This document shows, in pieces, positions 1-64,000 of a stretch of DNA of 64,000 nucleotides. Source of the DNA: a virus. The stretch lies in the IMG/VR virus record IMGVR_UViG_3300003316_000080, positions 3,483-67,482 of that record; one strand, written 5' to 3'. Each line of letters opens with the position of its first letter. The stretch's first letter is position 1. The notes below the pieces were generated by a model. That model did no database searches and had not been told where the DNA came from. It saw only the letters and a program-made list of their open reading frames with translations. The position numbers and the translations under genes were made by a program.

Positions 1-794
1 TGCACCGCGCTGCAGCAATCCACAAAGACCTTCAGTACGAGGGCACGTACACAGGTGGCCTGTTCGGACTCATGGGCACACTCGCTAAGCAGATACGCGA
101 GATCAACGCGACGCACGTGGTCATGTGCACGGATCAGCCGCCGTATGAGCGCTCGCGCGAGTACCCGCAGTACAAGATGGTTCGCAAGAAGGCGGCCGAT
201 CCTGAACTGAAGGAACGCGTGAGGCTGTCTAAGCCATTGGCTGAGGAGTTCTGCCGGACGGTGGGGATTCCCATCGTGGGTGTGCAGGGCTTTGAAGCTG
301 ACGACTGCTCGGGGATGATCGTCAAGATGCACCGGGCCCGCTTCGACGAAATTTACCTGGGTGCCAAGGACTCTGATCTGTACCAACTGCTTGTGCACTC
401 GAATGTTCGAGTGATGAAGGGTTCTGAGCGTGAAGACATCGTCACGCGTGAAAGCCTCGCTGTGGGCAAGTTGGGCATGACGCCTGATGAATACGTGTTG
501 TCGCAATGCCTTCAGGGCACGCACAACGACGTGGAAGGCATTGATGGTGTTGGACCGGTGTCGGCCTACAAGGCTGTGAAACAGCCGGGCTACATGGCAG
601 CACTACGCGCCAAGCATGCTGACCTGATCGACAGGAACTTGGCTCTGTCAAAGCTGCCACACACCAAGATGCCGTATCTGCCACTCCCTGAGCGCGGCCA
701 CTTCGATGCACGGGCTCTGTATAGATTCGCGGGAGCGCTGGGCATCGAGGTCACGATCTCCGTGCTGGACGCGCTCAAGCAGATCTCGAAATAA
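1..794 (+). CDS. 5'-3' exonuclease / flap endonuclease (FEN-like), 5' end outside window
   Basis: Frame open from position 3 to stop at 794; GFEADD acidic nuclease motif and GIDGVGPVSA helix-hairpin-helix motif typical of Pol I-type 5' nucleases. Confidence 0.75.
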   Translation, partial: HRAAAIHKDLQYEGTYTGGLFGLMGTLAKQIREINATHVVMCTDQPPYERSREYPQYKMVRKKAADPELKERVRLSKPLAEEFCRTVGIPIVGVQGFEADDCSGMIVKMHRARFDEIYLGAKDSDLYQLLVHSNVRVMKGSEREDIVTRESLAVGKLGMTPDEYVLSQCLQGTHNDVEGIDGVGPVSAYKAVKQPGYMAALRAKHADLIDRNLALSKLPHTKMPYLPLPERGHFDARALYRFAGALGIEVTISVLDALKQISK

Positions 795-803
795 GGACAC
801 GTT

Positions 804-2255
804 GTGGAGATTCAAACCACGCTAGACGCAAGTCTGGCTGAGAACCTGTTGACGCTTCTGTGCTTTGACGACGAGCACTGCAAGCTGATCCGGTATGGGC
901 TGACGCCGCAGATGTTTGAATCGGCGGTGCTCAAGCAGATTGCCGGCGTCGCAATCGACTTCATCGATCAGTTTGGTGTCGCGGTCAAGGAGCACTTGCC
1001 CGACCACCTAGAAGACATCCTGAACGGTGAAGACCAGCGCAAGGCGAAGTCGTATCGGATGGTGCTGGAAAAGCTGTATGACTCGAAGGACGCGGTGAAT
1101 GCCGAGTTCGTCATGTCGCAGTTGCATGCATTCGTTCGCGCAGCCACGCTGAAGAGCGGACTGATGGACGCCGTTGCTCACATGGAGTCGGGCCGGATCG
1201 CGGAGTGCGAAACAGCCATGACGACAGCCTTGAGCCGTCAGGTGATTTCGTTCGAAGTGGGCACGCGACTGGACAATGCAGACAGCTTGTCGGAAGCGCT
1301 GACCAATCTGGAAGAACCGGGCTTCAACCTCGACATTGACGCTTTCGATCGCGTTGGTGCGATTCCACGCCGCAAGCAGCTGTCTGTGTTCTTGGCAGCA
1401 CGTGGCCGTGGTAAGTCATGGTGGTCGATCTACATGGGCAAGCAGGCGCTGCTGCAGCGCTGGTCCGTGCTGATTGTCACGTTGGAGTTGTCTGAGGCGT
1501 ACTACACGAAGCGCTTTCTGCAGTCGTTCTTCTCAATCTCGGACCGACAAGCCAAGGTGCTGGTGTCGGAGTTCAAGCGCGGACGTGATGGCTCGATCGT
1601 GGACGTCGTTCAGTCGGAACTGCACCGACGCACACTGCGTGACGATGACTCCTTGGAGTACATCGCAGCGCGAGCACGGCGCGAGTTCAAGCAACGCCCC
1701 CCGCTGATCATCAAGAACTTTCCTACAGCGACACTGACAGCTGAGACGCTGGAAGCGTATCTGGACGGTCTGCAGCGCCATCAGAACTTCACACCGGACC
1801 TGATCCTTGTCGACTATCCAGGCTTGATGAAGCTCGATCCCAAGAACAAGCGCATTGAGCTGGGATCGGCGGTGGAGCGTCTACGCGGCATTGCCGTAGC
1901 CCGCAACGCCCACATGGGGATCATGGCTCAGGGCAATCGTGAGTCGGAGACGGCACACACGGTCACGGCGGACATGACCGCCGAGGACATCTCGCTGTTG
2001 GCTACGGCTGACTTGTTCTTCACCTACAGCCAGACCAAGCTGGAGGAAAAGCTTAACCTCGCCCGCATCTTGTGTGAGAAGAACCGTAATGGTGTGGACG
2101 GCTTCGGGGCTCTGATCACACAAAGCTATGAGATCGGCCAGTTCTGCCTGGACTCCAGTCCGCTAGAAACTTCTTACTGGGAACTGGACGTGCACGAGCA
2201 GGAAGACGAGGACCGGCCGCGCCGCAAGAAGCGTCGCAACGAGGACGAAGAATGA
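804..2255 (+). CDS. DnaB-like replicative DNA helicase
   Basis: GTG start after AAGGA RBS; Walker A RGRGKS, DnaB-like Walker B LILVDYPGLM, MAQGNRE (H3-like). Confidence 0.7.
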   Translation: MEIQTTLDASLAENLLTLLCFDDEHCKLIRYGLTPQMFESAVLKQIAGVAIDFIDQFGVAVKEHLPDHLEDILNGEDQRKAKSYRMVLEKLYDSKDAVNAEFVMSQLHAFVRAATLKSGLMDAVAHMESGRIAECETAMTTALSRQVISFEVGTRLDNADSLSEALTNLEEPGFNLDIDAFDRVGAIPRRKQLSVFLAARGRGKSWWSIYMGKQALLQRWSVLIVTLELSEAYYTKRFLQSFFSISDRQAKVLVSEFKRGRDGSIVDVVQSELHRRTLRDDDSLEYIAARARREFKQRPPLIIKNFPTATLTAETLEAYLDGLQRHQNFTPDLILVDYPGLMKLDPKNKRIELGSAVERLRGIAVARNAHMGIMAQGNRESETAHTVTADMTAEDISLLATADLFFTYSQTKLEEKLNLARILCEKNRNGVDGFGALITQSYEIGQFCLDSSPLETSYWELDVHEQEDEDRPRRKKRRNEDEE

Positions 2256-3832
2256 TTCTGGTGTCGCGCCATGCCATCACACGCTACCTTGACCGAGAGC
2301 TAGAAACACACAAGTGGGTCAAGAAGCTGACAGAGCGTCAGCTGTGGCAGGAACTGAAGCAGCTGCGCACTGTCCCTCAGTTCAAGACTGACCCATGGCT
2401 GCACCAACTGGCGTGCTTCTATCTGGGCCTGCACTACCTGCGCTTCCTGTTCATCCTAGACATGGGGCTGGGCAAGTCGAAGTTGGTGATTGACCTGATC
2501 GAGCACCGTTTTCGGCAGAAGCGTCTCAGCATGCGCCGCGACGGACGCACAGCGCTGGTGATCGTTCCAGGCGTGCTGAATACGGTTGGATGGGGTGAGG
2601 ACATCGAGCGCCATTCACTCATGGAACCGCACCTGATCACGTGCGAGAACATTGAGCAGAAGCGCTATGAACTGCTGCACCCACAAGGTGAAGTGACCGT
2701 GATCGACATGCCGTCGCTTGCCCTAGCACTGTCCACCAAGAAGAAAGGCAAGGGTCGTGGCAAGTTGCTGGCAGACAAGCAGGCGATTGCACGCGCTCAG
2801 CAGTTGTACGGTTTCATTGGCGTTGATGAGACGCACAAGTACAAGAACCACGAAACCCTGTGGTACGACGTGCTCGATCCTCTGTGTGCAGCAGCCGACG
2901 AGGTGAAGGGGCTGACTGGAACCATCTTCAGTGCAAGTCCGATCGAGATGTGGCCGCAGTTTAATCTCGTCGACCGAGGTGAGACGTTCGAGAACCGTGG
3001 ACTCTTCCAGGCGGCCTTCTTCGACTCGAAGTCAGATCATGTGAAGGGGACTGTGTACACCTTCAGGCCTGAGAGGACACGTACTCTCAACAGGATGATG
3101 CAGCACCGCTCGATTCAGTATGACGAATCGGAGGTGCACGAACTTCCAGAGCGCGTCTATCGTCCGATCAGGATGGAACTGGCAGGCGAAGCGGACGAGC
3201 ATTACCGTCGCGCTCTGGAAGGTGTCATTAATGTTGGCGCCGCCGAGAGTAGCAAGCTAGATGGAGGCTGGGTGCGCATGCGCCAGATCTGCGGTGGCTA
3301 CCTGAAGTGGTCTGATGCACACGGAGCGCACAAGCTCATCTTTGCACAGAACCCGAAGTTGGACATGCTGATGCGCCTGCTGGAGGACATCGGAAGTAAG
3401 AAGGCTGTTGTGTGCCATGACTACACCGACAGCGCGGAACTGATCGAAGCGCGGTTTAAGAAGGAGGGCATCAAGTACGCCACGTGCTCAGGGCGGACGA
3501 AGGACAAACCGGCAGAACGCGCTCGCTTTCTCGATGATCCAACCTGCCGCGTCTTCTTGATGCAGAACGCGGCTGGGGGAACAGGCACTGACGGCCTGCA
3601 GAAGGTGTCCAACTACATGATCTTCTTTGAGTCGCCAGCCTCCCCGGGTCTGCGCAAGCAAGTAGAAAAGCGCATACATCGTCCAGGTCAGACACAGAGG
3701 GCGTTCTACTACGATTTGACATATGGGCGCACCGTCGATAGCGGCATCCGTGAAGCACACAAGCAGGGTTTTGACCTATACGAAGCCGTGATGTCTGGAC
3801 GCTCTTCGACCTTGAGAGGGCTCATGAGTTGA
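2252..3832 (+). CDS. SF2 helicase, SNF2/DEAH-like
   Basis: Motif I LDMGLGKS, motif II GVDETHKYKN, C-terminal helicase domain with GGTGTDG and HRPGQTQ. Confidence 0.7.
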   Translation: MILVSRHAITRYLDRELETHKWVKKLTERQLWQELKQLRTVPQFKTDPWLHQLACFYLGLHYLRFLFILDMGLGKSKLVIDLIEHRFRQKRLSMRRDGRTALVIVPGVLNTVGWGEDIERHSLMEPHLITCENIEQKRYELLHPQGEVTVIDMPSLALALSTKKKGKGRGKLLADKQAIARAQQLYGFIGVDETHKYKNHETLWYDVLDPLCAAADEVKGLTGTIFSASPIEMWPQFNLVDRGETFENRGLFQAAFFDSKSDHVKGTVYTFRPERTRTLNRMMQHRSIQYDESEVHELPERVYRPIRMELAGEADEHYRRALEGVINVGAAESSKLDGGWVRMRQICGGYLKWSDAHGAHKLIFAQNPKLDMLMRLLEDIGSKKAVVCHDYTDSAELIEARFKKEGIKYATCSGRTKDKPAERARFLDDPTCRVFLMQNAAGGTGTDGLQKVSNYMIFFESPASPGLRKQVEKRIHRPGQTQRAFYYDLTYGRTVDSGIREAHKQGFDLYEAVMSGRSSTLRGLMS

Positions 3833-3871
3833 TATACAATCTGCTGCAAGATAAACAAGAAGGCGGCAAAC

Positions 3872-4942
3872 ATGACTGGGCGGGTCTTTCGTTGGCGTGA
3901 ACTATTTGACGAACATCACGTTCGTTACATAGAGCGCGGCGCCAACGTGAAGCGCGGGGAGATCAACATCAAGTGTCCGTTCTGTGGCGCAGCTGATCCC
4001 AGCTACCACATGGGCGTCAACCTTGAATCAGGCTTTTGGGCCTGTTGGCGTAATGAGAACCACCGGGGCAAGTCGCCGCTGCGTCTCATCGTCACGCTGC
4101 TCAAGGTGTCGTACTACAGGGCCCGCGAGATCGCTGGCTTTGGTGACGACTACATCGATCCCGAGGGCTTCTCTGCTATGGCTGCACGCGTGCTGGGCCG
4201 CGACGGCCTGCTCGCTGGTGGCCGCACGGTTGACGAGGACCGGCAGCACCTGAAGTTCCCGCGTGACTTCGACACGCCACGCCGTCAGCGTGGATCGCGC
4301 GTGTGGAATTACCTCGCACGTGAACGCGGTTTCGGTGTCTTCACAGATGAGTTGATCGACTACTACAGCATCAAGTGGACTCAAGGCGCTGAAGTCAACG
4401 AGAAAGATCCCGACGCGTGGAAGAAGAAATACGCCTGGACGGATCGCGCCATCATTCCGTATTACCTCGACCACAAGCTGATGACCTGGACAGGCCGCAC
4501 GGTAAACGGTCATGCGATCCGCTACAAGGATCTCTCAGTGGACGAGTCCATCAAGCCCCCCAAACAGACGCTGTTCAACTTTGATCGCACGATCAAGGGC
4601 GGTCGGGTGCTGCTGGCTGTCGAAGGTCCCATTGATGCACTGAAGGTCGATTTCTTCGGTGCAGAGGTCAAAGTGCGCGCTGTGGCGATGAGCACCAACA
4701 GCATGACGGATGAGCAGGTATATATGCTGGCCGACGCTGCCGAACGCTTTGACCGCCTGTTGTTCATGCTCGACAACAAAACGCAATTCGGCATCGTCGA
4801 TTCGATGAAGATCAAAGCCAAGCTGAGCCACATCCCGAACGCGGGTGTGATCAGTGTTCCCTACGGCTTGGGGGATGCTGGGGCGCTCAGTCCCAAACAA
4901 GCAACGGAATGGACGGACAAACTTTCTTCGGGGGAGCTATGA
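3872..4942 (+). CDS. putative DNA primase (zinc-binding N-terminus, TOPRIM-like core)
   Basis: CPFCG...ACWRNENH zinc-binding arrangement; LLAVEGPIDALKV and LFMLDNK acidic motifs; position between helicases and polymerase. Confidence 0.5.
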   Translation: MTGRVFRWRELFDEHHVRYIERGANVKRGEINIKCPFCGAADPSYHMGVNLESGFWACWRNENHRGKSPLRLIVTLLKVSYYRAREIAGFGDDYIDPEGFSAMAARVLGRDGLLAGGRTVDEDRQHLKFPRDFDTPRRQRGSRVWNYLARERGFGVFTDELIDYYSIKWTQGAEVNEKDPDAWKKKYAWTDRAIIPYYLDHKLMTWTGRTVNGHAIRYKDLSVDESIKPPKQTLFNFDRTIKGGRVLLAVEGPIDALKVDFFGAEVKVRAVAMSTNSMTDEQVYMLADAAERFDRLLFMLDNKTQFGIVDSMKIKAKLSHIPNAGVISVPYGLGDAGALSPKQATEWTDKLSSGEL

Positions 4943-5259
4943 GGTTCAATCACGAGATGAACACGCATTTCCGCGACTGCACGTTGATCGCGGAAGCCTA
5001 CGACAGTCACCGCGATCGCCACGTGACGCTGCACATCCTGCCGGGCACTGAAGATTGCGTGGGTGTCACGGACGGCACAGACGCGTGGCTGTGCCCGATC
5101 AGCGTGGATGCGTTCGGCATCAACATCGCCAAGGCGCGCTCAGACGTGCGCGACGGCAAAGACCCCATCCGACGACAGAAACCGGCCGCGCGCCGCAAGC
5201 TGTTGCTGGAGGATCAACCCACCAGCAAGACCCGTCGTGCTTTGCTGGTGGAGGTGTGA
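4939..5259 (+). CDS. hypothetical protein
   Basis: ATG preceded by GGGGAG; overlaps primase stop; stop abuts next start. Confidence 0.35.
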   Translation: MRFNHEMNTHFRDCTLIAEAYDSHRDRHVTLHILPGTEDCVGVTDGTDAWLCPISVDAFGINIAKARSDVRDGKDPIRRQKPAARRKLLLEDQPTSKTRRALLVEV

Positions 5260-5260
5260 A

Positions 5261-5848
5261 ATGCGCAAGCAACTCGTTGCACACAAGGTGGCTCCGTTGC
5301 CGTTCGAGGGCAAGATAGCCGGCTACGTCGTGAACAACCTGGAGATGTGGAAGTACGAACCGCTCTTCACGTACAACGACATGATCCAAGAAGCCACGCT
5401 GGTGTGGCTGAAGTGCGGACAGGAATACCCGCACGTCGTCAGTAAACACTTTATGGCCCTGTTCAAGACGGCGTGGTATCGGCGCTGTGTCGATCTCGCC
5501 TATGAAGCATCGGAGTGCCGCGCACAGATCGCGATCACTTTCGGCGATACATACGGTTCGGATGACGAAACCATTGCGCTGGCTAAAGAACCGATGGGCG
5601 ATGAAGAGAACGCGGGCTACATGCGCACCCTGATCCGTCAGATCACGGAGCAGGCACCGGAAGAAGTCGTCAGCGTGTTCACGCTGATGCTCAATGCGCC
5701 GGTTGAACTGCTTGAACTGGCGTCGAACGCACTGGGACGTCGCAACAAGAACAACTCCAACATGATGGTTGCTCGTTGTCTGGGCCTGCCCGATGACAGC
5801 AAGCCTGTAGACGCAGCAAAAAGTTATGTACGCAGCGCACTGAAATAA
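5261..5848 (+). CDS. hypothetical protein, possible sigma-factor-like regulator
   Basis: ATG with GGAGGTG RBS (track ORF 5063 is an upstream extension); weak resemblance of NDMIQEATLVWLK to sigma region 2. Confidence 0.5.
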   Translation: MRKQLVAHKVAPLPFEGKIAGYVVNNLEMWKYEPLFTYNDMIQEATLVWLKCGQEYPHVVSKHFMALFKTAWYRRCVDLAYEASECRAQIAITFGDTYGSDDETIALAKEPMGDEENAGYMRTLIRQITEQAPEEVVSVFTLMLNAPVELLELASNALGRRNKNNSNMMVARCLGLPDDSKPVDAAKSYVRSALK

Positions 5849-5921
5849 GCAAAGCGCTACGTATACTTGTCCAGCTGCACAGAGCAGCAATTTCCAACCC
5901 CCTCCAAAACAAGGAGTTCCC

Positions 5922-6905
5922 GTGAGCAAGATCCAGAAAGAACTGCAGGACGTGACCGGCGTGAATCCGGCCGAGGACCAGTCGATCATCGACCCGGCCT
6001 ACATGAAGAAGGTCGTCAAGGCCGCTTCGAAGGACATTCCCGAGAAGGACTGGGACAAGCTGTCCGAGGAAGCCAAGGACTGGGTCAACGCGGCTGTGGA
6101 CGCGATGAACGAGCGCGAAGACATCAAGCCGTATCCCGACTACAAGGAACCGGCAAAGGAAGAGAAGAAGTCGACCCGCCGCCGCACCGATGATGACGAA
6201 GGCGACAAGCCGGCCGCTGCCGCCTACGCCGTCGGCGACGAGGTCGAAGTGACCAAGACCAACGGCAAGACCGTGGCCGGCGTCGTCAAGAACCTCGATG
6301 ATGACGGCGACCTCGTCCTCGAAGACGAAGAAGGTGAACTGGCCGTGCAGCTGAGCAAGATCGAGGCGGTCGTCGTGACCAAGGCCGCGAAGCCGGCCAA
6401 GGAGGAGAGCAAGCGTCGCCGCAACGATGACGACGAGGACGATGCGAAGGATGCGGGCCCCGGCGTCGGCGACGAGGTCAAGATCGTCAAGACCAACGAC
6501 CGCACCAACGAGGGTGTGATCACCTCGATCGACGAAGACGACATCGTCATCAAGGACGAAGACGGCGACGAGATCACGATCGCCCGCAGCAAGGTCAAGA
6601 CCGTCGAGATCATCAAGAAGGCGAAGAAGGCGTCTGCCAGCAAGTCCGACGTGAAGGACGACGCCAAGGACGACGAAGGCGACGGCAAGCGCAAGCGCGC
6701 CGGCAAGGGCGAGGATGGCGTGTCCGCCGCGCAGCGCGTCTTCGAGATCATGTGCGAAGACCCGCTGGACCCGCCCTCGCTGGAAGAACTGACCAAGCAG
6801 ATCCAGAAGGAAGGCCGCGACTGCAACGCCAACACGCTGAAGATCAACCACACGACCGCGTCGAAGATCTTCACGCTGCTGAAGGCCGGCAAGCACCTGA
6901 AGTGA
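5922..6905 (+). CDS. highly acidic protein with two tandem KOW-like repeats
   Basis: GTG start after AAGGAG; repeats GDEVEVTKTNGKTVAGVV.. and GDEVKIVKTNDRTNEGVI..; D/E-rich linkers. Confidence 0.6.
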   Translation: MSKIQKELQDVTGVNPAEDQSIIDPAYMKKVVKAASKDIPEKDWDKLSEEAKDWVNAAVDAMNEREDIKPYPDYKEPAKEEKKSTRRRTDDDEGDKPAAAAYAVGDEVEVTKTNGKTVAGVVKNLDDDGDLVLEDEEGELAVQLSKIEAVVVTKAAKPAKEESKRRRNDDDEDDAKDAGPGVGDEVKIVKTNDRTNEGVITSIDEDDIVIKDEDGDEITIARSKVKTVEIIKKAKKASASKSDVKDDAKDDEGDGKRKRAGKGEDGVSAAQRVFEIMCEDPLDPPSLEELTKQIQKEGRDCNANTLKINHTTASKIFTLLKAGKHLK

Positions 6906-6941
6906 TCGCCACACGGCAGCGCCCGCAAGGGCGTTGAACAG

Positions 6942-6977
6942 AGGGGCCCTGTATATTGCGGGGCCCCTTTTCTTTTG
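6942..6977 (+). terminator. rho-independent terminator
   Basis: GGGGCCC/GGGCCCC stem followed by TTTTCTTTT. Confidence 0.6.
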
Positions 6978-6988
6978 TCGGAGAACCC

Positions 6989-8155
6989 ATGACCACAATC
7001 GACAGAAGCTCGATCATGCGAGCGTGCGCCCAGGTGCGCCCCGCAGTGAGCAAACAGCCGTTCATTCCCGCGTTCACGCACTTCTGCTTCAACGAGGGTG
7101 CCGTGTTCGCATACAACGACACGCTGCTGCTCATGATGTCGTTGCCTGACGACGCGGCCGAGATGCCATCTTGCTGCGCGCCTGCCGACGTACTGACAGA
7201 AGCCCTGCGCAGCATGGGCGGCGACACAATGGAGGTGCAGCACGACACTGACTCTCGCGAACTGCACATCAAGGCCGGCCGCTCGAAGTTCAACCTCAAG
7301 ACGCTGCCGACGGAAGACTTCCAGATGCACCTGGAGCTACCCACGGCCGAAGAGAAGAAGCGCGGCTGGAAGTTTGATGCGTCTGCCGACTTCATCGAAG
7401 GCTTGCGGGCCTGCCGTATGGCCGTAGGCAACAACCCCAACCATCCGGCCTCCATGGGCATCACGCTGGGTAGTGTGAGCGGCAATGCGGTGCTGTACGC
7501 AACGGACAACGTGACCATCACGCGCTATGCCGTCGACATGGAACACGATGGAGAAGATGACGCGATCCTGCCCACACCATTCTGCGATGCCCTGCTCAGC
7601 TTCGCAAAGGCCATGCCCAACGACAGGATCGAGATCTCTGTGCTGCGCGGCGTGGTGAGCGCCACATTCCACGATAAGCGGGACAAGCACGGGATCGGCG
7701 GCGTCATCGTCACGAAGACACTGACAGACTTGGCCGCCCTCGACTATGAGCAGATCATGCGCAAGCACGTGGACATGAAGCGCGTGGCGGACATTCTGTC
7801 ACCGCTGCCGGCAGACATGGGTGCTGTGTTCGAGCGTGCCGCCGCAGTCGGCGTGGATGAGCCGCGCACCACACTGCGCCTTGTGTCGGGCTCCGATAAC
7901 GAGGTCAGCGTCAGCGCATCGGGCGTGGGTGCTCAAGCGTCAGACGTGCTCGTGTTCGATGGCAAGCGCTCAGACGAAGCTTTGGCCGCGCTCGACGAAG
8001 AAGCGGAAGACGTCAATGCTGCGCATGTGCTGCGCGCGGTCAAACACACTGACCGACTGGCTTTCGTCAAGAACGCGCTGCTGTTCGGAGACGCTAAAGC
8101 GAAGCTCCTTCACCTCGTGGGGTATATGGCACCCATCAAGAAGTCCAAGAGGTAA
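6989..8155 (+). CDS. DNA polymerase sliding clamp (beta/DnaN-like)
   Basis: ~388 aa; SKFNLKTLPTEDFQ resembles the DnaN RFSLSTLPAADFP segment; adjacent to polymerase and clamp loader. Confidence 0.55.
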   Translation: MTTIDRSSIMRACAQVRPAVSKQPFIPAFTHFCFNEGAVFAYNDTLLLMMSLPDDAAEMPSCCAPADVLTEALRSMGGDTMEVQHDTDSRELHIKAGRSKFNLKTLPTEDFQMHLELPTAEEKKRGWKFDASADFIEGLRACRMAVGNNPNHPASMGITLGSVSGNAVLYATDNVTITRYAVDMEHDGEDDAILPTPFCDALLSFAKAMPNDRIEISVLRGVVSATFHDKRDKHGIGGVIVTKTLTDLAALDYEQIMRKHVDMKRVADILSPLPADMGAVFERAAAVGVDEPRTTLRLVSGSDNEVSVSASGVGAQASDVLVFDGKRSDEALAALDEEAEDVNAAHVLRAVKHTDRLAFVKNALLFGDAKAKLLHLVGYMAPIKKSKR

Positions 8156-8158
8156 GGC

Positions 8159-10792
8159 ATGTCGTTTTTCTTCGCAGAGACAAAGCGCGCCAAGAAGACA
8201 GGCGCTCCGTCGAAGAAGGCCGTGATCCCCATCGCAAGCCTGCAGCGTGCCGGCTGCACTGTATGTCCGCGCAAGGCAGACTGGGACGACGGCATCAAGA
8301 CGCCACAGATGAAACCGGCCGGCCATCAGTCGCCGACGGTGTATCTGCTAGGCACGGCCCCGTCTGAGAAGGAAGACCGACTGGACGAGCCCTTTGTGTC
8401 CACAGCCTATGAAGAGGTGCTGTCGAAGTTGCCGGCGTCTCTGAGGCGGTATAGCCGCGTCGGCTATCTGACGCAGTGCAAGGCCGCCAGTAAAAACTTG
8501 ATGCTGGAGATGTCGCCGGACCACGCGGAGATCGAGTGCTGCCGTCCTCGCGTGATCGCAGACATCGAAGAGACGAAGCCGATTGTCGTGATCGGCATCG
8601 GCGACAAAGCGCTTAATTGGGCCCTCCCCTTCTCATCGGGCGTCACCTCGATCACGCATCGAGGCACCTTGTTTCCGGTGAAGTTCGGGACGCACACGTG
8701 CTGGTTTTACAGCGTCATGTTCCCGGCATATGTGCACCGAGAAAAGCGCAAGTATCCGACTGAGTACGAGATCGCGCTGACGCACGACCTACGCAATCTC
8801 GCTAAGTTGATCAACAACGAAGAGATTGGTGTTCCGAAGATCTACGCAGACAAGTGGGAAGAGGGTATCGAGATCGTGACAGGTCACGATGCCGGAGACT
8901 TCCAGCGTGTGGAGCGCGCACTTGCAGACATGGCAGCGCTGCCCGATGTCGCACTCGACATCGAAACCAATGGCCTGCGGCCCTGGCACTTGAACAAGCC
9001 CAGGTTGTGGACTGCCGCAGTAGGCACATTCGAGCGTGTGATCGCCTTCCCGATTGATCATCCTGACGGCTGGGGCGCTGACGCGCGCATCCGCAAGATG
9101 CACGGTCTGTTCGCTGAGTGGCTGTGGCAATCGCGCCGGAAGTGGGCACATAACCTTGCAATGGAACTGGAGTGGTTTAACTGGTTCTACAGTCCGCACG
9201 CGATCATGGGCAATGAGTGGGGCGACACGATGGCCCTTGCCCATGTACTCGACGAGCGCAAGGGCACGAAGTCATTGGAGGTGCAGACGATCATTGGCGC
9301 CGGCTTCAACCTGAAGTCCATGAGTCCAGTTGATCCGTCGTTGCCTGACTGGATCAGTAAGTACCCGATTAAGACGGTGCTGAAGTACAACGGTGGAGAC
9401 TCGAAATGGACGGACTTCCGTCGCCGCCAGCTGCAGCCGATCGTGGAGGCCGACGAAAAGCTCCATGACGTCTATCAGCACAAGATTCGAATGGCGCCGG
9501 CTTTGATCCTCACAGAGGCCAAGGGCCTACCGGTGTCTGTGCCGCGTGCTGAGAAGATGAATCGCGCACTGACGGAGCAACTGCACAAGATTGAAGACAA
9601 GCTGCGGGCTGATGTGGCTGTGCGCCGCCATACAACGCAGTTCGGCCAGTTCAGCCCGACGAACTCCGATCATGTGCTCGCGCTGATGGAAAAGACCCTC
9701 AAGCGCGATGAGATCTACATCATTGAGAAAGACGGGTCTGAGTCGAAGTCAGTCGCTGAAGAAGTGCTGGCGCTGATGCCTGAAGATGAGGTGCCATCAG
9801 CGAAGTTGATCCTGGAGCACCGGGGCATCTCCAAGCTGAAGTCGACGTATCTGGAGCCAGTGATCAAGGGCACGATGATCAGCGTCGATGGCTATGTGCA
9901 CTCGAAGTACAGCAGTCTGTTCGCCGCGACCCACCGCCTGAACTCTGAAGATCCCAACGCGCAGAACTGGCCTAAGCGCAAGCACAAGGAAGTTCGCTCG
10001 ATCTTCTACGCGGAAGATGATGAAGAGATTCTGGCGTGCGACTACGGCCAGATCGAGTTCCGCGTCGTGGGCATGTGCTCGGAGGACGACAACCTGTGCC
10101 GGGCCGTGTGGACCGGGTACGACGTGCACTTGCACTGGGCAGAGCGGATCGTCGCCCTGTATCCCAAGATCAAGGACTGGATCAGATCAGAGTTCGAGGT
10201 GGACTGGGATGAGAAGGGCATCAAGACGCTGCGCCAGGAGGCCAAGAACAAGTGGGTGTTTCCGCAGTTCTTCGGTGCCTCGATCAAGTCGTGTGCAGCC
10301 TCTCTGCACTTGCCTGAAGAGGTCGCGCAGGATCTGGCTGATGAACTATGGGATGAGTTCCGAGGCGTCAAGCGCTGGCAAGACAAGTTGATGGAGTCGT
10401 TTGCGCGCAAGCTCTACGTGGAGACGCTGGACGGTGCGCGCCGTCGTGGGCCCATGACCAAAAACGAGATCATCAACATGCCGATCCAGGGCACAGCGGC
10501 CCGCATCGTGCAGACCGCGCATGCAGCTTTGGCTGAACGCGGCTTCATCATGGATCGCGGCGTGTATATCCCATCGCTGAACGTACATGATGACCTCTCA
10601 ACCTGGAGCAAGAAGGCAGAGCGGGAGGCCAACGTGAAGATCATCGTCGAAGAGATGTGCAAGCACCGATTTGACTGGATCAACGTGCCGCTGCTGGTGG
10701 AAGTGTCGGCCGGGCCTGACTGGTCCGACCTGACCGAGATCGGCAAGTACAGCAGCCATGAGCTGTTCAACATCAGGAACCCTTACCAATGA
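8159..10792 (+). CDS. DNA polymerase, family A, with N-terminal uracil-DNA glycosylase (family 4-like) domain
   Basis: N-term GTAPSEKEDRLDEPFV (UDG family 4 motif); exo DIETNG; pol motifs DYGQIEFRV, QGTAARIV, NVHDDL. Confidence 0.85.
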   Translation: MSFFFAETKRAKKTGAPSKKAVIPIASLQRAGCTVCPRKADWDDGIKTPQMKPAGHQSPTVYLLGTAPSEKEDRLDEPFVSTAYEEVLSKLPASLRRYSRVGYLTQCKAASKNLMLEMSPDHAEIECCRPRVIADIEETKPIVVIGIGDKALNWALPFSSGVTSITHRGTLFPVKFGTHTCWFYSVMFPAYVHREKRKYPTEYEIALTHDLRNLAKLINNEEIGVPKIYADKWEEGIEIVTGHDAGDFQRVERALADMAALPDVALDIETNGLRPWHLNKPRLWTAAVGTFERVIAFPIDHPDGWGADARIRKMHGLFAEWLWQSRRKWAHNLAMELEWFNWFYSPHAIMGNEWGDTMALAHVLDERKGTKSLEVQTIIGAGFNLKSMSPVDPSLPDWISKYPIKTVLKYNGGDSKWTDFRRRQLQPIVEADEKLHDVYQHKIRMAPALILTEAKGLPVSVPRAEKMNRALTEQLHKIEDKLRADVAVRRHTTQFGQFSPTNSDHVLALMEKTLKRDEIYIIEKDGSESKSVAEEVLALMPEDEVPSAKLILEHRGISKLKSTYLEPVIKGTMISVDGYVHSKYSSLFAATHRLNSEDPNAQNWPKRKHKEVRSIFYAEDDEEILACDYGQIEFRVVGMCSEDDNLCRAVWTGYDVHLHWAERIVALYPKIKDWIRSEFEVDWDEKGIKTLRQEAKNKWVFPQFFGASIKSCAASLHLPEEVAQDLADELWDEFRGVKRWQDKLMESFARKLYVETLDGARRRGPMTKNEIINMPIQGTAARIVQTAHAALAERGFIMDRGVYIPSLNVHDDLSTWSKKAEREANVKIIVEEMCKHRFDWINVPLLVEVSAGPDWSDLTEIGKYSSHELFNIRNPYQ

Positions 10793-11754
10793 CACGACGC
10801 AAACTGGCCGATGAAGTCACGCACGGTAAAGACCTCGCGCAGCGCTGGCGACCTCGCAATCTGGGTGAGGTGGTCGGACAAAGCGCAGTGGTTCGCTCGC
10901 TCGAAGCGATGCTGAAGCGCGAGACGCGTCCGCACTGCTTCATCTTCACTGGACCCTCGGGCGTGGGCAAGACCACACTGGCGCGGATCGTCGCTCAGGA
11001 GTTGGGGGCACAGCACAACATTGTGGAGATCGACGCTGCGACCAACACGGGCGTTGACGCAATGCGTGATGTGCTGGCAGGCACGATCTACAGCGGCTTT
11101 GGCAGCAACTCCAAGTTCTATCTGATCGACGAGGCACACATGCTCTCGAAGGCAGCGTGGAACTCGATGTTGAAGACGCTGGAGGAACCACCCGACCACG
11201 TTTACTTCGCGATCTGCACGACGGAGCCAGAGAAGCTGCCGGCAACGATCAGCACACGCGGTCCTGTCTATGCACTGAAGTCTGTGCCGCGCAAGGACAT
11301 CAGCAACCACCTGATCCTGATTGCTGAAGAAGAGAGCCTGGAAGTCACAGATGAGGGGCTGGATAGGATCGCAGAGGCTGCTGGCGGCTCGCTGCGCGCT
11401 GCGATCAACATGATGGTTGCAGCAGACGGTGTGAGGGGTGATGACCTGGATGACATCATCGAACGTGCAGATGCGGGCGGCAACAAGCAGGTCATTGATC
11501 TGGCCCGCGCATTGGTCAACGACCAACTGACGTGGACGAAGCTGACGGGCATCCTGAAGGATCTGGAGGGCCAGAGCGCGGAGGGCGTCCGCATTGTTGT
11601 GGTCAACTTCACAGCTGCGTGCTTGATGAAGGCCACATCAGACAAGCAGATCGCACGGCTGTTGAACGTGCTGCACGCCTTCTCCACCCCATACACCACA
11701 GCCGACAAGATGGCACCCTTGCTCCTCTCGTTCGGCAACCTTCTGTATAAGTGA
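10789..11754 (+). CDS. AAA+ clamp-loader subunit (DnaX/RFC-like)
   Basis: Walker A GPSGVGKTT, Walker B YLIDEAHML, sensor TRGP. Confidence 0.7.
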   Translation: MTRRKLADEVTHGKDLAQRWRPRNLGEVVGQSAVVRSLEAMLKRETRPHCFIFTGPSGVGKTTLARIVAQELGAQHNIVEIDAATNTGVDAMRDVLAGTIYSGFGSNSKFYLIDEAHMLSKAAWNSMLKTLEEPPDHVYFAICTTEPEKLPATISTRGPVYALKSVPRKDISNHLILIAEEESLEVTDEGLDRIAEAAGGSLRAAINMMVAADGVRGDDLDDIIERADAGGNKQVIDLARALVNDQLTWTKLTGILKDLEGQSAEGVRIVVVNFTAACLMKATSDKQIARLLNVLHAFSTPYTTADKMAPLLLSFGNLLYK

Positions 11755-12257
11755 TCATGGACATCGCCTATTTCCGCTCGCGCATCAAGGTCAGCCAGCA
11801 CACGCTGGCGGAAGATCTGGAGATCCATGCTGACCATATGGAGAAGATCGGCCGTAAGTCAGCAGCAGCAGCCCGGGCAGAGGCCAAGGCCAAGCAGGCG
11901 CGCGACGAGACAGAGGCGAGGTTGATAAAAGATTTACTGGAGGACAACGAGCGCATGGCGCTCAACAAGGCGCAGGCGACTGCCAAGGCGTCGCGCGAGT
12001 ATCAGCAGGCCCAGTCCGTATATCTCGACGCACAGAACGAACTTGCCGAATGGCAAGAGGTGGAGAAGGCGTGGTATCAGCGTGGCTTCGATCTGCGGGC
12101 GCTCGTCGAGTTGTTCTCGGCCCAGTACTTCCAGATCGATCCCACTGCCGGCGCAGGCCGGGCTGAATCGCGCCGCTCCGTGTCTGAATACATGAGCAAT
12201 CGAGACAAGGGCGAAGAGAAGCGCAACCGCCAACGACGGAGCTTGAACGATGAGTGA
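11751..12257 (+). CDS. hypothetical coiled-coil protein
   Basis: Start overlaps clamp-loader stop; charged alpha-helical composition. Confidence 0.45.
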   Translation: MIMDIAYFRSRIKVSQHTLAEDLEIHADHMEKIGRKSAAAARAEAKAKQARDETEARLIKDLLEDNERMALNKAQATAKASREYQQAQSVYLDAQNELAEWQEVEKAWYQRGFDLRALVELFSAQYFQIDPTAGAGRAESRRSVSEYMSNRDKGEEKRNRQRRSLNDE

Positions 12258-12375
12258 ATTTTTGGCATTGGTAGTGGGCGCAGTCGGCGGCGTGCTGGCG
12301 GTCTACATCTGTGTGCGGGTCGCCTCAGCCGCATATTTCAAGTCACTGAGGCAACACAATGAGGAAACCAAATGA
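12250..12375 (+). CDS. small hydrophobic protein (41 aa)
   Basis: ATG..TGA ORF MSEFLALVVGAVGGVLAVYICVRVASAAYFKSLRQHNEETK, one predicted TM helix; too short for the ORF track. Confidence 0.3.
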   Translation: MSEFLALVVGAVGGVLAVYICVRVASAAYFKSLRQHNEETK

Positions 12376-13601
12376 GAAACCGTGACGATGATGACCGTGG
12401 TTCGCGCCGTGGTCGCGATGATGACGATGACCGCCGCAGCAGCCGTGGCCGTGACAGCGGTTCGAGCCGTGGCGGTTTCGTCTACAAGCAGCGCAGCGCC
12501 GAAGAGAACCGCAAGCGCGCCGAGAACACCGGACGAGACTTCGAGTCGATTTACAAGGACGGTGTCAACCTATACAAGGTCAAGGACGGCGACAACAGCG
12601 TCCGTGTGCTGCCGCCGACGTTCAAGGGCGCCCAGCACTACGGACTCGACATCCAGGTCCACTTCGGCATCGGGCCCGACCGCGCGACGTACCTGTGCCT
12701 CAACAAGATGCTGGACAAGCCGTGCCCGATCTGCGAGGCACGCCAAGAAGCGCAGCGTGACGGGGACGACGAACTGGCGAAGGAACTGGCACCCAAGCAG
12801 CGTGTTCTCGTCGCCCTGATCGATCGTGATGATGAGAAGGCCGGTGTGCAGATCTGGGGCATGCCCTGGACCGTCGACCGTGACCTGGCCCAGGTTGCCG
12901 TCGATCGCAAGACCAAGGAAGTGCTGCCGATCGACCATCCTGAAGAAGGGTATGACGTCTTCTTCACGAAGACGGGCAAAGAGCGCAACACGAAGTACGG
13001 CGGCATCTCTGTGGACCGGCAGCCGTCAGAACTCGGCCGGCGCGGCGACGAGTGGCTGGACTGGATTCAGGAACACCCGCTGGACACGCTGCTGAACTAC
13101 GCCAGTTACGATGACATCGCCAAGGCGTTCAACGGCGGCGGCTCTGGTGGCGGTTCGCGTCGTCGCGATCGCAGCGATGACGACGATGACCGCTCTTCGC
13201 GTCGTGGCCGTGATCGTGACGATGACCGCAAGAAGGACGATGTCCTGTCGTGGGATGACGTTCACGGCATGAAGCCGCGCGAACTCGAAGACCTCGCAGC
13301 TGAGCACGGCATTAAGTCGTCCAAGTACGACGATGACGAAGAACTGGCTGACGCGATCTGTGAAAAGCTGGACATCAGCAAGCCCAAGCCGCGACGCTCG
13401 CCTGGACGTGATGGCGATGACGACGATGACCGCTCTTCGCGTCGTGGCCGTGATCGTGATGACGATTCCAATGAGAAGACGGCGCGTCGTCGGTCCAATG
13501 ATGACGACGAGGACGACACCCCGCGCACCCGTCGCCGTGAGGCCAATGACGACGATGACGCGGAAGAAGGTCTGCGCAAGATGCGCCGCCGCGCGGAGTG
13601 A
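12372..13601 (+). CDS. gp32-like single-stranded DNA-binding protein with Arg/Asp-rich repeat termini
   Basis: H-x12-C-x8-C-x2-C (HFGIGPDRATYLCLNKMLDKPCPIC) matches the T4 gp32 zinc-site pattern; located between clamp loader and RecA-like gene. Confidence 0.55.
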   Translation: MRNRDDDDRGSRRGRDDDDDRRSSRGRDSGSSRGGFVYKQRSAEENRKRAENTGRDFESIYKDGVNLYKVKDGDNSVRVLPPTFKGAQHYGLDIQVHFGIGPDRATYLCLNKMLDKPCPICEARQEAQRDGDDELAKELAPKQRVLVALIDRDDEKAGVQIWGMPWTVDRDLAQVAVDRKTKEVLPIDHPEEGYDVFFTKTGKERNTKYGGISVDRQPSELGRRGDEWLDWIQEHPLDTLLNYASYDDIAKAFNGGGSGGGSRRRDRSDDDDDRSSRRGRDRDDDRKKDDVLSWDDVHGMKPRELEDLAAEHGIKSSKYDDDEELADAICEKLDISKPKPRRSPGRDGDDDDDRSSRRGRDRDDDSNEKTARRRSNDDDEDDTPRTRRREANDDDDAEEGLRKMRRRAE

Positions 13602-14707
13602 TCATGGCAGCACGCAAAACGACCAAGCCTGCGGTGAAGCAGGCAGCGCCCAAGTCGGTCGCGGCTCGCAAGCGTGCTGTTCTCCGTGATGTGGATGAGG
13701 GCTCTGACGAGTTCGTCGAGCCCTCCTACTTCTCTGCGGGGGACAGCAAAACCAACATCGAGTTCATCTCAACTGGATGCACGATCCTGGACGAGGCGCT
13801 GGGTGGGGGTGTCGCTGAAGGACGTGTGCTGAATGTCGTCGGTGACTCGTCCACGGGCAAGACACTGCTGGCAATGGAGATCGCGGCCAACTTCGCGCTG
13901 AAGCATGCGGAAGGACTCGTCCGTTACGCTGAAGCAGAACTGGCCTTCGACGATGATTATGCGGAAGCGATGGGCATGGACCTGTCGCGTGTCGAGCGCA
14001 ACAGCGGCTCGCGCCTCGTGGGCACCGTCGAGCAGTGGCACGATGATCTCGTCGACTTCATGAAGAGGCTGAAGGGTCGTCCTGGCCTGTACATCCTCGA
14101 CAGCCTCGACGCGATCTCCGATGACGATGAGGTGAAGGCCGAGTTCGGTGAAGCCAGCTACGGCGGCAAGAAGCCCAAGCTGATCTCCCAGCTGTTCAGG
14201 CGCACGATCAATGATCTGCATGCGGCCAACGTGACGCTGATGATCGTCTCGCAGACGCGAGACAAGATCGGTGTGACCTTCGGGCCGACGAAGACGCGAT
14301 CAGGCGGCAAGGCGCTGGAGTTCTATTCGTCACAGATCGTTTGGCTGGCGCATGTCGGCAAGATGGACAAGACGATCGATGGCATCAAGCGCGTGATCGG
14401 TCATGAGGTCCGCGCCAAGGTCAGCAAGAACAAGTGCGGACTGGCGCACCGGACTGTCGACTATCCCGTGCTGTATGGCTACGGAATCGACGACATGATG
14501 GCGGGCGTGACGTGGCTGATCGAGAACAAGTGCGATGAAGCTCTGGAAGAACTCGAACTGACCAAGGCCGGTGCGAAGACTTCAGTGGCGGCCATGCGCA
14601 ACAAGCCGGAGCGCGCTCGCGAGTTTCGTCCGAAGATGCGCAAGATCGTGCGTAGGGAATGGGCGCGCATCGAAAACCTGTTCTTGCCTAAGGCCCGTAA
14701 ATACTGA
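13598..14707 (+). CDS. RecA/UvsX-like recombinase
   Basis: FISTGCTILDEALGGGVAEGRVLNVVGDSSTGKTLLA matches the RecA N-terminal/Walker A region. Confidence 0.8.
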   Translation: MIMAARKTTKPAVKQAAPKSVAARKRAVLRDVDEGSDEFVEPSYFSAGDSKTNIEFISTGCTILDEALGGGVAEGRVLNVVGDSSTGKTLLAMEIAANFALKHAEGLVRYAEAELAFDDDYAEAMGMDLSRVERNSGSRLVGTVEQWHDDLVDFMKRLKGRPGLYILDSLDAISDDDEVKAEFGEASYGGKKPKLISQLFRRTINDLHAANVTLMIVSQTRDKIGVTFGPTKTRSGGKALEFYSSQIVWLAHVGKMDKTIDGIKRVIGHEVRAKVSKNKCGLAHRTVDYPVLYGYGIDDMMAGVTWLIENKCDEALEELELTKAGAKTSVAAMRNKPERAREFRPKMRKIVRREWARIENLFLPKARKY

Positions 14708-14817
14708 CGATGTGAAACGCCATGCGGTCTTGACCTACAAGACAACGTGGCGTTCACCTACTGTCTGTTACCGCAGGTCGTGGCAAAAGGTCTATACCGT
14801 CGGACAAAGGAGTCTCT

Positions 14818-14988
14818 ATGCAAACCCGTCACGCACACACAAGCCTGTCTCTGAAGGAACTGATTACCAAGCACACCCAGCCTTGCTGGAAGTTTTGGCA
14901 CCCAGGCTCCGGCCTCGTCGGTGGCCTGATCACCTCAGTCCTTCTGCTGGTGATCGTGCCTGCACTGTGGCAAACCTTCTTCAAGTGA
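14818..14988 (+). CDS. small membrane protein (56 aa)
   Basis: AAGGAG RBS then ATG; C-terminal hydrophobic helix LVGGLITSVLLLVIVPAL. Confidence 0.35.
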   Translation: MQTRHAHTSLSLKELITKHTQPCWKFWHPGSGLVGGLITSVLLLVIVPALWQTFFK

Positions 14989-14989
14989 C

Positions 14990-15589
14990 ATGACCAGTAA
15001 AAAGTTACTGTGTGGAATCGATCCGGGCGCCAAGGGCGCCTTGGTCGTTTTGGATGAAGACGGCACGGTGATCGCGTGGTTGCTGATGCCCATGATCAAG
15101 CAGGGAACTCAGGAGCGTGTGAACGCTGCGGCTGTGGCGGCATTCCTGAAGCCCTATGCCGCCAACATCACAGCGAATCTCGAACTGGTCGGAGCAATGC
15201 CGGGTCAGGGCGTCGCCAGCATGTTCAGCTTTGGTCACTCGGCCGGCGTAGTTACTGGGGTACTGGGCGCACTGGAGATCCCTGTCACGCTGATCACGCC
15301 TCAGAAGTGGACGAAGCACTTCAACCTGGGTTCGAAGACAAAGAGCCCAGACCAAGCACGCGGCCTCGCAGCACGCTTCTGGCCCGCGTGGCGTGAACTT
15401 GACTTCAAGGGCAAAGGCGGTGCACTGGCAGACGCGGCGTTGATCGCGCGCTACAGCCTCGGACTCAATCGGGAAGCCATCGCGTATAACTCGGCACCGC
15501 GCAAGACGCGTCATGTGCTGAAAGAACTCGATGAAACTCCCCGCACTGCTGGTCGCCGACCTGCACCTGACGGCAAGCCCAGCCGATGA
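14990..15589 (+). CDS. RuvC-like Holliday junction resolvase
   Basis: N-terminal GIDPG, C-terminal ADAALIARY; RuvC-like size and layout. Confidence 0.7.
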   Translation: MTSKKLLCGIDPGAKGALVVLDEDGTVIAWLLMPMIKQGTQERVNAAAVAAFLKPYAANITANLELVGAMPGQGVASMFSFGHSAGVVTGVLGALEIPVTLITPQKWTKHFNLGSKTKSPDQARGLAARFWPAWRELDFKGKGGALADAALIARYSLGLNREAIAYNSAPRKTRHVLKELDETPRTAGRRPAPDGKPSR

Positions 15590-16526
15590 GTACCGGTGGG
15601 ATCTTTTCCCCTGGCTGCTTCACACGCTGCAGCAAGAGCGTGTAGCAACACTGAACATCCTTGGCGACATCACTGACGCCAAGGACTACCACCCGGCCAA
15701 GTTGGCAAACAGGCTGGTGGGTGAAGTCCAAAAGTTGTCCCAGGTGGTGCCCGATGTGCGCATCCTGATGGGCAATCACGATTACCTGAAGCGCCAGGAG
15801 GCGTACTTTTCTTTCCTGTCCTATCTGCCCGGCGTGCGCTACATCGATACGGCCTGGGAGGACACACTAGACGACGGCCCGTCTGTCTACTACCAGCCCC
15901 ACACGAAAGACCCTGTGAAGGATCTGGCTGGCGACTTCACTCATTACGACTACCTGTTTATGCATCAGACAGTGAAAGGGTCTGTTGCATCGAACGGTCA
16001 GGAGATGCCGGGCTACGGAGACAGTCGCATCAAGGCGCTGAAGATCTACAGTGGTGACATCCACGTGCCCCAGATCATCAATGGCGTCGAGTACGTCGGC
16101 TCGCCCTACCACGTTCACTTCGGCGATGACTTCAAGCCACGTGCAGTGCTGCTCGACAAGAAAGGTCGCGCCCATGATCTGCACTTTGACTCACCACGGC
16201 GCGTGATGCTTAAGGTGGGATCGCTGAAGCAGTTGCGTGCTCTCCAACTGGACAAGGGTGATCACGTCAAGGTCACGTTCAACCTGGAACCGTCTGATGC
16301 GGCGGATTGGTCGCAGATTCGCCGTGCTGCTGCACGCGTGCTGGGCGACAGAGGTGTGATCACGCATGAACTCAAGATGTCCATGAACAAATCGGATCGC
16401 CGTATATCGAGCCAGCAGGCCACGCAGATGGCGCTGCTGCGGCCGGAGGACATCATGACGCGCTGGGTTGAGCGCGAAGAACTGGGCGGCGAGGCCCTTG
16501 AGATCGGATTGGAGCTACTGAAATGA
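15531..16526 (+). CDS. SbcD/Mre11-like nuclease (calcineurin-like phosphoesterase)
   Basis: ADLHL, GDITD, GNHD metallophosphoesterase motifs. Confidence 0.8.
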   Translation: MKLPALLVADLHLTASPADEYRWDLFPWLLHTLQQERVATLNILGDITDAKDYHPAKLANRLVGEVQKLSQVVPDVRILMGNHDYLKRQEAYFSFLSYLPGVRYIDTAWEDTLDDGPSVYYQPHTKDPVKDLAGDFTHYDYLFMHQTVKGSVASNGQEMPGYGDSRIKALKIYSGDIHVPQIINGVEYVGSPYHVHFGDDFKPRAVLLDKKGRAHDLHFDSPRRVMLKVGSLKQLRALQLDKGDHVKVTFNLEPSDAADWSQIRRAAARVLGDRGVITHELKMSMNKSDRRISSQQATQMALLRPEDIMTRWVEREELGGEALEIGLELLK

Positions 16527-16840
16527 GGCAACCGCCGAAGCGCTTCCAGAAGATGGGAGGGGGTCACACGCGCAAGTACGTGGTGCAAGGCGTGTGCGCC
16601 AACGGTGAAACGCACGCTGTAGCTGTCTTCACCTATGCCATCGACGCAGAGGCGTTCTCACTCGTCTGCTATGCCGCCCAGATTGAGGCGCCAGTGCCCA
16701 GTGACAAGCTGCCGGCGAACAGTGATGCATACCGGCGTGCTGTGCAGACGTGGCGAGGAAAGCACCCTCTCGGCCGCACCGCCAACCCTCGACATGACCA
16801 CTTCGAGGTGCATCCAGCGCCTCTGATGATTGGGTACTGA
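16523..16840 (+). CDS. hypothetical protein
   Basis: ATGA overlap with SbcD stop. Confidence 0.4.
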   Translation: MRQPPKRFQKMGGGHTRKYVVQGVCANGETHAVAVFTYAIDAEAFSLVCYAAQIEAPVPSDKLPANSDAYRRAVQTWRGKHPLGRTANPRHDHFEVHPAPLMIGY

Positions 16841-16841
16841 T

Positions 16842-17033
16842 ATGCAAGACTCTCGGCGCCGAATGCCCTCATACATCAAGCCTCACATCTTCCTTCACCA
16901 CAACGGCTTTTGGTACGTGACGAAGTGCCGCACGCCATTTCGGAGGCGCACGGATTCACAAGTGAAGATGTGGGACGCTGCTTATCGTGCCGTGATGGCT
17001 TTGAACGCCGGCAGAAAGATCCCACGAGAATGA
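16842..17033 (+). CDS. hypothetical small protein
   Basis: ATG 2 nt after upstream stop; stop overlaps SbcC start (ATGA). Confidence 0.3.
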   Translation: MQDSRRRMPSYIKPHIFLHHNGFWYVTKCRTPFRRRTDSQVKMWDAAYRAVMALNAGRKIPRE

Positions 17034-18997
17034 TCCCGCTGTCCATCACCATCAAGGATTGGGGCCCGTTCGTGGGCTCCCACACCTTCAAGTTCTCTGA
17101 GGCACCGGGCCTCTATTTCCTGTGGGGAGAGAACCGCGCAGAACCGCGCCTAGGCTCCAACGGCGCCGGCAAATCTCGCCTGTGGCAGGCGCTCACGTGG
17201 GTCTTTCATGGCAAGGATCTCGACGGCAAGAAGGCTGGTGACGTCGCGAACTGGAAGGTGGGTAAAGGCGCCTCCGTCGAGTTCTGCTACAGCATGGGTG
17301 GTGAGCAGTGGGTGATCGTCCGCCGCTGGTCGCCGAACGCATGGGAACTGCTGAGCGAGCACGGAGAGGTGTTTGACCTAGCAAAGGACAACACCAATTT
17401 GGCGCTGGTTCACGTCAAGTTGTCCTTTACGGCTTGGAAGCAGACCGTCATGCTCGGACAGGACCAAGACCTGTTCCTGGATCTCGGCGCTGAGCAGAAG
17501 GCAGCACTCTTCGCCGAGTTGATGAACCTCGATCATTGGCTGGATCTGGCCGCCAAGGCGTCGAAGAAGTCGACGGAAGAGGATGGACGGGCCCGCACGC
17601 TAGAAGCGCACATGGGTCGCTTGGAAGGGCAGTTGCAGCAACTGGATAACGACACGGGCGCGGAAGCCTCGCGTATCTGGGAGGAAGACCGCCAGAAGCG
17701 CCTGGGCGTCTACACACACGAGTTCGAGGCTGGAGCAACACGCCAAGCAAAGATGAAGGACGGTCTGAAGGCTGTGGAGGCCCAGGCAAATGAAATGCGC
17801 GAGCGGGCACGCAAGGCGCGTGAGCAGGAAGACAGCATTAGGCTCATGTACACGGAGTTGGACAAGACAGAGCCTGATGCGCGAGCAGAGGTGACTTTGC
17901 TTCAGTCACAGCTGGATGCGCTGATCAAGCACGAAGCAATGCTGGATGAGATGGACGACTGCCCAACGTGTGGTCAGACGATCGACACCAAGCACAAGCG
18001 CAAGGAACAAGAGGCCGTGTCCAAACAGGTCTTCGCCCTTGATCGTGATTTGGCAGCGGCCAAGCGCCACCACTCTGACGTCAAGGCCAAGGCGCGCGAA
18101 TGGGAAGACGCCTTTAACAAGGCAGTAGAGGAAACAGAGAAGCTAACTCAGCGCGTGCGTGAGCTTGAGCAGGACATCAAGGACCGCACACGCTCGATCA
18201 CACTGATGGATCGGGACCTGGACGATATCGAGATGCGCGTAGAGCGTCTGGAAGCACAGACGAACCCTCACGCTGCCGCAGACACCAAGCGTGCTGAAGA
18301 GCGTGAGCGTTTGACAGAAGCTGTACGAGCGACAAGGCGCCACCTCGACCAAGCCTCGAACCGCGCTGCGTACTTCAGCTACTGGGCACGCTGGTGCAAA
18401 GACATCCGCCTGATGTTGATCTCTGAGGCGCTGGCCCAGCTGGAGATCGAGGTCAATAACGAGTTGCACGCGGCCGGCCTCGATGAGGGGTGGGCCCTGC
18501 AGTTTGCTGTGGATCGCGAGACGAACGCCGGCACGGTGAAGCGCGGGTTCAACGTGCTTGTGCTATCGCCACACAACGATCGTGCAGTGCCCTGGGAGAT
18601 GTGGTCAGGTGGAGAGGCTCAGCGACTGCGTGTTGCAACTCAATGCGGCCTTGCCAACCTCGCCCGGGCACAGACAGGGGCATCCATCAACCTAGAGGTG
18701 TGGGATGAACCCACCAACGGGCTGTCGGAACAGGGCATCAACGATTTACTGACGATGCTCGCGCGTCGGGCAGAAGACGAGCAACGTGCGATCTGGGTTA
18801 TCGACCATCGATCGCACAGCTTCGGCGGTTTCGCCGGATCGTCTGGCGTGATCAAGACAGACGCCAGTTCTTCGTTTGACCAGACCGGTCTGTATAACGG
18901 AGGGGGCAATGTCGAAGTACATGAACAGCCCGTATCTGAGGCAAGCAATCGTGCGGCACATGATGTCCGCCGAATCGGACGCAAGGAACTCACATGA
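17030..18997 (+). CDS. SbcC/Rad50-like ATPase
   Basis: Walker A GSNGAGKS, long coiled coil with CPTCGQ zinc hook, signature SGGE, Walker B WVIDH. Confidence 0.8.
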   Translation: MIPLSITIKDWGPFVGSHTFKFSEAPGLYFLWGENRAEPRLGSNGAGKSRLWQALTWVFHGKDLDGKKAGDVANWKVGKGASVEFCYSMGGEQWVIVRRWSPNAWELLSEHGEVFDLAKDNTNLALVHVKLSFTAWKQTVMLGQDQDLFLDLGAEQKAALFAELMNLDHWLDLAAKASKKSTEEDGRARTLEAHMGRLEGQLQQLDNDTGAEASRIWEEDRQKRLGVYTHEFEAGATRQAKMKDGLKAVEAQANEMRERARKAREQEDSIRLMYTELDKTEPDARAEVTLLQSQLDALIKHEAMLDEMDDCPTCGQTIDTKHKRKEQEAVSKQVFALDRDLAAAKRHHSDVKAKAREWEDAFNKAVEETEKLTQRVRELEQDIKDRTRSITLMDRDLDDIEMRVERLEAQTNPHAAADTKRAEERERLTEAVRATRRHLDQASNRAAYFSYWARWCKDIRLMLISEALAQLEIEVNNELHAAGLDEGWALQFAVDRETNAGTVKRGFNVLVLSPHNDRAVPWEMWSGGEAQRLRVATQCGLANLARAQTGASINLEVWDEPTNGLSEQGINDLLTMLARRAEDEQRAIWVIDHRSHSFGGFAGSSGVIKTDASSSFDQTGLYNGGGNVEVHEQPVSEASNRAAHDVRRIGRKELT

Positions 18998-19347
18998 AAG
19001 ACCAGAAGCAAGAGCCGATGTTTCCGGAGATCGACTTGGAGAACATCGACGCGGGGGATCTGATCGGCGTGACCGATTGGCAGTTTCCACGAGGTGGGGA
19101 GATCCCGACGCAGAACGGTTGGTATGAGGTCAATGACTTCAACAGCGCTGTGGGATCACCTGAAGAGGTGGAGCGGCGCCAACTTGCACAGCGTGCTTTC
19201 TGGTCCGACGGAACCTGGATGTTTCCCAGTGAGAAGTATGCGGTCACCGGTTTTCAACTGCTCCAGGCCGGCCAGCCCTACGGCCACATCACTGTGGCGA
19301 ACATCGTCTGGCGTGGCCTGAAGGCACCGTGGCCGACGCAGGAATGA
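18994..19347 (+). CDS. hypothetical protein (GWYEV-motif family)
   Basis: ATGA overlap with SbcC stop; shares PGWYEV...W..DG.W pattern with the next ORF and with 26718..26960. Confidence 0.45.
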   Translation: MKDQKQEPMFPEIDLENIDAGDLIGVTDWQFPRGGEIPTQNGWYEVNDFNSAVGSPEEVERRQLAQRAFWSDGTWMFPSEKYAVTGFQLLQAGQPYGHITVANIVWRGLKAPWPTQE

Positions 19348-19697
19348 AGCCGCTGCCGGAGGGGATGTCAGACTGGTTCCCCTTCCCTCCTACGCTGCCC
19401 GGTTGGTACGAGGTGCTGCCACTCTTGTCTGTGGGATGGACGCCGGCACACGGCGCTCGCTGGAAGAAGCTCTACGGCTACACGCCAAGGCTGCAGACGA
19501 TCGCACAGCGCCACTGGGATGGGTCAAGCTGGTCAGACCCTGTCGAGCCTGATGCAACGCACCAGCAGCGCGTCCAGGCGTGCCAGCGTCGACGTCTGCC
19601 AAGACAACTGAACACCAGCACGCTATGGCGCGGTCGGTTGCAAGATGGCTGGCCTCCGCGTCCCCTGATCATTAGGGAGGTTCTACGCGATGCGTAG
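19344..19697 (+). CDS. hypothetical protein (GWYEV-motif family)
   Basis: ATGA overlap; paralogous motif to the preceding ORF. Confidence 0.45.
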   Translation: MKPLPEGMSDWFPFPPTLPGWYEVLPLLSVGWTPAHGARWKKLYGYTPRLQTIAQRHWDGSSWSDPVEPDATHQQRVQACQRRRLPRQLNTSTLWRGRLQDGWPPRPLIIREVLRDA

Positions 19698-19709
19698 ACA
19701 ATCCACGTC

Positions 19710-20651
19710 ATGACTGTCTATTACAACGAGTTCAATCTGCACGCAGCCAAGTGGATTAGCAATCTGATCAAGGCAGGTTTGATAGCACCCGGGATTGTCG
19801 ACACAAGGAGCATTGAGGATGTCAGACCGCGAGACTTGCGAGGGTTCAAGCAGTGTCATTTCTTCGCCGGAGTGGGCGTGTGGAGCTATGCACTCCGACA
19901 AGCGGGATGGGCAGATGACAGAGAGGTCTGGACAGGTAGTTGCCCCTGCCAACCTTTCAGCTCGGCAGGCGCAAAAGCTGGGTTTGATGACGAGCGGCAC
20001 TTGTGGCCCCACTTCCACTGGCTCATCGGCGAGTGCCGACCTACAGTCATTTATGGAGAGCAGGTTGCAAGCAAGAACGCGGACCCTTGGATCGACCTTG
20101 TATGTTCTGACCTGGAAGCCTTGGGTTACGCCTTCGGGGCGGTCCCGTTTGCGTCAGCGGGCGTCGGCGCCCCGCACGCGCGAGAGCGTACGTACTGGAT
20201 GGCCCACACCAACAACAAGGGACTGGAAGGACGGCAAGGGTTGCGACAACGTACCGGCGAACGCGCTGCTGGGGCGTGTGGTGTGGCTGGCCGGTTGGGC
20301 AACGCCGACTACGTTGCACAACAAGCGGACGGAGGCTTTCGCGGCGGGCCGCACTCCGACGCCTTCGGAAGTGCTGCCGACCTGCCAGCCGGCCCGACTA
20401 ACGGCTACTGGAAAACTGCTGACTGGCTCTTCTGCCGGGATGAGCAGTGGAGGCCCGTTGAACCCGGCACATTCCCGTTGGCTGATGGCGCTGTTGCCAG
20501 AATGGGACGCGTGCGCGCCTATGGAAACGCTATCAATGCTGAGCAAGCCCGAATCTTTATTGAAGTGGGCATGGAAGCCTTGCACGCCCAGACACAAGCT
20601 GAGAACACCTCGGCATCAACTGCGCGGAAGCAACTGAGAGGCCCTACGTGA
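19710..20651 (+). CDS. DNA (cytosine-5)-methyltransferase
   Basis: Motif I FFAGVGVW, motif IV GSCPCQPFSSAG, ENV-like YGEQV, motif VIII LEALGYAFGAVPFASAGVGAPHARERTYWMA, motif X-like RAYGNAINAEQA. Confidence 0.7.
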   Translation: MTVYYNEFNLHAAKWISNLIKAGLIAPGIVDTRSIEDVRPRDLRGFKQCHFFAGVGVWSYALRQAGWADDREVWTGSCPCQPFSSAGAKAGFDDERHLWPHFHWLIGECRPTVIYGEQVASKNADPWIDLVCSDLEALGYAFGAVPFASAGVGAPHARERTYWMAHTNNKGLEGRQGLRQRTGERAAGACGVAGRLGNADYVAQQADGGFRGGPHSDAFGSAADLPAGPTNGYWKTADWLFCRDEQWRPVEPGTFPLADGAVARMGRVRAYGNAINAEQARIFIEVGMEALHAQTQAENTSASTARKQLRGPT

Positions 20652-20881
20652 AGATCACTGACGTGTCCAACAAGAAGACAGTGGTGTGTGGCTTCACATG
20701 CTGGCATTGCCGCCGCGTGGTGTTATCTGGTGGCGCCGCTGAAGTCGTCGAGATCTCGATCAAGTTGCGGCCGGGCGCTGACAGACGTGAGCGTGCAAAC
20801 CGCCTGAGAATGGCCCGTGCTGAACTGCGCCATGCCCTTGCTATATTCCGCGCCAACAAAGAACTTGAGGACCTCGCATGA
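20648..20881 (+). CDS. small zinc-ribbon protein
   Basis: GTGA overlap upstream, ATGA overlap downstream; CGFTCWHC cysteine cluster. Confidence 0.4.
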   Translation: MKITDVSNKKTVVCGFTCWHCRRVVLSGGAAEVVEISIKLRPGADRRERANRLRMARAELRHALAIFRANKELEDLA

Positions 20882-23370
20882 GTGTGCGTTGTGTTGACTG
20901 CCTTGTGGGCCTGCGCCAGCTTCCAGATGCATCCGTTGATGCCATCGTCACGGATCCGCCCTACGGCCTGAGCGAGCAGAAGCCAGCGGAACTCGCTGCT
21001 TGCATCGCTGCATGGCTGGCCGGCGAGGTCTACCAGCCGAAGGGCAAGGGCTTCATGGGCAAGTCCTGGGACGCCTGGGTGCCTGGGCCCGAAGTCTGGC
21101 GCGAGTGCTTCCGCGTTCTCAAGCCGGGCGGACACATCCTGGCCTTCGCCGGCACGCGCACGCAGCACTTGATGGCGCTGTCGATGGCCCTGGCTGGATT
21201 CGAAATCAGGGACATGATCGCCTGGGTGTATGGCTCCGGGTTTCCGAAGTCGCTGGACGTGTCGAAGGCGGTCGACAAGGCAGGCGGAGCCTCGCCCGTC
21301 GAGCAGGCTGAACTGCTGCGCCGCAAGCGCGTGGCGGCCGGCCTGACGCGAGAGCAGGTCGCGGAACACTGCGGGTGCACTCCATCGAGCGTTCGAGACT
21401 GGGAAGAAGGCCGAGCGCGCGCCGTCGGTGCCGCCGTTGAGTTCATCGTCCCGAGCGACGAGTACCGCACCAAGCTGGCCGACTTGCTCGGTTACAGCGT
21501 GGACGAGCGCAAGCTGATTGGAACCTCGGCTGACCGGCGCGGCGATGGCACCGTCTACGGGGTGGGCCACAGCGGAGAGTTGCGCGCTGGCGGCAACACC
21601 GACGCTGCCCGCCAGTGGGAAGGCTGGGGCACCGCCCTGAAGCCGGCCCTTGAAACGGTTACTTTCGCTTCAAAGCCGTATACCGAAGAGCAGGAACGGA
21701 GTATAATTCAATCGAACCTAATTCGATTGGAGGCCCGTTTATGGTTGCTGTCGTCTGCGAGTGCTGCGGAAAAGAGTTCAACGTCAAGCCAAAGCGAGTA
21801 CGGCGCGGCGTGCGCTATTGCTCAATGGAGTGCCGACGAAATCACCAGTACACGGGCCGCTTTGTGCGGTCAGATGGATACGTCGCTGTTCGAGTGGGCA
21901 GCGACTACCAGCTTGAGCATCGTGTCGTCATGGAGGCGCACATTGGTCGAAAGCTGGAGCGATGGGAGCACGTCCACCACCGAAACGAAGTCAAACACGA
22001 CAACCGACTCGAGAACCTTGAAATTCTCACTGTCGCAGATCACGCCGAGCACCATCATCAAGGCCTGCAGCCTTCCCGGTGGGTTCAATGCGAATGCCTC
22101 CACTGCGGAAAGCCACTTCAACGCCTCGCTGTTGTTGTTGCAAAGCATCCGCACACTTTCTGCGACCGAGCCTGCTATATCGCAGGCGCAGCACGAACAC
22201 CTGGGCGCGGGCGTAAAGCCGAACCTTGATCCATGCATCATGGCGCGCAAGCCGCTGGTCGGAACGGTCGCGGCCAACGTTCTGGAGCACGGGACGGGGG
22301 CGCTGAATATCGACGGGTGCCGCGTGGGCGATGAGGAGCGGGTGAACGGCGCCGGATCTGTGACCTCGCTTCAGCGTCAATCACGGGTCGCGGCGGGATA
22401 CCGCGATGATGCTGGCGTTGGCCCAGGCTCTGACGCGAAGACCGTTGTTGGCCGTTGGCCCGCCAACCTGATCCACGACGGCAGCGACGAGGTGCTGGCG
22501 GCGTTCCCGAACGCGCCTGGTCAACTCGCGACGGCGAGCACCAGCGACACGCAGCGCTCCGGACAGAACACCTACGGTGCGATGACCCGTGGCAGCACGG
22601 GACAAGAACCGCGCGACGAGCTCGACAAGAGCGCCGCCCGATTTTTCAAGGAGTGTGCATGGGACGAACCTCGATCTGTTGCGAGCACTGCCGCGCAGCC
22701 TTTGTGCCTGCAAAACCAAGTCGCCGATTCTGTTCAGAGCGCTGCAGCAACTTGGGCCAGCCTCGCGGGAATACTCTCAAACGATTCGAAGGAACGTTCT
22801 ATGAACGTAACTCCGATCGAGTCAAGAGCGATCGCAGAAACCGTTATCACTGCGACGACGAGTATCGCAAGCGGGTTCTCGCTCGAGTCGCAGCACGAAA
22901 GGCTCACCCCGTGCCGCAGCCTTGTGAAGACTGTGGTGCGCCGAACGCCGATCGGCATCACGACGATTACGACAAGCCTCTCTCGATCCGATGGAAGTGC
23001 CGGAGCTGCCACGTTCACCATCACGCCGACGAGCTTGGATCGTGGGGATCTGGGCTCGCGGTTTGAGTACTGCGCCAAGGCTAGCAAGAAGGATCGCGGC
23101 GAGGGTAACAACCACCCTACTGTCAAGCCGACCGCGCTGATGCGGTATCTCGTCCGCCTTGTTACCCCTCCGGGTGGCACTGTACTTGATCCTTACACGG
23201 GCTCTGGTTCAACAGGAGTGGCCGCGCAAGCGGAAGGCTTCAAGTTCATCGGATTTGAGAATGACCCTGCTTCTTGTGCGATTGCAAACAGGCGAATGGG
23301 ACTCACGGGCCTGCTTGCTGTGAACAAAGAGCGCCGCCAGCTGCGTCTTCGCAAGCAGTTGATTGAGTGA
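20878..23370 (+). CDS. N6-adenine/N4-cytosine DNA methyltransferase (DPPY class), open frame interrupted by two HNH-gene inserts
   Basis: N-term VTDPPYGL; embedded XRE-like HTH; GWGTALKPA../..ARKPLVGTVAANVLEHGTGALNIDGCR; C-term HPTVKP and VLDPYTGSGSTG; 830-aa frame with no stop. Confidence 0.7.
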   Translation: MSVRCVDCLVGLRQLPDASVDAIVTDPPYGLSEQKPAELAACIAAWLAGEVYQPKGKGFMGKSWDAWVPGPEVWRECFRVLKPGGHILAFAGTRTQHLMALSMALAGFEIRDMIAWVYGSGFPKSLDVSKAVDKAGGASPVEQAELLRRKRVAAGLTREQVAEHCGCTPSSVRDWEEGRARAVGAAVEFIVPSDEYRTKLADLLGYSVDERKLIGTSADRRGDGTVYGVGHSGELRAGGNTDAARQWEGWGTALKPALETVTFASKPYTEEQERSIIQSNLIRLEARLWLLSSASAAEKSSTSSQSEYGAACAIAQWSADEITSTRAALCGQMDTSLFEWAATTSLSIVSSWRRTLVESWSDGSTSTTETKSNTTTDSRTLKFSLSQITPSTIIKACSLPGGFNANASTAESHFNASLLLLQSIRTLSATEPAISQAQHEHLGAGVKPNLDPCIMARKPLVGTVAANVLEHGTGALNIDGCRVGDEERVNGAGSVTSLQRQSRVAAGYRDDAGVGPGSDAKTVVGRWPANLIHDGSDEVLAAFPNAPGQLATASTSDTQRSGQNTYGAMTRGSTGQEPRDELDKSAARFFKECAWDEPRSVASTAAQPLCLQNQVADSVQSAAATWASLAGILSNDSKERSMNVTPIESRAIAETVITATTSIASGFSLESQHERLTPCRSLVKTVVRRTPIGITTITTSLSRSDGSAGAATFTITPTSLDRGDLGSRFEYCAKASKKDRGEGNNHPTVKPTALMRYLVRLVTPPGGTVLDPYTGSGSTGVAAQAEGFKFIGFENDPASCAIANRRMGLTGLLAVNKERRQLRLRKQLIE
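21741..22229 (+). CDS. HNH homing endonuclease nested in MTase gene
   Basis: Own GGAGG RBS; CxxC clusters; EHVHHRNEVKHDNRLENLEILTVADHAEHHH; +2 frame relative to MTase. Confidence 0.8.
   Translation: MVAVVCECCGKEFNVKPKRVRRGVRYCSMECRRNHQYTGRFVRSDGYVAVRVGSDYQLEHRVVMEAHIGRKLERWEHVHHRNEVKHDNRLENLEILTVADHAEHHHQGLQPSRWVQCECLHCGKPLQRLAVVVAKHPHTFCDRACYIAGAARTPGRGRKAEP
22659..23066 (+). CDS. HNH homing endonuclease nested in MTase gene
   Basis: AAGGAG RBS; CEDCGAPNADRHHDDYDKPLSIRWKCRSCHVHHH; +2 frame relative to MTase. Confidence 0.75.
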   Translation: MGRTSICCEHCRAAFVPAKPSRRFCSERCSNLGQPRGNTLKRFEGTFYERNSDRVKSDRRNRYHCDDEYRKRVLARVAARKAHPVPQPCEDCGAPNADRHHDDYDKPLSIRWKCRSCHVHHHADELGSWGSGLAV

Positions 23371-23484
23371 CACAATGAACACTCTTTCGTGACCTCTCGA
23401 TGGAACAGATCAACCGACCGGAAAGGATGGGTAGGCGCATGCGTTGAAGCGAACAGGACACGCCCACGTGGGCATTTAGGCAAA

Positions 23485-23520
23485 AGGCCCCTGACTCAAC
23501 ATCAGGGGCCTTTATGCTTT
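23485..23520 (+). terminator. rho-independent terminator hairpin between convergent units
   Basis: AGGCCCCTG...CAGGGGCCT stem followed by TTATGCTTT. Confidence 0.5.
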
Positions 23521-23538
23521 CGAGCGGAGGGGAGGGTG

Positions 23539-23961
23539 TCAGAACGTGACACCCATGCGCTTCAATTTCACCTTGATCTCATCCACCGTGTGGATCACCT
23601 CGGGTCGAGAGAACAAACCCCAGCGATCTTTGTGCACCATGCACGACACGTCGTCGACGATCAGTGACGCATTGGCAACGAGGGCAAACGGCAGGTCCAT
23701 CACCTTGGTGTTGGTTGCGAAGGCTGCTGTCTGTCCGTTGAGGCAGAACAGCAACCGTGTGAGTTGTGGTTGCTCAGAGCGACGCTTGCGCTCGTCCACA
23801 TCACGCTTGACCGCGCGCAGCAGATGGTGGACGACGGCCACAGCACGGCGCTGATCAGGTGTGCTCTGGCGAGCCACCATACAGTCAAGCTCATGCACCC
23901 ACCACTGGCCCTCTTGGAAGTCCTCCAGTGGACTTGTCCCGTCACACTTGTCATTGCTCAT
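23539..23961 (-). CDS. hypothetical protein
   Basis: Last gene of leftward operon; start overlaps upstream gene stop. Confidence 0.45.
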   Translation of the reverse strand: MSNDKCDGTSPLEDFQEGQWWVHELDCMVARQSTPDQRRAVAVVHHLLRAVKRDVDERKRRSEQPQLTRLLFCLNGQTAAFATNTKVMDLPFALVANASLIVDDVSCMVHKDRWGLFSRPEVIHTVDEIKVKLKRMGVTF

Positions 23962-24151
23962 CGCTTTTCTCCTTTGATGCTGCGAAGCTCTTGGTGTCCG
24001 CAGGAATGTCGTCCATGAGTGGACCCAGACCGAATGCGTCTGCTATCACCCGAGTGAATGGCTGAACCGGGCAGTGCACGTACCAGTGACCGCGCTGGCC
24101 GCAAGTGACGCACTCGCGCTCCGGGTTGAGTTGTTGTGGATCAGCTGGCAT
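23951..24151 (-). CDS. CCHC zinc-knuckle protein
   Basis: GGAGG RBS then ATG (MPADPQQ); C-x2-C-x4-H-x4-C in CVTCGQRGHWYVHC. Confidence 0.45.
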   Translation of the reverse strand: MPADPQQLNPERECVTCGQRGHWYVHCPVQPFTRVIADAFGLGPLMDDIPADTKSFAASKEKSDEQ

Positions 24152-24290
24152 TGGTGCCTCCGATGAAGTCCGCTGGATCAGGCCGGCGCTCGTCGAACTC
24201 ACGGCCGTCGCGGGCGGCTGCGAACATGCGCGCGTACCATGACTCCAGCGCTGCTCGATAGCGCATCAGCGCGCGGAACTCGGCGCTCAC
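24141..24290 (-). CDS. hypothetical small protein (49 aa)
   Basis: GGAGG RBS then GTG; overlaps neighbours by 4-11 nt. Confidence 0.3.
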   Translation of the reverse strand: MSAEFRALMRYRAALESWYARMFAAARDGREFDERRPDPADFIGGTNAS

Positions 24291-24409
24291 GATCCGCCTC
24301 CCTGGGACAGCGCGGCACTATCGGTTTCAGCCATGTAGCGATGCGCTGCGGATTGCGCTTTCAAGCGTTCGATCAGCGCTTCCAGCGCCTGGGTGCGTGA
24401 GGTGGTCAT
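24287..24409 (-). CDS. hypothetical small protein (40 aa)
   Basis: AAGGA RBS then ATG; translationally coupled to next gene. Confidence 0.3.
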   Translation of the reverse strand: MTTSRTQALEALIERLKAQSAAHRYMAETDSAALSQGGGS

Positions 24410-24458
24410 GGGTGTCCTTGGTGCGGGAATGTGGAATGTGGATAGGACTTAAGCCGTG

Positions 24459-24746
24459 TCAGGCGGGTCGAACAGCGTCAGGTGACACCGTGGCGAAGCG
24501 GCTCCGAGGGCTTTTGTAGTAGTCCATTTCAACGCGAAGTTGAATGCTGGCAGTCGTGCCGCTGCCAAAGTTCCAAGTGTGTACGGTGCAGCCCCAGATA
24601 GTGGCCGGTGACGGATTGACTTGGCGGCTGCTGAGTAGCACCCCGACACGTGTTCCAACTGGATAGAGGTCTGCGGCCAGGGCGAGTGCGTCGTCATGGG
24701 CTTTACCAACGGCGCCCAGTAGTTGGTTCAGGGCCTTTTCGTTCAT
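24459..24746 (-). CDS. hypothetical protein
   Basis: AAGGAGA RBS lying inside the C-terminus of the upstream gene. Confidence 0.5.
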   Translation of the reverse strand: MNEKALNQLLGAVGKAHDDALALAADLYPVGTRVGVLLSSRQVNPSPATIWGCTVHTWNFGSGTTASIQLRVEMDYYKSPRSRFATVSPDAVRPA

Positions 24747-24747
24747 G

Positions 24748-24981
24748 TCAGTTCTCCTTCACGATAGATTGCTTCAGTTGGGGATACTTTTCCTCCAAGT
24801 CGTCCAGCTGCTCGCGGGCGTGTTCACGTGTTTTCTCAAACACGGAGGTGAGCATGCTGGTCCATAGTGCATGACGCCGGCACGCCGACTCCCACATGCG
24901 CTGGTCGAAGGATTGGGCGAAGTCTTTGGGCACGGTGGTCCTGTCAGCGCGCTCTGATGCGCACCAGTATTCCCAAGCCAC
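24748..24981 (-). CDS. hypothetical protein, start uncertain
   Basis: C-terminal part looks coding and carries the RBS for the next gene; N-terminal limit unresolved (possible GTG at 24981). Confidence 0.3.
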   Translation of the reverse strand: MAWEYWCASERADRTTVPKDFAQSFDQRMWESACRRHALWTSMLTSVFEKTREHAREQLDDLEEKYPQLKQSIVKEN

Positions 24982-25270
24982 TGCCGCAGTACGTTGCGTG
25001 CACGCGGCATGCCTCTTCCAACGAGGCGCATTGCTGCAGGCGCGACCACGGGTGAAACCTGGACACACGCACTTGGACCTCCCAAGGAAACTGAAAGATG
25101 TGTTGCCGCTTGCGTTCAGCTTCACGATGCAATCGCTCCACAGCCTCAGTGGAGGATGGAAACCAGTCCTCCCACGAGGTGGGCTTGTGTGACGTGCCCC
25201 ATGCACCAGAGATCAGTGTCTGGATGTCCGCCAGGATTTGGTCACGCGATTTTTCGTCCCAGGTGGTCAT
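24944..25270 (-). CDS. hypothetical protein
   Basis: First gene downstream of the leftward promoter element at ~25300. Confidence 0.4.
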   Translation of the reverse strand: MTTWDEKSRDQILADIQTLISGAWGTSHKPTSWEDWFPSSTEAVERLHREAERKRQHIFQFPWEVQVRVSRFHPWSRLQQCASLEEACRVHATYCGSGLGILVRIRAR

Positions 25271-25296
25271 GTCTTGTTTCAGTGCGCTGTAGATGT

Positions 25297-25356
25297 GGAG
25301 ATTGTATATAAACTTCAAGCCAGAACGCAAGCACTTTCTTAGAAACTTTTTACTGC
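25297..25356 (-). promoter_or_regulatory. conserved ~60-bp leftward promoter element (copy 1 of 3)
   Basis: Minus strand reads CAGTAAAAAGTTTCT, then TTGCGT-N18-TACAAT; near-identical elements at 59170-59217 and 62156-62213. Confidence 0.5.
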
Positions 25357-25526
25357 CCTCTACAATGAGCCACCTGACCTGCTGCGCGTGGCGGTCTGGG
25401 GTGGAAGGTGATCCAGCATCAGGCTGGTGACTACAGGGGCGCCAGCTTCTAACGAACTTCCACGCTCACGTGTGCCCGGCGGTGGGTTGCCGTCGGGCTC
25501 TTTTACACAGAATCGTTGGGGGTTGT

Positions 25527-25940
25527 ATGCACCACATCAAGGGGAACTTGTACGCGGCGCGTCTCAACGAACGAGGCGACGTCCGCTTGGTCAAACTGAC
25601 CAGTCAGGCGGGTACGCGGGAGGTGGACTTTGACAAGCCCCTGCCTCCGCAGATCGTCGCGGTAGACACCATCCTAGACGCTGGCACATTCGCGGCCTTG
25701 GTAGTTGCTGTCAGCGCCCGTGGTGATGATTACAAACATACGCACTACCATCAGGTTCTTGCGAACCACCAGAAGCCGCAGTCAGCCGCTAGGCGCTACC
25801 TTGATGCCATCGTGTCGGCGTATAACGTAGCGGGTGAGTACGCTAAGGCGCGCGCAGTGGAGAGCATGGGAGAAGGTGATCTGCACCGTGCGATCGACAT
25901 GCTGCTTGCTGACTATGTGAACCGCCAGGAGTCAACATGA
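25527..25940 (+). CDS. hypothetical protein
   Basis: ATG MHHIKG; divergent from the leftward operon. Confidence 0.5.
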   Translation: MHHIKGNLYAARLNERGDVRLVKLTSQAGTREVDFDKPLPPQIVAVDTILDAGTFAALVVAVSARGDDYKHTHYHQVLANHQKPQSAARRYLDAIVSAYNVAGEYAKARAVESMGEGDLHRAIDMLLADYVNRQEST

Positions 25941-26149
25941 ACGAATACAACGCACTGGAGCGCCGGTGCCGCGAGGTGAACCAGTTGCCGGCATCGCCGG
26001 AGCGGGACAGGCTGGCGCGCGAACTCCAGATTGATCTGGGCGCAGCTTACTGCGAGATGGAAGCGCGACGCATCCGCACGACGAATCGAGTGCTCGTTCT
26101 GATCATCGCTGCTGTGATGGCAGCGGTGTACATCCTCCTGGAGGGCTGA
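25937..26149 (+). CDS. small membrane protein
   Basis: ATGA overlap; C-terminal TM helix VLVLIIAAVMAAVYILL. Confidence 0.45.
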   Translation: MNEYNALERRCREVNQLPASPERDRLARELQIDLGAAYCEMEARRIRTTNRVLVLIIAAVMAAVYILLEG

Positions 26150-26150
26150 C

Positions 26151-26297
26151 ATGCTTCTACGCCACTACACCAAGGTGTCTGACAACCCGGAGCGCTGGGA
26201 ATACCAGTGGATCACGCTGGAGGAATTCCAGCAGCGTGTGCAGCAACGAGTGGAGCAATCTGTACAGGAGGTGCCAAATGATCAAGTGGATCGGTGA
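26151..26297 (+). CDS. hypothetical small protein (48 aa)
   Basis: ATG 1 nt after upstream stop. Confidence 0.3.
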   Translation: MLLRHYTKVSDNPERWEYQWITLEEFQQRVQQRVEQSVQEVPNDQVDR

Positions 26298-26385
26298 CGT
26301 GTTCGAACTCGTGTGCACCTTCCTGATGGCAGTCGTCACTGTCTGCATCGGTGGAGACGAATATGACGACGAAGAGGATCTGTGA
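26278..26385 (+). CDS. small membrane peptide (35 aa)
   Basis: AGGAGG RBS; hydrophobic core then acidic tail. Confidence 0.25.
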   Translation: MIKWIGDVFELVCTFLMAVVTVCIGGDEYDDEEDL

Positions 26386-26563
26386 GTGCGCGGTGTGCAT
26401 TGCAGTGGACCTGCAGTACCAGCGCGAATGTGCACGCAACGAAGCGCGCCCGGCCGCCGTGCTGACTGATGCTGAGCGTGAACACGTCAGCTTCGAGGGC
26501 ATGGACGACATGGCTGAGTACCAGCGTCTGGAACTGCAGATCAAGAAAGAACTGGGGTGGTGA
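26363..26563 (+). CDS. hypothetical cysteine-containing small protein
   Basis: GGTGGAG RBS then ATG; CECAVC cluster. Confidence 0.4.
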   Translation: MTTKRICECAVCIAVDLQYQRECARNEARPAAVLTDAEREHVSFEGMDDMAEYQRLELQIKKELGW

Positions 26564-26721
26564 CCAGAACCAAGAGAACACCAAAGTCACCTCACACAGG
26601 GTGGCCGCCTGGACTTCTGCAAGACGATTGCCGCGAACTCTCGATCTGGTTCGCAAGCAAACCTGAAGCCCGCTACCTAGTTAGACAGGTCGCAGCAGAG
26701 ATCAAACGGAGCAAACAATGA
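26560..26721 (+). CDS. hypothetical small protein (53 aa)
   Basis: GTGA overlap upstream, ATGA overlap downstream. Confidence 0.3.
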   Translation: MTRTKRTPKSPHTGWPPGLLQDDCRELSIWFASKPEARYLVRQVAAEIKRSKQ

Positions 26722-26960
26722 GCAAGAAGGCAAAGAAGTTCAAGGCCAAAGAGTCGAAGTTGACACCTTGGTTTTCCGCACACGAATTCCCCAGCCGTCC
26801 TGGGTACTACCAGCGTGAGTACGAAAGCGGGCGGCACACGGAAGAGGCACCAGACTACTGGGACGGTCAGTGCTGGATCCTGTGCGACTTCTTTGGAAAC
26901 TTCTTGCATGAGTCTAGTGTCTGGCGCCGTTGGCGCGGCTACACCACACGTCAGGAGTGA
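26718..26960 (+). CDS. hypothetical protein (distant GWYEV-family paralog)
   Basis: PGYYQREY...YWDGQCW resembles the 18994 and 19344 proteins. Confidence 0.5.
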   Translation: MSKKAKKFKAKESKLTPWFSAHEFPSRPGYYQREYESGRHTEEAPDYWDGQCWILCDFFGNFLHESSVWRRWRGYTTRQE

Positions 26961-26962
26961 AC

Positions 26963-27181
26963 ATGATCGACAGACGCACGCTGAGGCAAAGTGACCCCAA
27001 CAGTCTGGCGTCGCGTATCTGTGCCTTCTTCTCCAACAATCCCGACGAGATGCTCACGTACAGCGACATTGCTGTGAAGTTTGACTGTACGGTTGAACAA
27101 GCTCGCAATGCTGTGAATGATCTACGCAAGAGGAAGAAGGGCGTAGACACCAGTCACATCGTACACAGAGCGGGTCAGTAA
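26963..27181 (+). CDS. hypothetical protein, possible winged-helix DNA-binding
   Basis: AGGAGTG RBS; helix-turn-helix-like LTYSDIAVKFDCTVEQARNAVNDL. Confidence 0.4.
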   Translation: MIDRRTLRQSDPNSLASRICAFFSNNPDEMLTYSDIAVKFDCTVEQARNAVNDLRKRKKGVDTSHIVHRAGQ

Positions 27182-27192
27182 AAACTTTCTGG
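27176..27192 (+). promoter_or_regulatory. palindromic CAGTAAA..TTTCTG motif
   Basis: CAGTAAAAACTTTCTGG overlapping the stop of 26963..27181. Confidence 0.4.
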
Positions 27193-27199
27193 AGCAGAC

Positions 27200-27409
27200 A
27201 TGGCAGAACAACTCACACACGAGCAGTTGGAGCAACTGGCAGACAAGATCACAGCACTGAGCGAGCAGCGTCTAGTTGCAGTCCGTGAACGTAACTGGAA
27301 GGCAGCACGCGATATGACAGAGCAGATGAAGGACTTGCACAAGCAGTATCTGGAGCAGTTTGACATGCTGTCTGCACAGGCACGTGTACTGCGTGTACTG
27401 AACAAGTAG
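27200..27409 (+). CDS. hypothetical protein
   Basis: Helical, charged; RBS GGAGCA. Confidence 0.5.
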   Translation: MAEQLTHEQLEQLADKITALSEQRLVAVRERNWKAARDMTEQMKDLHKQYLEQFDMLSAQARVLRVLNK

Positions 27410-27501
27410 CAAGACACTCGCACTGAACAACAAGTAAAAACCCAACAGACAAACACCACACTGATCAGGAGGCCCCTAGCAAACCTACATGAGATTTTGA
27501 T

Positions 27502-27921
27502 ATGGACGAAAAACGCAAACGTGGTCGGCCGGCTGGAGCAATGAACAAGCTCAGTCAGGAGGCTGTCAACCTCGCAAAGCAGACAGGTAAGTTGCCCCAT
27601 GAGATCTTGCTAGAGATCGCACGGGGCAATCCCATTTGTGTGCTGAGTATGGAAGAAGGCGTTCTGAAGCCTGTCTATGTCATGACAGATCCTGCACAGG
27701 TGCTTGATGCAGCAAAGGCAGCAGCACCGTACTTCGCGCCGAAGATTTCTACAGTTGAAGTGATTGCAGGGGTATCTGACCATGAACTTGATCGCATCAT
27801 TGCGCTCGCTGCCGCCGAAGCAGGCATTAGCCTTGGCGCTAGCGGAGAAGGCGAAGAGACAGAGGAAGAGGAACCAACTGAGCGAAGCAGCCGAAAGGGC
27901 CGTAGACAGCTACGCGAGTGA
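27502..27921 (+). CDS. terminase small subunit
   Basis: N-terminal KRKRGRPAG DNA-binding-type motif, PYFAPK motif, acidic tail; directly upstream of large terminase. Confidence 0.6.
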   Translation: MDEKRKRGRPAGAMNKLSQEAVNLAKQTGKLPHEILLEIARGNPICVLSMEEGVLKPVYVMTDPAQVLDAAKAAAPYFAPKISTVEVIAGVSDHELDRIIALAAAEAGISLGASGEGEETEEEEPTERSSRKGRRQLRE

Positions 27922-29629
27922 AGCAGAGGGGCCTCCTGTCCCTCTGCAGGTTTCCTCAGTCGTACTAGACGACACGCACGTAATCAGCCAACTGCTTACA
28001 ACAGGCAAGTTGTGTGCGGGTCCGTCTGCACAGCACATCCGCTACAAGATCTACTGGGGCGGTCGTGGTGCTGTGAAGTCGTGGGGCATGGCAGAAGCAC
28101 TAGTACGTCTGGCAGCTGCCAAGCCTCTACGCATACTGTGCTGCCGTGAGTTTCAGAACTCGATCAAGGACAGTGCACACAAACTGCTGAAAGACACGAT
28201 CGAGAGACTTGGTCTGTCTACGTGGTTCACTGTCACTGCCGACAGCATCAAGTCTCGTGTCGGTGCAGAGTTCATGTTCAAAGGCCTGCACAACAACGAG
28301 AACGGCATCAGGTCGACTGAAGGCGTAGATATCTGCTGGGTGGAAGAAGCACACAGCGTTACTGCACTTAGCTGGCAGAGCCTACTGCCCACGATCCGTG
28401 GTGACGAGTCAGAGATCTGGATCTCGTTCAACATGGTCGAAGAGAGTGATGCTACGTACCAGATGTTCGTAGCAAATGAACGCCCTCACTCGATCGTTCA
28501 CCACATCAATTACGACAGCAATCCGTTCCTACCGAAAGTGCTCCGTGATGAAATGGAGCACGACAAGAAGACGGACTACGCGCTGTACGAGCACATCTGG
28601 CTGGGCAAGCCTCGCAAGCGTAGTAACGCAATCGTCCTCAACGGCAAGTACCGCATTGAGGAATTCCCAGATGATCTGTACGAACACGCAGATAGGTTGT
28701 TCTTCGGTGCTGACTGGGGCTATGCAGAAGATCCGTCCACGCTGGTGCGTTGCTTCATCCTGAACAACAAGCTGTACATCGAGTACGAGGCATACGGCAA
28801 GCACATCGAACTGAACGACTACGCTGCGTTCTATGACCAAGTGCCCGGGTCACGTGACTGGCCTATCTATGCCGACAGCGCGTTGCCAGCAACGATCTCG
28901 CATGTGCGCGGTCTGGGCTTTGCGATCGATGCGGCAGAGAAGTGGCCGGGCAGTGTCGAAGACGGCATCAAGCATCTGCGGGGGTACGACGAGATCATCA
29001 TTCACCCGCGCTGCAAGATGGCGGCCGACGAGGCTTACAAGTGGCGGTACAAGGTCGACAAGAAGGTGCTGGATGCCAACATGCAGCCACTCGTACTGCC
29101 CACGCTGGTAGACGCACACAATCACTGCATTCCGGCTGGCGTGCTTGTGTCTACTGCGTGTGGCGATGTGCCTATTGAGCAAGTACAAGTAGGCGACCTC
29201 GTGTGGACGCGTGTTGGTCTGCGTCCTGTGTTGTGGGCAGGTGCCACAGACACGAACCGTGAAGTGCTGGAGATCACGTTGTCATCTGGTCATGTAGTGC
29301 GCTGCACTCCTGACCACGAAGTCTTCGTGAATGGTGAGTTCATTCGTGCAGACGCTGCTCAGGTGTCTGACAACATGAACACACTCGACAGCACGGCACA
29401 TGGCAGGCGAATTGGCACTGCGTCTGTAGTCTCTATCACTCGCATCGCGGAAAAGGCTGATGTTGTCTATGACGTAACGGTCGATGGACAACACGAGTTC
29501 TTCGCGAATGGTGTGCTGGTTCACAACTGCTGGGACGCGGTCCGGTACGCCCTACATGGCTACATCCCCAGATCGGGTGAGATGGGCGTGTGGAACAGAC
29601 TAGGCGCCCAAGCTCTGGGACAATCCTGA
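27782..29629 (+). CDS. terminase large subunit, intein-containing
   Basis: Walker A-like YWGGRGAVKS, C-terminal nuclease domain; start uncertain (first in-frame ATG overlaps TerS by ~140 nt). Confidence 0.8.
   Translation: MNLIASLRSLPPKQALALALAEKAKRQRKRNQLSEAAERAVDSYASEAEGPPVPLQVSSVVLDDTHVISQLLTTGKLCAGPSAQHIRYKIYWGGRGAVKSWGMAEALVRLAAAKPLRILCCREFQNSIKDSAHKLLKDTIERLGLSTWFTVTADSIKSRVGAEFMFKGLHNNENGIRSTEGVDICWVEEAHSVTALSWQSLLPTIRGDESEIWISFNMVEESDATYQMFVANERPHSIVHHINYDSNPFLPKVLRDEMEHDKKTDYALYEHIWLGKPRKRSNAIVLNGKYRIEEFPDDLYEHADRLFFGADWGYAEDPSTLVRCFILNNKLYIEYEAYGKHIELNDYAAFYDQVPGSRDWPIYADSALPATISHVRGLGFAIDAAEKWPGSVEDGIKHLRGYDEIIIHPRCKMAADEAYKWRYKVDKKVLDANMQPLVLPTLVDAHNHCIPAGVLVSTACGDVPIEQVQVGDLVWTRVGLRPVLWAGATDTNREVLEITLSSGHVVRCTPDHEVFVNGEFIRADAAQVSDNMNTLDSTAHGRRIGTASVVSITRIAEKADVVYDVTVDGQHEFFANGVLVHNCWDAVRYALHGYIPRSGEMGVWNRLGAQALGQS
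29126..29527 (+). mobile_element. mini-intein within terminase large subunit (134 aa)
   Basis: Begins CIPAGVLV (block A), TPDH (block B), ends GVLVHN followed by +1 Cys; no endonuclease domain. Confidence 0.7.
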
Positions 29630-29654
29630 ATGTTTTCAACGAAGGGGAACTGAA

Positions 29655-31892
29655 ATGCCACGTGTCTTGACACCATCGCCTCTCACCGCCGAACTGCGTG
29701 CGGCAGGGTTTCCATGGGCAGATGATTCCGGTGTACTGCGCGCTGCCGATGGCACTGTCATCAGTAGCGGTGGGGGTGCGTCGACCTTCACTGCGCTGAC
29801 GGATAGTGCGAGTGCAGACATTCCTGCCACCAATGCACCGACAGCAGCAGCACTCGCTCTGAAGGCTAGTCTGGTGAATGGCGGTGTACCGACATCGCAA
29901 CTGCCGCGATCCACTGCAGCCGTGACGCTCTCTGCAACGACGAGTGCAACTCCCACAGACGGCACCTTTGCTGCGCTGCCGGCGCAGGCGTGTACGGAAC
30001 TGGAGGTATTCAACGACAGCCAAGTGCCCGTCGAGTACCGCCGTAATGGCGCCGGCAACGTCGTCACACTCCTGGCGAATCAGCGTCGCCGCATCCTCGG
30101 CATCACCGACGCCAGCCAGATCGCATTCCGGCGCTCTGACTACGCAGTGGCCGGCCGGACGCAGCCGACGACGATCTCTGTCCGTGCTCGCACGAACACG
30201 GACACGTACACGCTTGCCGGCACGCTGTCGATGGTGCTCAGTGGTGGTTCGTACACGGCGTTTAGCAGCCTCGCGTGTACGTCCATGGAGATCTTCAACA
30301 ACTGCAACCACGACATCCTCTTCACGATCGACAGCGGCACGGCGTACAAGCTGCGTCACGGTGAGTCGGCTGTGATTCTGGGCATCGCCAACGCCAACCA
30401 AGTGCGTGTCAAGACCTATGATTCGATCGCTCGTCAATCTCGCAATCTCGAGGCCGAGTGCTGGACGGTAGGTCTGGGTCGGGAGACGCTGAGTCCGTAC
30501 CGTGCAGACGCCATCACGGCTGAAGCCGACATTCTCAACGGCGAGCCCAACTATCCGAACCTTCAGCCAATCGGCGCGGTCCTGACGCTGGGCAACCTGC
30601 GTCCTGTGCCGCGTCTGCGCAAGAAGCCGGTGGAGTTGGCGAAGTGGGATCTGGCGGCCAATGTGGTCACCAACCGTGCGGCTGACTTCGCTGACATCAC
30701 ACCGGCCGCTGTGGGCAAGGACGAGATTACCTTCGGCACCACGATCGTCGAGTACACGCAGTCTCAGACGGCGGAAGTACTGATCGCTCCTGCTGGTGTG
30801 CAGTCCACACCGGTCGACGTCTCCAATGGCTCGATCCACTTCACGCATGTGTGGCCGGACAACGCCGGCAACAACTACGGCGTGAACGGGCCTTCCAGCT
30901 TCATCATCGAACTGCACAGCGCGGGCTCGCCGTCAGCGCCCACGGCCAACTACCACACCAGTGGCGTACTGAACTCGCTGAATGCGGGCTTCATGGGCGC
31001 GTCCACGCTGGGCTATAACCTGCAGCGCTGCTTCTCTCTGCCGATCAACGCATTCACTGCGGCTGGCACGGGTGCTACGCTGACGGCGATCACCTGGGCC
31101 CGCATTCGCATCACGGGCCCGTCGGCGTCCAACGGCTGCAAGTTGCGCCCTGTCCGCCTCGACTTCGTGCCCAACGCGTTGACGAAGGGGACGGTGATCT
31201 TCACCTTCGACGACCTGCACGCGGGCGCCTGGACCAACGCGCTGCCGATCATGTCGAAGTACTCGTACCCGGGCGTCCTGTGCATGGACACCACGGTCAA
31301 GATGGGCCAGTCAGGCTTCCTGACACCCGAGCAGATCATTCAGATGCACCAGACGTACGGCTGGGAGGTCGGCTATCAGGTCTATCAGAACGAAACGGGG
31401 TTCAACCTCAACTCCGAATCCTGGATGCGCCAGGTCGGCAAGTGGGTGCTGGAGATGAACCGTCTGGGCATCCACGAGACGTACAACGGCTCGTACGGCT
31501 CGGGCACTGTGACGAACGTCGACGAAGAACGGCTGATGGCTGCTCGCCGTGCACTGTCGACGATGCGTCGCTTCACCAGTGGCACGAACACGTCCCCGCC
31601 CTTCAAGAACCCGGAGACGGTGCCCTACGGCGACCCGTACAACCTGCGGTGCCTCAACATGAGCAGTGGCTTCACGGCCGGCACGATCTACGATCGCTGG
31701 AAGGATCACGTCGATCAGGCCGTTGCTGCAAAGGGCGTGGCGATCTTCGCGTGTCACAGTGAATTCAACGGCGCCGGTGAAGCGCTGACGGCACTCGGTA
31801 CGCTCTGCGCGTACATCCGCACGCTGGAACTGGCCGGCAACTGCCAAGTGACCACCTTCGCCGGTCTGAACAAGCAGGCTTACGGGGTCTGA
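29655..31892 (+). CDS. large protein with C-terminal polysaccharide deacetylase (CE4/NodB-like) domain
   Basis: AAGGGGA RBS; C-terminal VIFTFDDLHAGAWTNALPIMSKYSYPGVLCMDTTV matches the NodB motif-1 region; N-terminal ~450 aa Ser/Thr/Ala-rich. Confidence 0.55.
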   Translation: MPRVLTPSPLTAELRAAGFPWADDSGVLRAADGTVISSGGGASTFTALTDSASADIPATNAPTAAALALKASLVNGGVPTSQLPRSTAAVTLSATTSATPTDGTFAALPAQACTELEVFNDSQVPVEYRRNGAGNVVTLLANQRRRILGITDASQIAFRRSDYAVAGRTQPTTISVRARTNTDTYTLAGTLSMVLSGGSYTAFSSLACTSMEIFNNCNHDILFTIDSGTAYKLRHGESAVILGIANANQVRVKTYDSIARQSRNLEAECWTVGLGRETLSPYRADAITAEADILNGEPNYPNLQPIGAVLTLGNLRPVPRLRKKPVELAKWDLAANVVTNRAADFADITPAAVGKDEITFGTTIVEYTQSQTAEVLIAPAGVQSTPVDVSNGSIHFTHVWPDNAGNNYGVNGPSSFIIELHSAGSPSAPTANYHTSGVLNSLNAGFMGASTLGYNLQRCFSLPINAFTAAGTGATLTAITWARIRITGPSASNGCKLRPVRLDFVPNALTKGTVIFTFDDLHAGAWTNALPIMSKYSYPGVLCMDTTVKMGQSGFLTPEQIIQMHQTYGWEVGYQVYQNETGFNLNSESWMRQVGKWVLEMNRLGIHETYNGSYGSGTVTNVDEERLMAARRALSTMRRFTSGTNTSPPFKNPETVPYGDPYNLRCLNMSSGFTAGTIYDRWKDHVDQAVAAKGVAIFACHSEFNGAGEALTALGTLCAYIRTLELAGNCQVTTFAGLNKQAYGV

Positions 31893-31897
31893 TCGCC

Positions 31898-32239
31898 ATG
31901 GCAACAACACCCACTCCAGCAGCACGCACTCTTGTGGTGGGCCCGAGTGCTTTCCGCGTCATCGACTTCGGCAAGCAGGCTCAACTCGATCTGTGCTTTG
32001 ACTGGTCGCAGACGACGTGGCTGACTGCGATCACGTCGTACACGCTGTCAGTTCCTTCTGGGCTCACCATCGAAGCAGAGAGCTTTGCCGACAAGAAGGT
32101 GACGGTCACACTGAAGTTCACTGATCCCACTGCGCTGTACGAAGGGCAGCTGTTCGATGTGGAGTGCGAGGTGATCACGAACGACACCCCTCCCCTGTCT
32201 GACACACGCAGCATCACCGTGCGTGCAGTCAGTCGCTAG
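31898..32239 (+). CDS. hypothetical protein
   Basis: Immediately follows the 745-aa gene. Confidence 0.45.
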   Translation: MATTPTPAARTLVVGPSAFRVIDFGKQAQLDLCFDWSQTTWLTAITSYTLSVPSGLTIEAESFADKKVTVTLKFTDPTALYEGQLFDVECEVITNDTPPLSDTRSITVRAVSR

Positions 32240-32461
32240 CGTGCGTATACTGGGAGCGGGCGGACCGGAACGCCGCCCCTCCTAGTCTTGTCTCCTCCTG
32301 CGATATAGAGCAAAGGGCTCCTCCTCACGGTGGGGCCCTTTCAATTTGTGCGTCTGACAGTTCGCCACTCCCCCAAAAGGGGGATGTAATGTCTTACAGG
32401 TTGACGCCGGACAATTCTCACGTTCCTTCAACGAACGTGCTCTATGAACAGGAGAACTGCC

Positions 32462-32572
32462 ATGAAATGGATGTACCGCTTCGGCCTCGCGGCCGTGCTC
32501 GCCTTCGTCTCTTCCCTCGGGCATGTCCAGGCCACGGACGCACACCCACAAGCACAGACAGCGCGGCAGTAA
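32462..32572 (+). CDS. small secreted peptide (36 aa) with signal peptide
   Basis: AGGAGA RBS; MKWMYRFGLAAVLAFVSSLGHVQA then TDAHPQAQTARQ; too short for the ORF track. Confidence 0.35.
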   Translation: MKWMYRFGLAAVLAFVSSLGHVQATDAHPQAQTARQ

Positions 32573-32584
32573 ACAGTTTCTGCC
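32565..32584 (+). promoter_or_regulatory. palindromic CAGTAAA..TTTCTG motif
   Basis: GGCAGTAAACAGTTTCTGCC followed by TATATAGGG. Confidence 0.4.
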
Positions 32585-32633
32585 GTATATAGGGCGCGGG
32601 AGCGATCTTGCGCCCTTTCCTTTTGGAGAACTC

Positions 32634-33239
32634 ATGAGCTACTCATTCACCAAGCGTGCTGCGACACGCTCAGCCTTGCTGGCGCTGGTCTGCCGTGAAC
32701 TCGATGTGATCGCGAAGCAGCAACCCCTGCATGAACACGATTTCGACCAGATCCTGAGCAACTTCGCCAATGCCGCGTCACTGGTGGCGCCGGACAAGGA
32801 TCGTCCCTACTCCGGCCACATGCTGCAAGCCGCGCTGAACGGATATGTGTCGTGGCGCAGCCGCAAGCATGAAGGTATCGAAGAGCCCGAGATCGTCGGC
32901 GTCAACATCTCGTGCAGCGTGTCGTGGTGCCAGATGACGCAAGCCGAACTGGCGGACGAGGCTGCGACGCGTGTGAGCGACCCCAGCGTGTACGGCTCCG
33001 GCGAGGGTGCGAATCCCCAAGTGGGCAATCCGCCTTACGGACAGGAAGAAGGCAGCGCTTACACGCCGCCGATCAACACGCAGATGTCGGCCATGGAAGC
33101 TGCCATCACCCGTTCTGGCCCGGCGCACCAGCCCCGTGATGAAGGCCCCTGCGGCATCACGAACTGCGATGCTTCGTGTGACAACCACAAGGGCTGCAGT
33201 GGCCTGACTGACACCGGCACCGGCCTGGGCACGGACTGA
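32634..33239 (+). CDS. hypothetical protein
   Basis: TGGAGA RBS then ATG (MSYSFTKRAA). Confidence 0.5.
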   Translation: MSYSFTKRAATRSALLALVCRELDVIAKQQPLHEHDFDQILSNFANAASLVAPDKDRPYSGHMLQAALNGYVSWRSRKHEGIEEPEIVGVNISCSVSWCQMTQAELADEAATRVSDPSVYGSGEGANPQVGNPPYGQEEGSAYTPPINTQMSAMEAAITRSGPAHQPRDEGPCGITNCDASCDNHKGCSGLTDTGTGLGTD

Positions 33240-33241
33240 CC

Positions 33242-33625
33242 ATGGTCACTGGTGAGTACCCAGTGCCTGGGACGGGCACCAAGGCGGCTGGTGTGGACGT
33301 CGGCGCCATCGTGCAGTCGCGTGACGCTCAGTACGGCGGCTTCGCGAACGTGGCGCGTGTCACGCAGACGATCAAGCACATCATTCGCGAGGAAGCGGAA
33401 GGCAGTCGTTTCCGTGCGATGACTGCCGACCAGCAAGAAGCCCTCGATATGATCGCTCACAAGATGGCGCGGATCATCTGTGGTGACGCTAACTGCATCG
33501 ACTCGTGGGCTGACATCGCCGGCTATGCGAAGCTGGTGGCTGATCGTCTGCAGTCAAGCGACAAGCCGGCCTGCGGCAGCGCAAGGCCGATGACGCGTCC
33601 TCACGACATCGGCACCGACCACTGA
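33242..33625 (+). CDS. hypothetical protein
   Basis: ATG 3 nt after upstream stop. Confidence 0.5.
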   Translation: MVTGEYPVPGTGTKAAGVDVGAIVQSRDAQYGGFANVARVTQTIKHIIREEAEGSRFRAMTADQQEALDMIAHKMARIICGDANCIDSWADIAGYAKLVADRLQSSDKPACGSARPMTRPHDIGTDH

Positions 33626-33642
33626 TCGACACTTGACCACCG

Positions 33643-33672
33643 AGGGCCCGTATACCTGCGGGCCCTTTTCAT
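33643..33672 (+). terminator. rho-independent terminator
   Basis: GGGCCCG...CGGGCCC stem followed by TTTTCATTT; same hairpin family as 6942-6977. Confidence 0.6.
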
Positions 33673-33685
33673 TTGGAGAAACAAG

Positions 33686-33889
33686 ATGAACGAGAGGCTC
33701 ACGGGACGGATACGACATCGACTCGGGTATGAAAGTGCCGGAGGGTTTCGGCCGCCACGCGCTGTGTTGGTCCTGCAAGTTGAAGTGTCACGTGAGGACG
33801 GGCCGCCCGATGGACAGGGCATGCCTGCATATCTGGCTGCTGTCTATTGGCGTGATGCCCGTGTCGAAGACATGCACCTGATCACATGA
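33686..33889 (+). CDS. hypothetical small protein
   Basis: GGAGA RBS. Confidence 0.4.
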   Translation: MNERLTGRIRHRLGYESAGGFRPPRAVLVLQVEVSREDGPPDGQGMPAYLAAVYWRDARVEDMHLIT

Positions 33890-34177
33890 ACATGCCAACC
33901 TGGGCTGACGTGGCGACCCTCGTCGCCTTCATCATTGCGGTTGCTGTCGTGGACCGCTTACTAGACTGGATGGACGAATGAACACACATGCTGCGGAAGG
34001 GCGCGCTCTTCAGTTGCGCTGCGCGTGTGAAGGCTGCGCAGAGGTTGCTGCCACACGGCGCCAACTGACTGCATATCATAACGACGATAGCAACTGGAAC
34101 TAGTTGTGCTTGTGGCACCAAGCTGAAGCCGATGCGTACTGGCAGGAACGCTGGGCTGACTACTATGGAGGTCTGCT

Positions 34178-34372
34178 ATGACTGAACTGACACGTGTCCG
34201 CAACGAAGAACGATGCAAGGCTGTGCCGGGCGCGTACATCACTGATGACGGACACGTGCTTGTGGACAGCACCAACGCAACGTCACCACTTGAAGTGCTG
34301 TGCGCGATCGCAGTGCTGGTGACTGCAAGGACAATGCGTCGGATGAAACACCCGCCCGTGCCGACACGATGA
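34178..34372 (+). CDS. hypothetical small protein
   Basis: GGAGG RBS; ATGA overlap with downstream HNH gene. Confidence 0.35.
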   Translation: MTELTRVRNEERCKAVPGAYITDDGHVLVDSTNATSPLEVLCAIAVLVTARTMRRMKHPPVPTR

Positions 34373-34824
34373 AGCTCACCAAGAAACAACGTGAAGCCCT
34401 TAAACAGAAGTTCGGGGGCTTTTGTGCATATTGCGGCTGCAAACTTGGTGAGCGCTGGCAGGCGGATCACATACAGGCCGTTCAGCGCAGTGTGCAGGGA
34501 CATTGGGTGCGCCAAGACCCTAGCAAGCGCTGGTCGCCGATGGTGTTCAAGCGCACCGGCGTCACTGTGGGTCGGCCGGAACTGGACATCCTTGACAATC
34601 TTGCACCAGCGTGCGGACCTTGCAACGGCGATAAGTCCGATATGGACCTAGAGACGTGGCGCCATCGCCTCTCTCAAACATTGACCGTGCTGGGCAACAA
34701 CTACGGTCGGTACAAAGACGCCCTGCGCTTCGGGTTGATCGTCGAAACCCCCAAGCCCATAGAATTCCACTTCGAGCGGTGGCAACGGACCCCGCGCCGC
34801 CAACTGAAAGAGGACACCCTATGA
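34369..34824 (+). CDS. HNH endonuclease (packaging-associated position)
   Basis: CAYCGCKLGERWQADHIQAV...NLAPACGPCNGDK; immediately upstream of portal. Confidence 0.75.
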   Translation: MKLTKKQREALKQKFGGFCAYCGCKLGERWQADHIQAVQRSVQGHWVRQDPSKRWSPMVFKRTGVTVGRPELDILDNLAPACGPCNGDKSDMDLETWRHRLSQTLTVLGNNYGRYKDALRFGLIVETPKPIEFHFERWQRTPRRQLKEDTL

Positions 34825-36383
34825 GCAACAAGGTATCCGTGCGCGCTGCCAAGCAAGCTGCCGTCCGGGAGGACACGCGGGCCCGTAAACAACTTACTGG
34901 TGATGCTCAGCCACAGCTAGGTGCAGTCACCACGATCGACAGCTTCCAGAACCTCGCTCATCGTCTGGGCGTCGGTGCGGATAACGTGCTGTCCTACGGC
35001 TCATATGCCTTCAACCCCCTCACACGCAACCGCGTGCTGCTGGAGTGGATCCACCGGGGCTCGTGGATCGGCGGGCAGGCGATCGACATCATCCCGGAGG
35101 ACATGACGAAGAACGGGATTGAGATCGAAGGCGAGATGGACCCGGCTGATGTGCAGCACATCGAGCGCATCGCCACTGCAACTGATGTGTGGGGGCAGAT
35201 CAACGAAACGCTGCAGTGGGGACGCCTGTACGGTGGCGCTATCTGTGTGGCGCTGATCGACGGACAGGATCTGCGCACGCCCCTCAATCTCGATACCGTC
35301 GGCACTGGGCAGTTCAAGGGCCTGCTGACGCTGGACCGGTGGATGGTGGAACCTACACTGGAAGACCTCGTGACGGAGATGGGCCCTCATCTGGGTCTGC
35401 CGAAGTACTACCGCGTCAACGACAGTGCCCCGGCCCTGCGTGGCCGTGTCGTGCACTACACGCGTGTGATGGTGCGGCATACGGGCATCAAGTTGCCGTA
35501 CCAGCAGCGCCTGCAAGAGAACCTGTGGGGCATCTCGGAACTGGAGCGCCTGTATGACCGCATGCTGGCCTTCGACACAGCCACCATGGGCGCAGCACAA
35601 CTCGTGTCCAAGGCGTTCTTGCGCACGCTGTCGGTGGAGAACCTGCGCGATGTGGTCGCTGCTGGTGGCAAGCCTCAAGCAGGTCTGTACAGCTACGTCG
35701 AGATGATGAGGCGCTTCCAGGGCGTAGAAGGCATCACGCTGATCGACGCCAAAGACAAGTTCGAGGCACAGGCAGGCGCCCTCACCGGCATGACGGGCAT
35801 CAAGGAAGTGCTGCTGAGCCTTGCTGAGCAACTCGGCGGCGCGCTGCAGATGCCACTGACGCGATTGCTGGGCCAGTCGCCTGGTGGCCTGAACAGTGAC
35901 GGCGACGGCGAGATGCAGACGTACTACAGCGGCATCAAGCGGCGCCAGGAAAGAGATCTGCGCTTCGGCGTCAACACGATTTATCACCTGATCGCACGCT
36001 CGATCGGCATCAAGATTTCTGACGACGTCAACATCAGTTTCTGCGATCTGTTCGAGCAGTCTGACGACAAGAAGTCGGATATCGCCACGAAGACGGCGAC
36101 GGCAGTCACGGAAGCCTATGACGCCGGCTTGATCAATCAGCAGGTCGCTATGAAGGAACTGCGTCAGTCCTCGCGCCGTACTGGTCTCTTCTCCAATATC
36201 ACCGCCGAGATGATCGAGAACGCAGACGAAGAGATCCAGGCGCCCGGCATCGAGGAACTGCAAGCGGCCATGAAGGCTGGAGGTACGGAAGATGGCAACA
36301 ACACCCCGCCGAATGGGCAGCAGCAAGAGAAGCCGGTGGGAGCCGAAAAGACACCTCGCAAACAGCTACTACAAGCAACTTGA
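34821..36383 (+). CDS. portal protein
   Basis: AAGAGGA RBS; ~520 aa acidic protein between packaging and head-morphogenesis genes. Confidence 0.65.
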   Translation: MSNKVSVRAAKQAAVREDTRARKQLTGDAQPQLGAVTTIDSFQNLAHRLGVGADNVLSYGSYAFNPLTRNRVLLEWIHRGSWIGGQAIDIIPEDMTKNGIEIEGEMDPADVQHIERIATATDVWGQINETLQWGRLYGGAICVALIDGQDLRTPLNLDTVGTGQFKGLLTLDRWMVEPTLEDLVTEMGPHLGLPKYYRVNDSAPALRGRVVHYTRVMVRHTGIKLPYQQRLQENLWGISELERLYDRMLAFDTATMGAAQLVSKAFLRTLSVENLRDVVAAGGKPQAGLYSYVEMMRRFQGVEGITLIDAKDKFEAQAGALTGMTGIKEVLLSLAEQLGGALQMPLTRLLGQSPGGLNSDGDGEMQTYYSGIKRRQERDLRFGVNTIYHLIARSIGIKISDDVNISFCDLFEQSDDKKSDIATKTATAVTEAYDAGLINQQVAMKELRQSSRRTGLFSNITAEMIENADEEIQAPGIEELQAAMKAGGTEDGNNTPPNGQQQEKPVGAEKTPRKQLLQAT

Positions 36384-37065
36384 GCAGATCGTCAGGGTCG
36401 TGCGCCAGTTGATCACTGGCATCGATCCTGACGGCGATCTGAGGCTTGCTGGTGAGGTGTCGCGGGCGCTGACCACCTACGCTCAGGTGCTCACGCCCTG
36501 GGCAGAGGCTGTGGCCGGCCAGATGATTGCTCAGGTCGCACAGTCCAACTGGAACCAATGGGACCAGTGGATGAACCACAGTCGTGACATCAGCCGGGCC
36601 CTGAAGCACGAAATCGAGTTCGCTCCTACGGGTGTCACGCTGCGTGCGCTGCAGGCTGAGCAGGTCAAACTGATCAAGTCCCTGCCCCTCGATGCAGCAG
36701 AGCGTGTACAGGATCTCGCACTGGGCAATCTGTACTCTGGTGAGCGCGCAGACGTGCTGCGTAAGCATTTACTGGAGACATCAGAGATCACAGAGAACCG
36801 GGCCAAGTTGATCGCTCGCACGGAGACATCTCGTGTGCACACCAATCTGATCAAGGCACGTGCTGAATACGCGGGGTCAGTGGGCTTTATCTGGCGCACC
36901 AGTCGTGACGGCGATGTGAGGCACTCTCACAAGGAGCAAGAAGGCAAGTTCTTCCAGTGGGATAACCCGCCCAAAACCGATGCTGGATTGGCCCCATACG
37001 TTGCAGGCGCAGGTCCGAACTGCAGATGCTGGCCTCAGCCAGTGTGGCCTGACGACGATGACTGA
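36292..37065 (+). CDS. head morphogenesis protein (Mu gpF / SPP1 gp7-like)
   Basis: C-terminal RTETSR...GFIWRTSRDGDVRHSH...PNCRCW motif; start uncertain. Confidence 0.65.
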   Translation: MATTPRRMGSSKRSRWEPKRHLANSYYKQLEQIVRVVRQLITGIDPDGDLRLAGEVSRALTTYAQVLTPWAEAVAGQMIAQVAQSNWNQWDQWMNHSRDISRALKHEIEFAPTGVTLRALQAEQVKLIKSLPLDAAERVQDLALGNLYSGERADVLRKHLLETSEITENRAKLIARTETSRVHTNLIKARAEYAGSVGFIWRTSRDGDVRHSHKEQEGKFFQWDNPPKTDAGLAPYVAGAGPNCRCWPQPVWPDDDD

Positions 37066-37139
37066 TACACTGGCGGCGCCTGCGGTGGTCTGAACAGCGC
37101 CGCAGGCTGTTTGTCTCCAATGTGGCTAATCACCACTTC

Positions 37140-37170
37140 AGCCCGGTGCAACACACCGGGCTTTTTCTTT
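37140..37170 (+). terminator. rho-independent terminator
   Basis: AGCCCGGTG...CACCGGGCT stem followed by TTTTTCTTT. Confidence 0.5.
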
Positions 37171-37255
37171 GCTACGATGCTTACGCTTTCACGAGCAGAC
37201 TCCGAGAGAAGGGGAATAGACGTGAACCGGGGCCGATACCGGTGATCGTCGGCTA

Positions 37256-37342
37256 GGGCCGGTTGACACGTGGGGTCACCGGCCCTTGTTTTATGTTCTC
37301 GCGGGATATCTATAATCCCTGCCACCAGTAAAAAGATTCAGG
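37256..37342 (+). promoter_or_regulatory. hairpin plus promoter-like region upstream of head genes
   Basis: GGGCCGGT/ACCGGCCC hairpin containing TTGACA, then TATAAT (37311-37316), then CCAGTAAAAAGATTCAGG (37325-37342). Confidence 0.4.
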
Positions 37343-37353
37343 AAGCTCCCTAC

Positions 37354-38853
37354 ATGAAGCTCTTGGTCAAATCCTCTTGGTGGAGGTCACTTGTGACACG
37401 AAAACGAGTTCGCACCATTGACCGCGCTGCCGGGGATTTCCACACTCCCCTGCAACTAGGCCCGAAGCGCCGTATGACGCCGGAAGGCTTCCTACTCTGT
37501 GAAGACGTCCCCATTGGACGCACAGGTGAACTGCTCTATGCAGCTGGTGAAGTTCCGGTGGAACCTGACCGGCGCGGTCTCATCACCATCACCCGGGATG
37601 CCGCCGCCCTCTTCCACCCCGACACGATCGCCAGTTTCAACGGCAAGCCGGTTACCGACAATCACCCGCCCGGTATGGAGGTAAGCCCGGACAACTACCT
37701 GATGTACGGCAAAGGCTTCACGGTGAATGCCCGCCGTGGTGAAGGTGAGTACAGCGACTGCATCGTGGCAGACCTACTCATCATGGATAAGCACACCATC
37801 GCGAAGATCATCGCGGGGAAGGTCGAAGTCTCGTCGGGATACAAGGCAGACTACGAAGACAACGGCGGCGGCTTCGGCCGTCAAATCGCCATCCTGGGCA
37901 ATCATGTAGCGCTGGTCGATAAAGGTCGCTGTGGCCCGCGCTGTGCTATCGGCGACCATGACACCACTGAAGGAGAAGAGGAAATGCCAACACCGAACGC
38001 CAAACCGGCGAACAAGGGTCAGCGTGCGCAACTGCTCGCACACGCGCTCAAGGCTGCTCTGACCGCCGACGAGGCGGGCGAGTTGGCCGATCAACTGGCC
38101 GGCGACAACGCGGGTGATCCCGTCGACGGCGCCACCCACATCCATTTCCACAGCAGCGGCGCCACGCTGAGCCCCACGGGCGCTGACGGCGGCGCTGCCT
38201 CGAAGACCGGCACCACGACCGGCGACGAGCGCATGGACAAGCTGGAGAAGATCGTCGGCGACATGGGCACCACGCTCAAGACTGTCGGCGATTCCGTCGC
38301 TGAACTCATGAAGAAGTTCGGCGGCCCCGGTGGCGACAGCGCCGCGACGACCGAAGAAGACGGCAAGAAGACGGGCGACGAAGGCTCCGGCGAGGATGAC
38401 AAGTCCAAGACGGGCGATTCCGCCGCTCTGGCGACCAGCTATGCCAAGCTGGCCCAGGACTGCGAGATTCTCGTGCCGGGCTTCAAGCCGCCGACGCTGG
38501 ACACCAAGGCCAAGCGCAGCGCTACCGTGGACAGCATGTGCGCGATCCGTCGCAACGCGCTGGGCCACTTCGCGATGGCTCCCGGTGCCGCCCAGGTGAT
38601 CCAGGCCGCGTCGGGTGATGCCCAGTTCAACGTGGCAACCGCCGACTGCGCCACCGTCGCTGAGGTGTTCAGCGCCTCGGTGATGGCGAAGCGGATGGCG
38701 AACAACCAAGCCGCCACCGGTGACGCTGCCAAGATCCCGGCGCTGCTCAAGCCTGTCGGTGTCTCGTCGTCTGGCGCTCCGGCGTCCCTGAGCCCTGCTG
38801 ACCTCAACAAGCAGTACTCGGACTTCTGGGCCAAGCAGAACCGCATGAACTGA
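37354..38853 (+). CDS. prohead protease / scaffold-like protein
   Basis: AGGAAG RBS; N-terminal EGFLLCEDVPIGRTGELLY resembles phage prohead protease (XkdF/DUF2213-like); Gly/Asp/Thr-rich C-terminus. Confidence 0.5.
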   Translation: MKLLVKSSWWRSLVTRKRVRTIDRAAGDFHTPLQLGPKRRMTPEGFLLCEDVPIGRTGELLYAAGEVPVEPDRRGLITITRDAAALFHPDTIASFNGKPVTDNHPPGMEVSPDNYLMYGKGFTVNARRGEGEYSDCIVADLLIMDKHTIAKIIAGKVEVSSGYKADYEDNGGGFGRQIAILGNHVALVDKGRCGPRCAIGDHDTTEGEEEMPTPNAKPANKGQRAQLLAHALKAALTADEAGELADQLAGDNAGDPVDGATHIHFHSSGATLSPTGADGGAASKTGTTTGDERMDKLEKIVGDMGTTLKTVGDSVAELMKKFGGPGGDSAATTEEDGKKTGDEGSGEDDKSKTGDSAALATSYAKLAQDCEILVPGFKPPTLDTKAKRSATVDSMCAIRRNALGHFAMAPGAAQVIQAASGDAQFNVATADCATVAEVFSASVMAKRMANNQAATGDAAKIPALLKPVGVSSSGAPASLSPADLNKQYSDFWAKQNRMN

Positions 38854-38854
38854 A

Positions 38855-38872
38855 GCAGTAAACAGTTACTGC
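38855..38872 (+). promoter_or_regulatory. perfect palindrome GCAGTAAACAGTTACTGC
   Basis: Sits 1 nt after the protease/scaffold stop and upstream of 38899. Confidence 0.45.
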
Positions 38873-38898
38873 AACACCTTCAACTCCAAGGAACCGAA

Positions 38899-39594
38899 AT
38901 GAAAAACGTGCTCAAGCGCTTCGACGCGATCCTGCTGGTGGGTCTGGCCGCCGTCGTTGCGACCATTTCCACCGTTGTGCAGACGGTGGCCGGCTTCGCT
39001 GCCTACGTCGTCCACACCCTGAAGGAAACCGGCCTGCGCATCGTGTGCGGCCCGCAAGTCTCCCTGACCCCGACTGGCGATGTCGCCATCACCTACCGCA
39101 TGGGTGGCGGCACCCCCGGTGACGTGAACCGCACTCATCCGTTCTCTGTGCTGCCCTGCCTGATGGACGCGGCCAACCCGGTGCTGTTCTACGGTGATGC
39201 TGTCTTCGTCGGCACTGCCTCGAACGTGCGTCGTGTGGCGACCACCGACGGTTCTGCGACGGCTGGTCCGCTGTACGGTGTGGCGGCCCGTCCGTACCCG
39301 ATCCAGCAGACCAGCGGCGGCATGTCGTCGTCGTTTGGCGTGGCCCCTGTGTCGTCCAATCAACCGCTCGACGTGGTGCGCCAAGGCTTCGTGATCGTGA
39401 AGCTGCCTGCTGGCGCTGTCGTCAAGAAGGGTGATCCGGTGCAAGTGTGGGCGGCTGCTTCGGCGGGTGCCAACGTGCAAGGTCAGTTCGTCGCTGCGGC
39501 GTCGGGCACCAACACTTTCACCGCGACCAACGCGAAGTACAACGGCCCGGCCGATGCCGACGGCAACGTCGAAATCGAAATCTGGGCCGCCTGA
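38899..39594 (+). CDS. hypothetical head protein
   Basis: AAGGAA RBS; between protease/scaffold and major capsid. Confidence 0.45.
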   Translation: MKNVLKRFDAILLVGLAAVVATISTVVQTVAGFAAYVVHTLKETGLRIVCGPQVSLTPTGDVAITYRMGGGTPGDVNRTHPFSVLPCLMDAANPVLFYGDAVFVGTASNVRRVATTDGSATAGPLYGVAARPYPIQQTSGGMSSSFGVAPVSSNQPLDVVRQGFVIVKLPAGAVVKKGDPVQVWAAASAGANVQGQFVAAASGTNTFTATNAKYNGPADADGNVEIEIWAA

Positions 39595-39635
39595 TCCGCC
39601 TCGGCGTCACCTCAGCAACTACCAAGGAATCCATC

Positions 39636-40856
39636 ATGAAATTCCCGAAGATCTTCACGCCGAAGCGCTCCATCGTGCGCGTGGTGCGTGGTCACATGAC
39701 TGGCGACAACGGCAGCGCCCTTGCGGCACTGCTGGCCGGCGCCGGTCACAACACCTTCGACGCCAACGCGGTCGGCGCGCTGCTGGCCGCTCCGACGGCC
39801 TCGATCGATCTGTACGGCAACCAGCGCGGCCACACCCTGCAACACCCGGTGCAGATCAAGACCGCTGACGGCCAGATGCGCACGGTCGACTCGACCGGCG
39901 CCTTCATGGTCGGTGAGCTGGAGCGCCTCGACCCGACCATGAACATGCCGCTGGTCGACGTGTCATGGTCGCGTGACATCGACCTGCGCGAAGACGTGTC
40001 GCTGGCCGACGAACTGTCGTCGTACACGCTGAGCCAGATCGCGGCGGCTGGTGGCCTCGCTGCCGGCGCCGGCATCCGCAACGGTAAGGCGTGGATCGGT
40101 AAGGTGTCCAACCAGATCGGCGGCGTGTCCGTCGACATCTCGAAGATCACCAACCCGCTGACGCTCTGGGGCATGGAAGTCAAGTACTCCATCCCGGAAC
40201 TGGAGAGCGCCGCGCGCGCCGGTCGTCCGATCGATGAACAGAAGCTGGAGGGCCTGCGCCTGAAGCAGCAGATGGACGTCGACGAGCAGGTCTACGTGGG
40301 TGACGCCCAGATCAACGTGGGCGGCCTGTGCAACCACTCGCTGGTCACCAACGTCGCCAACCTGCCCAACGGTGCGGGCGGCTCGCCGCGCTGGTCCCTG
40401 AAGACGGCCGATGAGATCCTGACGGACGTCAACGCGATCCTGACCTCCGCGTGGCGCGCGTCAGGCTACGCGCAGATCCCCAACCGCCTGCTGCTGCCGC
40501 CCACCGTGTTCGGCATGCTGACGACCCGGATCGTGTCGTCTGCCGGCTCCGTCTCGATCCTGCGGTACCTGCTGGAGAACAACATTCTTACCAAGCAGGG
40601 CAAGGGTGATCTGGAGATCTTCCCGGTCAAGTGGCTGGTCGGCTGCGGCGTCGGCGGCACCATCGGCACGGAAGGCGGTGTCGACCGCATGGTGGCGTAC
40701 CGCAAGGACAAGCGTCTGGTGCGCTTCCCCATGACCGGCCTGCAGCGCACCCCGGTGCAGTTCTCGTCGATCTACCACAGCACGACGTACTTCAACCGCC
40801 TCGGCGTCGTCGAGTTCGTCTACCCGGAGACGGCGGCCTACAGAGACGGTCTCTAA
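39636..40856 (+). CDS. major capsid protein
   Basis: AAGGAA RBS; ~406 aa; follows protease/scaffold as in XkdF/XkdG-type head modules. Confidence 0.6.
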   Translation: MKFPKIFTPKRSIVRVVRGHMTGDNGSALAALLAGAGHNTFDANAVGALLAAPTASIDLYGNQRGHTLQHPVQIKTADGQMRTVDSTGAFMVGELERLDPTMNMPLVDVSWSRDIDLREDVSLADELSSYTLSQIAAAGGLAAGAGIRNGKAWIGKVSNQIGGVSVDISKITNPLTLWGMEVKYSIPELESAARAGRPIDEQKLEGLRLKQQMDVDEQVYVGDAQINVGGLCNHSLVTNVANLPNGAGGSPRWSLKTADEILTDVNAILTSAWRASGYAQIPNRLLLPPTVFGMLTTRIVSSAGSVSILRYLLENNILTKQGKGDLEIFPVKWLVGCGVGGTIGTEGGVDRMVAYRKDKRLVRFPMTGLQRTPVQFSSIYHSTTYFNRLGVVEFVYPETAAYRDGL

Positions 40857-40877
40857 TGTGAATTCATAGTGTACCAT

Positions 40878-40903
40878 GGGGACCTTTTCACAAGGAGGTC
40901 CCC
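40878..40903 (+). promoter_or_regulatory. hairpin sequestering the RBS of the GIY-YIG gene
   Basis: GGGGACC...GGTCCCC stem; 3' arm contains the AAGGAGG RBS, ends at the ATG. Confidence 0.45.
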
Positions 40904-41569
40904 ATGGACACAAGAGTTCGCAAGGTTTACGCGTTGATGGACCCACGTGGGGCTGTAACCAGCGTCCGATATGTCGGGTGCACGCTTCAGAAGATTCTGA
41001 ACAGGTTGCAGTCCCACATTTACGAAGCAGAGACGAGTCCTGATGTCACACCAAAGCTTGTGTGGTTGCGAGCGCTGGCCGACGCGGGTTTAAAGCCTCT
41101 GATCGTGCACTTGGAAACAGTGGCACCTGAAGACGACTGGCAAGAGCGTGAGAAGTACTGGATCGCGAAATACAGCGGACCTGAATTGCTCAACACAACG
41201 ACAGGTGGTATCGGGGCACAGGGTTTAGCCCAAGATGTTCGTGATCGAATTTCGGAAGCGCTGCGCGGTCGTAGCCTGAGTGAAGAGCACAAAGCAAAGC
41301 TACGGAAGAACGCAGCAGAGAACCCATACAAGCACACAGAAGAAGCGAAGCGCGCTATCTCGGAGTCCAAGAAAGGTCTGAAGTTAGGACCCTTGTCCAA
41401 CGAAGCCAAGCAGAAACTGCGTGATGCCATGGGCTCTCTGGTGTGGATCACCAACGGGCGGGAAAACCGACGTGTGAAAGCAGATGCCATTCCGGCTGGG
41501 TGGCAGAAGGGGCGAGCCCCAAAGGACCAGCCAAAGCAATCACGCCGCGTACTTCGCGACGACCTTTAA
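40904..41569 (+). CDS. GIY-YIG homing endonuclease with NUMOD3-like repeats
   Basis: KVYALMDPRGAVTSVRYVGCT (GIY-YIG); C-terminal repeats HKAKLRK, EEAKRAISESKKG, NEAKQKLRDAMG. Confidence 0.8.
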   Translation: MDTRVRKVYALMDPRGAVTSVRYVGCTLQKILNRLQSHIYEAETSPDVTPKLVWLRALADAGLKPLIVHLETVAPEDDWQEREKYWIAKYSGPELLNTTTGGIGAQGLAQDVRDRISEALRGRSLSEEHKAKLRKNAAENPYKHTEEAKRAISESKKGLKLGPLSNEAKQKLRDAMGSLVWITNGRENRRVKADAIPAGWQKGRAPKDQPKQSRRVLRDDL

Positions 41570-41585
41570 CCCAAGGAGAGCCGAA

Positions 41586-41873
41586 ATGGCAAAAGCCCCG
41601 ACGAACACCAACAAGTCGACGAAGTCCACGGCGCGCAACACGCTGCTGACCACGGACAAGTCGCCGATTCCGCAGCCGGAAGGCCATGGCCCGACGGAGA
41701 CGGAGAAGCTGGCCGCTGAAGACAAGGTGCGTGTCTTCGTGCCCAAGGCGTTCAAGATCACGCTGGACGATGGCGACATGGTCGACATCGCGGCCGGTGA
41801 ACAGAAGATGCCCAAGTCGCTCGCCGAGCACTGGTACTCCAAGGTCAACGGCGTCGAGATCGCTGAAGACTGA
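41586..41873 (+). CDS. hypothetical head protein
   Basis: AAGGAGA RBS. Confidence 0.45.
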   Translation: MAKAPTNTNKSTKSTARNTLLTTDKSPIPQPEGHGPTETEKLAAEDKVRVFVPKAFKITLDDGDMVDIAAGEQKMPKSLAEHWYSKVNGVEIAED

Positions 41874-41902
41874 GGACACGTCGCACTGCTGCAGGAGATC
41901 GT

Positions 41903-42373
41903 ATGGACTGCTCTACCTCGGATGTGGTTGTCACGGTGACGGGCTTTCGGGAGACGTTTCCCGAGTTCGTCAACGACGTGGCGTACCCGGCGTACATGAT
42001 CGAGCCGCTGCTGACACTGAACAAGCAGCTGGTGAACCAAGCGCGCTTCGGGGATCTGACGGCCTACATGATCTACCTGCGCACTGCGCACATGCTGGTG
42101 ATCCAGAAGCAAAGCATGAACGCGGCGGCACGCGGGGGTGTGCCGGGGATGTCGGTCGGACCCATGAGCAGCAAAGGCGCTGAAGGCATGTCGGCTTCGT
42201 ATGAGGTCGGTGCCGTCATGGAAGACGGTGCGGGATGGTGGAATGGCACCGTCTACGGCCGTATGTGGTGGTCGTACAAGAACCTGTTTGGCGCAGGTCC
42301 CATGCAGGTCGGTGGCCCCGGTCCTGCTGTGCTGACGGCGTGGCCGGGCCCAGGTGGTTTCTTCCCTGTGTGA
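41903..42373 (+). CDS. hypothetical head-tail joining protein
   Basis: GCAGGAG RBS; position between capsid and tail genes. Confidence 0.45.
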   Translation: MDCSTSDVVVTVTGFRETFPEFVNDVAYPAYMIEPLLTLNKQLVNQARFGDLTAYMIYLRTAHMLVIQKQSMNAAARGGVPGMSVGPMSSKGAEGMSASYEVGAVMEDGAGWWNGTVYGRMWWSYKNLFGAGPMQVGGPGPAVLTAWPGPGGFFPV

Positions 42374-42379
42374 GGCCAC

Positions 42380-42979
42380 ATGGCAAACAGCAAACGCGAT
42401 GTGCCCAAGGAGTTACCCTCGTCCCTGAGTGTCACCAAAGACAACATGGCGGCGCTCTTCAGTGGACTCTCGCGTCTGGTGAGCCGTGAGGTGCTGGTGG
42501 GCTTTCCCGAGGGGGAAGACAACGAGCGCAAGCCTGAGCCTGGTGAGCCCGAAGGTCTGACCAACGCGGCACTGGGCTACATCCACGACAACGGATCTGA
42601 AGACGCACATATCCCTGCGCGTCCGTTCATGGTGCCCGGTCTGGAGTCTGTGAAGGAAGAGACTTCCAGCGCACTGGGCGGCGCTGCACGTGTAGCTCTG
42701 TCGGCGCGCGGGGGTGATGCTGTCGAGCAGCGTCTGCACCGTGCCGGCAGCATCGCAGCCAACGGTATCAAGGCCAAGGTCAATGAAGGTGTGCCCCCTC
42801 CACTTGCAGACGCCACCGTGCGTGCACGTGCTCGTCGCGGCCGCAAGGGCGCCAAGGAGGAATTGGAGCGCCGCAGTCAAGGTGAAGCCCCCGGCACTGA
42901 TCTCGCGAAGCCCTTGGTCGACACAGCCCAGATGCGCAACGCGATCACCTACGCAATCCGCAACAGGGAGGCCGAATAA
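42380..42979 (+). CDS. hypothetical neck protein
   Basis: Tightly packed, position. Confidence 0.45.
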   Translation: MANSKRDVPKELPSSLSVTKDNMAALFSGLSRLVSREVLVGFPEGEDNERKPEPGEPEGLTNAALGYIHDNGSEDAHIPARPFMVPGLESVKEETSSALGGAARVALSARGGDAVEQRLHRAGSIAANGIKAKVNEGVPPPLADATVRARARRGRKGAKEELERRSQGEAPGTDLAKPLVDTAQMRNAITYAIRNREAE

Positions 42980-43389
42980 TGGGCACCTTGGACATGACCG
43001 ACGTGTTTATGTCGGAAGAGTTCTGCGATGACGCGGGCTTCTACGTCATTCAGCGCTTCGAGACGATCAACGACAAGGGACGCAGTGTCGTCAACGAAGT
43101 GCGCACGGGGCCTCACTTCGGAACGTGTGTCTACGGCAAGATGCCAACCAGCCGGGCTGAAGATCACCAATCGACGTGGGCACCTCTGATCATCATCACG
43201 CAGTTCCAGCTGAATGGCGCGTCTGAGGGCCGCCAGCCTGATCAAGTCGAATACAACGGGCGTCTGCACACGCTGATCGAGGTCAAGCCCTACGACCGCT
43301 TCGGGCAGGGCTTCTGCCGCGCAATCTTGGTGGTGCAGCAGTCCAACACACCGCCCACACAACAGCCAGGGGAAGATGATGGCGAGTGA
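42979..43389 (+). CDS. hypothetical neck protein
   Basis: ATG overlaps upstream stop. Confidence 0.45.
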   Translation: MGTLDMTDVFMSEEFCDDAGFYVIQRFETINDKGRSVVNEVRTGPHFGTCVYGKMPTSRAEDHQSTWAPLIIITQFQLNGASEGRQPDQVEYNGRLHTLIEVKPYDRFGQGFCRAILVVQQSNTPPTQQPGEDDGE

Positions 43390-43966
43390 TTCGTCAGTGG
43401 CCGGCTACCTGCCGTTTACGACCGACAACGGTCTGTATGACGACGCGCTGGAGGACTTCTATCACGACGTGCTGGTGGGGCTAACTGGTCTGCCCAACAA
43501 CCTCGTGCGTCCGAAGTTCATTCAGGAGCCCTCGCAGCAACCTGGGTTCGAGGTCAACTGGATGACGTTCTCCTTGCTGCAGACGTCCGCAGACTCGCAG
43601 CATTACGAGGGTCATGATCCTGAAGACGAGGGCACCACCACGATCGAGCGCGATCGCATCATCACGGCGCGGCACACCTTCTACGGGCCCAACATGACGC
43701 AGTACGCAGAGCGCCTGCGCACGATGCTCAGCCTGAGCCAAAATCGCGACCAACTGATTGGCGCGGGCTTCGGCTGGATCTCGACAGGTGACCTGATCCC
43801 ACTGCCGGCGCTGATCAAGGAACGCTGGGTACACAAGTGCGAGATCCTTGTGCGCTACCGGTTCCGTGCCGCTACTCTCTTCCGTGTTCTCAACCTTCTG
43901 TCGGCACAAGCGACAATCAACACAGACGAGCCGCCGCGCTCAGTCAGCATCGAAGTCAACCCGTAA
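43376..43966 (+). CDS. hypothetical tail completion protein
   Basis: Position upstream of sheath. Confidence 0.45.
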   Translation: MMASDSSVAGYLPFTTDNGLYDDALEDFYHDVLVGLTGLPNNLVRPKFIQEPSQQPGFEVNWMTFSLLQTSADSQHYEGHDPEDEGTTTIERDRIITARHTFYGPNMTQYAERLRTMLSLSQNRDQLIGAGFGWISTGDLIPLPALIKERWVHKCEILVRYRFRAATLFRVLNLLSAQATINTDEPPRSVSIEVNP

Positions 43967-43975
43967 GGAGCCAAC

Positions 43976-45481
43976 ATGGCAACCACGCCCGTTCAATTAC
44001 CGCTGTCTCGTCTGATCAACGTCGCTGTTGTTCTGACCGCAGCAGCTGCTCAAGCGCAGAACCTGTCGACCCTGCTCATCCTGGGCACGTCATCTGTGAT
44101 CGACACCGTGACGCGCCAGCGCGATTACGAATCCCTCACCGATGTCGGCGCCGATTTCGGCAGCAGCGCACCTGAATATCTGGCCGCCCAGATCTACTTC
44201 GCGCAGTCGCCTCAGCCCACCACGCTGAAGATCGGCCGCTGGTTCCTGACGGCCGCTGCGGGCTCGCTGGTGGGTAAGACACTGAGCGCGGCTGAACAGA
44301 CACTGGCGAACTTCACTGCCGTGACCTCGGGTGGTTTCACCTACACCAAGAACGGCGGCGCTCCGACCAACGTGACGGGCATCAATCTGTCCACGGCAAC
44401 CAACCTCAACGCGGTTGCCTCGCTGATCACGGCGGCGCTCACGGGTGCCACGATGGTCTGGAATGCGCAGTACCAGCGCTTCGAACTGACTTCGGCCGCC
44501 ACCGGCGCGACTTCAGCGATCAGCTTTCTGACGGCGCCGGGCTCTGGCACCGACATCAGTGCACTGCTGGGCATGACGGCCGCATCGTCGGGTGCCTACC
44601 AAGCGCCCGGTGCTGACGCAGAAACGCCGATCGCCGCAGTAACGTTGTTCGAGCAGAACTGGGGCCAGACGTGGTACGGCCTGCAGATGCTGGGTATCAG
44701 CGGTGGCGGCGCAACTGCTGACCATCTCGCTGTCGCTCAGTTCATCGAAGGCACGAACACGAAGCACGTGTACGGCATCACGACTCAGGATGCAGCGGCC
44801 CTCGTGCAGGGCAACACCACCAACGTCGGTGCGGTCATGAAGGCCAACGGCCTAGACAAGACGATGGTGCGCTATTCGTCGAAGTCGCCGTATGCGGTCG
44901 CAACTGACTTCGGCCGCATGCTGACGGTGAATTACAACGGCGAAAACACCGTCATCACGATGATGTACAAGCAGACGCCGGGGCTGGAGGCTGAGGCCAT
45001 CAACAGCACGCAGGCGAACGCGCTGCAGTCCAACAACATCAACGTGTCGGCGGGCTACTCGAACGGCACCGCAATCACGCAGTACGGCGTCATGTCGTCG
45101 GGTGAATACATCGACACGATCTTTGGCATCGACTGGCTCGCGGTGACCGTGCAGACGAATCTGTACAACGCCCTGTACACGACGACCACGAAGATCCCCC
45201 AGACCGACGCCGGTCAGAACCTCCTGAACACCAAGGTGGAAGAGGTCTGCCAACAGGGTGTGACCAACGGTCTGCTGGCACCGGGCGTGTGGAACGCAAC
45301 AGGCTTCGGCACGCTGAAGCAAGGCGACTACATGGAGAAGGGCTACTACGTGTACAGCGCTCCGATGCGCACGCAGAACCAGTCCGATAGGCAAGCACGC
45401 AAGTCGATGCCGATCCAGGCCGCTGCCAAGCTCGCTGGTGCGATCCACACGGTGCAACTGACCGTTACCGTCAACCAGTAA
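43976..45481 (+). CDS. tail sheath protein
   Basis: ~500 aa Thr/Ala/Gly-rich protein immediately upstream of tube and chaperone genes. Confidence 0.6.
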   Translation: MATTPVQLPLSRLINVAVVLTAAAAQAQNLSTLLILGTSSVIDTVTRQRDYESLTDVGADFGSSAPEYLAAQIYFAQSPQPTTLKIGRWFLTAAAGSLVGKTLSAAEQTLANFTAVTSGGFTYTKNGGAPTNVTGINLSTATNLNAVASLITAALTGATMVWNAQYQRFELTSAATGATSAISFLTAPGSGTDISALLGMTAASSGAYQAPGADAETPIAAVTLFEQNWGQTWYGLQMLGISGGGATADHLAVAQFIEGTNTKHVYGITTQDAAALVQGNTTNVGAVMKANGLDKTMVRYSSKSPYAVATDFGRMLTVNYNGENTVITMMYKQTPGLEAEAINSTQANALQSNNINVSAGYSNGTAITQYGVMSSGEYIDTIFGIDWLAVTVQTNLYNALYTTTTKIPQTDAGQNLLNTKVEEVCQQGVTNGLLAPGVWNATGFGTLKQGDYMEKGYYVYSAPMRTQNQSDRQARKSMPIQAAAKLAGAIHTVQLTVTVNQ

Positions 45482-45507
45482 GAACTTTCATCTGAAGGAG
45501 AGCCACC

Positions 45508-45951
45508 ATGGCTGCAAAAACCTACTCGTTCGCGGATGTGGTTGCCGCGCTGTCGGGCCCCGGTGGCTTGATCAACGTCGGCGCCGGCGCGGGCCCGTCG
45601 AAGGAAGGTGTGACCGTCACCCCGGGCGCGGACGCCAACATCATGCAGATCGGCGCTGACGGCGGCGGCCAGCACAGCATGACGTCCGATTTCTCCGGCA
45701 CGATCACGATCCGTCTTCTGAAGACGTCGCCTACTAACGCACTGCTGGCGGCGATGCTGAGCTTCCAGCGCGCGTCGGCGGCCAACTGGGGTCAGAACAC
45801 CTTCAGCCTCGCGGACAAGAACCGCAACGACATCGTGACGGCCTCGCAAGTCGCTTTCAAGAAGTGGCCTGACCTGACCTTCGCGGAAGAAGCCGGCGTC
45901 AACGAATGGGTGTTCGACGCCGTGCGTATCTCGATGGCACTCGGCGCCTGA
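45508..45951 (+). CDS. tail tube protein
   Basis: 147 aa; between sheath and chaperone. Confidence 0.55.
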   Translation: MAAKTYSFADVVAALSGPGGLINVGAGAGPSKEGVTVTPGADANIMQIGADGGGQHSMTSDFSGTITIRLLKTSPTNALLAAMLSFQRASAANWGQNTFSLADKNRNDIVTASQVAFKKWPDLTFAEEAGVNEWVFDAVRISMALGA

Positions 45952-45986
45952 TCCACCTCCCCTTCTCTCCCTGTCAAAGCAAAATC

Positions 45987-46472
45987 ATGAGCAACATCGT
46001 AGAAGTCCAAGGTCAGAGGTACTCCATCGGAAGACTCGACGTGTTTGTGCAGATGCACATTGCACGTCGAGTCGGTACCGTCATCAACGAGATCGAAGCG
46101 GCCAAGTACGAGATGTACCAAGACGGCACGCTGGCAGAACTGATCGAAGGCGAAGATCCGGTGCTGAGGGCCTCGCGAATCATGCATGGCATGGTAAAGG
46201 CAGGCTGGCGCGCAATGGGCGCCATGGCACAAGATGACGCCGACTACGTGATGTTCGAGTGCCTGAAGGTCGTCCAGCGCGAGCAGCAAGGTGGCGACTG
46301 GGCCAAGGTCGTCACGGGCAAGCAAGCACTTTTCGCGGACATGACGGGACAGGTGCTGATGCGTCTGGTCGTCGAAGTCTGCAAGGAGAATCTGGCCGAT
46401 TTTTTTCCTTTGCTGAGCGGCATGCAAGATTCCTCGGAGAGTGCCGACACATCGTCGGCGACGGGGGCGTGA
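45987..46472 (+). CDS. tail assembly chaperone (zero-frame product)
   Basis: Between tube and tape measure; contains T7 slippery run near its 3' end. Confidence 0.55.
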   Translation: MSNIVEVQGQRYSIGRLDVFVQMHIARRVGTVINEIEAAKYEMYQDGTLAELIEGEDPVLRASRIMHGMVKAGWRAMGAMAQDDADYVMFECLKVVQREQQGGDWAKVVTGKQALFADMTGQVLMRLVVEVCKENLADFFPLLSGMQDSSESADTSSATGA

Positions 46473-46657
46473 CGCTCATAGGGCTGGAAGGAGGTGAGCA
46501 GTTCCTTCTCCAGCCCGTGCACGCAGGGATGTGCACATATCTGGATCTGAAGAACGGTTCTCTGTCCCTCTATGACGTGGCTCTGCTCAATGAGTACCTG
46601 GAAATGGAGGCAGAGAACAGAGCCCGCCTAGAAGCGGCACGACCAACAAGGAGTTGA
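46400..46657 (+). CDS. tail assembly chaperone -1 frameshift extension
   Basis: Heptamer T-TTT-TTT at 46400-46406 (codons gat ttt ttt); -1 frame stays open to 46657, 1 nt before tape-measure start. Confidence 0.5.
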   Translation, partial: FFSFAERHARFLGECRHIVGDGGVTLIGLEGGEQFLLQPVHAGMCTYLDLKNGSLSLYDVALLNEYLEMEAENRARLEAARPTRS

Positions 46658-46658
46658 C

Positions 46659-48104
46659 ATGGCAGCTGGTTCCTCTGAAGTCCTGCGCGAGTATCTGATT
46701 CGTCTGGGCTTCCAGATCGACCAGCGCGGCCAACGCAACTTCGACACGGCAACGGTCAACATCCAGAAACGCGTGATGGGAATCGCGCAGGCTGTGACCG
46801 CCGTGACGGGTGCTGCAACCGCAATGGTTGTCTCGTACACCCGCGACATGGAGAAGATGTATTACGCCTCCCGTAAAGCGGAGGCGCCTGTCGCAGCGCT
46901 GAACAACCTCGCATACGGATACCGTCAGATCGGACTGGATGGTAAACAGGCGATTGCCACAGTCGAAGGCATTGCACGCAGCATGCGCAGCAACCCGGGC
47001 TTGACGGCATTGCTGAAGGACCTGGGAGTGCCCGTGCAGGGCCGCACCAAAGATCAGGTACTGCTGGACCTCGTCGGTGCCTTGCGCAAGATGCCTGAGC
47101 ACATCGCCATCCAGTACGGCAACCTGTTTGGGATCGACCCTGATCAGCTGAAACTTCTTACTGAAGGCTATGACAAGTTGCTGGCTGCTGAGAAGCAGCG
47201 CCAGATGATGACGCAGGGTCTGAACATCGATACAGAGGCAGCGGCAAAGGCTGCTGTCGAATATGCGAATGCACTCGACAAGGTGACGGAGCGCGCCAAG
47301 ATCCTGTTTAGCGTCATTTCCGTTGGCATGCTGCCTTACTTCAAGCAGATGACGTCCAATCTGGACGAGATGCTGAAGAGCATGACACGCGTCGCTGCTT
47401 TTGCTCAAAAGGCCACGCCTGCTGAATTCTGGGCAGAGACGAAGAATCAGGCCCGGCTGCTGTGGGAGACGCTGTCGGGCAGTCGCGGCAGTGTGACGCT
47501 GAGCCCGCGAGCCCAGGCGCAGAAGGACACAGCAGGCTTGTCGGGCCTCCCCGCCCTCCCACCAGGGCCGCCAGCGCCAGCTGGCAATTTGCCCCTAGGC
47601 CTGCGGAACAACAATCCTGGCAACTTGCGCGCCGGCTTGGGTCAGACGGGCATGAACCGGGGGTTCGCAACTTTCGACACGCCGGAGCAGGGCCTTGCTG
47701 CAATGGCGCGGCAGCTACTGCTGTACCAGAACCGCGACGGCCTCAAGAACATCTCGCAGATCATCAAGAAGTACGCACCGGCCAGCGAGAACAACACACA
47801 GGCATACATCGACGCAGTAACGAAGGCGACAGGCTTCAACTCTCAGGAGTACATTGACCTCAACGCGACAGGCAATCTGGCCGCGATCATGGAGGCCATG
47901 GTCAAGCACGAGAATGGGCGCAATCCGTTCTCGTCTGCCCAGTTTGAGACAGCGGCACGTCAGGGTGCCGCCTTCCAGCAGCAGACCAATATCACCGTCT
48001 ATGGCGCCACAGACCCCACAGCAACGGCAAATGCCATCGGCGGTCAGCAGCGCTCTGTCAACTCCGATCTGATGCGTCAGATGGGCACACGCAAGGTGGA
48101 ATAA
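46659..48104 (+). CDS. tail tape measure protein
   Basis: AAGGAG RBS; long helical protein following chaperone pair. Confidence 0.55.
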   Translation: MAAGSSEVLREYLIRLGFQIDQRGQRNFDTATVNIQKRVMGIAQAVTAVTGAATAMVVSYTRDMEKMYYASRKAEAPVAALNNLAYGYRQIGLDGKQAIATVEGIARSMRSNPGLTALLKDLGVPVQGRTKDQVLLDLVGALRKMPEHIAIQYGNLFGIDPDQLKLLTEGYDKLLAAEKQRQMMTQGLNIDTEAAAKAAVEYANALDKVTERAKILFSVISVGMLPYFKQMTSNLDEMLKSMTRVAAFAQKATPAEFWAETKNQARLLWETLSGSRGSVTLSPRAQAQKDTAGLSGLPALPPGPPAPAGNLPLGLRNNNPGNLRAGLGQTGMNRGFATFDTPEQGLAAMARQLLLYQNRDGLKNISQIIKKYAPASENNTQAYIDAVTKATGFNSQEYIDLNATGNLAAIMEAMVKHENGRNPFSSAQFETAARQGAAFQQQTNITVYGATDPTATANAIGGQQRSVNSDLMRQMGTRKVE

Positions 48105-48740
48105 ATGTCAGGTGTCGGCATCATCGCAGCGGGGGCCCAACTGGGCCTCCAGTCCATTGTGGTTAAGCCCCGCCGCTCCATCGGCACACTAAGTCCACAG
48201 GTGACGATCTCTGAACTGCACACGGATGAACTCGACATCACGGACCATCCTGTCGAGCGTGGTTCTGTGATCACCGATCATTCGTACAAGCGACCGGCCG
48301 AGGTGGTCATTGAGTGCGGGTGGAGCAACTCGCCGTCGGAAACGGGCTACTTCAATGGGCTGCTCTCGGGCCTTGCCGGCACTGTGACTGGCGTTCAGTC
48401 ACTGCTGTCAGGCAACTCGGCGAGTCAGGTGCGCGAGTGGTACACGAAGTTGCTCAAACTGCAGGCCGATCGCGAGCCCTTCGATGTGTACACGGGCAAG
48501 CGCGTGTACAAGAACATGCTGATTCGTCAGATCATCACCCGCACCGATAAGAACACAGAAAACGTGTTGATGGTCACGGTGACTCTGCGTGAGGTGCTGC
48601 TGGTCAGCACCAAGGTGGTCACGCTGGCTGCTGACAAGAGCGCACAGAAGACACCGGACAAGACGCAGCCCACATCTGATCGCGGCACACAGGCCCTGGG
48701 TCCCGGATCGAGCTACACGACCCCAGGCCCGTCTAACTGA
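48105..48740 (+). CDS. tail/baseplate protein
   Basis: Position after tape measure. Confidence 0.45.
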   Translation: MSGVGIIAAGAQLGLQSIVVKPRRSIGTLSPQVTISELHTDELDITDHPVERGSVITDHSYKRPAEVVIECGWSNSPSETGYFNGLLSGLAGTVTGVQSLLSGNSASQVREWYTKLLKLQADREPFDVYTGKRVYKNMLIRQIITRTDKNTENVLMVTVTLREVLLVSTKVVTLAADKSAQKTPDKTQPTSDRGTQALGPGSSYTTPGPSN

Positions 48741-48747
48741 GGTGGCT

Positions 48748-49056
48748 ATGACTCCCTACGAAATTCCGTTGGTCAACGATCCGCAGACGCTGCAGATCCC
48801 GCTGGGCGGCGTCGTGTACACGCTCACGGTGCAATTCAACAGCATTGCCGGTTCGTGGACCCTCGACATCGCTGATGCGCAGCGCGTTCCTATCGTGTCT
48901 GGAATTCCACTGGTCACAGGTGTGGATCTGCTGGAACAGTACGAGTACCTGGGCATCGGCGGCCGGCTGGAGGTGCAGTCGGACGGTGATGTGACGGCTG
49001 TGCCCCAGTTCAACGACCTGGGAGTCACCGGTCGCCTCTTCTTCGTGGTGGAGTGA
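48748..49056 (+). CDS. small tail protein
   Basis: GAGGTGG RBS. Confidence 0.45.
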   Translation: MTPYEIPLVNDPQTLQIPLGGVVYTLTVQFNSIAGSWTLDIADAQRVPIVSGIPLVTGVDLLEQYEYLGIGGRLEVQSDGDVTAVPQFNDLGVTGRLFFVVE

Positions 49057-49997
49057 TGGCGAACTCTGATCTTCAGTACAAGCGCAAGTGCACCTTGGTC
49101 GTGACCGAGGGTGAGAAAGGTCTGGACCTTTCTGAACTGCGCATTACCTTCGCCACGCAGCAGCAGGACGTGGAAAGCCCTTCCAATGTGCTGATCCGCG
49201 TGTACAACCTCGCAGACGACACGGAGAAGCGCATCCGGGGCGAGTTCTCACGTGTGACGCTACAAGCTGGCTATGACGCTGCGTTTGGCGTCATCTTCCA
49301 AGGCCAGATCAAGCAATTTGGCATGGGCCGTGTCGATGCCAAGAACAAGTATCTGGACCTGCTTTGCGCGGATGGCGATGAGGCATACAACTTCGCTTAC
49401 GTCAACAAGACGTTGGCGGCAGGATCGAATGCGCGCGATGAGGTCAACGCGGCAGGTGCTGCCATGAAGCCCCACGGCATTGATATGGGCTACATCGCTG
49501 ATGCGACGGGCGGTGTGCTGCCGCGCGGCAAAGTGCTGTTCGGCCTCGCACGTGCGTCCATGCGCCGGGCAGCGCGCAACATGGGCACAAGCTGGACGAT
49601 CAATAACGGTCAGGTGAACGTGGTGCCGCTTGACGGCTACCTGCCTGGGGAAGCTGTCGCACTGAACTCGCAGACCGGCATGATCGGTGTGCCCCAGCAG
49701 ACGGAAAACGGACTGATCGTCACGTGCCTACTGAACCCAAAGATTGTGGTGGGTGGCCTCATCCAGATCAACGAGCGGGACATCAATCGCGTGATTGGTG
49801 CTCCTGGCAACACGGCTAACGTCGCTTACAACACGTACACAGGCGTGCAGCGCTTTGCGACCACGACCTTCGACGGCTTCTATCGTGTGATCGTTGCGGA
49901 ACACCGAGGCGACACGCGCGGCCAAGAGTGGTACACGACAATGACCTGCCTCGCAGTCAACCGTGACACGCTGAAGATTGCACCGGAGACGACATGA
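49053..49997 (+). CDS. baseplate hub-like protein
   Basis: ATGA overlap; position. Confidence 0.45.
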   Translation: MMANSDLQYKRKCTLVVTEGEKGLDLSELRITFATQQQDVESPSNVLIRVYNLADDTEKRIRGEFSRVTLQAGYDAAFGVIFQGQIKQFGMGRVDAKNKYLDLLCADGDEAYNFAYVNKTLAAGSNARDEVNAAGAAMKPHGIDMGYIADATGGVLPRGKVLFGLARASMRRAARNMGTSWTINNGQVNVVPLDGYLPGEAVALNSQTGMIGVPQQTENGLIVTCLLNPKIVVGGLIQINERDINRVIGAPGNTANVAYNTYTGVQRFATTTFDGFYRVIVAEHRGDTRGQEWYTTMTCLAVNRDTLKIAPETT

Positions 49998-50734
49998 GCG
50001 ACCGCCGCGAACGCATTGACGATCTGCCCACTGTCATGCAGGGCATGCTGGAGCAGTTCCAGTCCACCCTGTGGACGGCCATGCCGGCGCGGATCGTCAG
50101 CATCACCTCGATGCGAGACAAGATCATCGTGGATTGCCAGCCAACCCTGCGCTGCAAGTTCAACAACAAGGATGGTGGCTTTGAGTGGGTCGACATGCCA
50201 GTGCTCGCAGACGTGCCAGTTGTCTTTCCGTCAGGTGGTGGCTTCATGCTGGCCTTTCCACTGAAGATCGACGATGAGGTGCTGGTTGTCTTCGCCAATC
50301 GATGCATTGATGCTTGGTGGCAGAGCGGTGGTGTTCAGAACCAGATCGAGTTCCGTACCCACGACCTTTCTGATGGCTTCGCACTGCCGGGTCCTTTCTC
50401 ACAGCCACGTGTGCCCCCTCAACCACTGAACAGCAACAATGTGCAGTTGAGGAACATGGAAGGTGACACTTTCGTGGAGATCACACCAAGCGGAACGGTG
50501 CGCATCAAGGCGACAGAGAGCTTGGAAGTACAGACACCGGTGGTGACTATCGCTGCTACTGACCATATCCTTCTGAGCGCGCCGACGATCCAGATCAGCG
50601 GCGACGTCCAACAACTTGGCGGTGATGTGTCCTTCGCTGGCGGCACCCTCACCCACCAAGGTGTCAATGTGGGCAGTACCCACAAGCACAGTGGTGTGGC
50701 GCCGGGCAGCAGCAACACAGGAAACCCAGTATGA
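49994..50734 (+). CDS. baseplate spike protein (gpV-like)
   Basis: C-terminal GVNVGSTHKHSGVAPGSSNTGNP resembles the gpV/gp5-type spike tip. Confidence 0.6.
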   Translation: MSDRRERIDDLPTVMQGMLEQFQSTLWTAMPARIVSITSMRDKIIVDCQPTLRCKFNNKDGGFEWVDMPVLADVPVVFPSGGGFMLAFPLKIDDEVLVVFANRCIDAWWQSGGVQNQIEFRTHDLSDGFALPGPFSQPRVPPQPLNSNNVQLRNMEGDTFVEITPSGTVRIKATESLEVQTPVVTIAATDHILLSAPTIQISGDVQQLGGDVSFAGGTLTHQGVNVGSTHKHSGVAPGSSNTGNPV

Positions 50735-51087
50735 AGTACCGCAAACAAGATGCTGACGGCGACTACATCTTTGGGCGTGGTGACGCCCAGTTGTTTGTCG
50801 ATTCACCTGAAGGCGTTGCCCAGGCCATCAAGACGCGGCTACTGCTCGCCACTGGTGAGTGGTTCTTGGACGTCGACGCTGGCACGCCCTACAAGGAAAG
50901 CATTCTGGGCTACGGCACGCAGGGTTCGCGGGATCTCGCCGTCAAGGCGCGCATCCTCGAAACACCCGGAGTGTCTGAGATCCTAGAATACTCATCGGAC
51001 GTGACGAACCGTCAATTCACTGTGTCTGCCCGGGTGCAGACGATCTACAGCACCACGGTTCTGCCCACGATCAACGTGACCTTTTAA
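50731..51087 (+). CDS. baseplate protein W (gp25-like)
   Basis: 118 aa, GxW-type composition, between V-like and J-like genes. Confidence 0.55.
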   Translation: MKYRKQDADGDYIFGRGDAQLFVDSPEGVAQAIKTRLLLATGEWFLDVDAGTPYKESILGYGTQGSRDLAVKARILETPGVSEILEYSSDVTNRQFTVSARVQTIYSTTVLPTINVTF

Positions 51088-51096
51088 GAGGGCCGC

Positions 51097-52287
51097 ATGG
51101 CAACCTACCCGCTTTCCACGCTCGCCGCACAGGTCACAGCGACCGGCATCTCCGCTCCGTCCTATGCCGACATCTTCGAGTCGCTGAAGGCGTCGGCGCG
51201 CAACATCTTCGGACCGGATCTGTATCTCGAAGAGGACAGCCAGGACGGCCAACTGCTGGCTGTGTTTGCCTTGGCGATTCACGATGCCAACCAGACGGCG
51301 ATCAAGGTGTACAACGGCTTTAGTCCGCAGACGGCCCAGGGTGTGGGCCTGTCCAACGTGGTCAAGATCAATCACATCAAGCGAGCCCCTGCCTCAAATT
51401 CACAAGTTCTGCTAGAACTGACAGGCGTCGCCGGCACGACTATCAACACTGGTGTGGTGTCGGATGTCTTCGGCAATAAGTGGAACCTGCCAGGGGTTGT
51501 GGTGATTCCACCAGCCGGCACTATCACCGTGACGGCCGCGGCACAAGAGGTCGGCGCACTCAGTACCGGAATCGGCACGATTACTCAGATCGTCACTCCC
51601 GTCGCTGGCTGGCAGACAGTGACGAACCCAGCAGTACCCTCGCCGGGTCAGGCTGTCGAGTCTGATGCCGAGTTGCGCGCCCGTCAAGAGATCGCACCGG
51701 CACTGAACTCGTACACAGTATTGGATGGCCTTACCTCCAACCTGGAGGCGCTCACTGGTGTTGACTACGTGCGTGTGTACGAGAACGACACCAACGCGAC
51801 CGATTCCATGGGACTGCCAGCACACTCGATCGCTGCCGTGGTGCGCGGTGGTGACCTGCAAGACATTGTGGAGACGATCTACAAGTTGAAGGGACCCGGC
51901 GTCTATACGCATGGCACTACCAGTGGCACCGTGACTGACGTGAGCGGCACCGTCCACACGATCAGATACTTCGAGCCCACTGAAGAACCAATCAAGGCGG
52001 TGATCAACATCACGGCACTGACCAACTACACCAGTGTGACGGGCGACCGCATCAAGCAGGCGTTGGTTGACTATGTGAACGGCATGGACGTGGGTGAAGA
52101 CCTCGTGGTTAACCGCCTGTACACGCCAGCACTCCTGAATGGCGACCAGATCAACGAGACGTACAAGATCACGTCTCTGACAGCCTCGTTGTCTTCTGGA
52201 ACGCCTGGTACTGCCGACGTGCCCATCGCCTTCAATGAAAAGGCCATCTCTGATCTGTCTCAGATCACCCTTAACGTGACGGTCTGA
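51097..52287 (+). CDS. baseplate protein J-like
   Basis: ~396 aa following W-like gene. Confidence 0.55.
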   Translation: MATYPLSTLAAQVTATGISAPSYADIFESLKASARNIFGPDLYLEEDSQDGQLLAVFALAIHDANQTAIKVYNGFSPQTAQGVGLSNVVKINHIKRAPASNSQVLLELTGVAGTTINTGVVSDVFGNKWNLPGVVVIPPAGTITVTAAAQEVGALSTGIGTITQIVTPVAGWQTVTNPAVPSPGQAVESDAELRARQEIAPALNSYTVLDGLTSNLEALTGVDYVRVYENDTNATDSMGLPAHSIAAVVRGGDLQDIVETIYKLKGPGVYTHGTTSGTVTDVSGTVHTIRYFEPTEEPIKAVINITALTNYTSVTGDRIKQALVDYVNGMDVGEDLVVNRLYTPALLNGDQINETYKITSLTASLSSGTPGTADVPIAFNEKAISDLSQITLNVTV

Positions 52288-52289
52288 TC

Positions 52290-52931
52290 ATGTTCAATTA
52301 CACGAGTCTGATCACGAGCGAGCACCAGAAGCCGAAATTTACGGCGTGGGTGGAGGCGCTGACACAGCCATTCAACGACATCAACACCACGCAGGAAAAG
52401 ATTCAGGCCGGCTTTGACGTTGACGTGGCTGTGGGCGAACAACTGGACATGGTCGGCCTCTGGGTGGGCCTCAGCCGCGTTCAACAGGTGCCAATCGACG
52501 GCGTCTTCTTCACCTGGGACGATGCAGACCTGGGCTGGAACTTTGCTGTGTGGAAAGGCCCATTTGAGCCGACTCAAGGTGTTGTGTCGCTCGATGATGA
52601 GTCCTACCGCGCCGCAATTCTGGGCAAGATCGCCAGTAACTATTTTCTGGGCACCATCCAATCTGCAAACGAAATCGCGATGAACAGCTTCACGCTTTTT
52701 GGCGTGAATTACTTTTTCATCGATCACCAAGACATGAGCATTGACATCTACATCGCTGGTGGTGCATCGGCGGTGTTGATTGAAATGATCAGGCGTGGTG
52801 ACATCATCCCTAAGACGGCTGGTGTGCGCATCAATAGCATCACAGTTGCTCCGGGCCCGTTCTTTGCCCTCGATGCGCCCACAACACCTTTCAGCGCTGG
52901 CCTCGACGTTGGCGTCTTCAGCACCACCTAA
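52290..52931 (+). CDS. tail protein I-like
   Basis: Position between J-like gene and tail fibre. Confidence 0.5.
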   Translation: MFNYTSLITSEHQKPKFTAWVEALTQPFNDINTTQEKIQAGFDVDVAVGEQLDMVGLWVGLSRVQQVPIDGVFFTWDDADLGWNFAVWKGPFEPTQGVVSLDDESYRAAILGKIASNYFLGTIQSANEIAMNSFTLFGVNYFFIDHQDMSIDIYIAGGASAVLIEMIRRGDIIPKTAGVRINSITVAPGPFFALDAPTTPFSAGLDVGVFSTT

Positions 52932-52940
52932 GAGGAAACT

Positions 52941-53651
52941 ATGGCTACCACTGAGTATGTACCTTTCGCTAATGATCCGGCCGCGAATACACAGACGCCG
53001 GCTACATACACCGCAGACAGTCAGCGCACGATCGGCAACCAGCCCGGTATTGCTCGCAGTGAGTTCGTCAATACATCCTTGCGACAAGCATGCACAGGTG
53101 TGGCTGGCGTGGCTCAGTTTGCCGTCACAGAAGGCACGTTGGATCTGCCAGATGACGGTGATCCTGCCACTTTTGCGGCGGCGCTGAAGAATGCTATTCA
53201 GGCCCTCATCACCGGTGCGCAGTTCTGGAAGCCCGGTGATGTGAAAGCCACGATGGATTCAGGTGCGCAAACTGGTTGGCTCGAACTGAACGGCCAATTC
53301 ATCTTGCAAACGTCCTATCCAGCGCTGTATGCCATTGGTGTTGCGAATGGTTGGGCCACTACCGGCACTGGCCCGACAGCTGCTGTGCAGCTTCCTGATG
53401 GCCGCGCTGAATTCCTGCGTGGTGCTGATCTAGGTCGTAATGTGGATCCTGGGAGAACGTTGGGCAGTGCTCAAGGCTTTGCTATCCAGTCGCATACCCA
53501 CCAGATCATCGGTCTGCGTGATGCTGGGTCGGGTGGCCTTGACATCAACGGAGGCACTGGCCCTGTTGACGCTACTGGCAACACACAGGCCACTGGTGGC
53601 AGCGAAACGCGCCCCCGCAACATCACCGTCCGTTATCTGATCAAGACTTAA
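52941..53651 (+). CDS. tail fibre protein with collar domain
   Basis: AEFLRGADLGRNVDPGRTLGSAQGFAIQSHTHQ...ETRPRNI matches tail-collar motif; N-terminus similar to the next gene. Confidence 0.6.
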   Translation: MATTEYVPFANDPAANTQTPATYTADSQRTIGNQPGIARSEFVNTSLRQACTGVAGVAQFAVTEGTLDLPDDGDPATFAAALKNAIQALITGAQFWKPGDVKATMDSGAQTGWLELNGQFILQTSYPALYAIGVANGWATTGTGPTAAVQLPDGRAEFLRGADLGRNVDPGRTLGSAQGFAIQSHTHQIIGLRDAGSGGLDINGGTGPVDATGNTQATGGSETRPRNITVRYLIKT

Positions 53652-53660
53652 GGAGCCGTT

Positions 53661-55745
53661 ATGGCGACCAATGAATTTCTGCCCTTTGCCACAGACGCTG
53701 GCGCCGAGGTTGATACTCAGGCTGTGTGGGCTTCTCCTAGTGGTTACCGCCCGGTAGGTTATGGACCTGGGATTCTGACGAAAGAAAAGCTGAACAAGGC
53801 TCTTCGTCAGAGCACCTCTATCGCCTCTGCCGTCGCTCAATTGATGGCAGAGAACCTGCCCAGTGAAGACATCCTGGATAACGGTGACATCAACACGTTG
53901 GTGGACCAACTCTCGCGGGCTGTGATCACCGGTACATTCCTGAGTGGCACTGCCAGCACGCAGGGCTCGAACGCCGTTGGCACGCGTCAGAACTTGGCAG
54001 GGGCTGTCGATCGCACACAACATGAAAAGAACGCCGACTTCATCAGCGTGAAGGATTTCGGTGCTGTTGGTGACGGTGTGCACGATGACACGACGGCTTG
54101 CGTGGCCGCAGCCACGGCCGCTCTTGCAGTTGGAGCGGGTCTGTATTTTCCAGACGGCCGCTATTACATCAACGGACTTTTCAGTGTCCCGAACAAAGTA
54201 TCTTTGTATGGGTCTGGTAAGACTACCAGCGAGATCCAGTTCGGTTCCTCTGGAAGCCTTCGTGTGGTCGGCACATCACCCAGCTACGTGGGGCGTTTGT
54301 CTATCAGTCGACTAGGCTTGACCAATCAGGGCGCGGGTTCCCCCTTCGGCATTCAGTTCACGTATGCGACTCGCATCACGATGTACGACTGTGTCGTCTA
54401 TAACACCAGCATTCAACTGTCTGCGTTCTCGTACATCACCTTTGAAAACTGTGACCTGTTTGGTGGCAGCATTCAAGGCGACCACCCCACAGTCAACGAG
54501 ATCAGTGAAGCACTGAAGATCATCGGCTGCAACGGCAGCAACTTTGCGATTAACGTGAAGGACACTGCCGACGTTCTCGTGTCACGTACACATCTGCTTG
54601 GGCCCACCTCACAGATCATGATCCAGCGTGGCGAGCAAAACAGCGCGTTTTACCCACCTGTACAGATTGCCAATTGCATTGTGGATTCTGGTGATGATGA
54701 AGGCATTTATCTGATTGGCGTTGCGCCAAGAATTTCGGATACCTTCGTCAGCAGTGGTCGCACCAACCTGAAGTCAGGTGTGCGCTTGAATGATTGCATT
54801 GAAGGCAGCTTGATCGGTGTTACGGCGCGCTTTTGCGGCAATCATGGTCTGCATGTTGGCTTCAGCAAGCAGATCAAGGTTTTGGGGGGCCATTTTGACG
54901 ACAACAAGGTGTCGGGTGTGCGTATCGGTGATTCGTCAGATCTGACTTTCATCGGCAATACGATGATGAACCAGCCATCGTGGTTCGGTGGTAGCTACCC
55001 ACAGGTAAACGGCATCACGGATGAGCCCTCGAACTGCACGAACATCACATGCATCGGAAATCAGACGGTGGGCAACACGAGTGCTCAGGTGTACCTGCCG
55101 TCTGCTACCAACATCATCCACAGCAACGTCGGATACAACGAAGGTCGCCTGACCTGTGATAGCTGGCGCAACAACACGGACAATGCGGCGTCTCTTGGGA
55201 CTGCCGGCGCTAGATACACCGTGGTGCATGCGGTCAGTGGCACCATCAACACGTCAGATGCCAATGAAAAGCAGGATATCGAAGATATTCCTGTGGAGTG
55301 GTTAGAGGCATGGTCCTCCGTAAGGCGTGTGCGCTTCAAATGGAAGGACGCTGTGCAGAAGAAAGGCACCGGTGCCCGTTGGCACATCGGTCTGATTGCA
55401 CAAGAGATCTGGGAGGCTTTCGCCGCTCGCGGTATCGACGCGTTCGAGATTGGTCTTCTGTGTTATGACGCGTTCGAAGAAGTACCAGAGCGCACGGTGG
55501 AAGTGCCTGAAATCCCGGCACTCGTCATCGAGCACCCAGAAGTTCCTGAAGTGCTGGATGAAGACGGCCGTGTCATACAAGAATACAAGCCAGGATGGCA
55601 CGAAGTGGTCGAAGAAGCGCAGCCAAGCCGTGTAGTAGTCGTCCAGGAGTACAAGCCTGCTGGTGGTCGCTATGGTGTGCGTTACGAAGAGGCTGAGGCA
55701 CTAGAGGCCGCTTGGGTTCGCTGGAAATTGGAATCTCTTCAGTAA
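53661..55745 (+). CDS. tailspike: pectate-lyase-like beta-helix with C-terminal S74-type intramolecular chaperone
   Basis: KDFGAVGDGVHDDTTA (pectate-lyase-superfamily start), repetitive beta-helix region, C-terminal SDANEKQDIEDI...WHIGLIAQEI. Confidence 0.65.
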   Translation: MATNEFLPFATDAGAEVDTQAVWASPSGYRPVGYGPGILTKEKLNKALRQSTSIASAVAQLMAENLPSEDILDNGDINTLVDQLSRAVITGTFLSGTASTQGSNAVGTRQNLAGAVDRTQHEKNADFISVKDFGAVGDGVHDDTTACVAAATAALAVGAGLYFPDGRYYINGLFSVPNKVSLYGSGKTTSEIQFGSSGSLRVVGTSPSYVGRLSISRLGLTNQGAGSPFGIQFTYATRITMYDCVVYNTSIQLSAFSYITFENCDLFGGSIQGDHPTVNEISEALKIIGCNGSNFAINVKDTADVLVSRTHLLGPTSQIMIQRGEQNSAFYPPVQIANCIVDSGDDEGIYLIGVAPRISDTFVSSGRTNLKSGVRLNDCIEGSLIGVTARFCGNHGLHVGFSKQIKVLGGHFDDNKVSGVRIGDSSDLTFIGNTMMNQPSWFGGSYPQVNGITDEPSNCTNITCIGNQTVGNTSAQVYLPSATNIIHSNVGYNEGRLTCDSWRNNTDNAASLGTAGARYTVVHAVSGTINTSDANEKQDIEDIPVEWLEAWSSVRRVRFKWKDAVQKKGTGARWHIGLIAQEIWEAFAARGIDAFEIGLLCYDAFEEVPERTVEVPEIPALVIEHPEVPEVLDEDGRVIQEYKPGWHEVVEEAQPSRVVVVQEYKPAGGRYGVRYEEAEALEAAWVRWKLESLQ

Positions 55746-55782
55746 ACTTCTTACTGGGCCGCTGAAGTGGCGGCCTTTACAC
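55740..55782 (+). terminator. palindromic motif plus terminator hairpin after late operon
   Basis: CAGTAAACTTCTTACTG overlapping stop codon, then GGCCGC...GCGGCC hairpin and TTTACAC. Confidence 0.45.
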
Positions 55783-55793
55783 AAAGGGCGGAC

Positions 55794-56153
55794 ATGAGCC
55801 ATAACAGCTTGGAGGAGCCTTTCCGTTTGGGCAATGTGCCTGACGGACTGGCTTCTGGGGAGGCCAAGATCCTTGCGCAGATGATCATTGCCGTTGATCG
55901 TCGGTGCGAGCAGACGCACGAGGATCTGCCCGACATGATCTCAACCGCAGTGGCACGGCACCTGGAGGAGCGTGCATTGACGCCGGAGCAGCGGCAGTTC
56001 CTGCTGATGCTGATCAAGCGTGAAGAGCGACGCGATGCCCTGCGCAAGGCAGTGATCGAAAAGACGGTGACGGGTCTAATGTGGTCCCTCGTCGTGGCTG
56101 CAGGCGTCATCCTGCGGGAGTGGTTTCAATCTCACATGGGGAAGACGCCGTGA
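55794..56153 (+). CDS. putative holin
   Basis: Small protein with C-terminal TM helix, directly upstream of lysozyme. Confidence 0.4.
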   Translation: MSHNSLEEPFRLGNVPDGLASGEAKILAQMIIAVDRRCEQTHEDLPDMISTAVARHLEERALTPEQRQFLLMLIKREERRDALRKAVIEKTVTGLMWSLVVAAGVILREWFQSHMGKTP

Positions 56154-56938
56154 GCAAACTCGACGATGCCATCGCGCGACTGAATGCGCGGAACTTCAAC
56201 TGGCCCATTCCCTGGGAGGTCGTCGAGACGATGGCCCGCAAGGAGAACTGCTTTCTGGTCGCGTATCTGTGCCCTGCCGGCGTGTGGACGTGCGGCTGGG
56301 GCGAGACAGAAGGTGTGACGGCTTCGACGCGCTGGACGGCTGATCAAGCTGACCAGCGCTTCTTCGATTCCGTCAGCAAGTTCGCGGCCAAGGTGGAAGC
56401 GCTGTGTGCCGACGCACCTACCACACCGAACCAGCTGGGCGCCATGACCTCACTAGCGTACAACATTGGACTGGCCGGCTTCAGCACCTCGTCTGTGCTG
56501 AAGGCCCACAAGCGTGGAGAGAGTGCTGCTGCGGCCCGCGCCTTCTCCCTGTGGAACAAGATGCGTGTGGGCGGCAAGGGTCCGCTGGTGGAAGCTCGGG
56601 GCCTGACGGCCCGGCGCGCCATGGAAGCGGCGTTGTACCTCAAGCCCGAAGATGAAGCACCGGCCGAACTGACCAGTCAAGCCGTTGCTGACGAGAGCAA
56701 GCTGACAGCCTCGCCGATCAGCCAAGCCGGTGCTGCCACGGCGGCCACAGGTGTCGCGGCGACGCTGGCCTCCGTGAACGATCAGGCATCGACGGTGCAG
56801 ACGCTGACGTCGACGGTTGCCGGTATCGCGACGTCGATCGGTGTCCAGCCTGGGGTGCTGCTGGGCGCGGTGCTGGTGGGTGCCGGCGCTGTCACGTTGT
56901 ACTGGCGCTACCAGCAGCGCAAGGGTGGCTGGGCGTGA
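56150..56938 (+). CDS. endolysin, lysozyme-like with C-terminal membrane anchor
   Basis: GTGA overlap; GVWTCGWGETEGVT lysozyme catalytic motif; C-terminal hydrophobic helix. Confidence 0.7.
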   Translation: MSKLDDAIARLNARNFNWPIPWEVVETMARKENCFLVAYLCPAGVWTCGWGETEGVTASTRWTADQADQRFFDSVSKFAAKVEALCADAPTTPNQLGAMTSLAYNIGLAGFSTSSVLKAHKRGESAAAARAFSLWNKMRVGGKGPLVEARGLTARRAMEAALYLKPEDEAPAELTSQAVADESKLTASPISQAGAATAATGVAATLASVNDQASTVQTLTSTVAGIATSIGVQPGVLLGAVLVGAGAVTLYWRYQQRKGGWA

Positions 56939-57450
56939 TCTCAGCGCTTCTTTGGCTTGGCGGCCGTGCACTGAAGGTGTTGGGAAGCATCCCTGTGTGG
57001 GCGTACGCTGCGGCGGCACTCTTTGCCTGGGGTGCTTACGGCCACCACAAGGCTACGAGCGCCAAGCTGGAGGCCGTTCAGCAGGAAGCGCGGGCCGAAG
57101 CCAAGTTGCGTGAGCAGCAGGAGAGCAACAGAAATGACGAGTGGACACGGAACGAATCGAATCGACTCATCGCTGCCAGTCTGGCAAAAGCAAGGGAGCA
57201 TAGTCGGGCTGTTGAGCGTGATGCTGCTGGCCGGATGCGGGCACTTGCCGCAGCCTGGGCAGCAAGTGCAGCCAGTGCGGGTGCCGCCTCCTGCGCCGCA
57301 GCTGATGGAACCCCCGCCGTCGCAGTCCTTCGTGACGACGTTAGAGAAGTGCTTGTCAGCAACGCGGCCGTCGCGGACGGATTGCGAGATCAAGTGAAGG
57401 GTCTGCAGGACTACGTCACCAACGTATGCCGGCCCGCCAGCGCTCCTTAG
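56935..57450 (+). CDS. i-spanin (Rz-like)
   Basis: N-terminal TM, Ala/Glu/Arg-rich coiled coil; after endolysin. Confidence 0.55.
   Translation: MISALLWLGGRALKVLGSIPVWAYAAAALFAWGAYGHHKATSAKLEAVQQEARAEAKLREQQESNRNDEWTRNESNRLIAASLAKAREHSRAVERDAAGRMRALAAAWAASAASAGAASCAAADGTPAVAVLRDDVREVLVSNAAVADGLRDQVKGLQDYVTNVCRPASAP
57134..57397 (+). CDS. o-spanin (Rz1-like lipoprotein) embedded in i-spanin gene, +1 frame
   Basis: Lipobox LLAGC after hydrophobic segment; Pro-rich mature region; entirely within 56935..57450. Confidence 0.45.
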   Translation: MTSGHGTNRIDSSLPVWQKQGSIVGLLSVMLLAGCGHLPQPGQQVQPVRVPPPAPQLMEPPPSQSFVTTLEKCLSATRPSRTDCEIK

Positions 57451-58061
57451 TACCAGCCCTCCAGGCCGAGTCGAGTTCGCTGCTCACTCGGTAGACGCGC
57501 CTGCCCATCGGTGTAGTCGCGCAGCAGCTCCCGGGCCCGCGACAGATCGACCAGATCCTTTTCCGTGCTCAGGATCTCAGTCTGCTTGCCTTCAATCTTC
57601 TGTTGTATCAGGCCGCCGATCACGTTCTCGCCTGTCTCCTTGAGAAACCGCACAGACGACGCCTTGCGTGTCAGAAACGCGAGATCTTGTTGCAGATGCC
57701 TGATGGCTCGCTGGACCTGCGTGATGCGGTCAGCGATCACGATGTCCGTTGACTCGATCACGTCCATCAGGCCGGGCGCGTTCATGTTGGCCGTCAGCAC
57801 AGCACTGACAGCGTTCAGCATCACCTCGCGAGCATCAGTGTCCTTGTCGACCTGCTCGATGCGCTTTTCTTCATCCCATAGTCGGCGCTTCTCCGCGTCG
57901 AGCAGGATGCGCGCTGCCTCGTTGATCTGAACCATCACGGCCGGGTCGCCGCCGCGATCCGGGTGATTGTCCCAAGCGAACTTGCGCCGGGCCTTCTTGA
58001 TGTCGTCCAGGCTGCAATTCTTGTCGAGTTGCAGGATGCGATAAGGGTCGAAGTTGTCCAT
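57447..58061 (-). CDS. J-domain (DnaJ-like) protein
   Basis: DPYRILQL...ARRKFAWDNHPDRGGD with HPD tripeptide. Confidence 0.75.
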   Translation of the reverse strand: MDNFDPYRILQLDKNCSLDDIKKARRKFAWDNHPDRGGDPAVMVQINEAARILLDAEKRRLWDEEKRIEQVDKDTDAREVMLNAVSAVLTANMNAPGLMDVIESTDIVIADRITQVQRAIRHLQQDLAFLTRKASSVRFLKETGENVIGGLIQQKIEGKQTEILSTEKDLVDLSRARELLRDYTDGQARLPSEQRTRLGLEGWY

Positions 58062-58063
58062 GT

Positions 58064-58480
58064 TCAGCTTCCGTAGTTCTTGATCAGATAGTCACGCAGC
58101 GCTTCATAGCCGGCCATCCACTGGCCGTCCGCGCATGCATCCCGATTGCTCTTCAGGAATTCTTGTGCCGTGGGGATGTGTGCTGGGATCGTCATGGTGC
58201 GCGGCATGTTCTGGGAATAGCCCGTGCCGGACACAGACCCTAGGCCAACTACGGCCTTGCGCATAGGCACGCCCTTGGAGTCTTTGCTGGAGGACCCGTC
58301 TTCGATCATCCAGTGTCCCGTTGCTTTGGGCACGTTGTCGCGGGCCCATTTCCAGCCGTTAAGCCAGGATTGGCGTTGCCCGTCAAAGAAACGATCAAAT
58401 CTTGACGGTGGTGCCTCATGAATGCCCTTGCCAGCCCGATAGGCGTCCACGCCCTGCTGCCACAAACTGATGCTGTTCAT
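58064..58480 (-). CDS. hypothetical protein (paralog pair, long member)
   Basis: Shares WQ.G.DA.R.G.G..AP...W.NGW.WA N-terminal pattern with 58477..58677. Confidence 0.5.
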   Translation of the reverse strand: MNSISLWQQGVDAYRAGKGIHEAPPSRFDRFFDGQRQSWLNGWKWARDNVPKATGHWMIEDGSSSKDSKGVPMRKAVVGLGSVSGTGYSQNMPRTMTIPAHIPTAQEFLKSNRDACADGQWMAGYEALRDYLIKNYGS

Positions 58481-58677
58481 GTCTCTTCCCTCAGTTGCCG
58501 CCGCTCACGCAGTTGATGCCGGCGCTTGCGTGCTTGTTGTGATTCCGCCCACAGCCAGCCGTTGGTCCACGACCAGCTAGGTCGTCCGTCTTGCTCCCGT
58601 GGGGCATCACCACGCCCTTCCCCACGCCGGAAGGCATCACAGCCCTCCTGCCAACGAGAGACGAAACGATTCACCAT
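58477..58677 (-). CDS. hypothetical protein (paralog pair, short member)
   Basis: ATGA overlap; paralogous N-terminal motif. Confidence 0.45.
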   Translation of the reverse strand: MVNRFVSRWQEGCDAFRRGEGRGDAPREQDGRPSWSWTNGWLWAESQQARKRRHQLRERRQLREET

Positions 58678-59141
58678 GACTTCGGCGGCGGGATAGGGGT
58701 GTCGTCGTCCAAGGGCACAAAGAACCTGACCGCCGCTGGATTCGTTGCTTTGTGGAAAGCTGCTGACATTTCTTTCTGAAGTTGATGCTCGAAGTTCTTG
58801 ACCTCGTCATTCGCTTCCCGCGCCACGCTCTCAGGATCGAGCAGCATGCGAAGTTGTTGGTAGTGGCTGGAGTGGCGGATCACAGACGAGTCGTACATCA
58901 GGTCACGGGCACGGTTCAGGCGCGCTTGCAGTTCCACGTTGGCGTGGCGCAGCTTGCCTGATTCATGTGCTTCCGCCAGCCGCAGAGAGCGGCACTCAGC
59001 GTGGTGCGTGCGCTCCGTGTCCAGATCCGCCTGCACGATCGCGACTTGATCCTTCGCACACATCCAGCCTATGAACAGACCCACGATTGCCCCGAAAAGC
59101 ATGAGGGTCACCATCGCTCCACCGATCATCCAGTCCGACAT
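58671..59141 (-). CDS. membrane-anchored coiled-coil protein
   Basis: GGAGCAA RBS; N-terminal TM IGGAMVTLMLFGAIVGLFIGWM then helical region. Confidence 0.5.
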   Translation of the reverse strand: MSDWMIGGAMVTLMLFGAIVGLFIGWMCAKDQVAIVQADLDTERTHHAECRSLRLAEAHESGKLRHANVELQARLNRARDLMYDSSVIRHSSHYQQLRMLLDPESVAREANDEVKNFEHQLQKEMSAAFHKATNPAAVRFFVPLDDDTPIPPPKSW

Positions 59142-59169
59142 GTTGTTGCTCCAATGAGAAAGGGTGCAG

Positions 59170-59217
59170 AGATTATATACAAACCTCTGCACCCTCTACA
59201 AGAAACTTTTTACTGGT
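59170..59217 (-). promoter_or_regulatory. conserved leftward promoter element (copy 2 of 3)
   Basis: Minus strand: CAGTAAAAAGTTTCT, then TTGTAG-N18-TATAAT; overlaps the stop of 59217..59666. Confidence 0.5.
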
Positions 59218-59666
59218 CAGCGCAGGAACAGCACATCTCGTAGATACCTCATGACGTGTTCCTGTATCACATCGTTGTAGCAGTCCAGCACCACGTGTGA
59301 AAAGCGCAGGCCACGCAGCATGGCGAGATCTTCCAGGCGATCGAAGGCGAAGGCCATCATGACGTTGGTCAGGTCGCTCTTCCGAGTCACGATGATCGGG
59401 TTGCTGTTGCGGTTGAAGCTAAAGCCCTCCCCGGCCAGTAGTCCCGTCGCGACCATACGACGCAGGTGCTGCTTGCCTTGGATCAGGAGCAGCATTTGCT
59501 CAGGCTCCGCGTGCCTCTTGGTCTGTTGCTCCAGAGCCTTCGCCGCCCTTTCCAGCGCCTGGGCGGCTGCTTCCTTGTTGCCGACGGCGAGGTCATCGGA
59601 AAGGATGCCGACGGCCAGTGCTCGAACGAGTTCCGCGTCGGTCACTTGGTTCTTCGCTTCAGTCAT
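59217..59666 (-). CDS. hypothetical protein
   Basis: Leftward gene. Confidence 0.5.
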   Translation of the reverse strand: MTEAKNQVTDAELVRALAVGILSDDLAVGNKEAAAQALERAAKALEQQTKRHAEPEQMLLLIQGKQHLRRMVATGLLAGEGFSFNRNSNPIIVTRKSDLTNVMMAFAFDRLEDLAMLRGLRFSHVVLDCYNDVIQEHVMRYLRDVLFLR

Positions 59667-59893
59667 GTCTTGATCTCCATATGATGCAGTTGGTTGTTGA
59701 TGTCCTGAAGCTCTTGCTTGATGCGAGCGATCTTCTCTCTGGTGCGCGTGGCTTCATCAGTAGACCACCCGAGGGTGCGCATGCGATCACACGCCTTCTG
59801 CAGGGCCTGGAGATCCAAGGCCCGGTGAATGTCCGATCGGATGGACGCGTGGCGCTGTAGTTCAAGCGCACTCAGTTGCTGGATCTTGCTCAT
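59663..59893 (-). CDS. hypothetical protein
   Basis: GGAAGGAAA RBS; ATGA overlap downstream. Confidence 0.45.
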   Translation of the reverse strand: MSKIQQLSALELQRHASIRSDIHRALDLQALQKACDRMRTLGWSTDEATRTREKIARIKQELQDINNQLHHMEIKT

Positions 59894-60011
59894 TGCTTTC
59901 CTTCCGATTTGATGATGACCCACAGCACAACGATGCTGCCCAACAGAATCACCCACGACATATAGCTCTCCAGGCGTATGCGAAAGGAGGCGCACAGACC
60001 TCCTTGATGCA

Positions 60012-60812
60012 TCAGCCCATGAACGGCTCCGGCTGCGACATCACCTCCCGATGACGACGCACGTGCTCTTCCAGGACCGCCAGCATGTTGGGAGCGATGT
60101 AGTTCACACCCTTGATCCACTTGCCGTCAGGTGTCTTGTCGATCTTGCCGGTCGCCGGGTTCGCCTTGGAGGCGTTTCCGCGATTGGCTTCGACGAAGGC
60201 TTCGCGCCCAGGCACACCGGCCGCGAGAGAGAAGCCAGCTGTGACCACGGCAACGTCAGCGGCGCCGTCGATGATCTCTTTGAACATGGACAGAGGCGGG
60301 ACCGTACTCCAATGGTCGGACACGCTTTCCAGCAGTTTGCGGATCTTCTTGGATTGATAGCCCATGTTCGATCGAACTTGCTCAATCGAGATCACTGCAT
60401 CTCGCAGGGCCGGTGCTTCGTTTCCACACCTCGACGCCAGGATTGCCACCAGCGCTTCACCCAGTTCACTGGCTTCTTCCAGGATCAGTGCGTAGTACAT
60501 CAGCGCACCCTTGTTGATCTCCGGCAGGTACGGCAGCTTCTGATCGGACGCAGCCATCAGGTGGCGCTGCAGAGCCCAGATGTCGACGCAGCCCAGCTTG
60601 TCGGCCGCCTTGCGCTCTTCCGGCTGCATAGTCTTCTTGGCTTCGTGCCACCAGTAGGCCAGCAGCGCCGTTGCGAACACACTCGCAATCAGAAGCACGG
60701 TCAATTCCGTGTTCCAGCCGTTGGCGTAGGCAGCGTCTAGTCCACGCACGATCTGCGTGACGCTGAACACGATGAGGACCAAGAACAGGTCCGCGAGGTT
60801 GAATCGTTTCAT
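60012..60812 (-). CDS. membrane-anchored protein, possible MazG-like NTP pyrophosphohydrolase domain
   Basis: GGAG RBS; two N-terminal TM helices; YYALILEEASELGEALVAI weakly MazG-like. Confidence 0.4.
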   Translation of the reverse strand: MKRFNLADLFLVLIVFSVTQIVRGLDAAYANGWNTELTVLLIASVFATALLAYWWHEAKKTMQPEERKAADKLGCVDIWALQRHLMAASDQKLPYLPEINKGALMYYALILEEASELGEALVAILASRCGNEAPALRDAVISIEQVRSNMGYQSKKIRKLLESVSDHWSTVPPLSMFKEIIDGAADVAVVTAGFSLAAGVPGREAFVEANRGNASKANPATGKIDKTPDGKWIKGVNYIAPNMLAVLEEHVRRHREVMSQPEPFMG

Positions 60813-60841
60813 GTTTTCTCCAGTGTGGTTCGTGTGGTGGC

Positions 60842-60958
60842 TCAGGTCGGCTGCGTGTGCTTGTACAGCGTCAGTCCGAAGACCTTGACGCGAGTCACGA
60901 GCAGATTCATGTGTGTGGCCGTTGCCGTGCGCTCGTAGGTGGTGACGACGTGGATCAT
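60842..60958 (-). CDS. hypothetical small protein (38 aa)
   Basis: GGAG RBS then ATG. Confidence 0.25.
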   Translation of the reverse strand: MIHVVTTYERTATATHMNLLVTRVKVFGLTLYKHTQPT

Positions 60959-60999
60959 GGAAAACTCCAAAGTGGTTGGGGTGGCGGGAAGATATACAG

Positions 61000-61347
61000 T
61001 CAGCGACGACCAAACGGATTGCGCTCGCGCTTCCACTGGGCCTTCTGTTTGCGCGGCTTGGCAGGTCCGTGGTTGTCCAGTTCTTCCGTATAACCTACGG
61101 ACACAGGCATGGTTTCCATTTGCGCCAGCAGGTGTCTCTCTATGTCGGAATAGTCCACCTCCCCCAATTGAGTTCGCTGCTGTTCACGCGAGGACTCTTG
61201 CCGGCTGCGCATGATCGCGTCCAGAGTGGTGACGACCCGTCCTGTGACCGTCCTCACTACTAGTGTGATTGCTTTTCCTGTTGGAGGCGGTATGTCTCGC
61301 CCAAGGCCAACCGGCGCGTTTCGGCCCTTGTCGTCTTCAGTGTTCAT
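61000..61347 (-). CDS. hypothetical protein
   Basis: Leftward operon member. Confidence 0.4.
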   Translation of the reverse strand: MNTEDDKGRNAPVGLGRDIPPPTGKAITLVVRTVTGRVVTTLDAIMRSRQESSREQQRTQLGEVDYSDIERHLLAQMETMPVSVGYTEELDNHGPAKPRKQKAQWKRERNPFGRR

Positions 61348-61348
61348 G

Positions 61349-61618
61349 TCAGATCCCGTATGCACGCCGGAAGTGCTCCAGGTCCTGGAACTTCTCCCGC
61401 AGGCTGTAGCAGTCGCGCAGATAGGGATCCGGTCCAGCCGATTCCATCGGAACCATGATGTGCACACGAATACGCCCGGAAGAAGACACGCGCACTTCAG
61501 GGCTCAGATAAGCATGCACACAGGGACGTATCACTTCCAGGCTTGCCGGCTCGTAGGGAGCGCCTGAGATGGACTCCGAAATGTCCAGAGCTTCTTCTGC
61601 GGTCAGGATACGTTCCAT
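61349..61618 (-). CDS. hypothetical protein
   Basis: AGAGGA RBS. Confidence 0.4.
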   Translation of the reverse strand: MERILTAEEALDISESISGAPYEPASLEVIRPCVHAYLSPEVRVSSSGRIRVHIMVPMESAGPDPYLRDCYSLREKFQDLEHFRRAYGI

Positions 61619-61677
61619 GTTGTCCTCTTTTGGTAACTCCACTCGCCAGCGCCTCGCGAGGCGCTGCGCGGCTGGGG

Positions 61678-61911
61678 TCAGGCGGCCCGGATGAGGCGGT
61701 AGGCTCGCGCGAAGTCGCCTAGGGTCTCGTATTCCTCGACCGTTCGACCATTGATGCTCACGCCGTAGGTGCCGCCGTCATATGCGGTAAACGACTGGTT
61801 GCCCGGCAGATGGATGGCGTGGTGCAGCCTCGCCTCAACGGCGGCCAGTGCCACCATGGCCTTGTAGATGGCTCGTGCGTCAGACTTTGCTAATGCGGCG
61901 GGCTTGCTCAT
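61678..61911 (-). CDS. hypothetical protein
   Basis: Leftward operon member. Confidence 0.45.
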   Translation of the reverse strand: MSKPAALAKSDARAIYKAMVALAAVEARLHHAIHLPGNQSFTAYDGGTYGVSINGRTVEEYETLGDFARAYRLIRAA

Positions 61912-62114
61912 GCTGCGCGCTCCACGTTGGCATAGCCGCAGGCCTGACGAATCCCGCGAGCGATGGCGCAGGCTTCGCGATAGGTCATGGGGCTTGAAGG
62001 CTTTAGCTCTTCACCGCGATTCCAGGCAGACATGACAACCCAGGAGCGGGGCTTTCCGGTCGAAGCTGCAACAGCGTTGATGAACTGCTGCGCCGTCTTG
62101 TTGGTCTTGCTCAT
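61908..62114 (-). CDS. hypothetical protein
   Basis: AGGAGCAG RBS; first gene after promoter element. Confidence 0.45.
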   Translation of the reverse strand: MSKTNKTAQQFINAVAASTGKPRSWVVMSAWNRGEELKPSSPMTYREACAIARGIRQACGYANVERAA

Positions 62115-62155
62115 GTCGTCTGCTCCTGTTGCTGCGCCGGGGTGGCGCGTCGATG

Positions 62156-62213
62156 CGGAGATTGTATATAAACTCTGCACCGTTGCAAGCACTTTCCAGA
62201 AACTTTTTACTGG
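62156..62213 (-). promoter_or_regulatory. conserved leftward promoter element (copy 3 of 3)
   Basis: Minus strand: CAGTAAAAAGTTTCT, then TTGCAA-N16-TACAAT. Confidence 0.5.
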
Positions 62214-62230
62214 TGAAAACGCACAGACAG

Positions 62231-62270
62231 AAAAAAGCCCCGTGGCGTTGCGGGCACCACGGGGCAAAAC
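62231..62270 (-). terminator. rho-independent terminator for ParB-like gene
   Basis: Minus strand: GCCCCGTGG...CCACGGGGC hairpin followed by TTTTTT. Confidence 0.55.
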
Positions 62271-62312
62271 GACGGGCCAGTGACGGAGGGGAGGTGGGGC
62301 CCGTCGGTCGGA

Positions 62313-63284
62313 TCAAACCGTCAGGGACACTTCATTGCCGGCCGCCCGCTGCAGGCCGGCCAGGGTGCCGAAGGTGAAGGCCAGCGCCATGTCCTCATCG
62401 CCCCGGATGCGGCGCATCAGGTCAGCACCGGGCTTGATGCCCTGCTCTTCCATCAGCTTCGCGAGCGCCTCAGACACTTCCAGGCCCAGCTTGTTCAGTT
62501 CGGCGTCGGTCAGGGCACGCATCTTGGCGACACGGCCGCGCTTGGCTTCCTTCTCCACGCGCTTGCGCTCGACGTCGCGCTTGACCTCGGCCAGTTCGCC
62601 TTTGTCCTTGGCGCTGACGGCGCGGCGCGTCAGTTCCTTCTGGGCTTCCTTGTCGCCCTTGGCCGCCGTGGCGATCTCCTTGGCGAGGGTGGCGCCCATC
62701 TTGCCCTTCTTGACGGCATCCTTGACCTCGTCGTCGGCCGAGATCAGGTTGAGCGTCTTGATGACGTGGGGGCCCGACCGCGACACGACAGCCTTGATGC
62801 CTTCGATCGTCAGGCCCTCTGCTCGCATGTCGGCGTAGAACGCAGCTTCTTCGAGAGGCTCCATGTTCTTGGCGGCGTTGGCCTCAGCCATCTCGATCAG
62901 TTCTTCCAGGCGCGTCATCGGCGGCGACACCAGAGCGCCGATGCCCTCGGGGAAGTTATACGCCAGTTCGTGCTTGGGGTCTTTGGCGTAGTGCTCCAGC
63001 ATCAGGTCGATCGCGGCCATGCGGCGCTTGCCGTCCTTCAGACGGTACTTCTTGCCGTCGATGGGCTCCTTCAGTTCGATCAGGTGCACGTCATGCAGCA
63101 GGCCACCGGCGCGGCCGACGTCGACCGCTTGGTGCTTGATGGAGCGCGCGAGGCCCTCCAGGTCACCGAGGTCGTACCGCTTGTTGTTGGCGTTGTCGGT
63201 GGTGATCTGGTCACGCTTGACCATCATCCGTTCCACCGGATGCACCGGCTTGCTGCTGTCCTTCAGGGTGGCTCGTTTCGTCAT
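62313..63284 (-). CDS. ParB-like protein (partition or nuclease-type)
   Basis: ParB N-terminal-type motifs KRYDLGDLEGLARSIKHQ and YRLKDGKRRMAAIDL; Lys/Glu-rich C-terminus. Confidence 0.6.
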   Translation of the reverse strand: MTKRATLKDSSKPVHPVERMMVKRDQITTDNANNKRYDLGDLEGLARSIKHQAVDVGRAGGLLHDVHLIELKEPIDGKKYRLKDGKRRMAAIDLMLEHYAKDPKHELAYNFPEGIGALVSPPMTRLEELIEMAEANAAKNMEPLEEAAFYADMRAEGLTIEGIKAVVSRSGPHVIKTLNLISADDEVKDAVKKGKMGATLAKEIATAAKGDKEAQKELTRRAVSAKDKGELAEVKRDVERKRVEKEAKRGRVAKMRALTDAELNKLGLEVSEALAKLMEEQGIKPGADLMRRIRGDEDMALAFTFGTLAGLQRAAGNEVSLTV

Positions 63285-63333
63285 GATTTTCTCCAGGGAA
63301 TGTGGTGATGTTGAACAGGGGACCGCGTTTATA

Positions 63334-63669
63334 TCAGCAGAGGTAGAACGCGGAGTAACCGGAAATGGTGTTGGCGTGAAGTGCGACCGTGAGTTGGACG
63401 GTCGGCCCACCACGCATGCGCGCCGCCATGTCCGTCAGCATCTCGATCAGAGAGGTCCGCGTGACCTGCACCGCACATTCGTAGTGCTGCGACTGTTGGC
63501 GCGGCGGCTGGTGGGGAGTGTTCGCTTCCTGACGCACCTTCGCATACACGAAGAACTCCGTCTTCGAGCGCTGCGACCGCACCAGATCAAGGGTCTGGCT
63601 GATCGTCAACGTGTGCGTCTGCTCGCGCTCGATCTTGTCGATCGTCTTGTCCGTGGTTTCAGTGTTCAC
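63334..63669 (-). CDS. hypothetical protein
   Basis: GAGAGGAAG RBS then GTG. Confidence 0.4.
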   Translation of the reverse strand: MNTETTDKTIDKIEREQTHTLTISQTLDLVRSQRSKTEFFVYAKVRQEANTPHQPPRQQSQHYECAVQVTRTSLIEMLTDMAARMRGGPTVQLTVALHANTISGYSAFYLC

Positions 63670-63680
63670 GTGTCTTCCTC

Positions 63681-63911
63681 TCACCTGTGAATTTCGGTAA
63701 CGGTCCACCCGAAAGAGCGCCAGCGCTCCTTGTTGGGCTCTTGATGGGCAGGCATGTCCGCGCCCAGTTGAACTTCACGCTTGCGCCAAGCCGCGTCGCC
63801 ATCTGCGGCGATCTCCCACACGTCTTCGGAACGCATCGGAAAGGATTGGTCAGAACGCAGCATGTCCAAAGGGAATGGCGAGTTTCCAGTGACGGTGTAG
63901 ATGACTCTCAT
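63681..63911 (-). CDS. hypothetical protein
   Basis: AGGAAG RBS then ATG. Confidence 0.4.
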   Translation of the reverse strand: MRVIYTVTGNSPFPLDMLRSDQSFPMRSEDVWEIAADGDAAWRKREVQLGADMPAHQEPNKERWRSFGWTVTEIHR

Positions 63912-64000
63912 GTGTTTGTCTTCCTGTGAACTAACTCTATGCACAAGCGCCCAGCAGGCGCTGTGTGGCTAGGGTCAGCCGGAGCCGTCGCCGTCGCCGT

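Follow-up and report, generated by a model that had tools for sequence, protein, structure and literature searches.

A net acidic phage protein with two predicted SH3-like barrels, encoded in the replication module: a possible replication adaptor

What does an acidic, repeat-containing protein do among the replication genes of a phage? The question is raised by one locus in a 64,000-nt stretch of viral DNA (positions 3,483 to 67,482 of IMG/VR record IMGVR_UViG_3300003316_000080), which is referred to here as the window. A sequence-only reading of this DNA had described the gene product as highly acidic and dominated by D/E stretches, with two repeats resembling KOW or SH3-like barrels, and had suggested a DNA mimic with anti-restriction activity or a role in the replisome or in host takeover.

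The gene, its relatives and its expression signals

The open reading frame at 5922-6905 is a genuine phage gene (Table 1). It has a strong Shine-Dalgarno sequence, as in 12/12 genomes, and the GGAG is kept at the equivalent site in relatives. We discarded a 435-aa minus-strand open reading frame (5691-6998) as an antisense artefact, as the homologues, a GC3 of 0.88 and the Shine-Dalgarno sequence all lie on the plus-strand frame.

The protein belongs to a large phage family annotated solely as hypothetical or of unknown function. We found 184 cluster representatives (50%-identity clusters) at E<1e-30, with alignments that run nearly all end to end, and 1,867 at E<1e-3. It also matched phrog_38529 (E 1.2e-5), but the members of that family are annotated "hypothetical protein" or "unknown function" and membership confers no function. 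ZHS_68 of Edwardsiella phage vB_EpM_ZHS (31% identity, E 8e-21) and KF4_062 of Vibrio phage vB_VpaS_KF4 (Mardecavirus; hhalign 99.7%, E 1.9e-26) are both full-length homologues that share its architecture and gene position. A tblastn search recovered no more than 62 aa at the N-terminus, in Vibrio phages, with low-complexity filtering as the probable cause; hhalign was needed to see the homology over the whole length. At the DNA level, 8 kb around the gene had no match among GenBank phages, and the PolA of the window phage is 52% identical to the nearest PolA of a GenBank phage. No relative turned up in bacterial and archaeal genomes, a weak negative as the scan used a single peptide pattern, and literature searches returned no characterised homologue.

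We compared the locus of the homologous gene in 12 genomes. In all 12 the order is a sigma-like open reading frame, the gene studied here, clamp or 7-deazaguanine genes, and PolA, and this bears out the earlier placement of the gene in a replication module. The position is conserved from Vibrio siphoviruses to the myovirus-type genome of the window, where the clamp gene starts with the ATG at 6989. There are no iterons or origin-like repeats around the gene, and the DNA repeats within it simply reflect the duplication in the protein.

In each of the 12 genomes the homologous gene is preceded, at a distance of 48-72 nt, by a GTATA motif. On the plus strand of the window YGTATA is enriched ahead of gene starts: seven of 15 sites lie 20-130 nt upstream of one, against a background of 0.089 (p 1.5e-4), and the sites are confined to the first 34 kb. 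The helicase, clamp, PolA and SbcD genes are preceded by the motif as well, and no structural gene is. At the motif of the gene studied here, a sigma-70 scan also marked TATACT. A 5' hairpin occurs at the same offset in 11 of the 12 relatives, each individually weak, and RNAalifold gave no consensus structure for the 5' leaders; a search of Rfam returned nothing above threshold. A terminator follows the gene in all 12 genomes, in eight of them with GTATA within the hairpin; in the window this second GTATA (6951-6955) sits in the terminator loop, 38 nt upstream of the clamp ATG.

Codon usage sets the gene apart from its module. In codon bias (Nc 27.9, GC3 excess +0.144) it is on a par with the major head protein gene (Nc 29.1, GC3 excess +0.146), while the other replication genes have Nc values of 37-48. 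In four other genomes, including that of an AT3-biased Vibrio phage, the homologue has the lowest Nc of its module. High abundance is therefore predicted: judged by codon bias, which is a proxy for abundance only, the gene is probably very highly expressed and appears to be among the two most strongly expressed genes of the phage.

Table 1. Features of the gene and its product, in window coordinates
Feature	Position	Strand	Details
Promoter-like motif CGTATAC (family consensus YGTATA[A/T/G])	5860..5866	+	Putative; 61 nt 5' of start codon
Small hairpin near expected transcript 5' end	5874..5888	+	MFE -8.3 kcal/mol, z -2.3; weak evidence
Shine-Dalgarno AAGGAG	5911..5916	+	Sequence reading; 5 nt 5' of GTG start
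CDS	5922..6905	+	GTG start, 327 aa, 35.9 kDa, pI 4.8; phrog_38529
N-terminal acidic helical domain, aa 1-77	5922..6152	+	Helices 3-12, 25-38, 41-44, 49-63
Disordered linker 1	6153..6221	+	pLDDT <50; RRR (aa 86-88) then DDDEGD
Beta-barrel 1, aa 101-156, SH3-like/RimP-CTD/KOW/LSm type	6222..6389	+	AF2 strands 107-112, 117-125, 130-135, 138-143, 147-154; NCBIfam RimP match
Disordered linker 2, with KRRRNDDDEDD	6390..6455	+	pLDDT <50
Beta-barrel 2, aa 179-234	6456..6623	+	AF2 strands 185-190, 195-203, 207-211, 217-221, 225-232; KOW7_SPT5 and GatD matches
Disordered linker 3, net basic (KKAKK...GKRKRAGKG)	6624..6707	+	pLDDT <50
C-terminal three-helix domain, aa 263-327	6708..6902	+	Helices 269-279, 287-296, 303-322; pLDDT 85-92
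Intrinsic terminator	6940..6978	+	14-bp GC-rich stem and T-run; MFE -25.1 kcal/mol, z -4.5

Domain architecture and the barrel fold

AlphaFold (AF2) predicted four folded units strung on three disordered linkers. On this model the protein would be a non-enzymatic "beads-on-a-string" chain composed of a new helical head, two barrels, a small helical tail and charged linkers. The two repeats seen in the sequence were recovered with a z of about 20, and the guess that they are KOW/SH3-like held up: both are predicted to be small SH3-like beta-barrels, with backing from fold searches and from HMM matches that range from sub-threshold to significant. Linker 2 belongs to the 78-aa internal repeat. 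In the family the barrels number one, two or three per chain while the N- and C-terminal domains are constant, and these numbers are compatible with a six-membered ring without demonstrating one.

Conserved residues in the N-terminal domain are W44, W54, N56, D60 and P72-D73; it had no structural match to anti-sigma domains or to any solved structure, and a profile database search for domain fusions found only one truncated family member. The C-terminal domain is possibly winged-helix-like. It gave sub-threshold matches to ArgR N-terminal DNA-binding domains in a PDB sequence-profile search (E 0.07-0.4), and Pfam Arg_repressor was matched by 3 of 31 members. Whether run with the family as a whole, with the N-domain or with the C-domain, the PDB profile searches returned, besides ArgR, only weak barrel matches and designed helical proteins.

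The protein is indeed net acidic (D+E 24%, pI 4.80, net charge -19 over 327 aa, or about -0.06 per residue), and the pI is 4.6-5.7 across the family. To call it highly acidic was an overstatement, since K+R make up 18% of its residues. Much of the acidity falls in the disordered linkers, beside Arg clusters; R86-R88 are basic in 84-97% of 89 members and the RRR is nearly invariant. Family-wide, linker 3 (net charge +3 in this protein and as the family median) and the C-domain, which has eight conserved basic positions, are the sole net-basic parts, and the other folded domains are net acidic. The barrels have conserved basic positions (114/116/146 in barrel 1, 192/194/224 in barrel 2) and conserved acidic ones (106/124/139 and 184/202/219). 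In this protein one family-conserved basic loop residue is lost per barrel (N114 and N192).

The barrels are nearest to the RimP C-terminal domain (E 3e-7), KOW and LSm/Hfq. The NCBIfam RimP model PRK00092.4-1 matched aa 96-150 over model positions 83-136 of 142 (E 3.2e-7), and Pfam DUF150_C was matched by 56 of 89 members. The protein thus shares the C-terminal barrel feature of RimP (PF17384), but RimP_N was matched neither by it in Pfam nor by the members, and over the full length it scores 30.7 bits where the cut-off is 205. Its barrels also differ from RimP in being in tandem, on long linkers, between unrelated flanking domains and in the setting of a phage replication module.

The best single Pfam match is KOW7_SPT5 on barrel 2 (E 1.5e-4, 21.9 bits against a cut-off of 27.1). 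KOW itself (PF00467) was not matched by the protein in the Pfam search; among the relatives, 19 of 89 matched KOW7_SPT5 (best E 1.4e-10) and 6 of 89 matched KOW (best E 1.5e-7). The top Foldseek matches include Spt5 KOW6-7 (E 4.5e-4) and KOW2-3 (E 8.8e-4). With the KOW domains of NusG, Spt5 and uL24 the protein has the five-stranded SH3-like barrel in common, its G-D-x-V...G-x-V spacing resembles the KOW motif when the sequence is read by eye, and Spt5 likewise carries several barrels on flexible linkers. In contrast to NusG and Spt5, it has no NGN (alpha/beta) domain, and its own N-domain is all-helical and unmatched.

The NCBIfam GatD N-terminal region matched barrel 2 (E 9e-6), and Pfam SM-ATX, BPL_C and LSM matched barrel 1 below threshold, LSM at 15.8 bits against a cut-off of 23.4. 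Compared with Sm/LSm/Hfq proteins, including the non-ring EDC3, LSm12, LSm14 and ataxin-2, the protein has no N-terminal helix before strand 1 in the AF2 model. It also lacks the aromatic cage of Tudor domains: there is no F, W or Y in the barrel cores (aa 103-154 and 181-232), and the family median is 1-2 aromatics per barrel with none at a conserved position. No catalytic family was matched by the protein in Pfam, NCBIfam, PHROGs or PADLOC.

A shared charge motif and the role of the protein

No more than three real genes in the window carry the motif [RK]RR-x0-2-[DE]3+: the DnaB-like helicase has it in its C-terminal tail, the protein studied here in its linkers and the gp32-like SSB in its tails. 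Relatives have equivalent tails. Because the motif is also on the SSB and helicase tails, we propose that the protein is a stoichiometric cross-linker or hub. The best explanation of its role, to which we assign a probability of only about 0.3, is that of a multivalent adaptor, abundant and non-enzymatic, in the replication machinery of the phage; where the gene lies, the class of its promoter-like motif and the charge motif that its linkers share with other tails lean towards such a replisome role. The predicted fold, the family, the conserved gene order, the expression signals, the codon usage and the shared motif are observations; each binding step and each partner is inferred. Each barrel is preceded by a disordered linker with an Arg cluster and then an acid cluster. 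The barrels would use the canonical SH3-type face, where the beta1-beta2 loop and the 3-10 turn carry conserved basic and acidic residues. Barrels and terminal domains would bind short charged motifs or partner proteins, and the hub would concentrate SSB-coated DNA, helicase and perhaps other replisome parts, acting neither as an enzyme nor as a DNA mimic. A variable number of barrels between constant end domains is as expected for a valency module.

Several points argue against the adaptor. Synteny extends over the whole module, which makes adjacency unspecific as evidence, and codon bias is a proxy for abundance. The Arg-rich and acidic tails could simply serve nucleic-acid binding or solubility, as in other highly charged proteins, the nearest relatives of the barrels (RimP-CTD, KOW, LSm and ProQ-CTD) belong to RNA and ribosome machinery and not to replisomes, and in each barrel one of the conserved basic loop residues is replaced by asparagine. 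It could also be speculated that this abundant multivalent protein is the scaffold of a new electrostatic interaction code in a large phage clade. Its tandem acidic barrels would read the Arg/acid motifs of its own linkers and of the SSB and helicase tails, and would so drive the assembly, possibly condensate-like, of a replication factory in a tailed phage of the ordinary kind; we regard this as unlikely.

The main rival to the adaptor, and in our judgement an unlikely one, is an RNA- or ribosome-directed factor whose barrels and Arg-rich linkers bind RNA or the 30S subunit and modulate translation, mRNA stability or ribosome maturation. The RimP-CTD/KOW/LSm type of the barrels and the Arg-rich linkers, which are RGG-like in Vibrio homologues, are consistent with it, and there is a precedent in the T4 translational repressor RegA, which is encoded within the replisome gene cluster. 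On the other hand, family-wide the C-domain is the only folded domain that is not net acidic, neither the N-terminal helix of Sm proteins nor the N-domain of RimP is seen in the protein, and the matched fold is very widespread and also used for protein-protein binding; gene position and shared motifs favor the replisome. Another possibility is a cofactor of RNA polymerase that works with the upstream sigma-like protein, the barrels docking on the polymerase as CarD, Mfd-RID and NusG do via Tudor/KOW-like domains, the N-domain serving as sigma partner or anti-sigma and the C-domain contacting promoter DNA. The sigma-like open reading frame (window 5261-5848) is immediately upstream in 12/12 genomes, the clade has a predicted non-canonical GTATA promoter class and the best single Pfam match is an Spt5 KOW domain. 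Two homologues of the sigma-like frame are named "sigma24 family" by JGI, no Pfam family is matched by more of its 63 members than Sigma70_r2 (4 members, best E 0.0025), and in hhalign region 2 of RpoE falls on the segment where it would be expected; however, the hhalign probability to RpoE is 3%, there was no PDB sequence match, and a comparison with an approximate T4 gp55 sequence gave nothing. The two genes are not an operon, as the gene studied here comes with a promoter-like motif and a terminator of its own and differs strongly in codon bias from the sigma-like gene, and since the whole module is syntenic their adjacency is not specific evidence and carries little weight. With an N-domain unlike anti-sigma domains and no NGN domain, this cofactor role is quite unlikely.

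It is improbable that the protein is an abundant architectural protein of dsDNA, comparable in role to phi29 p6 or SPO1 TF1, in which the C-domain and basic linker 3 would form the anchor and the acidic barrels would project from the DNA. The sub-threshold ArgR matches, the confinement of net basic charge to linker 3 and the C-domain with its conserved basic positions, and the high predicted abundance all point in this direction. Finally, the DNA mimic of the earlier proposal, whose acidic surfaces would fill the nucleic-acid-binding clefts of host proteins as those of Ocr and ArdA do, or as in the acidic Sm-like Rho inhibitor Rof/YaeO, now has a very small chance of being correct. Like T7 Ocr and ArdA the protein is net acidic, phage-encoded and probably highly expressed, but it is a large (36 kDa) multi-domain protein with three disordered linkers and no sequence or family similarity to DNA mimics. 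Nearly a fifth of its residues are basic, its pI is not extreme, and conserved basic patches lie on the barrels and the C-domain. No anti-restriction or defense-related match was found in Pfam, NCBIfam, PHROGs or PADLOC, the last a weak test as its models describe defense and not anti-defense. The gene also lies inside the replication module, with a replication-type promoter motif, and not in an early or host-takeover region.

Comparison with known replisome networks

If the protein is a stoichiometric replisome hub, T4/T7-style replication models would gain a new component, and the odd tails rich in Arg and Asp that the SSB and helicase carry in this clade would acquire a meaning. If it targets the ribosome or RNA instead, it would be a new abundant phage factor of the RNA machinery. 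Edwardsiella phage vB_EpM_ZHS and the Vibrio Mardecavirus are cultivable relatives in which experiments could be done.

Electrostatic tails are familiar in replisomes, as in the acidic C-terminal tails of T7 gp2.5 and gp4 and the C-terminal tip of E. coli SSB. The arrangement described here resembles such tail networks in that a short charged motif is common to the SSB, the helicase and a third protein, which is a functional analogy and not homology. The motif described here is not purely acidic, as it has two parts, first an Arg cluster and then an acid cluster. The alternation of small barrels with linear motifs in one chain likewise recalls, again by functional analogy, the multivalent SH3-ligand scaffolds.

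Sequence, fold and family of the 327-aa protein

The ORF encoding the 327-aa protein is genuine: it is preceded by a Shine-Dalgarno-type sequence (see table), and its N-terminus, MSKIQKEL, is shared by all homologues, which shows that the start was called correctly. The minus strand has a 435-aa ORF (5691-6998) antisense to this gene and to the last part of the one before it. This ORF is almost certainly spurious, a by-product of strong GC3 bias in the plus-strand gene; homologues match the plus-strand frame.

The product had been described from the sequence alone as highly acidic. The protein (35.9 kDa) is indeed net acidic, with a pI of 4.80 and a net charge of -19; however, 42% of its residues are charged (D 44, E 34, K 46, R 13), 18% are basic and lysine is the commonest residue of all. 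It is therefore a polyampholyte and not a polyanion.

The two internal repeats that had been proposed are real: residues 81-159 and 161-238 align with a score of 164 (35.7 +/- 6.5 for shuffled sequences, z 19.8). The repeat unit is ~78 aa, a K/E-rich linker with RRR and DDDE followed by a ~55-aa barrel, and DNA repeats inside the gene only reflect this protein-level duplication. AlphaFold2, run with a 12-sequence alignment, gave a model (mean pLDDT 71, pTM 0.26) of four folded units joined by three linkers; the pTM indicates that the domains have no fixed mutual packing. The N-domain is without a solved relative and the overall architecture is unlike that of any characterised protein.

In this model both barrels are SH3-like small beta-barrels, a known fold, and the earlier guess of KOW/SH3-like barrels is thus borne out for the fold by AlphaFold2 and Foldseek. 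The matches of the protein in the PDB (Foldseek E 1.6e-4 to 4e-3) were tandem Tudor domains (53BP1, BAHCC1), Spt5 KOW6-7 and KOW2-3, Agenet pairs and Hfq. Its Pfam matches all fell below threshold (KOW7_SPT5, 21.9 bits vs a cut-off of 27.1; SM-ATX, BPL_C, the RimP C-terminal SH3 domain and LSM), while in NCBIfam barrel 1 resembled the RimP C-terminal region (E 3.2e-7) and barrel 2 the GatD N-terminal region (E 9e-6). Among 89 family members the commonest Pfam matches were RimP_C (56, best 1.4e-11), PUA_4 (45), OrtA (36) and LSM12 (26), with KOW7_SPT5 (19, best 1.4e-10), LSM (19) and KOW (6, best 1.5e-7) also present. These results assign the barrels to the "translation-protein SH3-like / Sm-like" world; in sequence they are nearest to the RimP C-domain. 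A methyl-reader Tudor identity was rejected, because F, W and Y are absent from the barrel cores of the protein and the family conserves no aromatic position in its barrels.

By sequence, the protein is a member of an existing, wholly uncharacterised phage family. Twelve homologues came from a word-indexed search. When cluster representatives were searched exhaustively with a profile, 1,867 matched at E<=1e-3, of which 831 reached 1e-10 and 184 reached 1e-30; with few exceptions, the best 150 align over their full length and are 300-345 aa long. Cultured members are KF4_062 of the Vibrio phage vB_VpaS_KF4 (Mardecavirus; hhalign probability 99.7%, E 1.9e-26) and ZHS_68 of the Edwardsiella phage vB_EpM_ZHS (31% identity, E 8e-21), the window's nearest cultured relative by PolA (51.6% identity). 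Both are annotated "hypothetical protein" and phrog_38529 "unknown function", and literature searches found no published work on these homologues or the phrog_38529 family.

Shorter and longer members have one barrel (P0088, P0157) or three (P0025, P0030, P0054, P0075, P0101, P0120) with the same N- and C-domains. The copies in three-barrel members are very similar to each other, which suggests recent duplication. Counts of 1, 2 and 3 all divide six, and would allow an Hfq-like six-barrel ring. Across the family the pI ranges from 4.6 to 5.7 and the net charge from -4 to -26, with medians of -5 for the N-domain, -4 for each barrel (never positive), +3 for linker 3 and +2 for the C-domain. Each barrel has conserved acidic positions and three conserved basic ones: the beta1-beta2 loop carries two, and the 3-10 turn that leads into strand 5 carries the third. 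SH3-type barrels bind ligands in this region. R86-R88 of linker 1 are basic in 84-97% of the family.

Features of the window and of the 327-aa protein
Feature	Position	Strand	Remark
5'-3' exonuclease	72-794
DnaB-like helicase	804-2255	+
SNF2 helicase	2252-3832
Primase	3872-4942
Small orf	4909-5259
195-aa orf	5261-5848	+	sigma-like lead
Small hairpin	5874-5888	+	same offset in 10 other loci
AAGGAG, Shine-Dalgarno-type	5911-5916	+	five bases 5' of start
327-aa protein gene	5922-6905	+	GTG start
N-domain, helical	aa 1-77		AlphaFold2
Linker 1	aa 78-100		pLDDT <50
Barrel 1, five-stranded	aa 101-156		AlphaFold2
Linker 2	aa 157-178		pLDDT <50
Barrel 2, five-stranded	aa 179-234		AlphaFold2
Linker 3	aa 235-258		pLDDT <50
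C-domain, three-helix	about aa 263-327		AlphaFold2
Terminator hairpin	6940-6978	+	MFE -25.1 kcal/mol, z -4.5 for hairpin alone
Beta-type clamp	6989-8155
PolA with N-terminal UDG-superfamily domain	8159-10792	+	Pfam UDG, aa 57-202
Clamp loader	10789-11754
gp32-like SSB	12372-13601	+
RecA-like gene	13598-14707		from homologous gene in L003, L004
SbcD and SbcC	15531-18997
830-aa DNA methyltransferase	20878-23370
Major head protein	39636-40853
YGTATA[A/T/G] sites	719, 5861, 6951, 8122, 15484, 16402, 18892, 25820, 33650	+
Charged motif, helicase	C-terminal tail		...RPRRKKRRNEDEE
Charged motif, 327-aa protein	linkers		RRRTDDDEGD, KRRRNDDDEDD
Charged motif, SSB	tails		ARRRSNDDDEDD, TRRREANDDDD, two copies of DDDDRSSRRGRDRDDD

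Expression signals and codon usage

Most genes of the module abut or overlap, and spacers of ~65-90 nt flank this gene on both sides in every one of the 12 genomes compared. In all 12, which span 49-65% GC, YGTATA[A/T/G] lies 48-72 nt 5' of the start. The promoter-like motif, which often reads CCGTATAAT and is without an obvious -35 element, may mark promoters of a phage-specific (middle?) class. On the plus strand below 54 kb YGTATA occurs 15 times, always within the first 34 kb; seven sites (eight with ATG 6989 taken as the clamp start) stand 20-130 nt before a crudely called gene start, against a background fraction of 0.089 (binomial p 1.5e-4), and no structural gene in the window is preceded by one.

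A strong intrinsic terminator (dG -19 to -33 kcal/mol) follows the gene in 12/12 genomes. A second GTATA is found in the hairpin loop, just 5' of the next gene, in the window and seven loci of relatives (L002, L003, L004, L006, L008, L009, L010), so this compact arrangement is kept in eight of the 12. Near the expected mRNA 5' end, 11-14 nt after the G of GTATA, 11 genomes have a small hairpin that might serve to stabilise or regulate the mRNA; these hairpins are individually weak (z -0.6 to -2.3, one at -6.7) and covariation among the 12 genomes was not demonstrable.

Corrected for amino-acid composition, the GC3 excess of the gene (+0.144) equals that of the major head protein (+0.146), with other replication genes at -0.07 to +0.03. 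Nc is similarly low for the gene (27.9) and the head protein (29.1), and lies at 37-48 in the remaining genes. In four other genomes, too, no gene of the module has a lower Nc than the homologue (L002 25.8, L003 44.3, L004 28.7, Vibrio phage 34.5), and as the bias of the Vibrio phage is towards A/T-ending codons, the low Nc is not a GC artefact. Together, the spacers, promoter motif, terminator and codon bias predict a separately transcribed and very highly expressed gene.

Neighbourhood and a shared charged motif

The gene lies between the helicase/primase genes and the clamp, as the sequence-only reading had placed it; portal, protease, major head protein and tail sheath are encoded downstream of the replication module. 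The UDG-PolA fusion is also present in L002 and L003. Several relatives have 7-deazaguanine genes (QueC, FolE, TGT-like) between the homologue and the clamp (L002 11110-13609, L003 11037-13512 and L004 7134-9542, with QueC, GTP cyclohydrolase I and TGT/DpdA-like genes). In the window the clamp follows directly, without such genes at that position; a DNA methyltransferase is encoded elsewhere instead.

Within the window, the only real genes with the motif [RK]RR-x0-2-[DE]3+ are those of the helicase, the SSB and the 327-aa protein. Most helicases of relatives have RRRR(R) and then acidic residues at their C-terminus (L002, L004, L005, L008, L010), and the linkers of the cognate homologues of the 327-aa protein carry PARRRATQEE or APRRSRRSADADDE. 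Long polyampholyte tails rich in Arg and Asp extend from both ends of the SSB and contain repeats such as DDDDRSSRRGRDRDDD, and similar tails occur in L003, L004, L006 and L009; this pattern is clade-wide. The shared motif is the only evidence tying the 327-aa protein specifically to other replisome parts, and it is suggestive rather than conclusive.

Possible roles

Our tentative reading, to which we assign a probability of about 0.3, is that the protein serves the replication machinery as a multivalent hub, in the manner of a stoichiometric adaptor or scaffold. The lack of an enzymatic signature, the one to three barrels, the long charged linkers and the two distinct conserved end domains fit such a role, as do the predicted capsid-like abundance, the replication-type promoter motif and the motif common to SSB and helicase. 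In this view SSB-coated DNA and helicase would be concentrated through contacts of the barrels and end domains with partners or short charged motifs. The main rival, somewhat less probable, is an RNA- or ribosome-directed role: the nearest relatives of the barrels (RimP-CTD, KOW, LSm, ProQ-CTD) have RNA machines as their targets, and in the 30S subunit the RimP C-domain occupies the site at h44 and also touches RsmA (PMC8177701).

It could also be speculated that the protein is an RNAP cofactor teamed with the product of the upstream 195-aa gene, a candidate for a highly divergent sigma factor. This is unlikely: the sigma assignment comes from two homologues named "sigma24 family" by JGI, weak matches in 4/63 homologues (best E 0.0025) to Sigma70_r2, which no other Pfam family exceeds in number of homologues matched, and an hhalign alignment of RpoE region 2.1-2.2 to aa 32-59 at 3% probability, and a PDB sequence match was not found. 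The two genes are in the same order in 12/12 genomes; as the entire module is syntenic, their adjacency alone is weak evidence. Slightly less likely still is a dsDNA architectural protein with the C-domain as anchor, the sole lead for that domain being a sub-threshold similarity to ArgR/AhrC winged-helix DNA-binding domains (E 0.07-0.41; Pfam-level ArgR match in 3/31 members). The DNA mimic first suggested on account of the acidity is improbable: the protein has many basic residues and a pI of 4.8, its basic patches are conserved, much of its acidity is in disordered regions and no anti-restriction family matched it, and the gene's place and promoter class also argue against this role.

The family is large, functionally blank and apparently very highly expressed, and the hub model is a concrete hypothesis that can be tested in cultivable relatives. 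A functional precedent for such a hub exists in T7, whose gp2.5 and gp4 use their acidic tails to contact common binding sites on the polymerase. The protein can be likened to small-beta-barrel repeat adaptors and, in kind, is no surprise.

Follow-up and report, generated by a model that had tools for sequence, protein, structure and literature searches.

We propose that the polymerase gene described here encodes a clamp-dependent replicase in which an ancestral uracil-DNA glycosylase (UDG) domain of the family-4 type has been turned into a non-catalytic, template-handling or structural module, and we put the probability of this reading at about 0.72. The gene lies in a 64,000-nucleotide stretch of IMG/VR virus record IMGVR_UViG_3300003316_000080, and this whole stretch is called the window below. 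The gene product would serve an uncultured tailed phage of ~67 kb as its replicative family-A DNA polymerase, working with a sliding clamp. Its N-terminal domain would descend from an active family-4 UDG that was fused to the polymerase already in an ancestor, and in this sub-clade the uracil pocket is dismantled (Glu to T66, Asn to Y103, and His to F188). The domain retains the fold, four cysteines for a possible [4Fe-4S] cluster, and those basic and aromatic residues whose counterparts touch the DNA backbone in active relatives.

The replisome genes around the polymerase include those for the clamp, the clamp loader, a gp32-like SSB, a DnaB-like helicase, and a primase. The gene, its two neighbours, and its domains are located as follows.

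6956 to 8155, + strand: DnaN-type sliding clamp gene, directly upstream of the polymerase (Pfam DNA_pol3_beta; PHROG 947 processivity factor, E=4e-34)
8159 to 10792, + strand: complete gene for the fusion of UDG-like domain, 3'-5' exonuclease, and family-A DNA polymerase, 877 aa and a stop codon (open reading frame list; Pfam DNA_pol_A and UDG; PHROG 17 DNA polymerase, E=2e-88; identical protein P0005 encoded by a metagenomic contig of 67,482 bp)
8159 to 8221, + strand: N-terminal tail, aa 1-21, M-S-F-F-F followed by a Lys-rich disordered linker (low pLDDT; homolog conservation)
8222 to 8818, + strand: UDG-like domain of the family-4 kind (aa 22-220), non-catalytic by prediction (Pfam UDG; profile match to family-4 UDGs in the PDB; Foldseek)
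8897 to 9448, + strand: 3'-5' proofreading exonuclease, aa ~247-430, with intact ExoI, ExoII, and ExoIII carboxylates
9449 to 10789, + strand: family-A polymerase domain (thumb, palm, and fingers), aa 431-877, with a conserved C-terminal E-L-F-N-x-x-N-P-Y tail (Pfam DNA_pol_A)
10789 to 11754, + strand: clamp-loader AAA+ subunit gene, directly downstream (Pfam DNA_pol3_delta2; PHROG 5846 clamp loader, E=1e-73)

Because a GAGG-type ribosome-binding site lies 5' of the ATG at 8159 and homologs keep an M-[SGA]-F-F N-terminus, this start codon is correct. The clamp-loader gene overlaps the polymerase stop codon, and its position downstream of the polymerase is kept in relatives; the clamp gene is likewise found upstream in Edwardsiella phage ZHS and in metagenomic relatives. 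The clamp gene and the polymerase belong to the same replisome module. A full-length AlphaFold2 model of the polymerase (pLDDT 92.7, pTM 0.89) contains no low-confidence inter-domain regions except residues 1-20, where pLDDT is <50, and the predicted structure is rigid and confident. The architecture is that of a UDG-PolA fusion: one polypeptide in the order UDG-like domain, 3'-5' exonuclease, and PolA, folded in a compact model.

The two C-terminal domains are those of a proofreading, Klenow-like family-A polymerase, with polymerase motifs A, B, and C and the ExoI-III carboxylates all present. The NCBIfam PRK05755 alignment spans residues 248-858, several close homologs carry a PF01612 annotation, and the exonuclease residues D267 and E269 (ExoI), E336 (ExoII), and Y410 and D414 (ExoIII) are invariant in 78 homologs. 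Pfam DNA_pol_A (PF00476) covers residues 465-856 (E=5e-54). Searches with phmmer against Taq and Klenow (E~1e-33) align D628/E633 of motif A and H810-D811-D812 of motif C; R692, K696, F701, and F705 also align to Taq, and these and the motif A and C residues are invariant or nearly so across the same 78 homologs. Foldseek comparison of the full-length model with Klenow and Bst gives target TM values of 0.80-0.84 (0.84 for Klenow).

A linker separates the exonuclease from the UDG-like domain (~22-220). Pfam PF03167 (UDG) matches residues 57-202 with 27.9 bits, the gathering cutoff being 24.3, and TIGR00758 (UDG_fam4) matches the isolated N-terminus at E=1e-11, with a score of 44.7 bits that is below the curated NCBIfam cutoff of 125.3. 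The N-terminus also matches UdgX chains by phmmer (E=5e-7), and a five-sequence profile matches TM0511, S. tokodaii UDG, and T. thermophilus (Tth) UDGA at E=3e-15 to 7.5e-15. When an AlphaFold2 model of residues 1-260 (pLDDT 90.6, pTM 0.82) is compared by Foldseek with crystal structures of family-4 UDGs and UdgX, the matches (1ui1, 6l6s, 4zbx, 1l9g, and UdgX) have E=5e-12 to 1e-9 and target TM 0.69-0.79. This similarity to the family-4 UDG fold is far beyond chance, and sequence profile and structure both place the domain in the UDG superfamily (PF03167) with a family-4 fold.

The original prediction, made from the letters of the sequence, had named a single 877-aa reading frame at 8159-10792 with a UDG-like domain ahead of the exonuclease and polymerase. 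The frame stands with those exact coordinates, ATG-initiated and on the + strand, and the domain order agrees with the Pfam UDG hit, the profile match (E~3e-15), and the AlphaFold match; structure prediction, named there as the possible refutation, returned a confident UDG fold. The family-4 signature it cited is literally present as G65-T-A-P-S-E-K-E-D73 (nt 8351-8377) and P78-F79 (nt 8390-8395). The domain was thus correctly recognised, and only its extent changes, from the first ~190 residues to ~22-220 after a 21-residue disordered tail. The prediction was silent on the Fe-S cysteines and on earlier descriptions of UDG-PolA fusions.

Within the UDG-like domain, five short elements carry the residues of interest.

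8255 to 8266, + strand: C33-T-V-C36, first two candidate [4Fe-4S] ligands (78/78 homologs; aligned with the CxxC in both TM0511 and Tth UDGA)
8351 to 8377, + strand: degenerate motif A, G65 to D73 (canonical GE(A/G)PGxxED), with the catalytic Glu replaced by Thr66
8465 to 8479, + strand: Y103-L-T-Q-C107, in which Y103 stands where the family-4 N-V-V-K-C has its uracil-recognising Asn, and C107 is the third candidate Fe-S ligand
8534 to 8545, + strand: E126-C127-C128-R129, in which C128 is the fourth candidate Fe-S ligand and C127 an extra conserved Cys (aligned with the fourth Cys in both TM0511 and Tth UDGA)
8720 to 8740, + strand: degenerate motif B, F188-P-A-Y-V-H-R194 (canonical H-P-(S/A)-x-x-x-R), with the catalytic His replaced by Phe and the DNA-backbone Arg retained

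Motif A and B definitions for the UDG families were taken from PMC10359453, in which three residues (the Glu in motif A, the Asn that binds uracil, and the His in motif B) are treated as crucial for family-4/UdgX chemistry; the counterparts of the motif-A and motif-B residues in phiLo are E53 and H178 (bioRxiv 10.1101/2025.03.26.645540). Neither the Glu nor the His is present in the window domain. T66 aligns to the E of GEGPG in TM0511 and Tth UDGA and of GEAPG in phiLo, and among the 78 clade members this position is T in 30, S in 15, A in 14, and G in 11, and never E. F188 aligns to the H of HPS/HPA in solved family-4 UDGs; here the clade has Y (49), W (19), or F (10), never H, and the following P189 is invariant (78/78). 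In family-4 enzymes the uracil-recognising Asn precedes the third Cys by four residues (N-x-V-K-C; N91 in UdgX), at the position where the window has Y103. The profile alignment to solved structures pairs Y103 with the N of 'ICN/ITN', and the program hmmalign sets the Asn of TM0511 and Tth UDGA at this same position, which is Y, H, F, or G in the clade and N in 95 of 99 relatives retaining E/D and H.

The distribution of these states follows relatedness to the window. Among 272 homologs, the aromatic motif-B state is found in 118 of the 121 full-length proteins that are at least 45% identical to the window protein. Homologs at 25-42% identity are mostly E/D-N-H, and loss of the pocket is therefore the derived state. 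The closest of this second group (P0129, 42.6% identity) scores 82 bits against Pfam UDG, compared with 27.9 bits for the window. The alignment to UDG families that had been suggested as a check thus finds all three pocket residues substituted, and their substitution across the clade supports the earlier idea that the domain may be catalytically inactive. From the residues present, it probably no longer excises uracil.

Other parts of the domain are strongly conserved. C33, C36, C107, and C128 are invariant (78/78) and match the four cysteines of TM0511 and Tth UDGA, and the family-4 four-cysteine arrangement is present as a sequence pattern; the domain may retain a [4Fe-4S] cluster. Of the remaining residues in the E-C-C-R element, C127 and R129 are each found in 77/78 clade homologs and E126 in 75/78. 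In one relative (P0224) an intein-like insertion falls exactly between the E and the CC of this element. Equivalents of DNA-backbone contacts are also retained in the clade, with R168 in 77/78, an aromatic residue at 191 in 78/78, and K/R194 in 70/78; position 194 corresponds to R184 of UdgX, which touches the DNA backbone in UdgX structures (PMC10359453). Further conserved arginines include R100 and R131, both 78/78, and R129. Mean pairwise identity in the clade is 49% for the UDG-like domain, 57.5% for the exonuclease, and 60% for the polymerase, and the fraction of invariant columns in the UDG-like domain (9%) equals that in the exonuclease. These patterns indicate that the domain is not decaying and is still under purifying selection.

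Together with the phiLo cryo-EM structure, the conserved R168, aromatic 191, and R/K194 lend support to the original suggestion of a DNA-binding module, which we keep as a suggestion. The UDG domain of phiLo DNAP binds the 5' template, with dU 5 nt ahead of the polymerase site (bioRxiv 10.1101/2025.03.26.645540), and UDG-PolA models all put the UDG domain between the exonuclease and the polymerase, an inactive UDG having been proposed as a processivity or structural module (PMC10201439). By analogy with phiLo, the window domain would most likely adjoin the fingers and exonuclease domains and thread or hold the single-stranded 5' template just before the polymerase active site. As phiLo DNAP is absent from the best 50 Foldseek matches of the full-length model, a phiLo-like domain arrangement rests on the general statement in the literature.

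A different reading of this conservation is that the domain still works as a DNA glycosylase through a re-tooled pocket of non-canonical residues, in the manner of MUG/TDG or the family-5/6 UDGs, and clears uracil or a different base out of the template in front of the fork; we consider this unlikely. Such base removal has been shown for the phiLo and YerA41 polymerases, and active-type UDG-PolAs, with activity shown biochemically, occur in sister clades (bioRxiv 10.1101/2025.03.26.645540). The UDG fold in the window is intact and confidently modelled, and the domain is conserved nearly as well as the catalytic domains. Other UDG families work with different motif A and B residues: the glycosylases of family 2 (MUG/TDG) are active although their motif A is GINPG and their motif B MPSSSAR, and those of family 5 are active with GLAPA in place of motif A (PMC10359453), so the missing E and H do not prove loss of every glycosylase activity. 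Strongly conserved non-canonical positions in the clade (H179 in 74/78, D73 and Q106 each in 77/78, and H78/W79 in most members) could form an altered pocket, and H179, D73, Q106, and E126 are polar residues conserved in a clade-specific manner. However, most of the remaining conserved positions, namely D73, I136-E137, R168-G169, and P189, are also found in the aligned canonical family-4 sequences and are therefore framework, not new chemistry. The three pocket residues were lost together, the variable T/S/A/G at position 66 is unlike a replacement catalytic residue, and the bulky aromatics at 103 (Y/H/F) and 188 (Y/W/F) would presumably plug the uracil pocket instead of re-tooling it. The shortfall against TIGR00758 (44.7 vs 125.3 bits) also speaks against this reading.

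It is distinctly unlikely that the domain is a cluster-bearing template 'reader' or wedge (for damage, modified bases, or redox coupling) or a glycosylase with a new, non-uracil specificity. If this were true, it would be a case of a repurposed fold, unlike the fully decayed domain of N4-like enzymes and the active UDG of SP15/SPO1-like enzymes. If the cluster is truly present, these would be PolA replicases with an Fe-S cofactor that has no catalytic glycosylase role.

A non-cleaving 'read-ahead' sensor, which would flip and bind a template uracil or modified base and stall or modulate the polymerase, seems very unlikely. It would have analogues in the uracil-sensing pocket of archaeal family-B/D polymerases and in the tight uracil binding of UdgX. 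In phiLo, template reading by the UDG domain takes place 5 nt in front of the polymerase site, and the residues for DNA-backbone contact are retained in the window domain, but the uracil hydrogen-bonding residues (the N and H equivalents) are gone, which makes specific uracil recognition unlikely. Genes for 7-deazaguanine biosynthesis lie beside the polymerase in clade relatives and in an active-type sister, so modified templates are common in the lineage. The window phage is without these genes and keeps the same degenerate domain, and the role of the domain is therefore independent of 7-deazaguanine modification.

The N-terminal tail bears on a last alternative. In the 78 homologs its F3 is invariant and M1 and F4 reach a conservation of 90% or more, with pentapeptides such as MSFFY, MSFFF, MGFFY, and similar, and we regard it as a candidate short linear motif with a presumed function in interaction. 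That the N-terminal region is mainly a protein-protein platform (for the clamp, helicase/primase, or repair factors), with incidental DNA contact, is highly improbable: the conserved M-S-F-F terminus on its disordered Lys-rich linker, the location of the gene between those for clamp and clamp loader, and the SP15-like enzymes, whose DNAP acts as a PolX-recruiting platform, all suit it, but conserved surface residues are largely basic or aromatic and lie at DNA-contact positions of UdgX and phiLo (PMC10359453), and the motif idea concerns the 21-residue tail rather than the folded domain and does not conflict with the template-handling explanation.

The window protein falls in an undescribed but abundant UDG-PolA clade that includes Edwardsiella phage ZHS, Vibrio SSP002/MAR10 phages, and hundreds of metagenomic sequences. 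The closest cultured relative is Edwardsiella phage vB_EpM_ZHS, whose DNA polymerase is 51.6% identical over its full length; those of the Vibrio SSP002/MAR10-type siphophages (Mardecavirus) are ~36% identical over 94%. Phage ZHS has a degenerate UDG like that of the window (G-S-A-P-S and Y-P-N) and the same clamp / polymerase / clamp-loader synteny. Just upstream of its clamp gene, it carries QueC, FolE, a TGT-like gene, and nucleoside 2-deoxyribosyltransferase, none of which was found when looked for in the window. In the records of ZHS and the Vibrio phages the protein is labelled only 'DNA polymerase (I)', and some metagenome pipelines call it 'uracil-DNA glycosylase family 4', which would wrongly imply uracil repair and calls for an annotation correction. 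One syntenic replisome lineage thus holds both active-type (E-N-H) and degenerate UDG-PolAs, and offers a natural separation-of-function series with which to ask what, other than uracil excision, a family-A replicase gains from its UDG domain. Czernecki et al. 2023 (PMC10201439) did not settle that point for the N4-like enzymes.

UDG-PolA fusions have already been described in three groups, N4-like, SPO1-like, and SP15-like (PMC10201439; bioRxiv 10.1101/2025.03.26.645540), and cryo-EM structures exist for some, including the phiLo enzyme (bioRxiv 10.1101/2025.03.26.645540). The N4-like enzymes (cluster #17, PMC10201439) are, like the window protein, proteobacterial-phage PolAs of ~860-880 aa with non-conserved catalytic residues in a UDG-like N-terminal domain derived from family 4 and with an intact 3'-5' exonuclease. 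They also have in common with it a Phe at O-helix position B3 (Taq Y671; F704/F705 of the window align with Taq L670/Y671), and the role proposed for their dead UDG is structural or in processivity (PMC10201439), as here. The substituted pocket and the B3 Phe are insufficient for membership. BLASTP aligns N4 DNAP with the window protein at 21% identity over the exonuclease and polymerase only, leaving the N-terminus unaligned, and hhalign of the window UDG profile against the N4 N-terminus gives a probability of 0.4%. The N4 domain is shorter (~180 aa), lacks all four Fe-S cysteines and the motif-B P, and one helix and one beta-hairpin are described as absent from it (PMC10201439), whereas the window domain keeps the cysteines and a full-length family-4 fold. 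The window enzyme, unlike N4-like ones, has clamp and clamp-loader genes of its own beside it, and an N4-like BFVD entry (Vibrio virus SBP1) matches at only E=7.9e-3. We reject membership of cluster #17 on the identity without the N-terminus, the hhalign result, and the full-size UDG fold. Since the sister clades of the window are active-type, inactivation in the window clade appears to be independent of that in N4.

SP15-like enzymes (phiLo, YerA41, and SP-15; PDB 9qhs) have the same N-terminal UDG, exonuclease, and PolA, and the phiLo UDG is of family-4 type with the CxxC...C...C cysteines found in the window. Chain 9qhs_A is matched by the window profile (E=1.4e-4) and by the model (Foldseek E=1.2e-5), and by analogy the phiLo structure is the best structural template for contact of the domain with the 5' template. 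These proteins are, however, 1,140-1,310 aa long, with Insert 1 (exonuclease), Insert 2 (thumb), and a ~80-aa C-terminal domain, compared with 877 aa in the window. Because the exonuclease and polymerase superpose on Klenow/Bst (target TM 0.80-0.84), there is no room for inserts of SP15 size. The SP15-like UDG is catalytically active (phiLo E53, P55, and H178; bioRxiv 10.1101/2025.03.26.645540) and the phages have hypermodified thymidine; the window differs in having E, N, and H all substituted. On length, lack of insert room, and the substituted residues, this assignment was also rejected.

The SPO1-like enzymes (SPO1 gp31, CP-51, and SP-10) come from phages of Firmicutes that use hmU DNA and follow the same order of UDG, exonuclease, and PolA. 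The database name 'phage SPO1 DNA polymerase-related protein', given to family-4 UDGs, goes back to them. In SPO1 the Glu of motif A (Q-E-N-P-F) and the His of motif B (H-P-N) are present and all four cysteines are missing, the reverse of the window; membership requires conserved catalytic residues, and with G-T-A-P and F-P-A the window protein was rejected from this group. The stand-alone UDGs (Tth UDGA 1ui0, TM0511 1l9g/1vk2, and S. tokodaii 4zbx) and UdgX (6ail and others) have the fold and four-cysteine pattern of the window domain, along with the framework of motif-A P, E-D, R-G, motif-B P, and the R six residues past the His position. They are free, active enzymes of ~190-210 aa with GE(A/G)PG, N, and HP(S/A), whereas the window domain is fused to a polymerase and has G-T-A-P-S, Y103, and F-P-A in their place.

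The fusion that joins a uracil-DNA glycosylase (UDG)-like domain to a family A DNA polymerase (UDG-PolA) is encoded by a single gene in the ORF list:

8159-10792 (+): UDG-PolA gene, ATG start, 877 aa

A GAGG ribosome-binding site lies a few bases 5' of this start, and the stop codon of the preceding gene falls 4 nt before it. Homologs keep M-[SGA]-F-F at the polymerase N-terminus, which indicates that the start codon is right. Secondary structure and profile matches divide the protein as follows:

aa 1-21: N-terminal tail
aa 22-220: UDG-like domain
aa 221-246: linker
aa 247-430: 3'-5' exonuclease
aa 431-877: polymerase

The signature G65-T-A-P-S-E-K-E-D73 followed by P78-F79 is present as first quoted. 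Pfam recognizes DNA_pol_A at residues 465-856 (E=5e-54) and UDG (PF03167) at residues 57-202, the latter at 27.9 bits, where the gathering cutoff is 24.3. On the isolated N-terminus, the NCBIfam family-4 model TIGR00758 gave E=1e-11, with a score (44.7 bits) far under its trusted cutoff of 125.3. A single-sequence search of the PDB matched UdgX at E=5e-7, whose entries there are themselves titled 'Phage SPO1 DNA polymerase-related protein'. Alignment A1, a small profile built from the domain, matched TM0511, S. tokodaii UDG, and T. thermophilus UDGA in the PDB (E=3e-15 to 7.5e-15), as well as the N-terminus of the phiLo family A polymerase structure (9qhs). The AlphaFold2 model of residues 1-260, made with an 82-sequence alignment, has a pLDDT of 90.6 and a pTM of 0.82, and Foldseek matched it to T. 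thermophilus UDGA, UdgX, S. tokodaii UDG, and TM0511 (E=5e-12 to 1e-9, target-normalised TM 0.69-0.79). The original prediction, that a UDG-like domain precedes the exonuclease and polymerase domains in one 877-aa ORF, is thus confirmed, since sequence, profile, and structure matches all give a UDG fold; structure prediction, the check on which it was open to refutation, recovered that fold.

The full-length model (pLDDT 92.7, pTM 0.89) is disordered only at residues 1-20. In a whole-model Foldseek search of the PDB, the top 50 matches consisted of Klenow, Bst, Taq, and Pol theta cores, with target TM of 0.8-0.84 over ~640-700 columns, so the exonuclease and polymerase core has no large insertions. 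The phiLo polymerase (9qhs), whose domain arrangement this search was meant to compare, was not among these 50, and the matches do not bear on where the UDG-like domain sits. The exonuclease residues D267, E269, E336, Y410, and D414 align to Taq and Klenow and are invariant or nearly so in 78 homologs of the same clade (46-58% identity), as are the polymerase motifs D628/E633, R692, K696, F701, F705, and H810-D811-D812. Given this conservation, the enzyme should both polymerise and proofread. At its ends, the motif M-[SGA]-F-F-[YF] (here MSFFFAETKRAKK) sits on a disordered, Lys-rich linker with pLDDT <50 (8159-8221, aa 1-21), and the C-terminal 13 aa (10751-10789) carry a conserved [HD]-E-[LI]-F-x-x-x-N-P-Y, ending ...SHELFNIRNPYQ in this protein. 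Both are candidate clamp-binding or partner-binding peptides, because the polymerase gene lies between those for the sliding clamp and the clamp loader.

Family-4 UDGs are defined by a GE(A/G)PG motif A, an HPAAVL-type motif B, and a [4Fe-4S] cluster (PMC10359453). The residues proposed as crucial in UdgX are E52 in motif A, N91 and H178, which hydrogen-bond uracil, and R184, which contacts the DNA backbone (PMC10359453); for the phiLo polymerase, the named catalytic residues are E53, P55, and H178 (bioRxiv 10.1101/2025.03.26.645540). We mapped the canonical Glu-Asn-His triad by profile-to-structure alignments, direct multiple alignment, and hmmalign of 272 homologs with TM0511 and T. thermophilus UDGA, all of which agree:

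motif-A Glu: T66
uracil-binding Asn: Y103
motif-B His: F188

Position 66 is T, S, A, or G and position 188 is Y, W, or F among the 78 homologs, with no Glu at the former (0/78) and no His at the latter (0/78); position 103 is mainly Y, H, or F. The framework residues P68, P189, D73, and R168-G169 are kept, residue 191 is always aromatic (78/78), and residue 194, which matches the position of UdgX R184, is K or R in 70/78. R100 and R131 occur in all 78 and R129 in 77. Likewise, none of the 78 lacks C33, C36, C107, or C128, and these correspond in the alignments to the four cluster ligands of solved family-4 enzymes. We read this as a uracil pocket that has probably been dismantled on a scaffold whose putative Fe-S site and DNA-backbone surface are preserved. 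The suggestion that the domain may be catalytically inactive is supported by the replacement of all three pocket residues, and we estimate a roughly three-in-four chance that the enzyme has no uracil-cleaving activity. The estimate is no higher because other UDG families are active despite different motif residues (PMC10359453). That precedent also speaks for a re-tooled active glycosylase; with the whole triad replaced, we consider this reading unlikely.

The cysteines also vary in a separate way. At positions 33, 36, 107, 127, and 128, canonical family-4 enzymes and some homologs read C-C-C-A-C, this clade's pattern C-C-C-C-C is found in 181/272 homologs, and ~55 homologs read C-C-[TS]-C-C. 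The last have lost C107 and retained C127, a compensatory-looking variation which suggests that C127 can stand in for C107 as a cluster ligand.

A word-indexed search with the N-terminal domain alone returned 4 matches only, and an exhaustive HMMER profile search was used for the domain. With the full protein, the word-indexed search found at least 198 clusters at E<1e-30; nearly all of the best 120 measure 860-890 aa and share 46-58% identity along their full length, and many come from 60-76 kb contigs resembling complete phage genomes. The identical protein is encoded on a 67,482-bp contig, and a contig search for the exact protein gave only a 5.8-kb Logan contig, with no sequence beyond the window. 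At the 50% identity level, HMMER with the domain profile matched 415 representative clusters with E≤1e-30, a number that rises to 1,432 with E≤1e-10; in the top matches the domain is almost always N-terminal in a ~835-890-aa protein.

Glu and His are both present in 92 of the 272 retrieved homologs, and Asn occupies position 103 in 95/99 E/D..H-type proteins. The aromatic motif-B state is found in 118/121 full-length proteins at ≥45% identity to the window protein, whereas those at 25-42% identity are mostly E/D-N-H. The closest of this active type, metagenomic protein P0129 (42.6% identity), has a Pfam UDG score of 82 bits, versus 27.9 here. Judged from this distribution, the UDG-PolA lineage was ancestrally active and the clade is a derived branch of it, with all three pocket residues replaced. 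Mean pairwise identity within the clade is 49% for the UDG-like domain, 57.5% for the exonuclease, and 60% for the polymerase, and the fraction of invariant columns in the UDG-like domain (9%) is the same as in the exonuclease. Conservation only modestly below that of the catalytic domains argues that the UDG-like domain is still functional.

Two homologs, P0224 and P0164, carry ~260-330-aa insertions with intein-like boundaries inside the UDG-like domain. That of P0224 reads EIE/C...VSN/CCRP (slashes mark the boundaries), exactly at the invariant E-CC (aa 126/127 of the window protein, nt 8534-8539), and that of P0164 is at the C107 position (nt 8477-8479). Pfam Intein_splicing matches to these insertions are sub-threshold (20-25 bits, cutoff 35.8). 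Five more long homologs (P0160, P0208, P0219, P0226, P0260) have the domain match split into two stretches in the same region. Inteins usually occupy functionally critical sites.

The gene lies within a replisome module, in order:

5' part: FEN-like 5'-3' exonuclease, DnaB-like helicase, SNF2-type helicase, primase, two proteins of unknown function
next: DnaN-type clamp (6956-8155), UDG-PolA, clamp loader, one protein of unknown function, gp32-like SSB
last: RecA, RuvC-like resolvase, Mre11-like and Rad50-like proteins, DNA methyltransferases

Among cultured phages, Edwardsiella phage vB_EpM_ZHS has the nearest polymerase, with 51.6% identity and the same synteny; ~39 Vibrio SSP002/MAR10-type siphophages come next, at ~36% identity. 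When the window's first 25 kb were compared with a cultured-phage collection by megablast, the only matches were short ones to methylases; this tailed phage is itself absent from the collection. Neither a dUTPase nor a stand-alone UDG was found among the subset of window ORFs scanned. Other features of the window are:

5922-6905 (+), just 5' of the clamp gene: very acidic 327-aa protein, GC3 unusually high (0.88), two internal repeats, weak KOW/SH3-like matches all under Pfam cutoffs
12372-13601 (+): gp32-like SSB (Pfam gp32 at residues 71-210; PHROG 34306), each end a long low-complexity tail, highly charged and rich in Arg and Asp (RDDDDRSSRRGRD repeats)
19795-20637: second methyltransferase
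20878-23370 (+): 830-aa protein, two N6_N4_Mtase stretches and an HTH domain
27764-29629 (+): large terminase subunit, 621 aa, Terminase_3 at residues 93-282; intein-like element in the C-terminal half (Intein_splicing, Hint_2, and PT-HINT matches at residues ~455-588)
60012-61013 (-): 333-aa protein, C-terminal part matching nucleotide pyrophosphohydrolase family PHROG 671 (E=1.6e-13)

Within the gene for the 830-aa protein, 759 bp (within 21596-22354) are 90.9% identical in nucleotide sequence to a Cylindrospermopsis phage Cr-LKS3 DNA methylase, and shorter pieces match Rhodobacter phage methylases. These nucleotide-level matches suggest that the methylase module was recently acquired by horizontal transfer.

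In several relatives, QueC and FolE genes (with or without QueD, QueE, or a TGT-like gene) lie beside the polymerase: in ZHS, in P0021 from the same clade, in the active-type P0129, and in the more distant Brevundimonas phage MaInes. This 7-deazaguanine module comprises QueC, FolE, a ~276-aa TGT/DpdA-like protein, and sometimes a nucleoside 2-deoxyribosyltransferase (Ndt), directly 5' of the clamp and UDG-PolA genes, at these relatives' loci:

L001 (ZHS), 15134-18893: 7-deazaguanine module
L010, 5550-8750: 7-deazaguanine module
L009, 518-3232: 7-deazaguanine module
L008, 13851-16169: 7-deazaguanine module

At the corresponding position (3872-6905) the window has the primase, a 261-aa protein of unknown function, and the acidic 327-aa protein, and tblastn with the ZHS proteins found no module homologs within the 64-kb window, ~3.5 kb of the 67.5-kb contig lying outside it. 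We therefore find no support for a specific link between the degenerate UDG and 7-deazaguanine modification, as the window lacks these genes and active-type and degenerate polymerases both occur with them.

The protein is a compact three-domain replicase, in which an intact polymerase and a proofreading exonuclease are joined to a conserved, full-size family-4 UDG fold lacking the Glu-Asn-His triad. By analogy with cryo-EM of phiLo and YerA41 and an AlphaFold survey of UDG-PolAs, the UDG-like domain would sit beside the fingers and exonuclease domains and may touch the 5' single-stranded template a few nt ahead of the insertion site, with R168, Y191, and R194, basic and aromatic residues that it has kept, as the contacts. 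A structural, loop-anchoring role, as reported for family-4/5 UDGs (PMC5295032), would fall to the putative Fe-S cluster. We propose that the domain may serve as a template-handling and structural module, with processivity coming from the co-encoded clamp. The same template contact would suit a non-cleaving read-ahead sensor, which we regard as improbable; that the domain is mainly a protein-interaction platform is the least probable reading of all.

Fusions of this type are known. Czernecki et al. (2023) described N4-like enzymes with an inactive, truncated family-4 UDG and listed SPO1, SP-10, and SP-15 alongside 'other, unclassified UDG-PolAs', some of them with every catalytic residue (PMC10201439). 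Missoury et al. (2025) defined SP15-like enzymes, in which the UDG excises template dU ahead of the fork (bioRxiv 10.1101/2025.03.26.645540). Iron-sulfur clusters and cysteines in UDG-PolAs go unmentioned in both papers. Among cultured phages, tblastn with TM0511 found the fusion in SPO1-like, CP-51, SP-10, PMBT14/Serbin-like, and Rhizobium jumbo phages, in MaInes, in Microcystis and Microbacterium phages, and in phiLo, and BFVD matches likewise show it in many phages. It has already been noticed automatically, as some metagenome pipelines name the family 'DNA polymerase I-like.../uracil-DNA glycosylase'.

A close relationship to the N4-like enzymes was rejected: BLASTP against the N4 polymerase gave 21% identity without aligning the N-terminus, and hhalign gave a probability of 0.4%. 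N4 also lacks the cysteines of the putative Fe-S site, which the window protein keeps. SPO1 is the reverse of the window protein, with Glu and His kept and none of these cysteines, and SP15-like enzymes differ in their large inserts, C-terminal domain, and active UDG. By these comparisons, the window protein belongs closely to none of the N4-like, SPO1-like, and SP15-like groups; its triad is lost and its Fe-S cysteines are retained, and the outgroups nearest to it are of the active type. It comes from an undescribed but abundant clade of a known fusion type. Neither the fusion itself nor an inactive UDG would surprise a specialist, but the clade provides a clean series from nature, running from active UDGs to degenerate ones that keep the putative cluster, in which to study the role of the UDG domain in a PolA replicase beyond uracil excision.

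Follow-up and report, generated by a model that had tools for sequence, protein, structure and literature searches.

The window, which is the whole 64-kb stretch of phage DNA analysed here, carries a complete gene for a gp32-type single-stranded DNA-binding protein (SSB) at 12372-13601, surrounded by replication and recombination genes. The upstream neighbours encode a DnaB-like helicase, a second helicase, a primase, a clamp, PolA and a clamp loader, and the downstream neighbours encode a UvsX/RecA-like recombinase, a RuvC-like resolvase and SbcD. PolA lies at 8159-10792, a 168-aa neighbour at 11751-12257 and the UvsX-like gene at about 13604-14707. The order PolA, clamp loader, ~170-aa protein, ~45-aa protein, SSB and RecA is shared by Edwardsiella phage vB_EpM_ZHS, Vibrio phage MAR10 and a 96%-identical metagenomic phage (the 96% relative). 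The features of the gene and its product are as follows.

12361..12365, + strand: GAGGA ribosome-binding site, 6 nt 5' of the ATG, read from the sequence
12372..13601, + strand: complete gp32-type SSB gene, 409 aa plus stop (ORF list, Pfam, PHROGs, homologues, Foldseek)
12372..12476, + strand: N-terminal disordered Arg/Asp/Ser/Gly extension, residues 1-35 (pLDDT <50; composition)
12477..12539, + strand: conserved segment FVYKQRSAEENRKRAENTGRDF, residues 36-56, with Y38, R41 and R49 invariant
12540..13136, + strand: gp32-type OB-fold core, residues 57-255 (pLDDT >90; Foldseek; Pfam match at residues 71-210)
12660..12734, + strand: Zn-binding subdomain (ligands predicted from the sequence and by hhalign; co-loss in homologues)
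13131..13241, + strand: disordered linker, Gly/Ser then Arg/Asp, residues 254-290 (pLDDT <50; composition)
13174..13219, + strand: direct repeat copy 1, 46 nt exact (52 nt, to 13225, at 96%), encoding DDDDDRSSRRGRDRD
13242..13379, + strand: acidic three-helix SAP/HeH-like (Rho_N-like) domain, residues 291-336, folded in the model
13380..13556, + strand: disordered Arg/Asp C-terminal tail, residues 337-395 (pLDDT <50)
13414..13459, + strand: direct repeat copy 2, 240 nt (80 codons) 3' of copy 1
13557..13598, + strand: basic C-terminal helix EEGLRKMRRRAE, residues 396-409, with the family motif RLxxMRxRR

The ATG of the SSB gene overlaps the stop codon of an upstream 41-aa ORF as ATGA, and the gene is therefore without a free 5' leader. 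The T4 gp32 gene is translationally autoregulated through its own mRNA leader. Such regulation was considered for the SSB gene and dropped, since the overlap of start and stop leaves it no obvious substrate. The spurious alternate-frame ORFs that the repeats had been said to create do occur in the ORF list, as low-complexity frames such as MTTMT and poly-Ser runs.

The original prediction had called the product a gp32-like SSB, and this assignment is supported by profile, fold and gene context. The HMM comparison against the gp32 family (PF08804) gave 41.9 bits against a gathering cut-off of 26.8 (E 1.5e-10, residues 71-210). The best PHROG match was to phrog_34306 (1.8e-64, full length), which is annotated as 'unknown function', while phrog_1192, 'single strand DNA binding protein', was matched at 6.5e-20. 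In an AlphaFold model built on 109 homologues, the core (residues 57-255) and the mid domain have pLDDT values above 90 and the Arg/Asp tails below 50. Foldseek against the PDB returned six significant matches, all of them to T4 or RB69 gp32 and none to any other protein, with E values from 5.6e-7 to 1.5e-5 and target-normalised TM scores of 0.51-0.63; they include RB69 gp32 (2a1k, the best, E 5.6e-7, TM 0.63), T4 gp32 (1gpc, E 2e-6), 8gme and 2atq. The hhalign comparison of the SSB family with T4 gp32 aligned only residues 70-124 (E 0.0021, probability 14%), pairing VRVLPP with IRFLPS of T4, and C109, C118 and C121 with C77, C87 and C90. PDB sequence searches with the protein and with the 109-sequence family profile found no gp32, so that the relationship is visible only by the Pfam profile, hhalign and fold comparison. 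An NCBIfam search with the protein likewise gave no match, and the GenBank homologues are labelled 'hypothetical protein' or 'single-stranded DNA-binding domain protein'.

The predicted Zn ligands are H97 (codon 12660-12662), C109 (12696-12698), C118 (12723-12725) and C121 (12732-12734), spaced H-x11-C-x8-C-x2-C. The His/Cys3 pattern was thus read correctly in the original prediction except for the first spacer, given there as x12 and off by one. In T4 gp32 the ligands are H64, C77, C87 and C90, spaced H-x12-C-x9-C-x2-C (PMC3012046). Conservation of the ligands had also been expected and holds in part: among 121 close homologues (the best of 346), the site is intact in 73 and absent from the other 48, a loss of 40%. 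In these 48, C118 and C121 are lost together, being replaced by Asp plus a variable residue. H97 is changed to Asn only in homologues that also lack the Cys pair, and H89 is invariant. The site is also absent from the Vibrio Mardecavirus homologues. Its loss from 48 of the 121 close homologues indicates that the Zn site is not essential to the family.

Outside the core, the N-terminus (residues 1-35) reads MRNRDDDDRGSRRGRDDDDDRRSSRGRDSGSSRGG and consists of units of about 12 aa of the type RDDDDRGSRRG, with a composition of R.31, D.29 and K 0. It is followed by residues 36-56, in which a helix (43-49) is modelled with a pLDDT of about 60-65. This segment, of the form FxYxxRxA....KR, may, from a match made by eye, correspond to the B domain of T4 gp32, which is basic and confers cooperativity; hhalign gave no statistically supported alignment of it to T4 residues 1-21. 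On the C-terminal side, two Arg/Asp-rich segments (residues 262-283 and 338-395) enclose the SAP/HeH-like domain, which has the helix-extended-loop-helix fold and an invariant C330 within the motif LADAICE. The Pfam search with this domain gave Rho_N at 13.7 bits against 24.9 (E 0.062), below the cut-off, and no SAP match. The segment is acidic (family NCPR -0.17) and lacks a basic nucleic-acid-binding surface, and its strong acidity makes protein docking more plausible than DNA binding. The SAP domain of SLX4, for example, docks MUS81. The protein ends in a helix (residues 396-408, pLDDT 55-72) that contains GLRKMRRRAE, with L401 and R405 nearly invariant, and the motif RLxxMRxRR is visible in the aligned C-termini of the family. 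Related basic C-termini are VRGMRRNRR in MAR10 and LAARKNRRK in Bacillus phage CP-51, the homologue of Salmonella phage SSU5 retains a T4-like acidic end (DDLLAELDAL), and one family representative (P0259) ends in DDDDIPF, the E. coli SSB tip. The folded domain between the repeat copies and the basic C-terminal motif had both been overlooked in the first reading of the DNA.

A word-indexed search identified 346 relatives, of which the best 120, all 356-482 aa long, were retrieved as the basis of a 121-sequence alignment. A HMMER scan with the core against representatives of 50%-identity clusters found 3850 at E <= 1e-3 and 780 at E <= 1e-30. The architecture of core, tails, SAP-like domain and basic helix is conserved in more than 100 relatives. 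All 121 aligned close members (the best of 346) retain the three tails, with cores that are only about 50% identical. In this set of the best of 346, the N-tail is 27-96 aa long with a mean composition of R.33, K.00, D.23, S.16 and G.16, and the C-tail is 12-84 aa long. The N-tails of the same 121 proteins (best of 346) hold in total 2227 Arg to one Lys, whereas R/(R+K) is 0.47 in the cores of these proteins, 0.90 in the linker and 0.89 in the C-tail. Their N-tail FCR is 0.60 +/- 0.07 and their NCPR +0.05 +/- 0.03 (121 sequences, best of 346), the latter narrower than the spread of about 0.1 estimated for random signs at the same length and charge density. The C-terminal tail segments are likewise net-neutral (NCPR -0.02 and +0.05), and do not form an acidic disordered A-domain; the acidic charge is found in the folded SAP-like domain. 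The Arg/Asp repeats that the original prediction described at the termini are therefore real, but they are typical for this clade and not unusual there.

Comparison with the 96% relative shows how the parts of the protein differ in their rates of change. The N-tail is identical in all 35 residues, with two synonymous and no nonsynonymous codon changes, and the core has 30 synonymous differences and one nonsynonymous. The linker has nine synonymous, two nonsynonymous and two indel codons, and the C-tail has nine, five and three, respectively. The tails are thus constrained in composition, while their sequence and length change more rapidly.

Most members of the wider family also have highly charged tails (FCR 0.54), which include 42 of Arg type, 26 of Lys type, 52 mixed and 17 of low charge, and a long N-terminal extension occurs in a subset only (median 9 aa). 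Tail Arg content follows the GC of the flanking DNA (r 0.55) and, weakly, core composition (r 0.3-0.4). A mere GC bias was considered as the source of the preference for Arg over Lys; it accounts for part of it, yet fails to explain the 2227:1 ratio in the N-tails. The varied flavour of the tails and the correlation with GC suggest that the conserved property is charge density and balance, which may outweigh Arg/Asp as such, and the Arg/Asp flavour is clade-specific and partly compositional. The charge patterning of the N-tail (mean z -0.16) and linker (mean z -0.32) does not differ from that of shuffles, while that of the C-tail is blockier (z 5.9). A model in which Asp blocks act as a DNA mimic or zipper is weakened, as the N-tail and linker are no blockier than shuffles. 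A six-frame scan of the window for possible matched partners found no other Arg/Asp-rich segment in a real gene frame.

The direct repeat had been described as a segment of ~45 nt recurring at about 13171 and 13411; the repeat is confirmed, as 46 nt, and its copies start at 13174 and 13414. No such match was found in 100 dinucleotide-preserving shuffles of the window (0 expected), and in synonymous-codon shuffles of the SSB gene the longest repeat had a mean of 15 and a maximum of 20 nt. Since synonymous shuffles reach no more than 20 nt, the DNA identity of the copies does not arise from the repeated peptide alone. Of 59 non-redundant family genes, 16 contain exact repeats longer than those in at least 99 of 100 shuffles of their synonymous codons. 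The repeat sequences are lineage-specific and frequently flank the C-terminal cassette. In a survey of 80 IMG/VR loci, long exact intragenic repeats recur and measure 49 nt in locus L036, 42 nt in L027, 38 nt in ZHS and L019, 34 nt in L061 and 32 nt in L080. In the window, as in L027 and ZHS, the SAP-like domain lies between the two copies; in L061 its place is taken by a Cys-rich mini-domain, which the copies likewise enclose. Elsewhere in the family the longest repeats are arranged in tandem or pair the N-tail with the C-tail, leaving the cassette unflanked, and L007 and L013 have repeats of 24-26 nt common to both tails.

The corresponding copies of the 96% relative match neither each other nor those of the window, with five substitutions and two different 6-nt indels, and all three indels between this phage and the window fall in repeats. 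Exact-pattern scans of IMG/VR and JGI metagenome contigs found no further near-identical relatives by which gene conversion could be polarised. The recurrence of long lineage-specific repeats, their excess over shuffles and the identical copies in the window indicate that the tail repeat units, which are homogenised at the DNA level inside each gene, undergo concerted evolution, by gene conversion or repeated duplication. The earlier suggestion that the repeats are recombination-prone gains comparative support from these data, with indels confined to repeats and long exact repeats recurring across the family.

On balance, an uncultivated phage of ~67 kb probably uses this SSB as its cooperative ssDNA-binding protein in replication and recombination, with polyampholyte tails that serve as tethers, electrostatic gates and docking elements. 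It has been weighed against several other readings, of which the one that denies the protein an SSB function is the least credible. A gp32-like fold could belong to a recombination mediator or regulator, and the 'unknown function' of the best PHROG, the lack of an NCBIfam match and a tail architecture far from that of T4 would fit such a protein; an SSB is favoured by fold and Pfam match and by the place of the gene, with the clamp loader on one side and the UvsX-like recombinase on the other, which makes this alternative highly improbable. The tails might instead be neutral low-complexity expansions, produced by slippage or recombination of GAY/CGN-rich DNA and tolerated because they are disordered. 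Such an origin agrees with the confinement of close-relative indels to repeats, with the wide variation in tail length, many wider-family representatives being nearly without an N-tail, and with the partial tracking of GC by tail composition. It is very improbable nonetheless, because charge density and balance are narrow in 121 proteins despite cores of ~50% identity, Lys is excluded from the tails though common in the cores of the same proteins, tail substitutions between close relatives are mostly synonymous, and no tail has been lost from any of the 121 aligned close members (the best of 346). The 46-nt copies could also constitute a built-in switch, through which an in-frame 240-nt deletion would remove one repeat unit and the SAP-like domain and yield two SSB isoforms or an exchange of the cassette. 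The copies do sit on either side of a folded domain at a distance that is a multiple of three, different exact repeats flank the cassette elsewhere (38-42 nt in ZHS and L027, 34 nt in L061), and the phage has its own recombinase gene. Moreover, the SAP-like domain is detected by HMM in only 48 of 149 family representatives, which implies that the cassette has been gained and lost. The domain is kept, with its invariant C330, in all 121 close homologues (the best of 346), so that deletion products have not been fixed; no 240-nt deletion variant was seen, and the tandem and N-/C-tail repeats found elsewhere fit a general homogenisation better. A switch is accordingly very improbable.

[quoted passage not shown] The tails have an FCR of about 0.6, a net charge near zero, almost no Lys and predicted disorder, and three separate tails in each molecule would provide multivalency. 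Pure RD repeats show length-dependent condensation that is abolished by Arg-to-Lys substitution (Greig et al., bioRxiv 10.1101/771592), and T4 gp32 forms liquid-like droplets under crowding (PMC11951158). The definition of Greig et al. takes a 60-aa window with FCR >= 0.7 and a positive/negative ratio of 1 +/- 0.3. Its Arg-over-Lys and disorder parts apply to the SSB tails, but the best 60-aa window falls narrowly short (FCR 0.683, ratio 0.71), and only 23 of the 121 relatives (the best of 346) reach these values. The Lys/Glu-type or mixed tails of the wider family, with Arg partly following GC, argue against a conserved Arg-specific mechanism, as does the patterning of the N-tail and linker, no blockier than shuffles, against a condensate role. 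The literature search found no paper on mixed-charge tails in phage SSBs or linking these proteins to mixed-charge domains. A broader proposal, that a large clade of phage gp32-type proteins swapped the acidic tail for R-MCD-like regions driving ssDNA-SSB-recombinase condensates, with intragenic recombination keeping the units identical and shuffling or deleting the folded C-terminal cassette, SAP-like or Cys-rich, is speculative and unlikely.

Under the preferred reading, that of a replicative and recombinational SSB with tethering, gating and docking tails, the gp32-type core would bind ssDNA in its cleft, and the FxYxxRxA...KR segment N-terminal of the core would give head-to-tail cooperativity, like the B-domain of T4. 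The C-terminal module would stand in for the acidic A-domain of T4 in tethering, cleft gating and partner recruitment. Its polyampholyte linkers may act as flexible tethers, with Asp clusters transiently filling the basic DNA cleft (electrostatic gating) and linker Arg touching either DNA or Asp clusters on the next SSB molecules. Replisome or recombination partners, e.g., the adjacent UvsX-like recombinase, may dock on the acidic SAP-like domain and on the basic helix at the end. The 46-nt repeat would have arisen incidentally, through conversion or duplication of ~12-aa tail units within the gene, and carry no independent DNA signal.

Textbooks present gp32 as the model of a cooperative SSB, and it is used as a reagent in isothermal amplification. 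The existence of a widespread relative would mean that SSB tails follow a modular logic and can be remade with other electrostatics. The protein is of interest chiefly because its mixed-charge architecture is conserved, its tip has the opposite polarity, it carries a SAP-like cassette and its coding repeats bear a clear mark of concerted evolution. The family may serve as a compact natural test system for the tuning of cooperativity and autoinhibition by charge balance and by Arg or Lys, for condensates and for the concerted evolution of coding repeats. If the broader proposal of R-MCD-like tails and a shuffled or deleted cassette were true, the outcome would be a rapidly evolvable interaction module. 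There is also a gain in annotation, as phrog_34306 and the GenBank homologues are now labelled 'unknown' or 'hypothetical'.

E. coli SSB has a disordered linker and the acidic tip DDDIPF. The phage SSB is alike in design, with a core that binds DNA, a linker of low complexity and a short motif for docking at the end, but E. coli SSB is of another OB family and oligomeric state, and the phage protein has a basic tip and a polyampholyte linker.

The closest named relatives, ZHS_54 of Edwardsiella phage vB_EpM_ZHS and MAR10_073 of the Vibrio phages MAR10/SSP002 (Mardecavirus), belong to the same family, phrog_34306, and share the order of genes and domains. The ZHS and Mardecavirus homologues are 42-49% identical to the window SSB in the core. 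In ZHS_54 the Arg/Asp tails are longer still, the Cys ligands are kept and an exact 38-nt repeat of its own lies on either side of the SAP-like domain; a literature search on phage ZHS returned nothing relevant. In MAR10 the Cys ligands are lost, the N-tail is only 14 aa long and the linkers contain Lys.

The Arg/Asp segments resemble the R-MCDs of eukaryotic nuclear-speckle proteins (Greig et al.) in being disordered and R/D-rich, with a near-zero net charge and Arg in preference to Lys. They differ in being shorter, slightly below the charge threshold and part of a bacteriophage DNA-binding protein.

The likeness to T4 gp32 extends from the OB-fold core with its His/Cys3 Zn subdomain and the placement of the gene among replisome and recombination genes to a three-part layout in which the core would be preceded by a putative cooperativity element and followed by a region for interactions; the roles of these parts in T4 are described in PMC3012046. 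The two proteins are, however, only about 15% identical in sequence in the structural alignment, the first two spacers between the ligands are each one residue shorter in the phage SSB, and an extra Arg/Asp extension of 35 aa precedes its B-like segment. The A-domain of T4 is purely acidic and disordered and ends in DLDDLLNDL, whereas the phage SSB has net-neutral Arg/Asp linkers, a SAP-like domain and a basic helix in its place.

The window appears to represent most of the 67.5-kb genome of an uncultivated phage (a JGI contig), whose sole 96% relative comes from a single Logan assembly (SRR31214434). Among cultured phages, the nearest are the Edwardsiella phage ZHS and the Vibrio Mardecavirus, with which the SSB shares an identity of only 42–49%. 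The features surrounding the SSB gene are as follows:

11751–12257, plus strand: protein of 168 aa that appears helical, encoded between the clamp-loader and SSB genes
12250–12375, plus strand: 41-aa ORF (MSEFLALVVGAVGGVLAVYICVRVASAAYF...) from the ORF list
12347–12381: tandem repeat with a 13-nt unit (TGAGGAAACCAAA), 2.8 copies, from Tandem Repeats Finder
13598–14707: UvsX/RecA-like gene as a mechanical ORF, with a GTG start at 13598 inside the SSB stop region

The 168-aa protein had no match in PHROG and no significant match in Pfam, and its synteny is kept in ZHS, the Vibrio phage MAR10, and the close relative L003. Possible roles are those of an accessory subunit of the clamp loader or of a UvsY-like mediator. 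The 41-aa ORF, the stop of which overlaps the SSB start as ATGA, looks like a single transmembrane helix, and small ORFs of 41–46 aa occupy the equivalent position in ZHS, MAR10, and the Logan relative. This putative membrane peptide is located within the replication module. The 13-nt tandem repeat extends across the ribosome-binding site as well as the SSB start codon and may have arisen by chance or because a short stretch of the translation-initiation region was duplicated. At the other end of the SSB gene, an alternative start of the UvsX/RecA-like gene, ATG at 13604, lies 3 nt past the SSB stop and agrees in position with the gene call in L003; this ATG is the likelier start, rather than the GTG at 13598.

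Across the alignment of 121 close homologues, the zinc site was lost in 48 (columns of window residues 97–121), and the zinc subdomain must be stabilized in some other way in the homologues without it. C118 and C121 were always lost jointly, C109 was usually retained, and H89 was invariant in all 121 sequences.

In the C-terminal half of the SSB homologues from two IMG/VR loci, L061 and L036, the SAP-like domain is replaced by a Cys-rich mini-domain with the pattern C-x2-C-x12-C-x-C (e.g., CIACSDTGKNSKGGFCVCAKGKK), which in L061 is bordered on both sides by a 34-nt exact repeat. P0259, a representative of the wider family, combines a gp32-type core with an Arg/Asp/Lys-rich tail terminating in DDDDIPF. 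This ending on a gp32-type tail suggests that terminal docking motifs are exchanged between SSB families, as it matches the C-terminal tip motif of the E. coli SSB.
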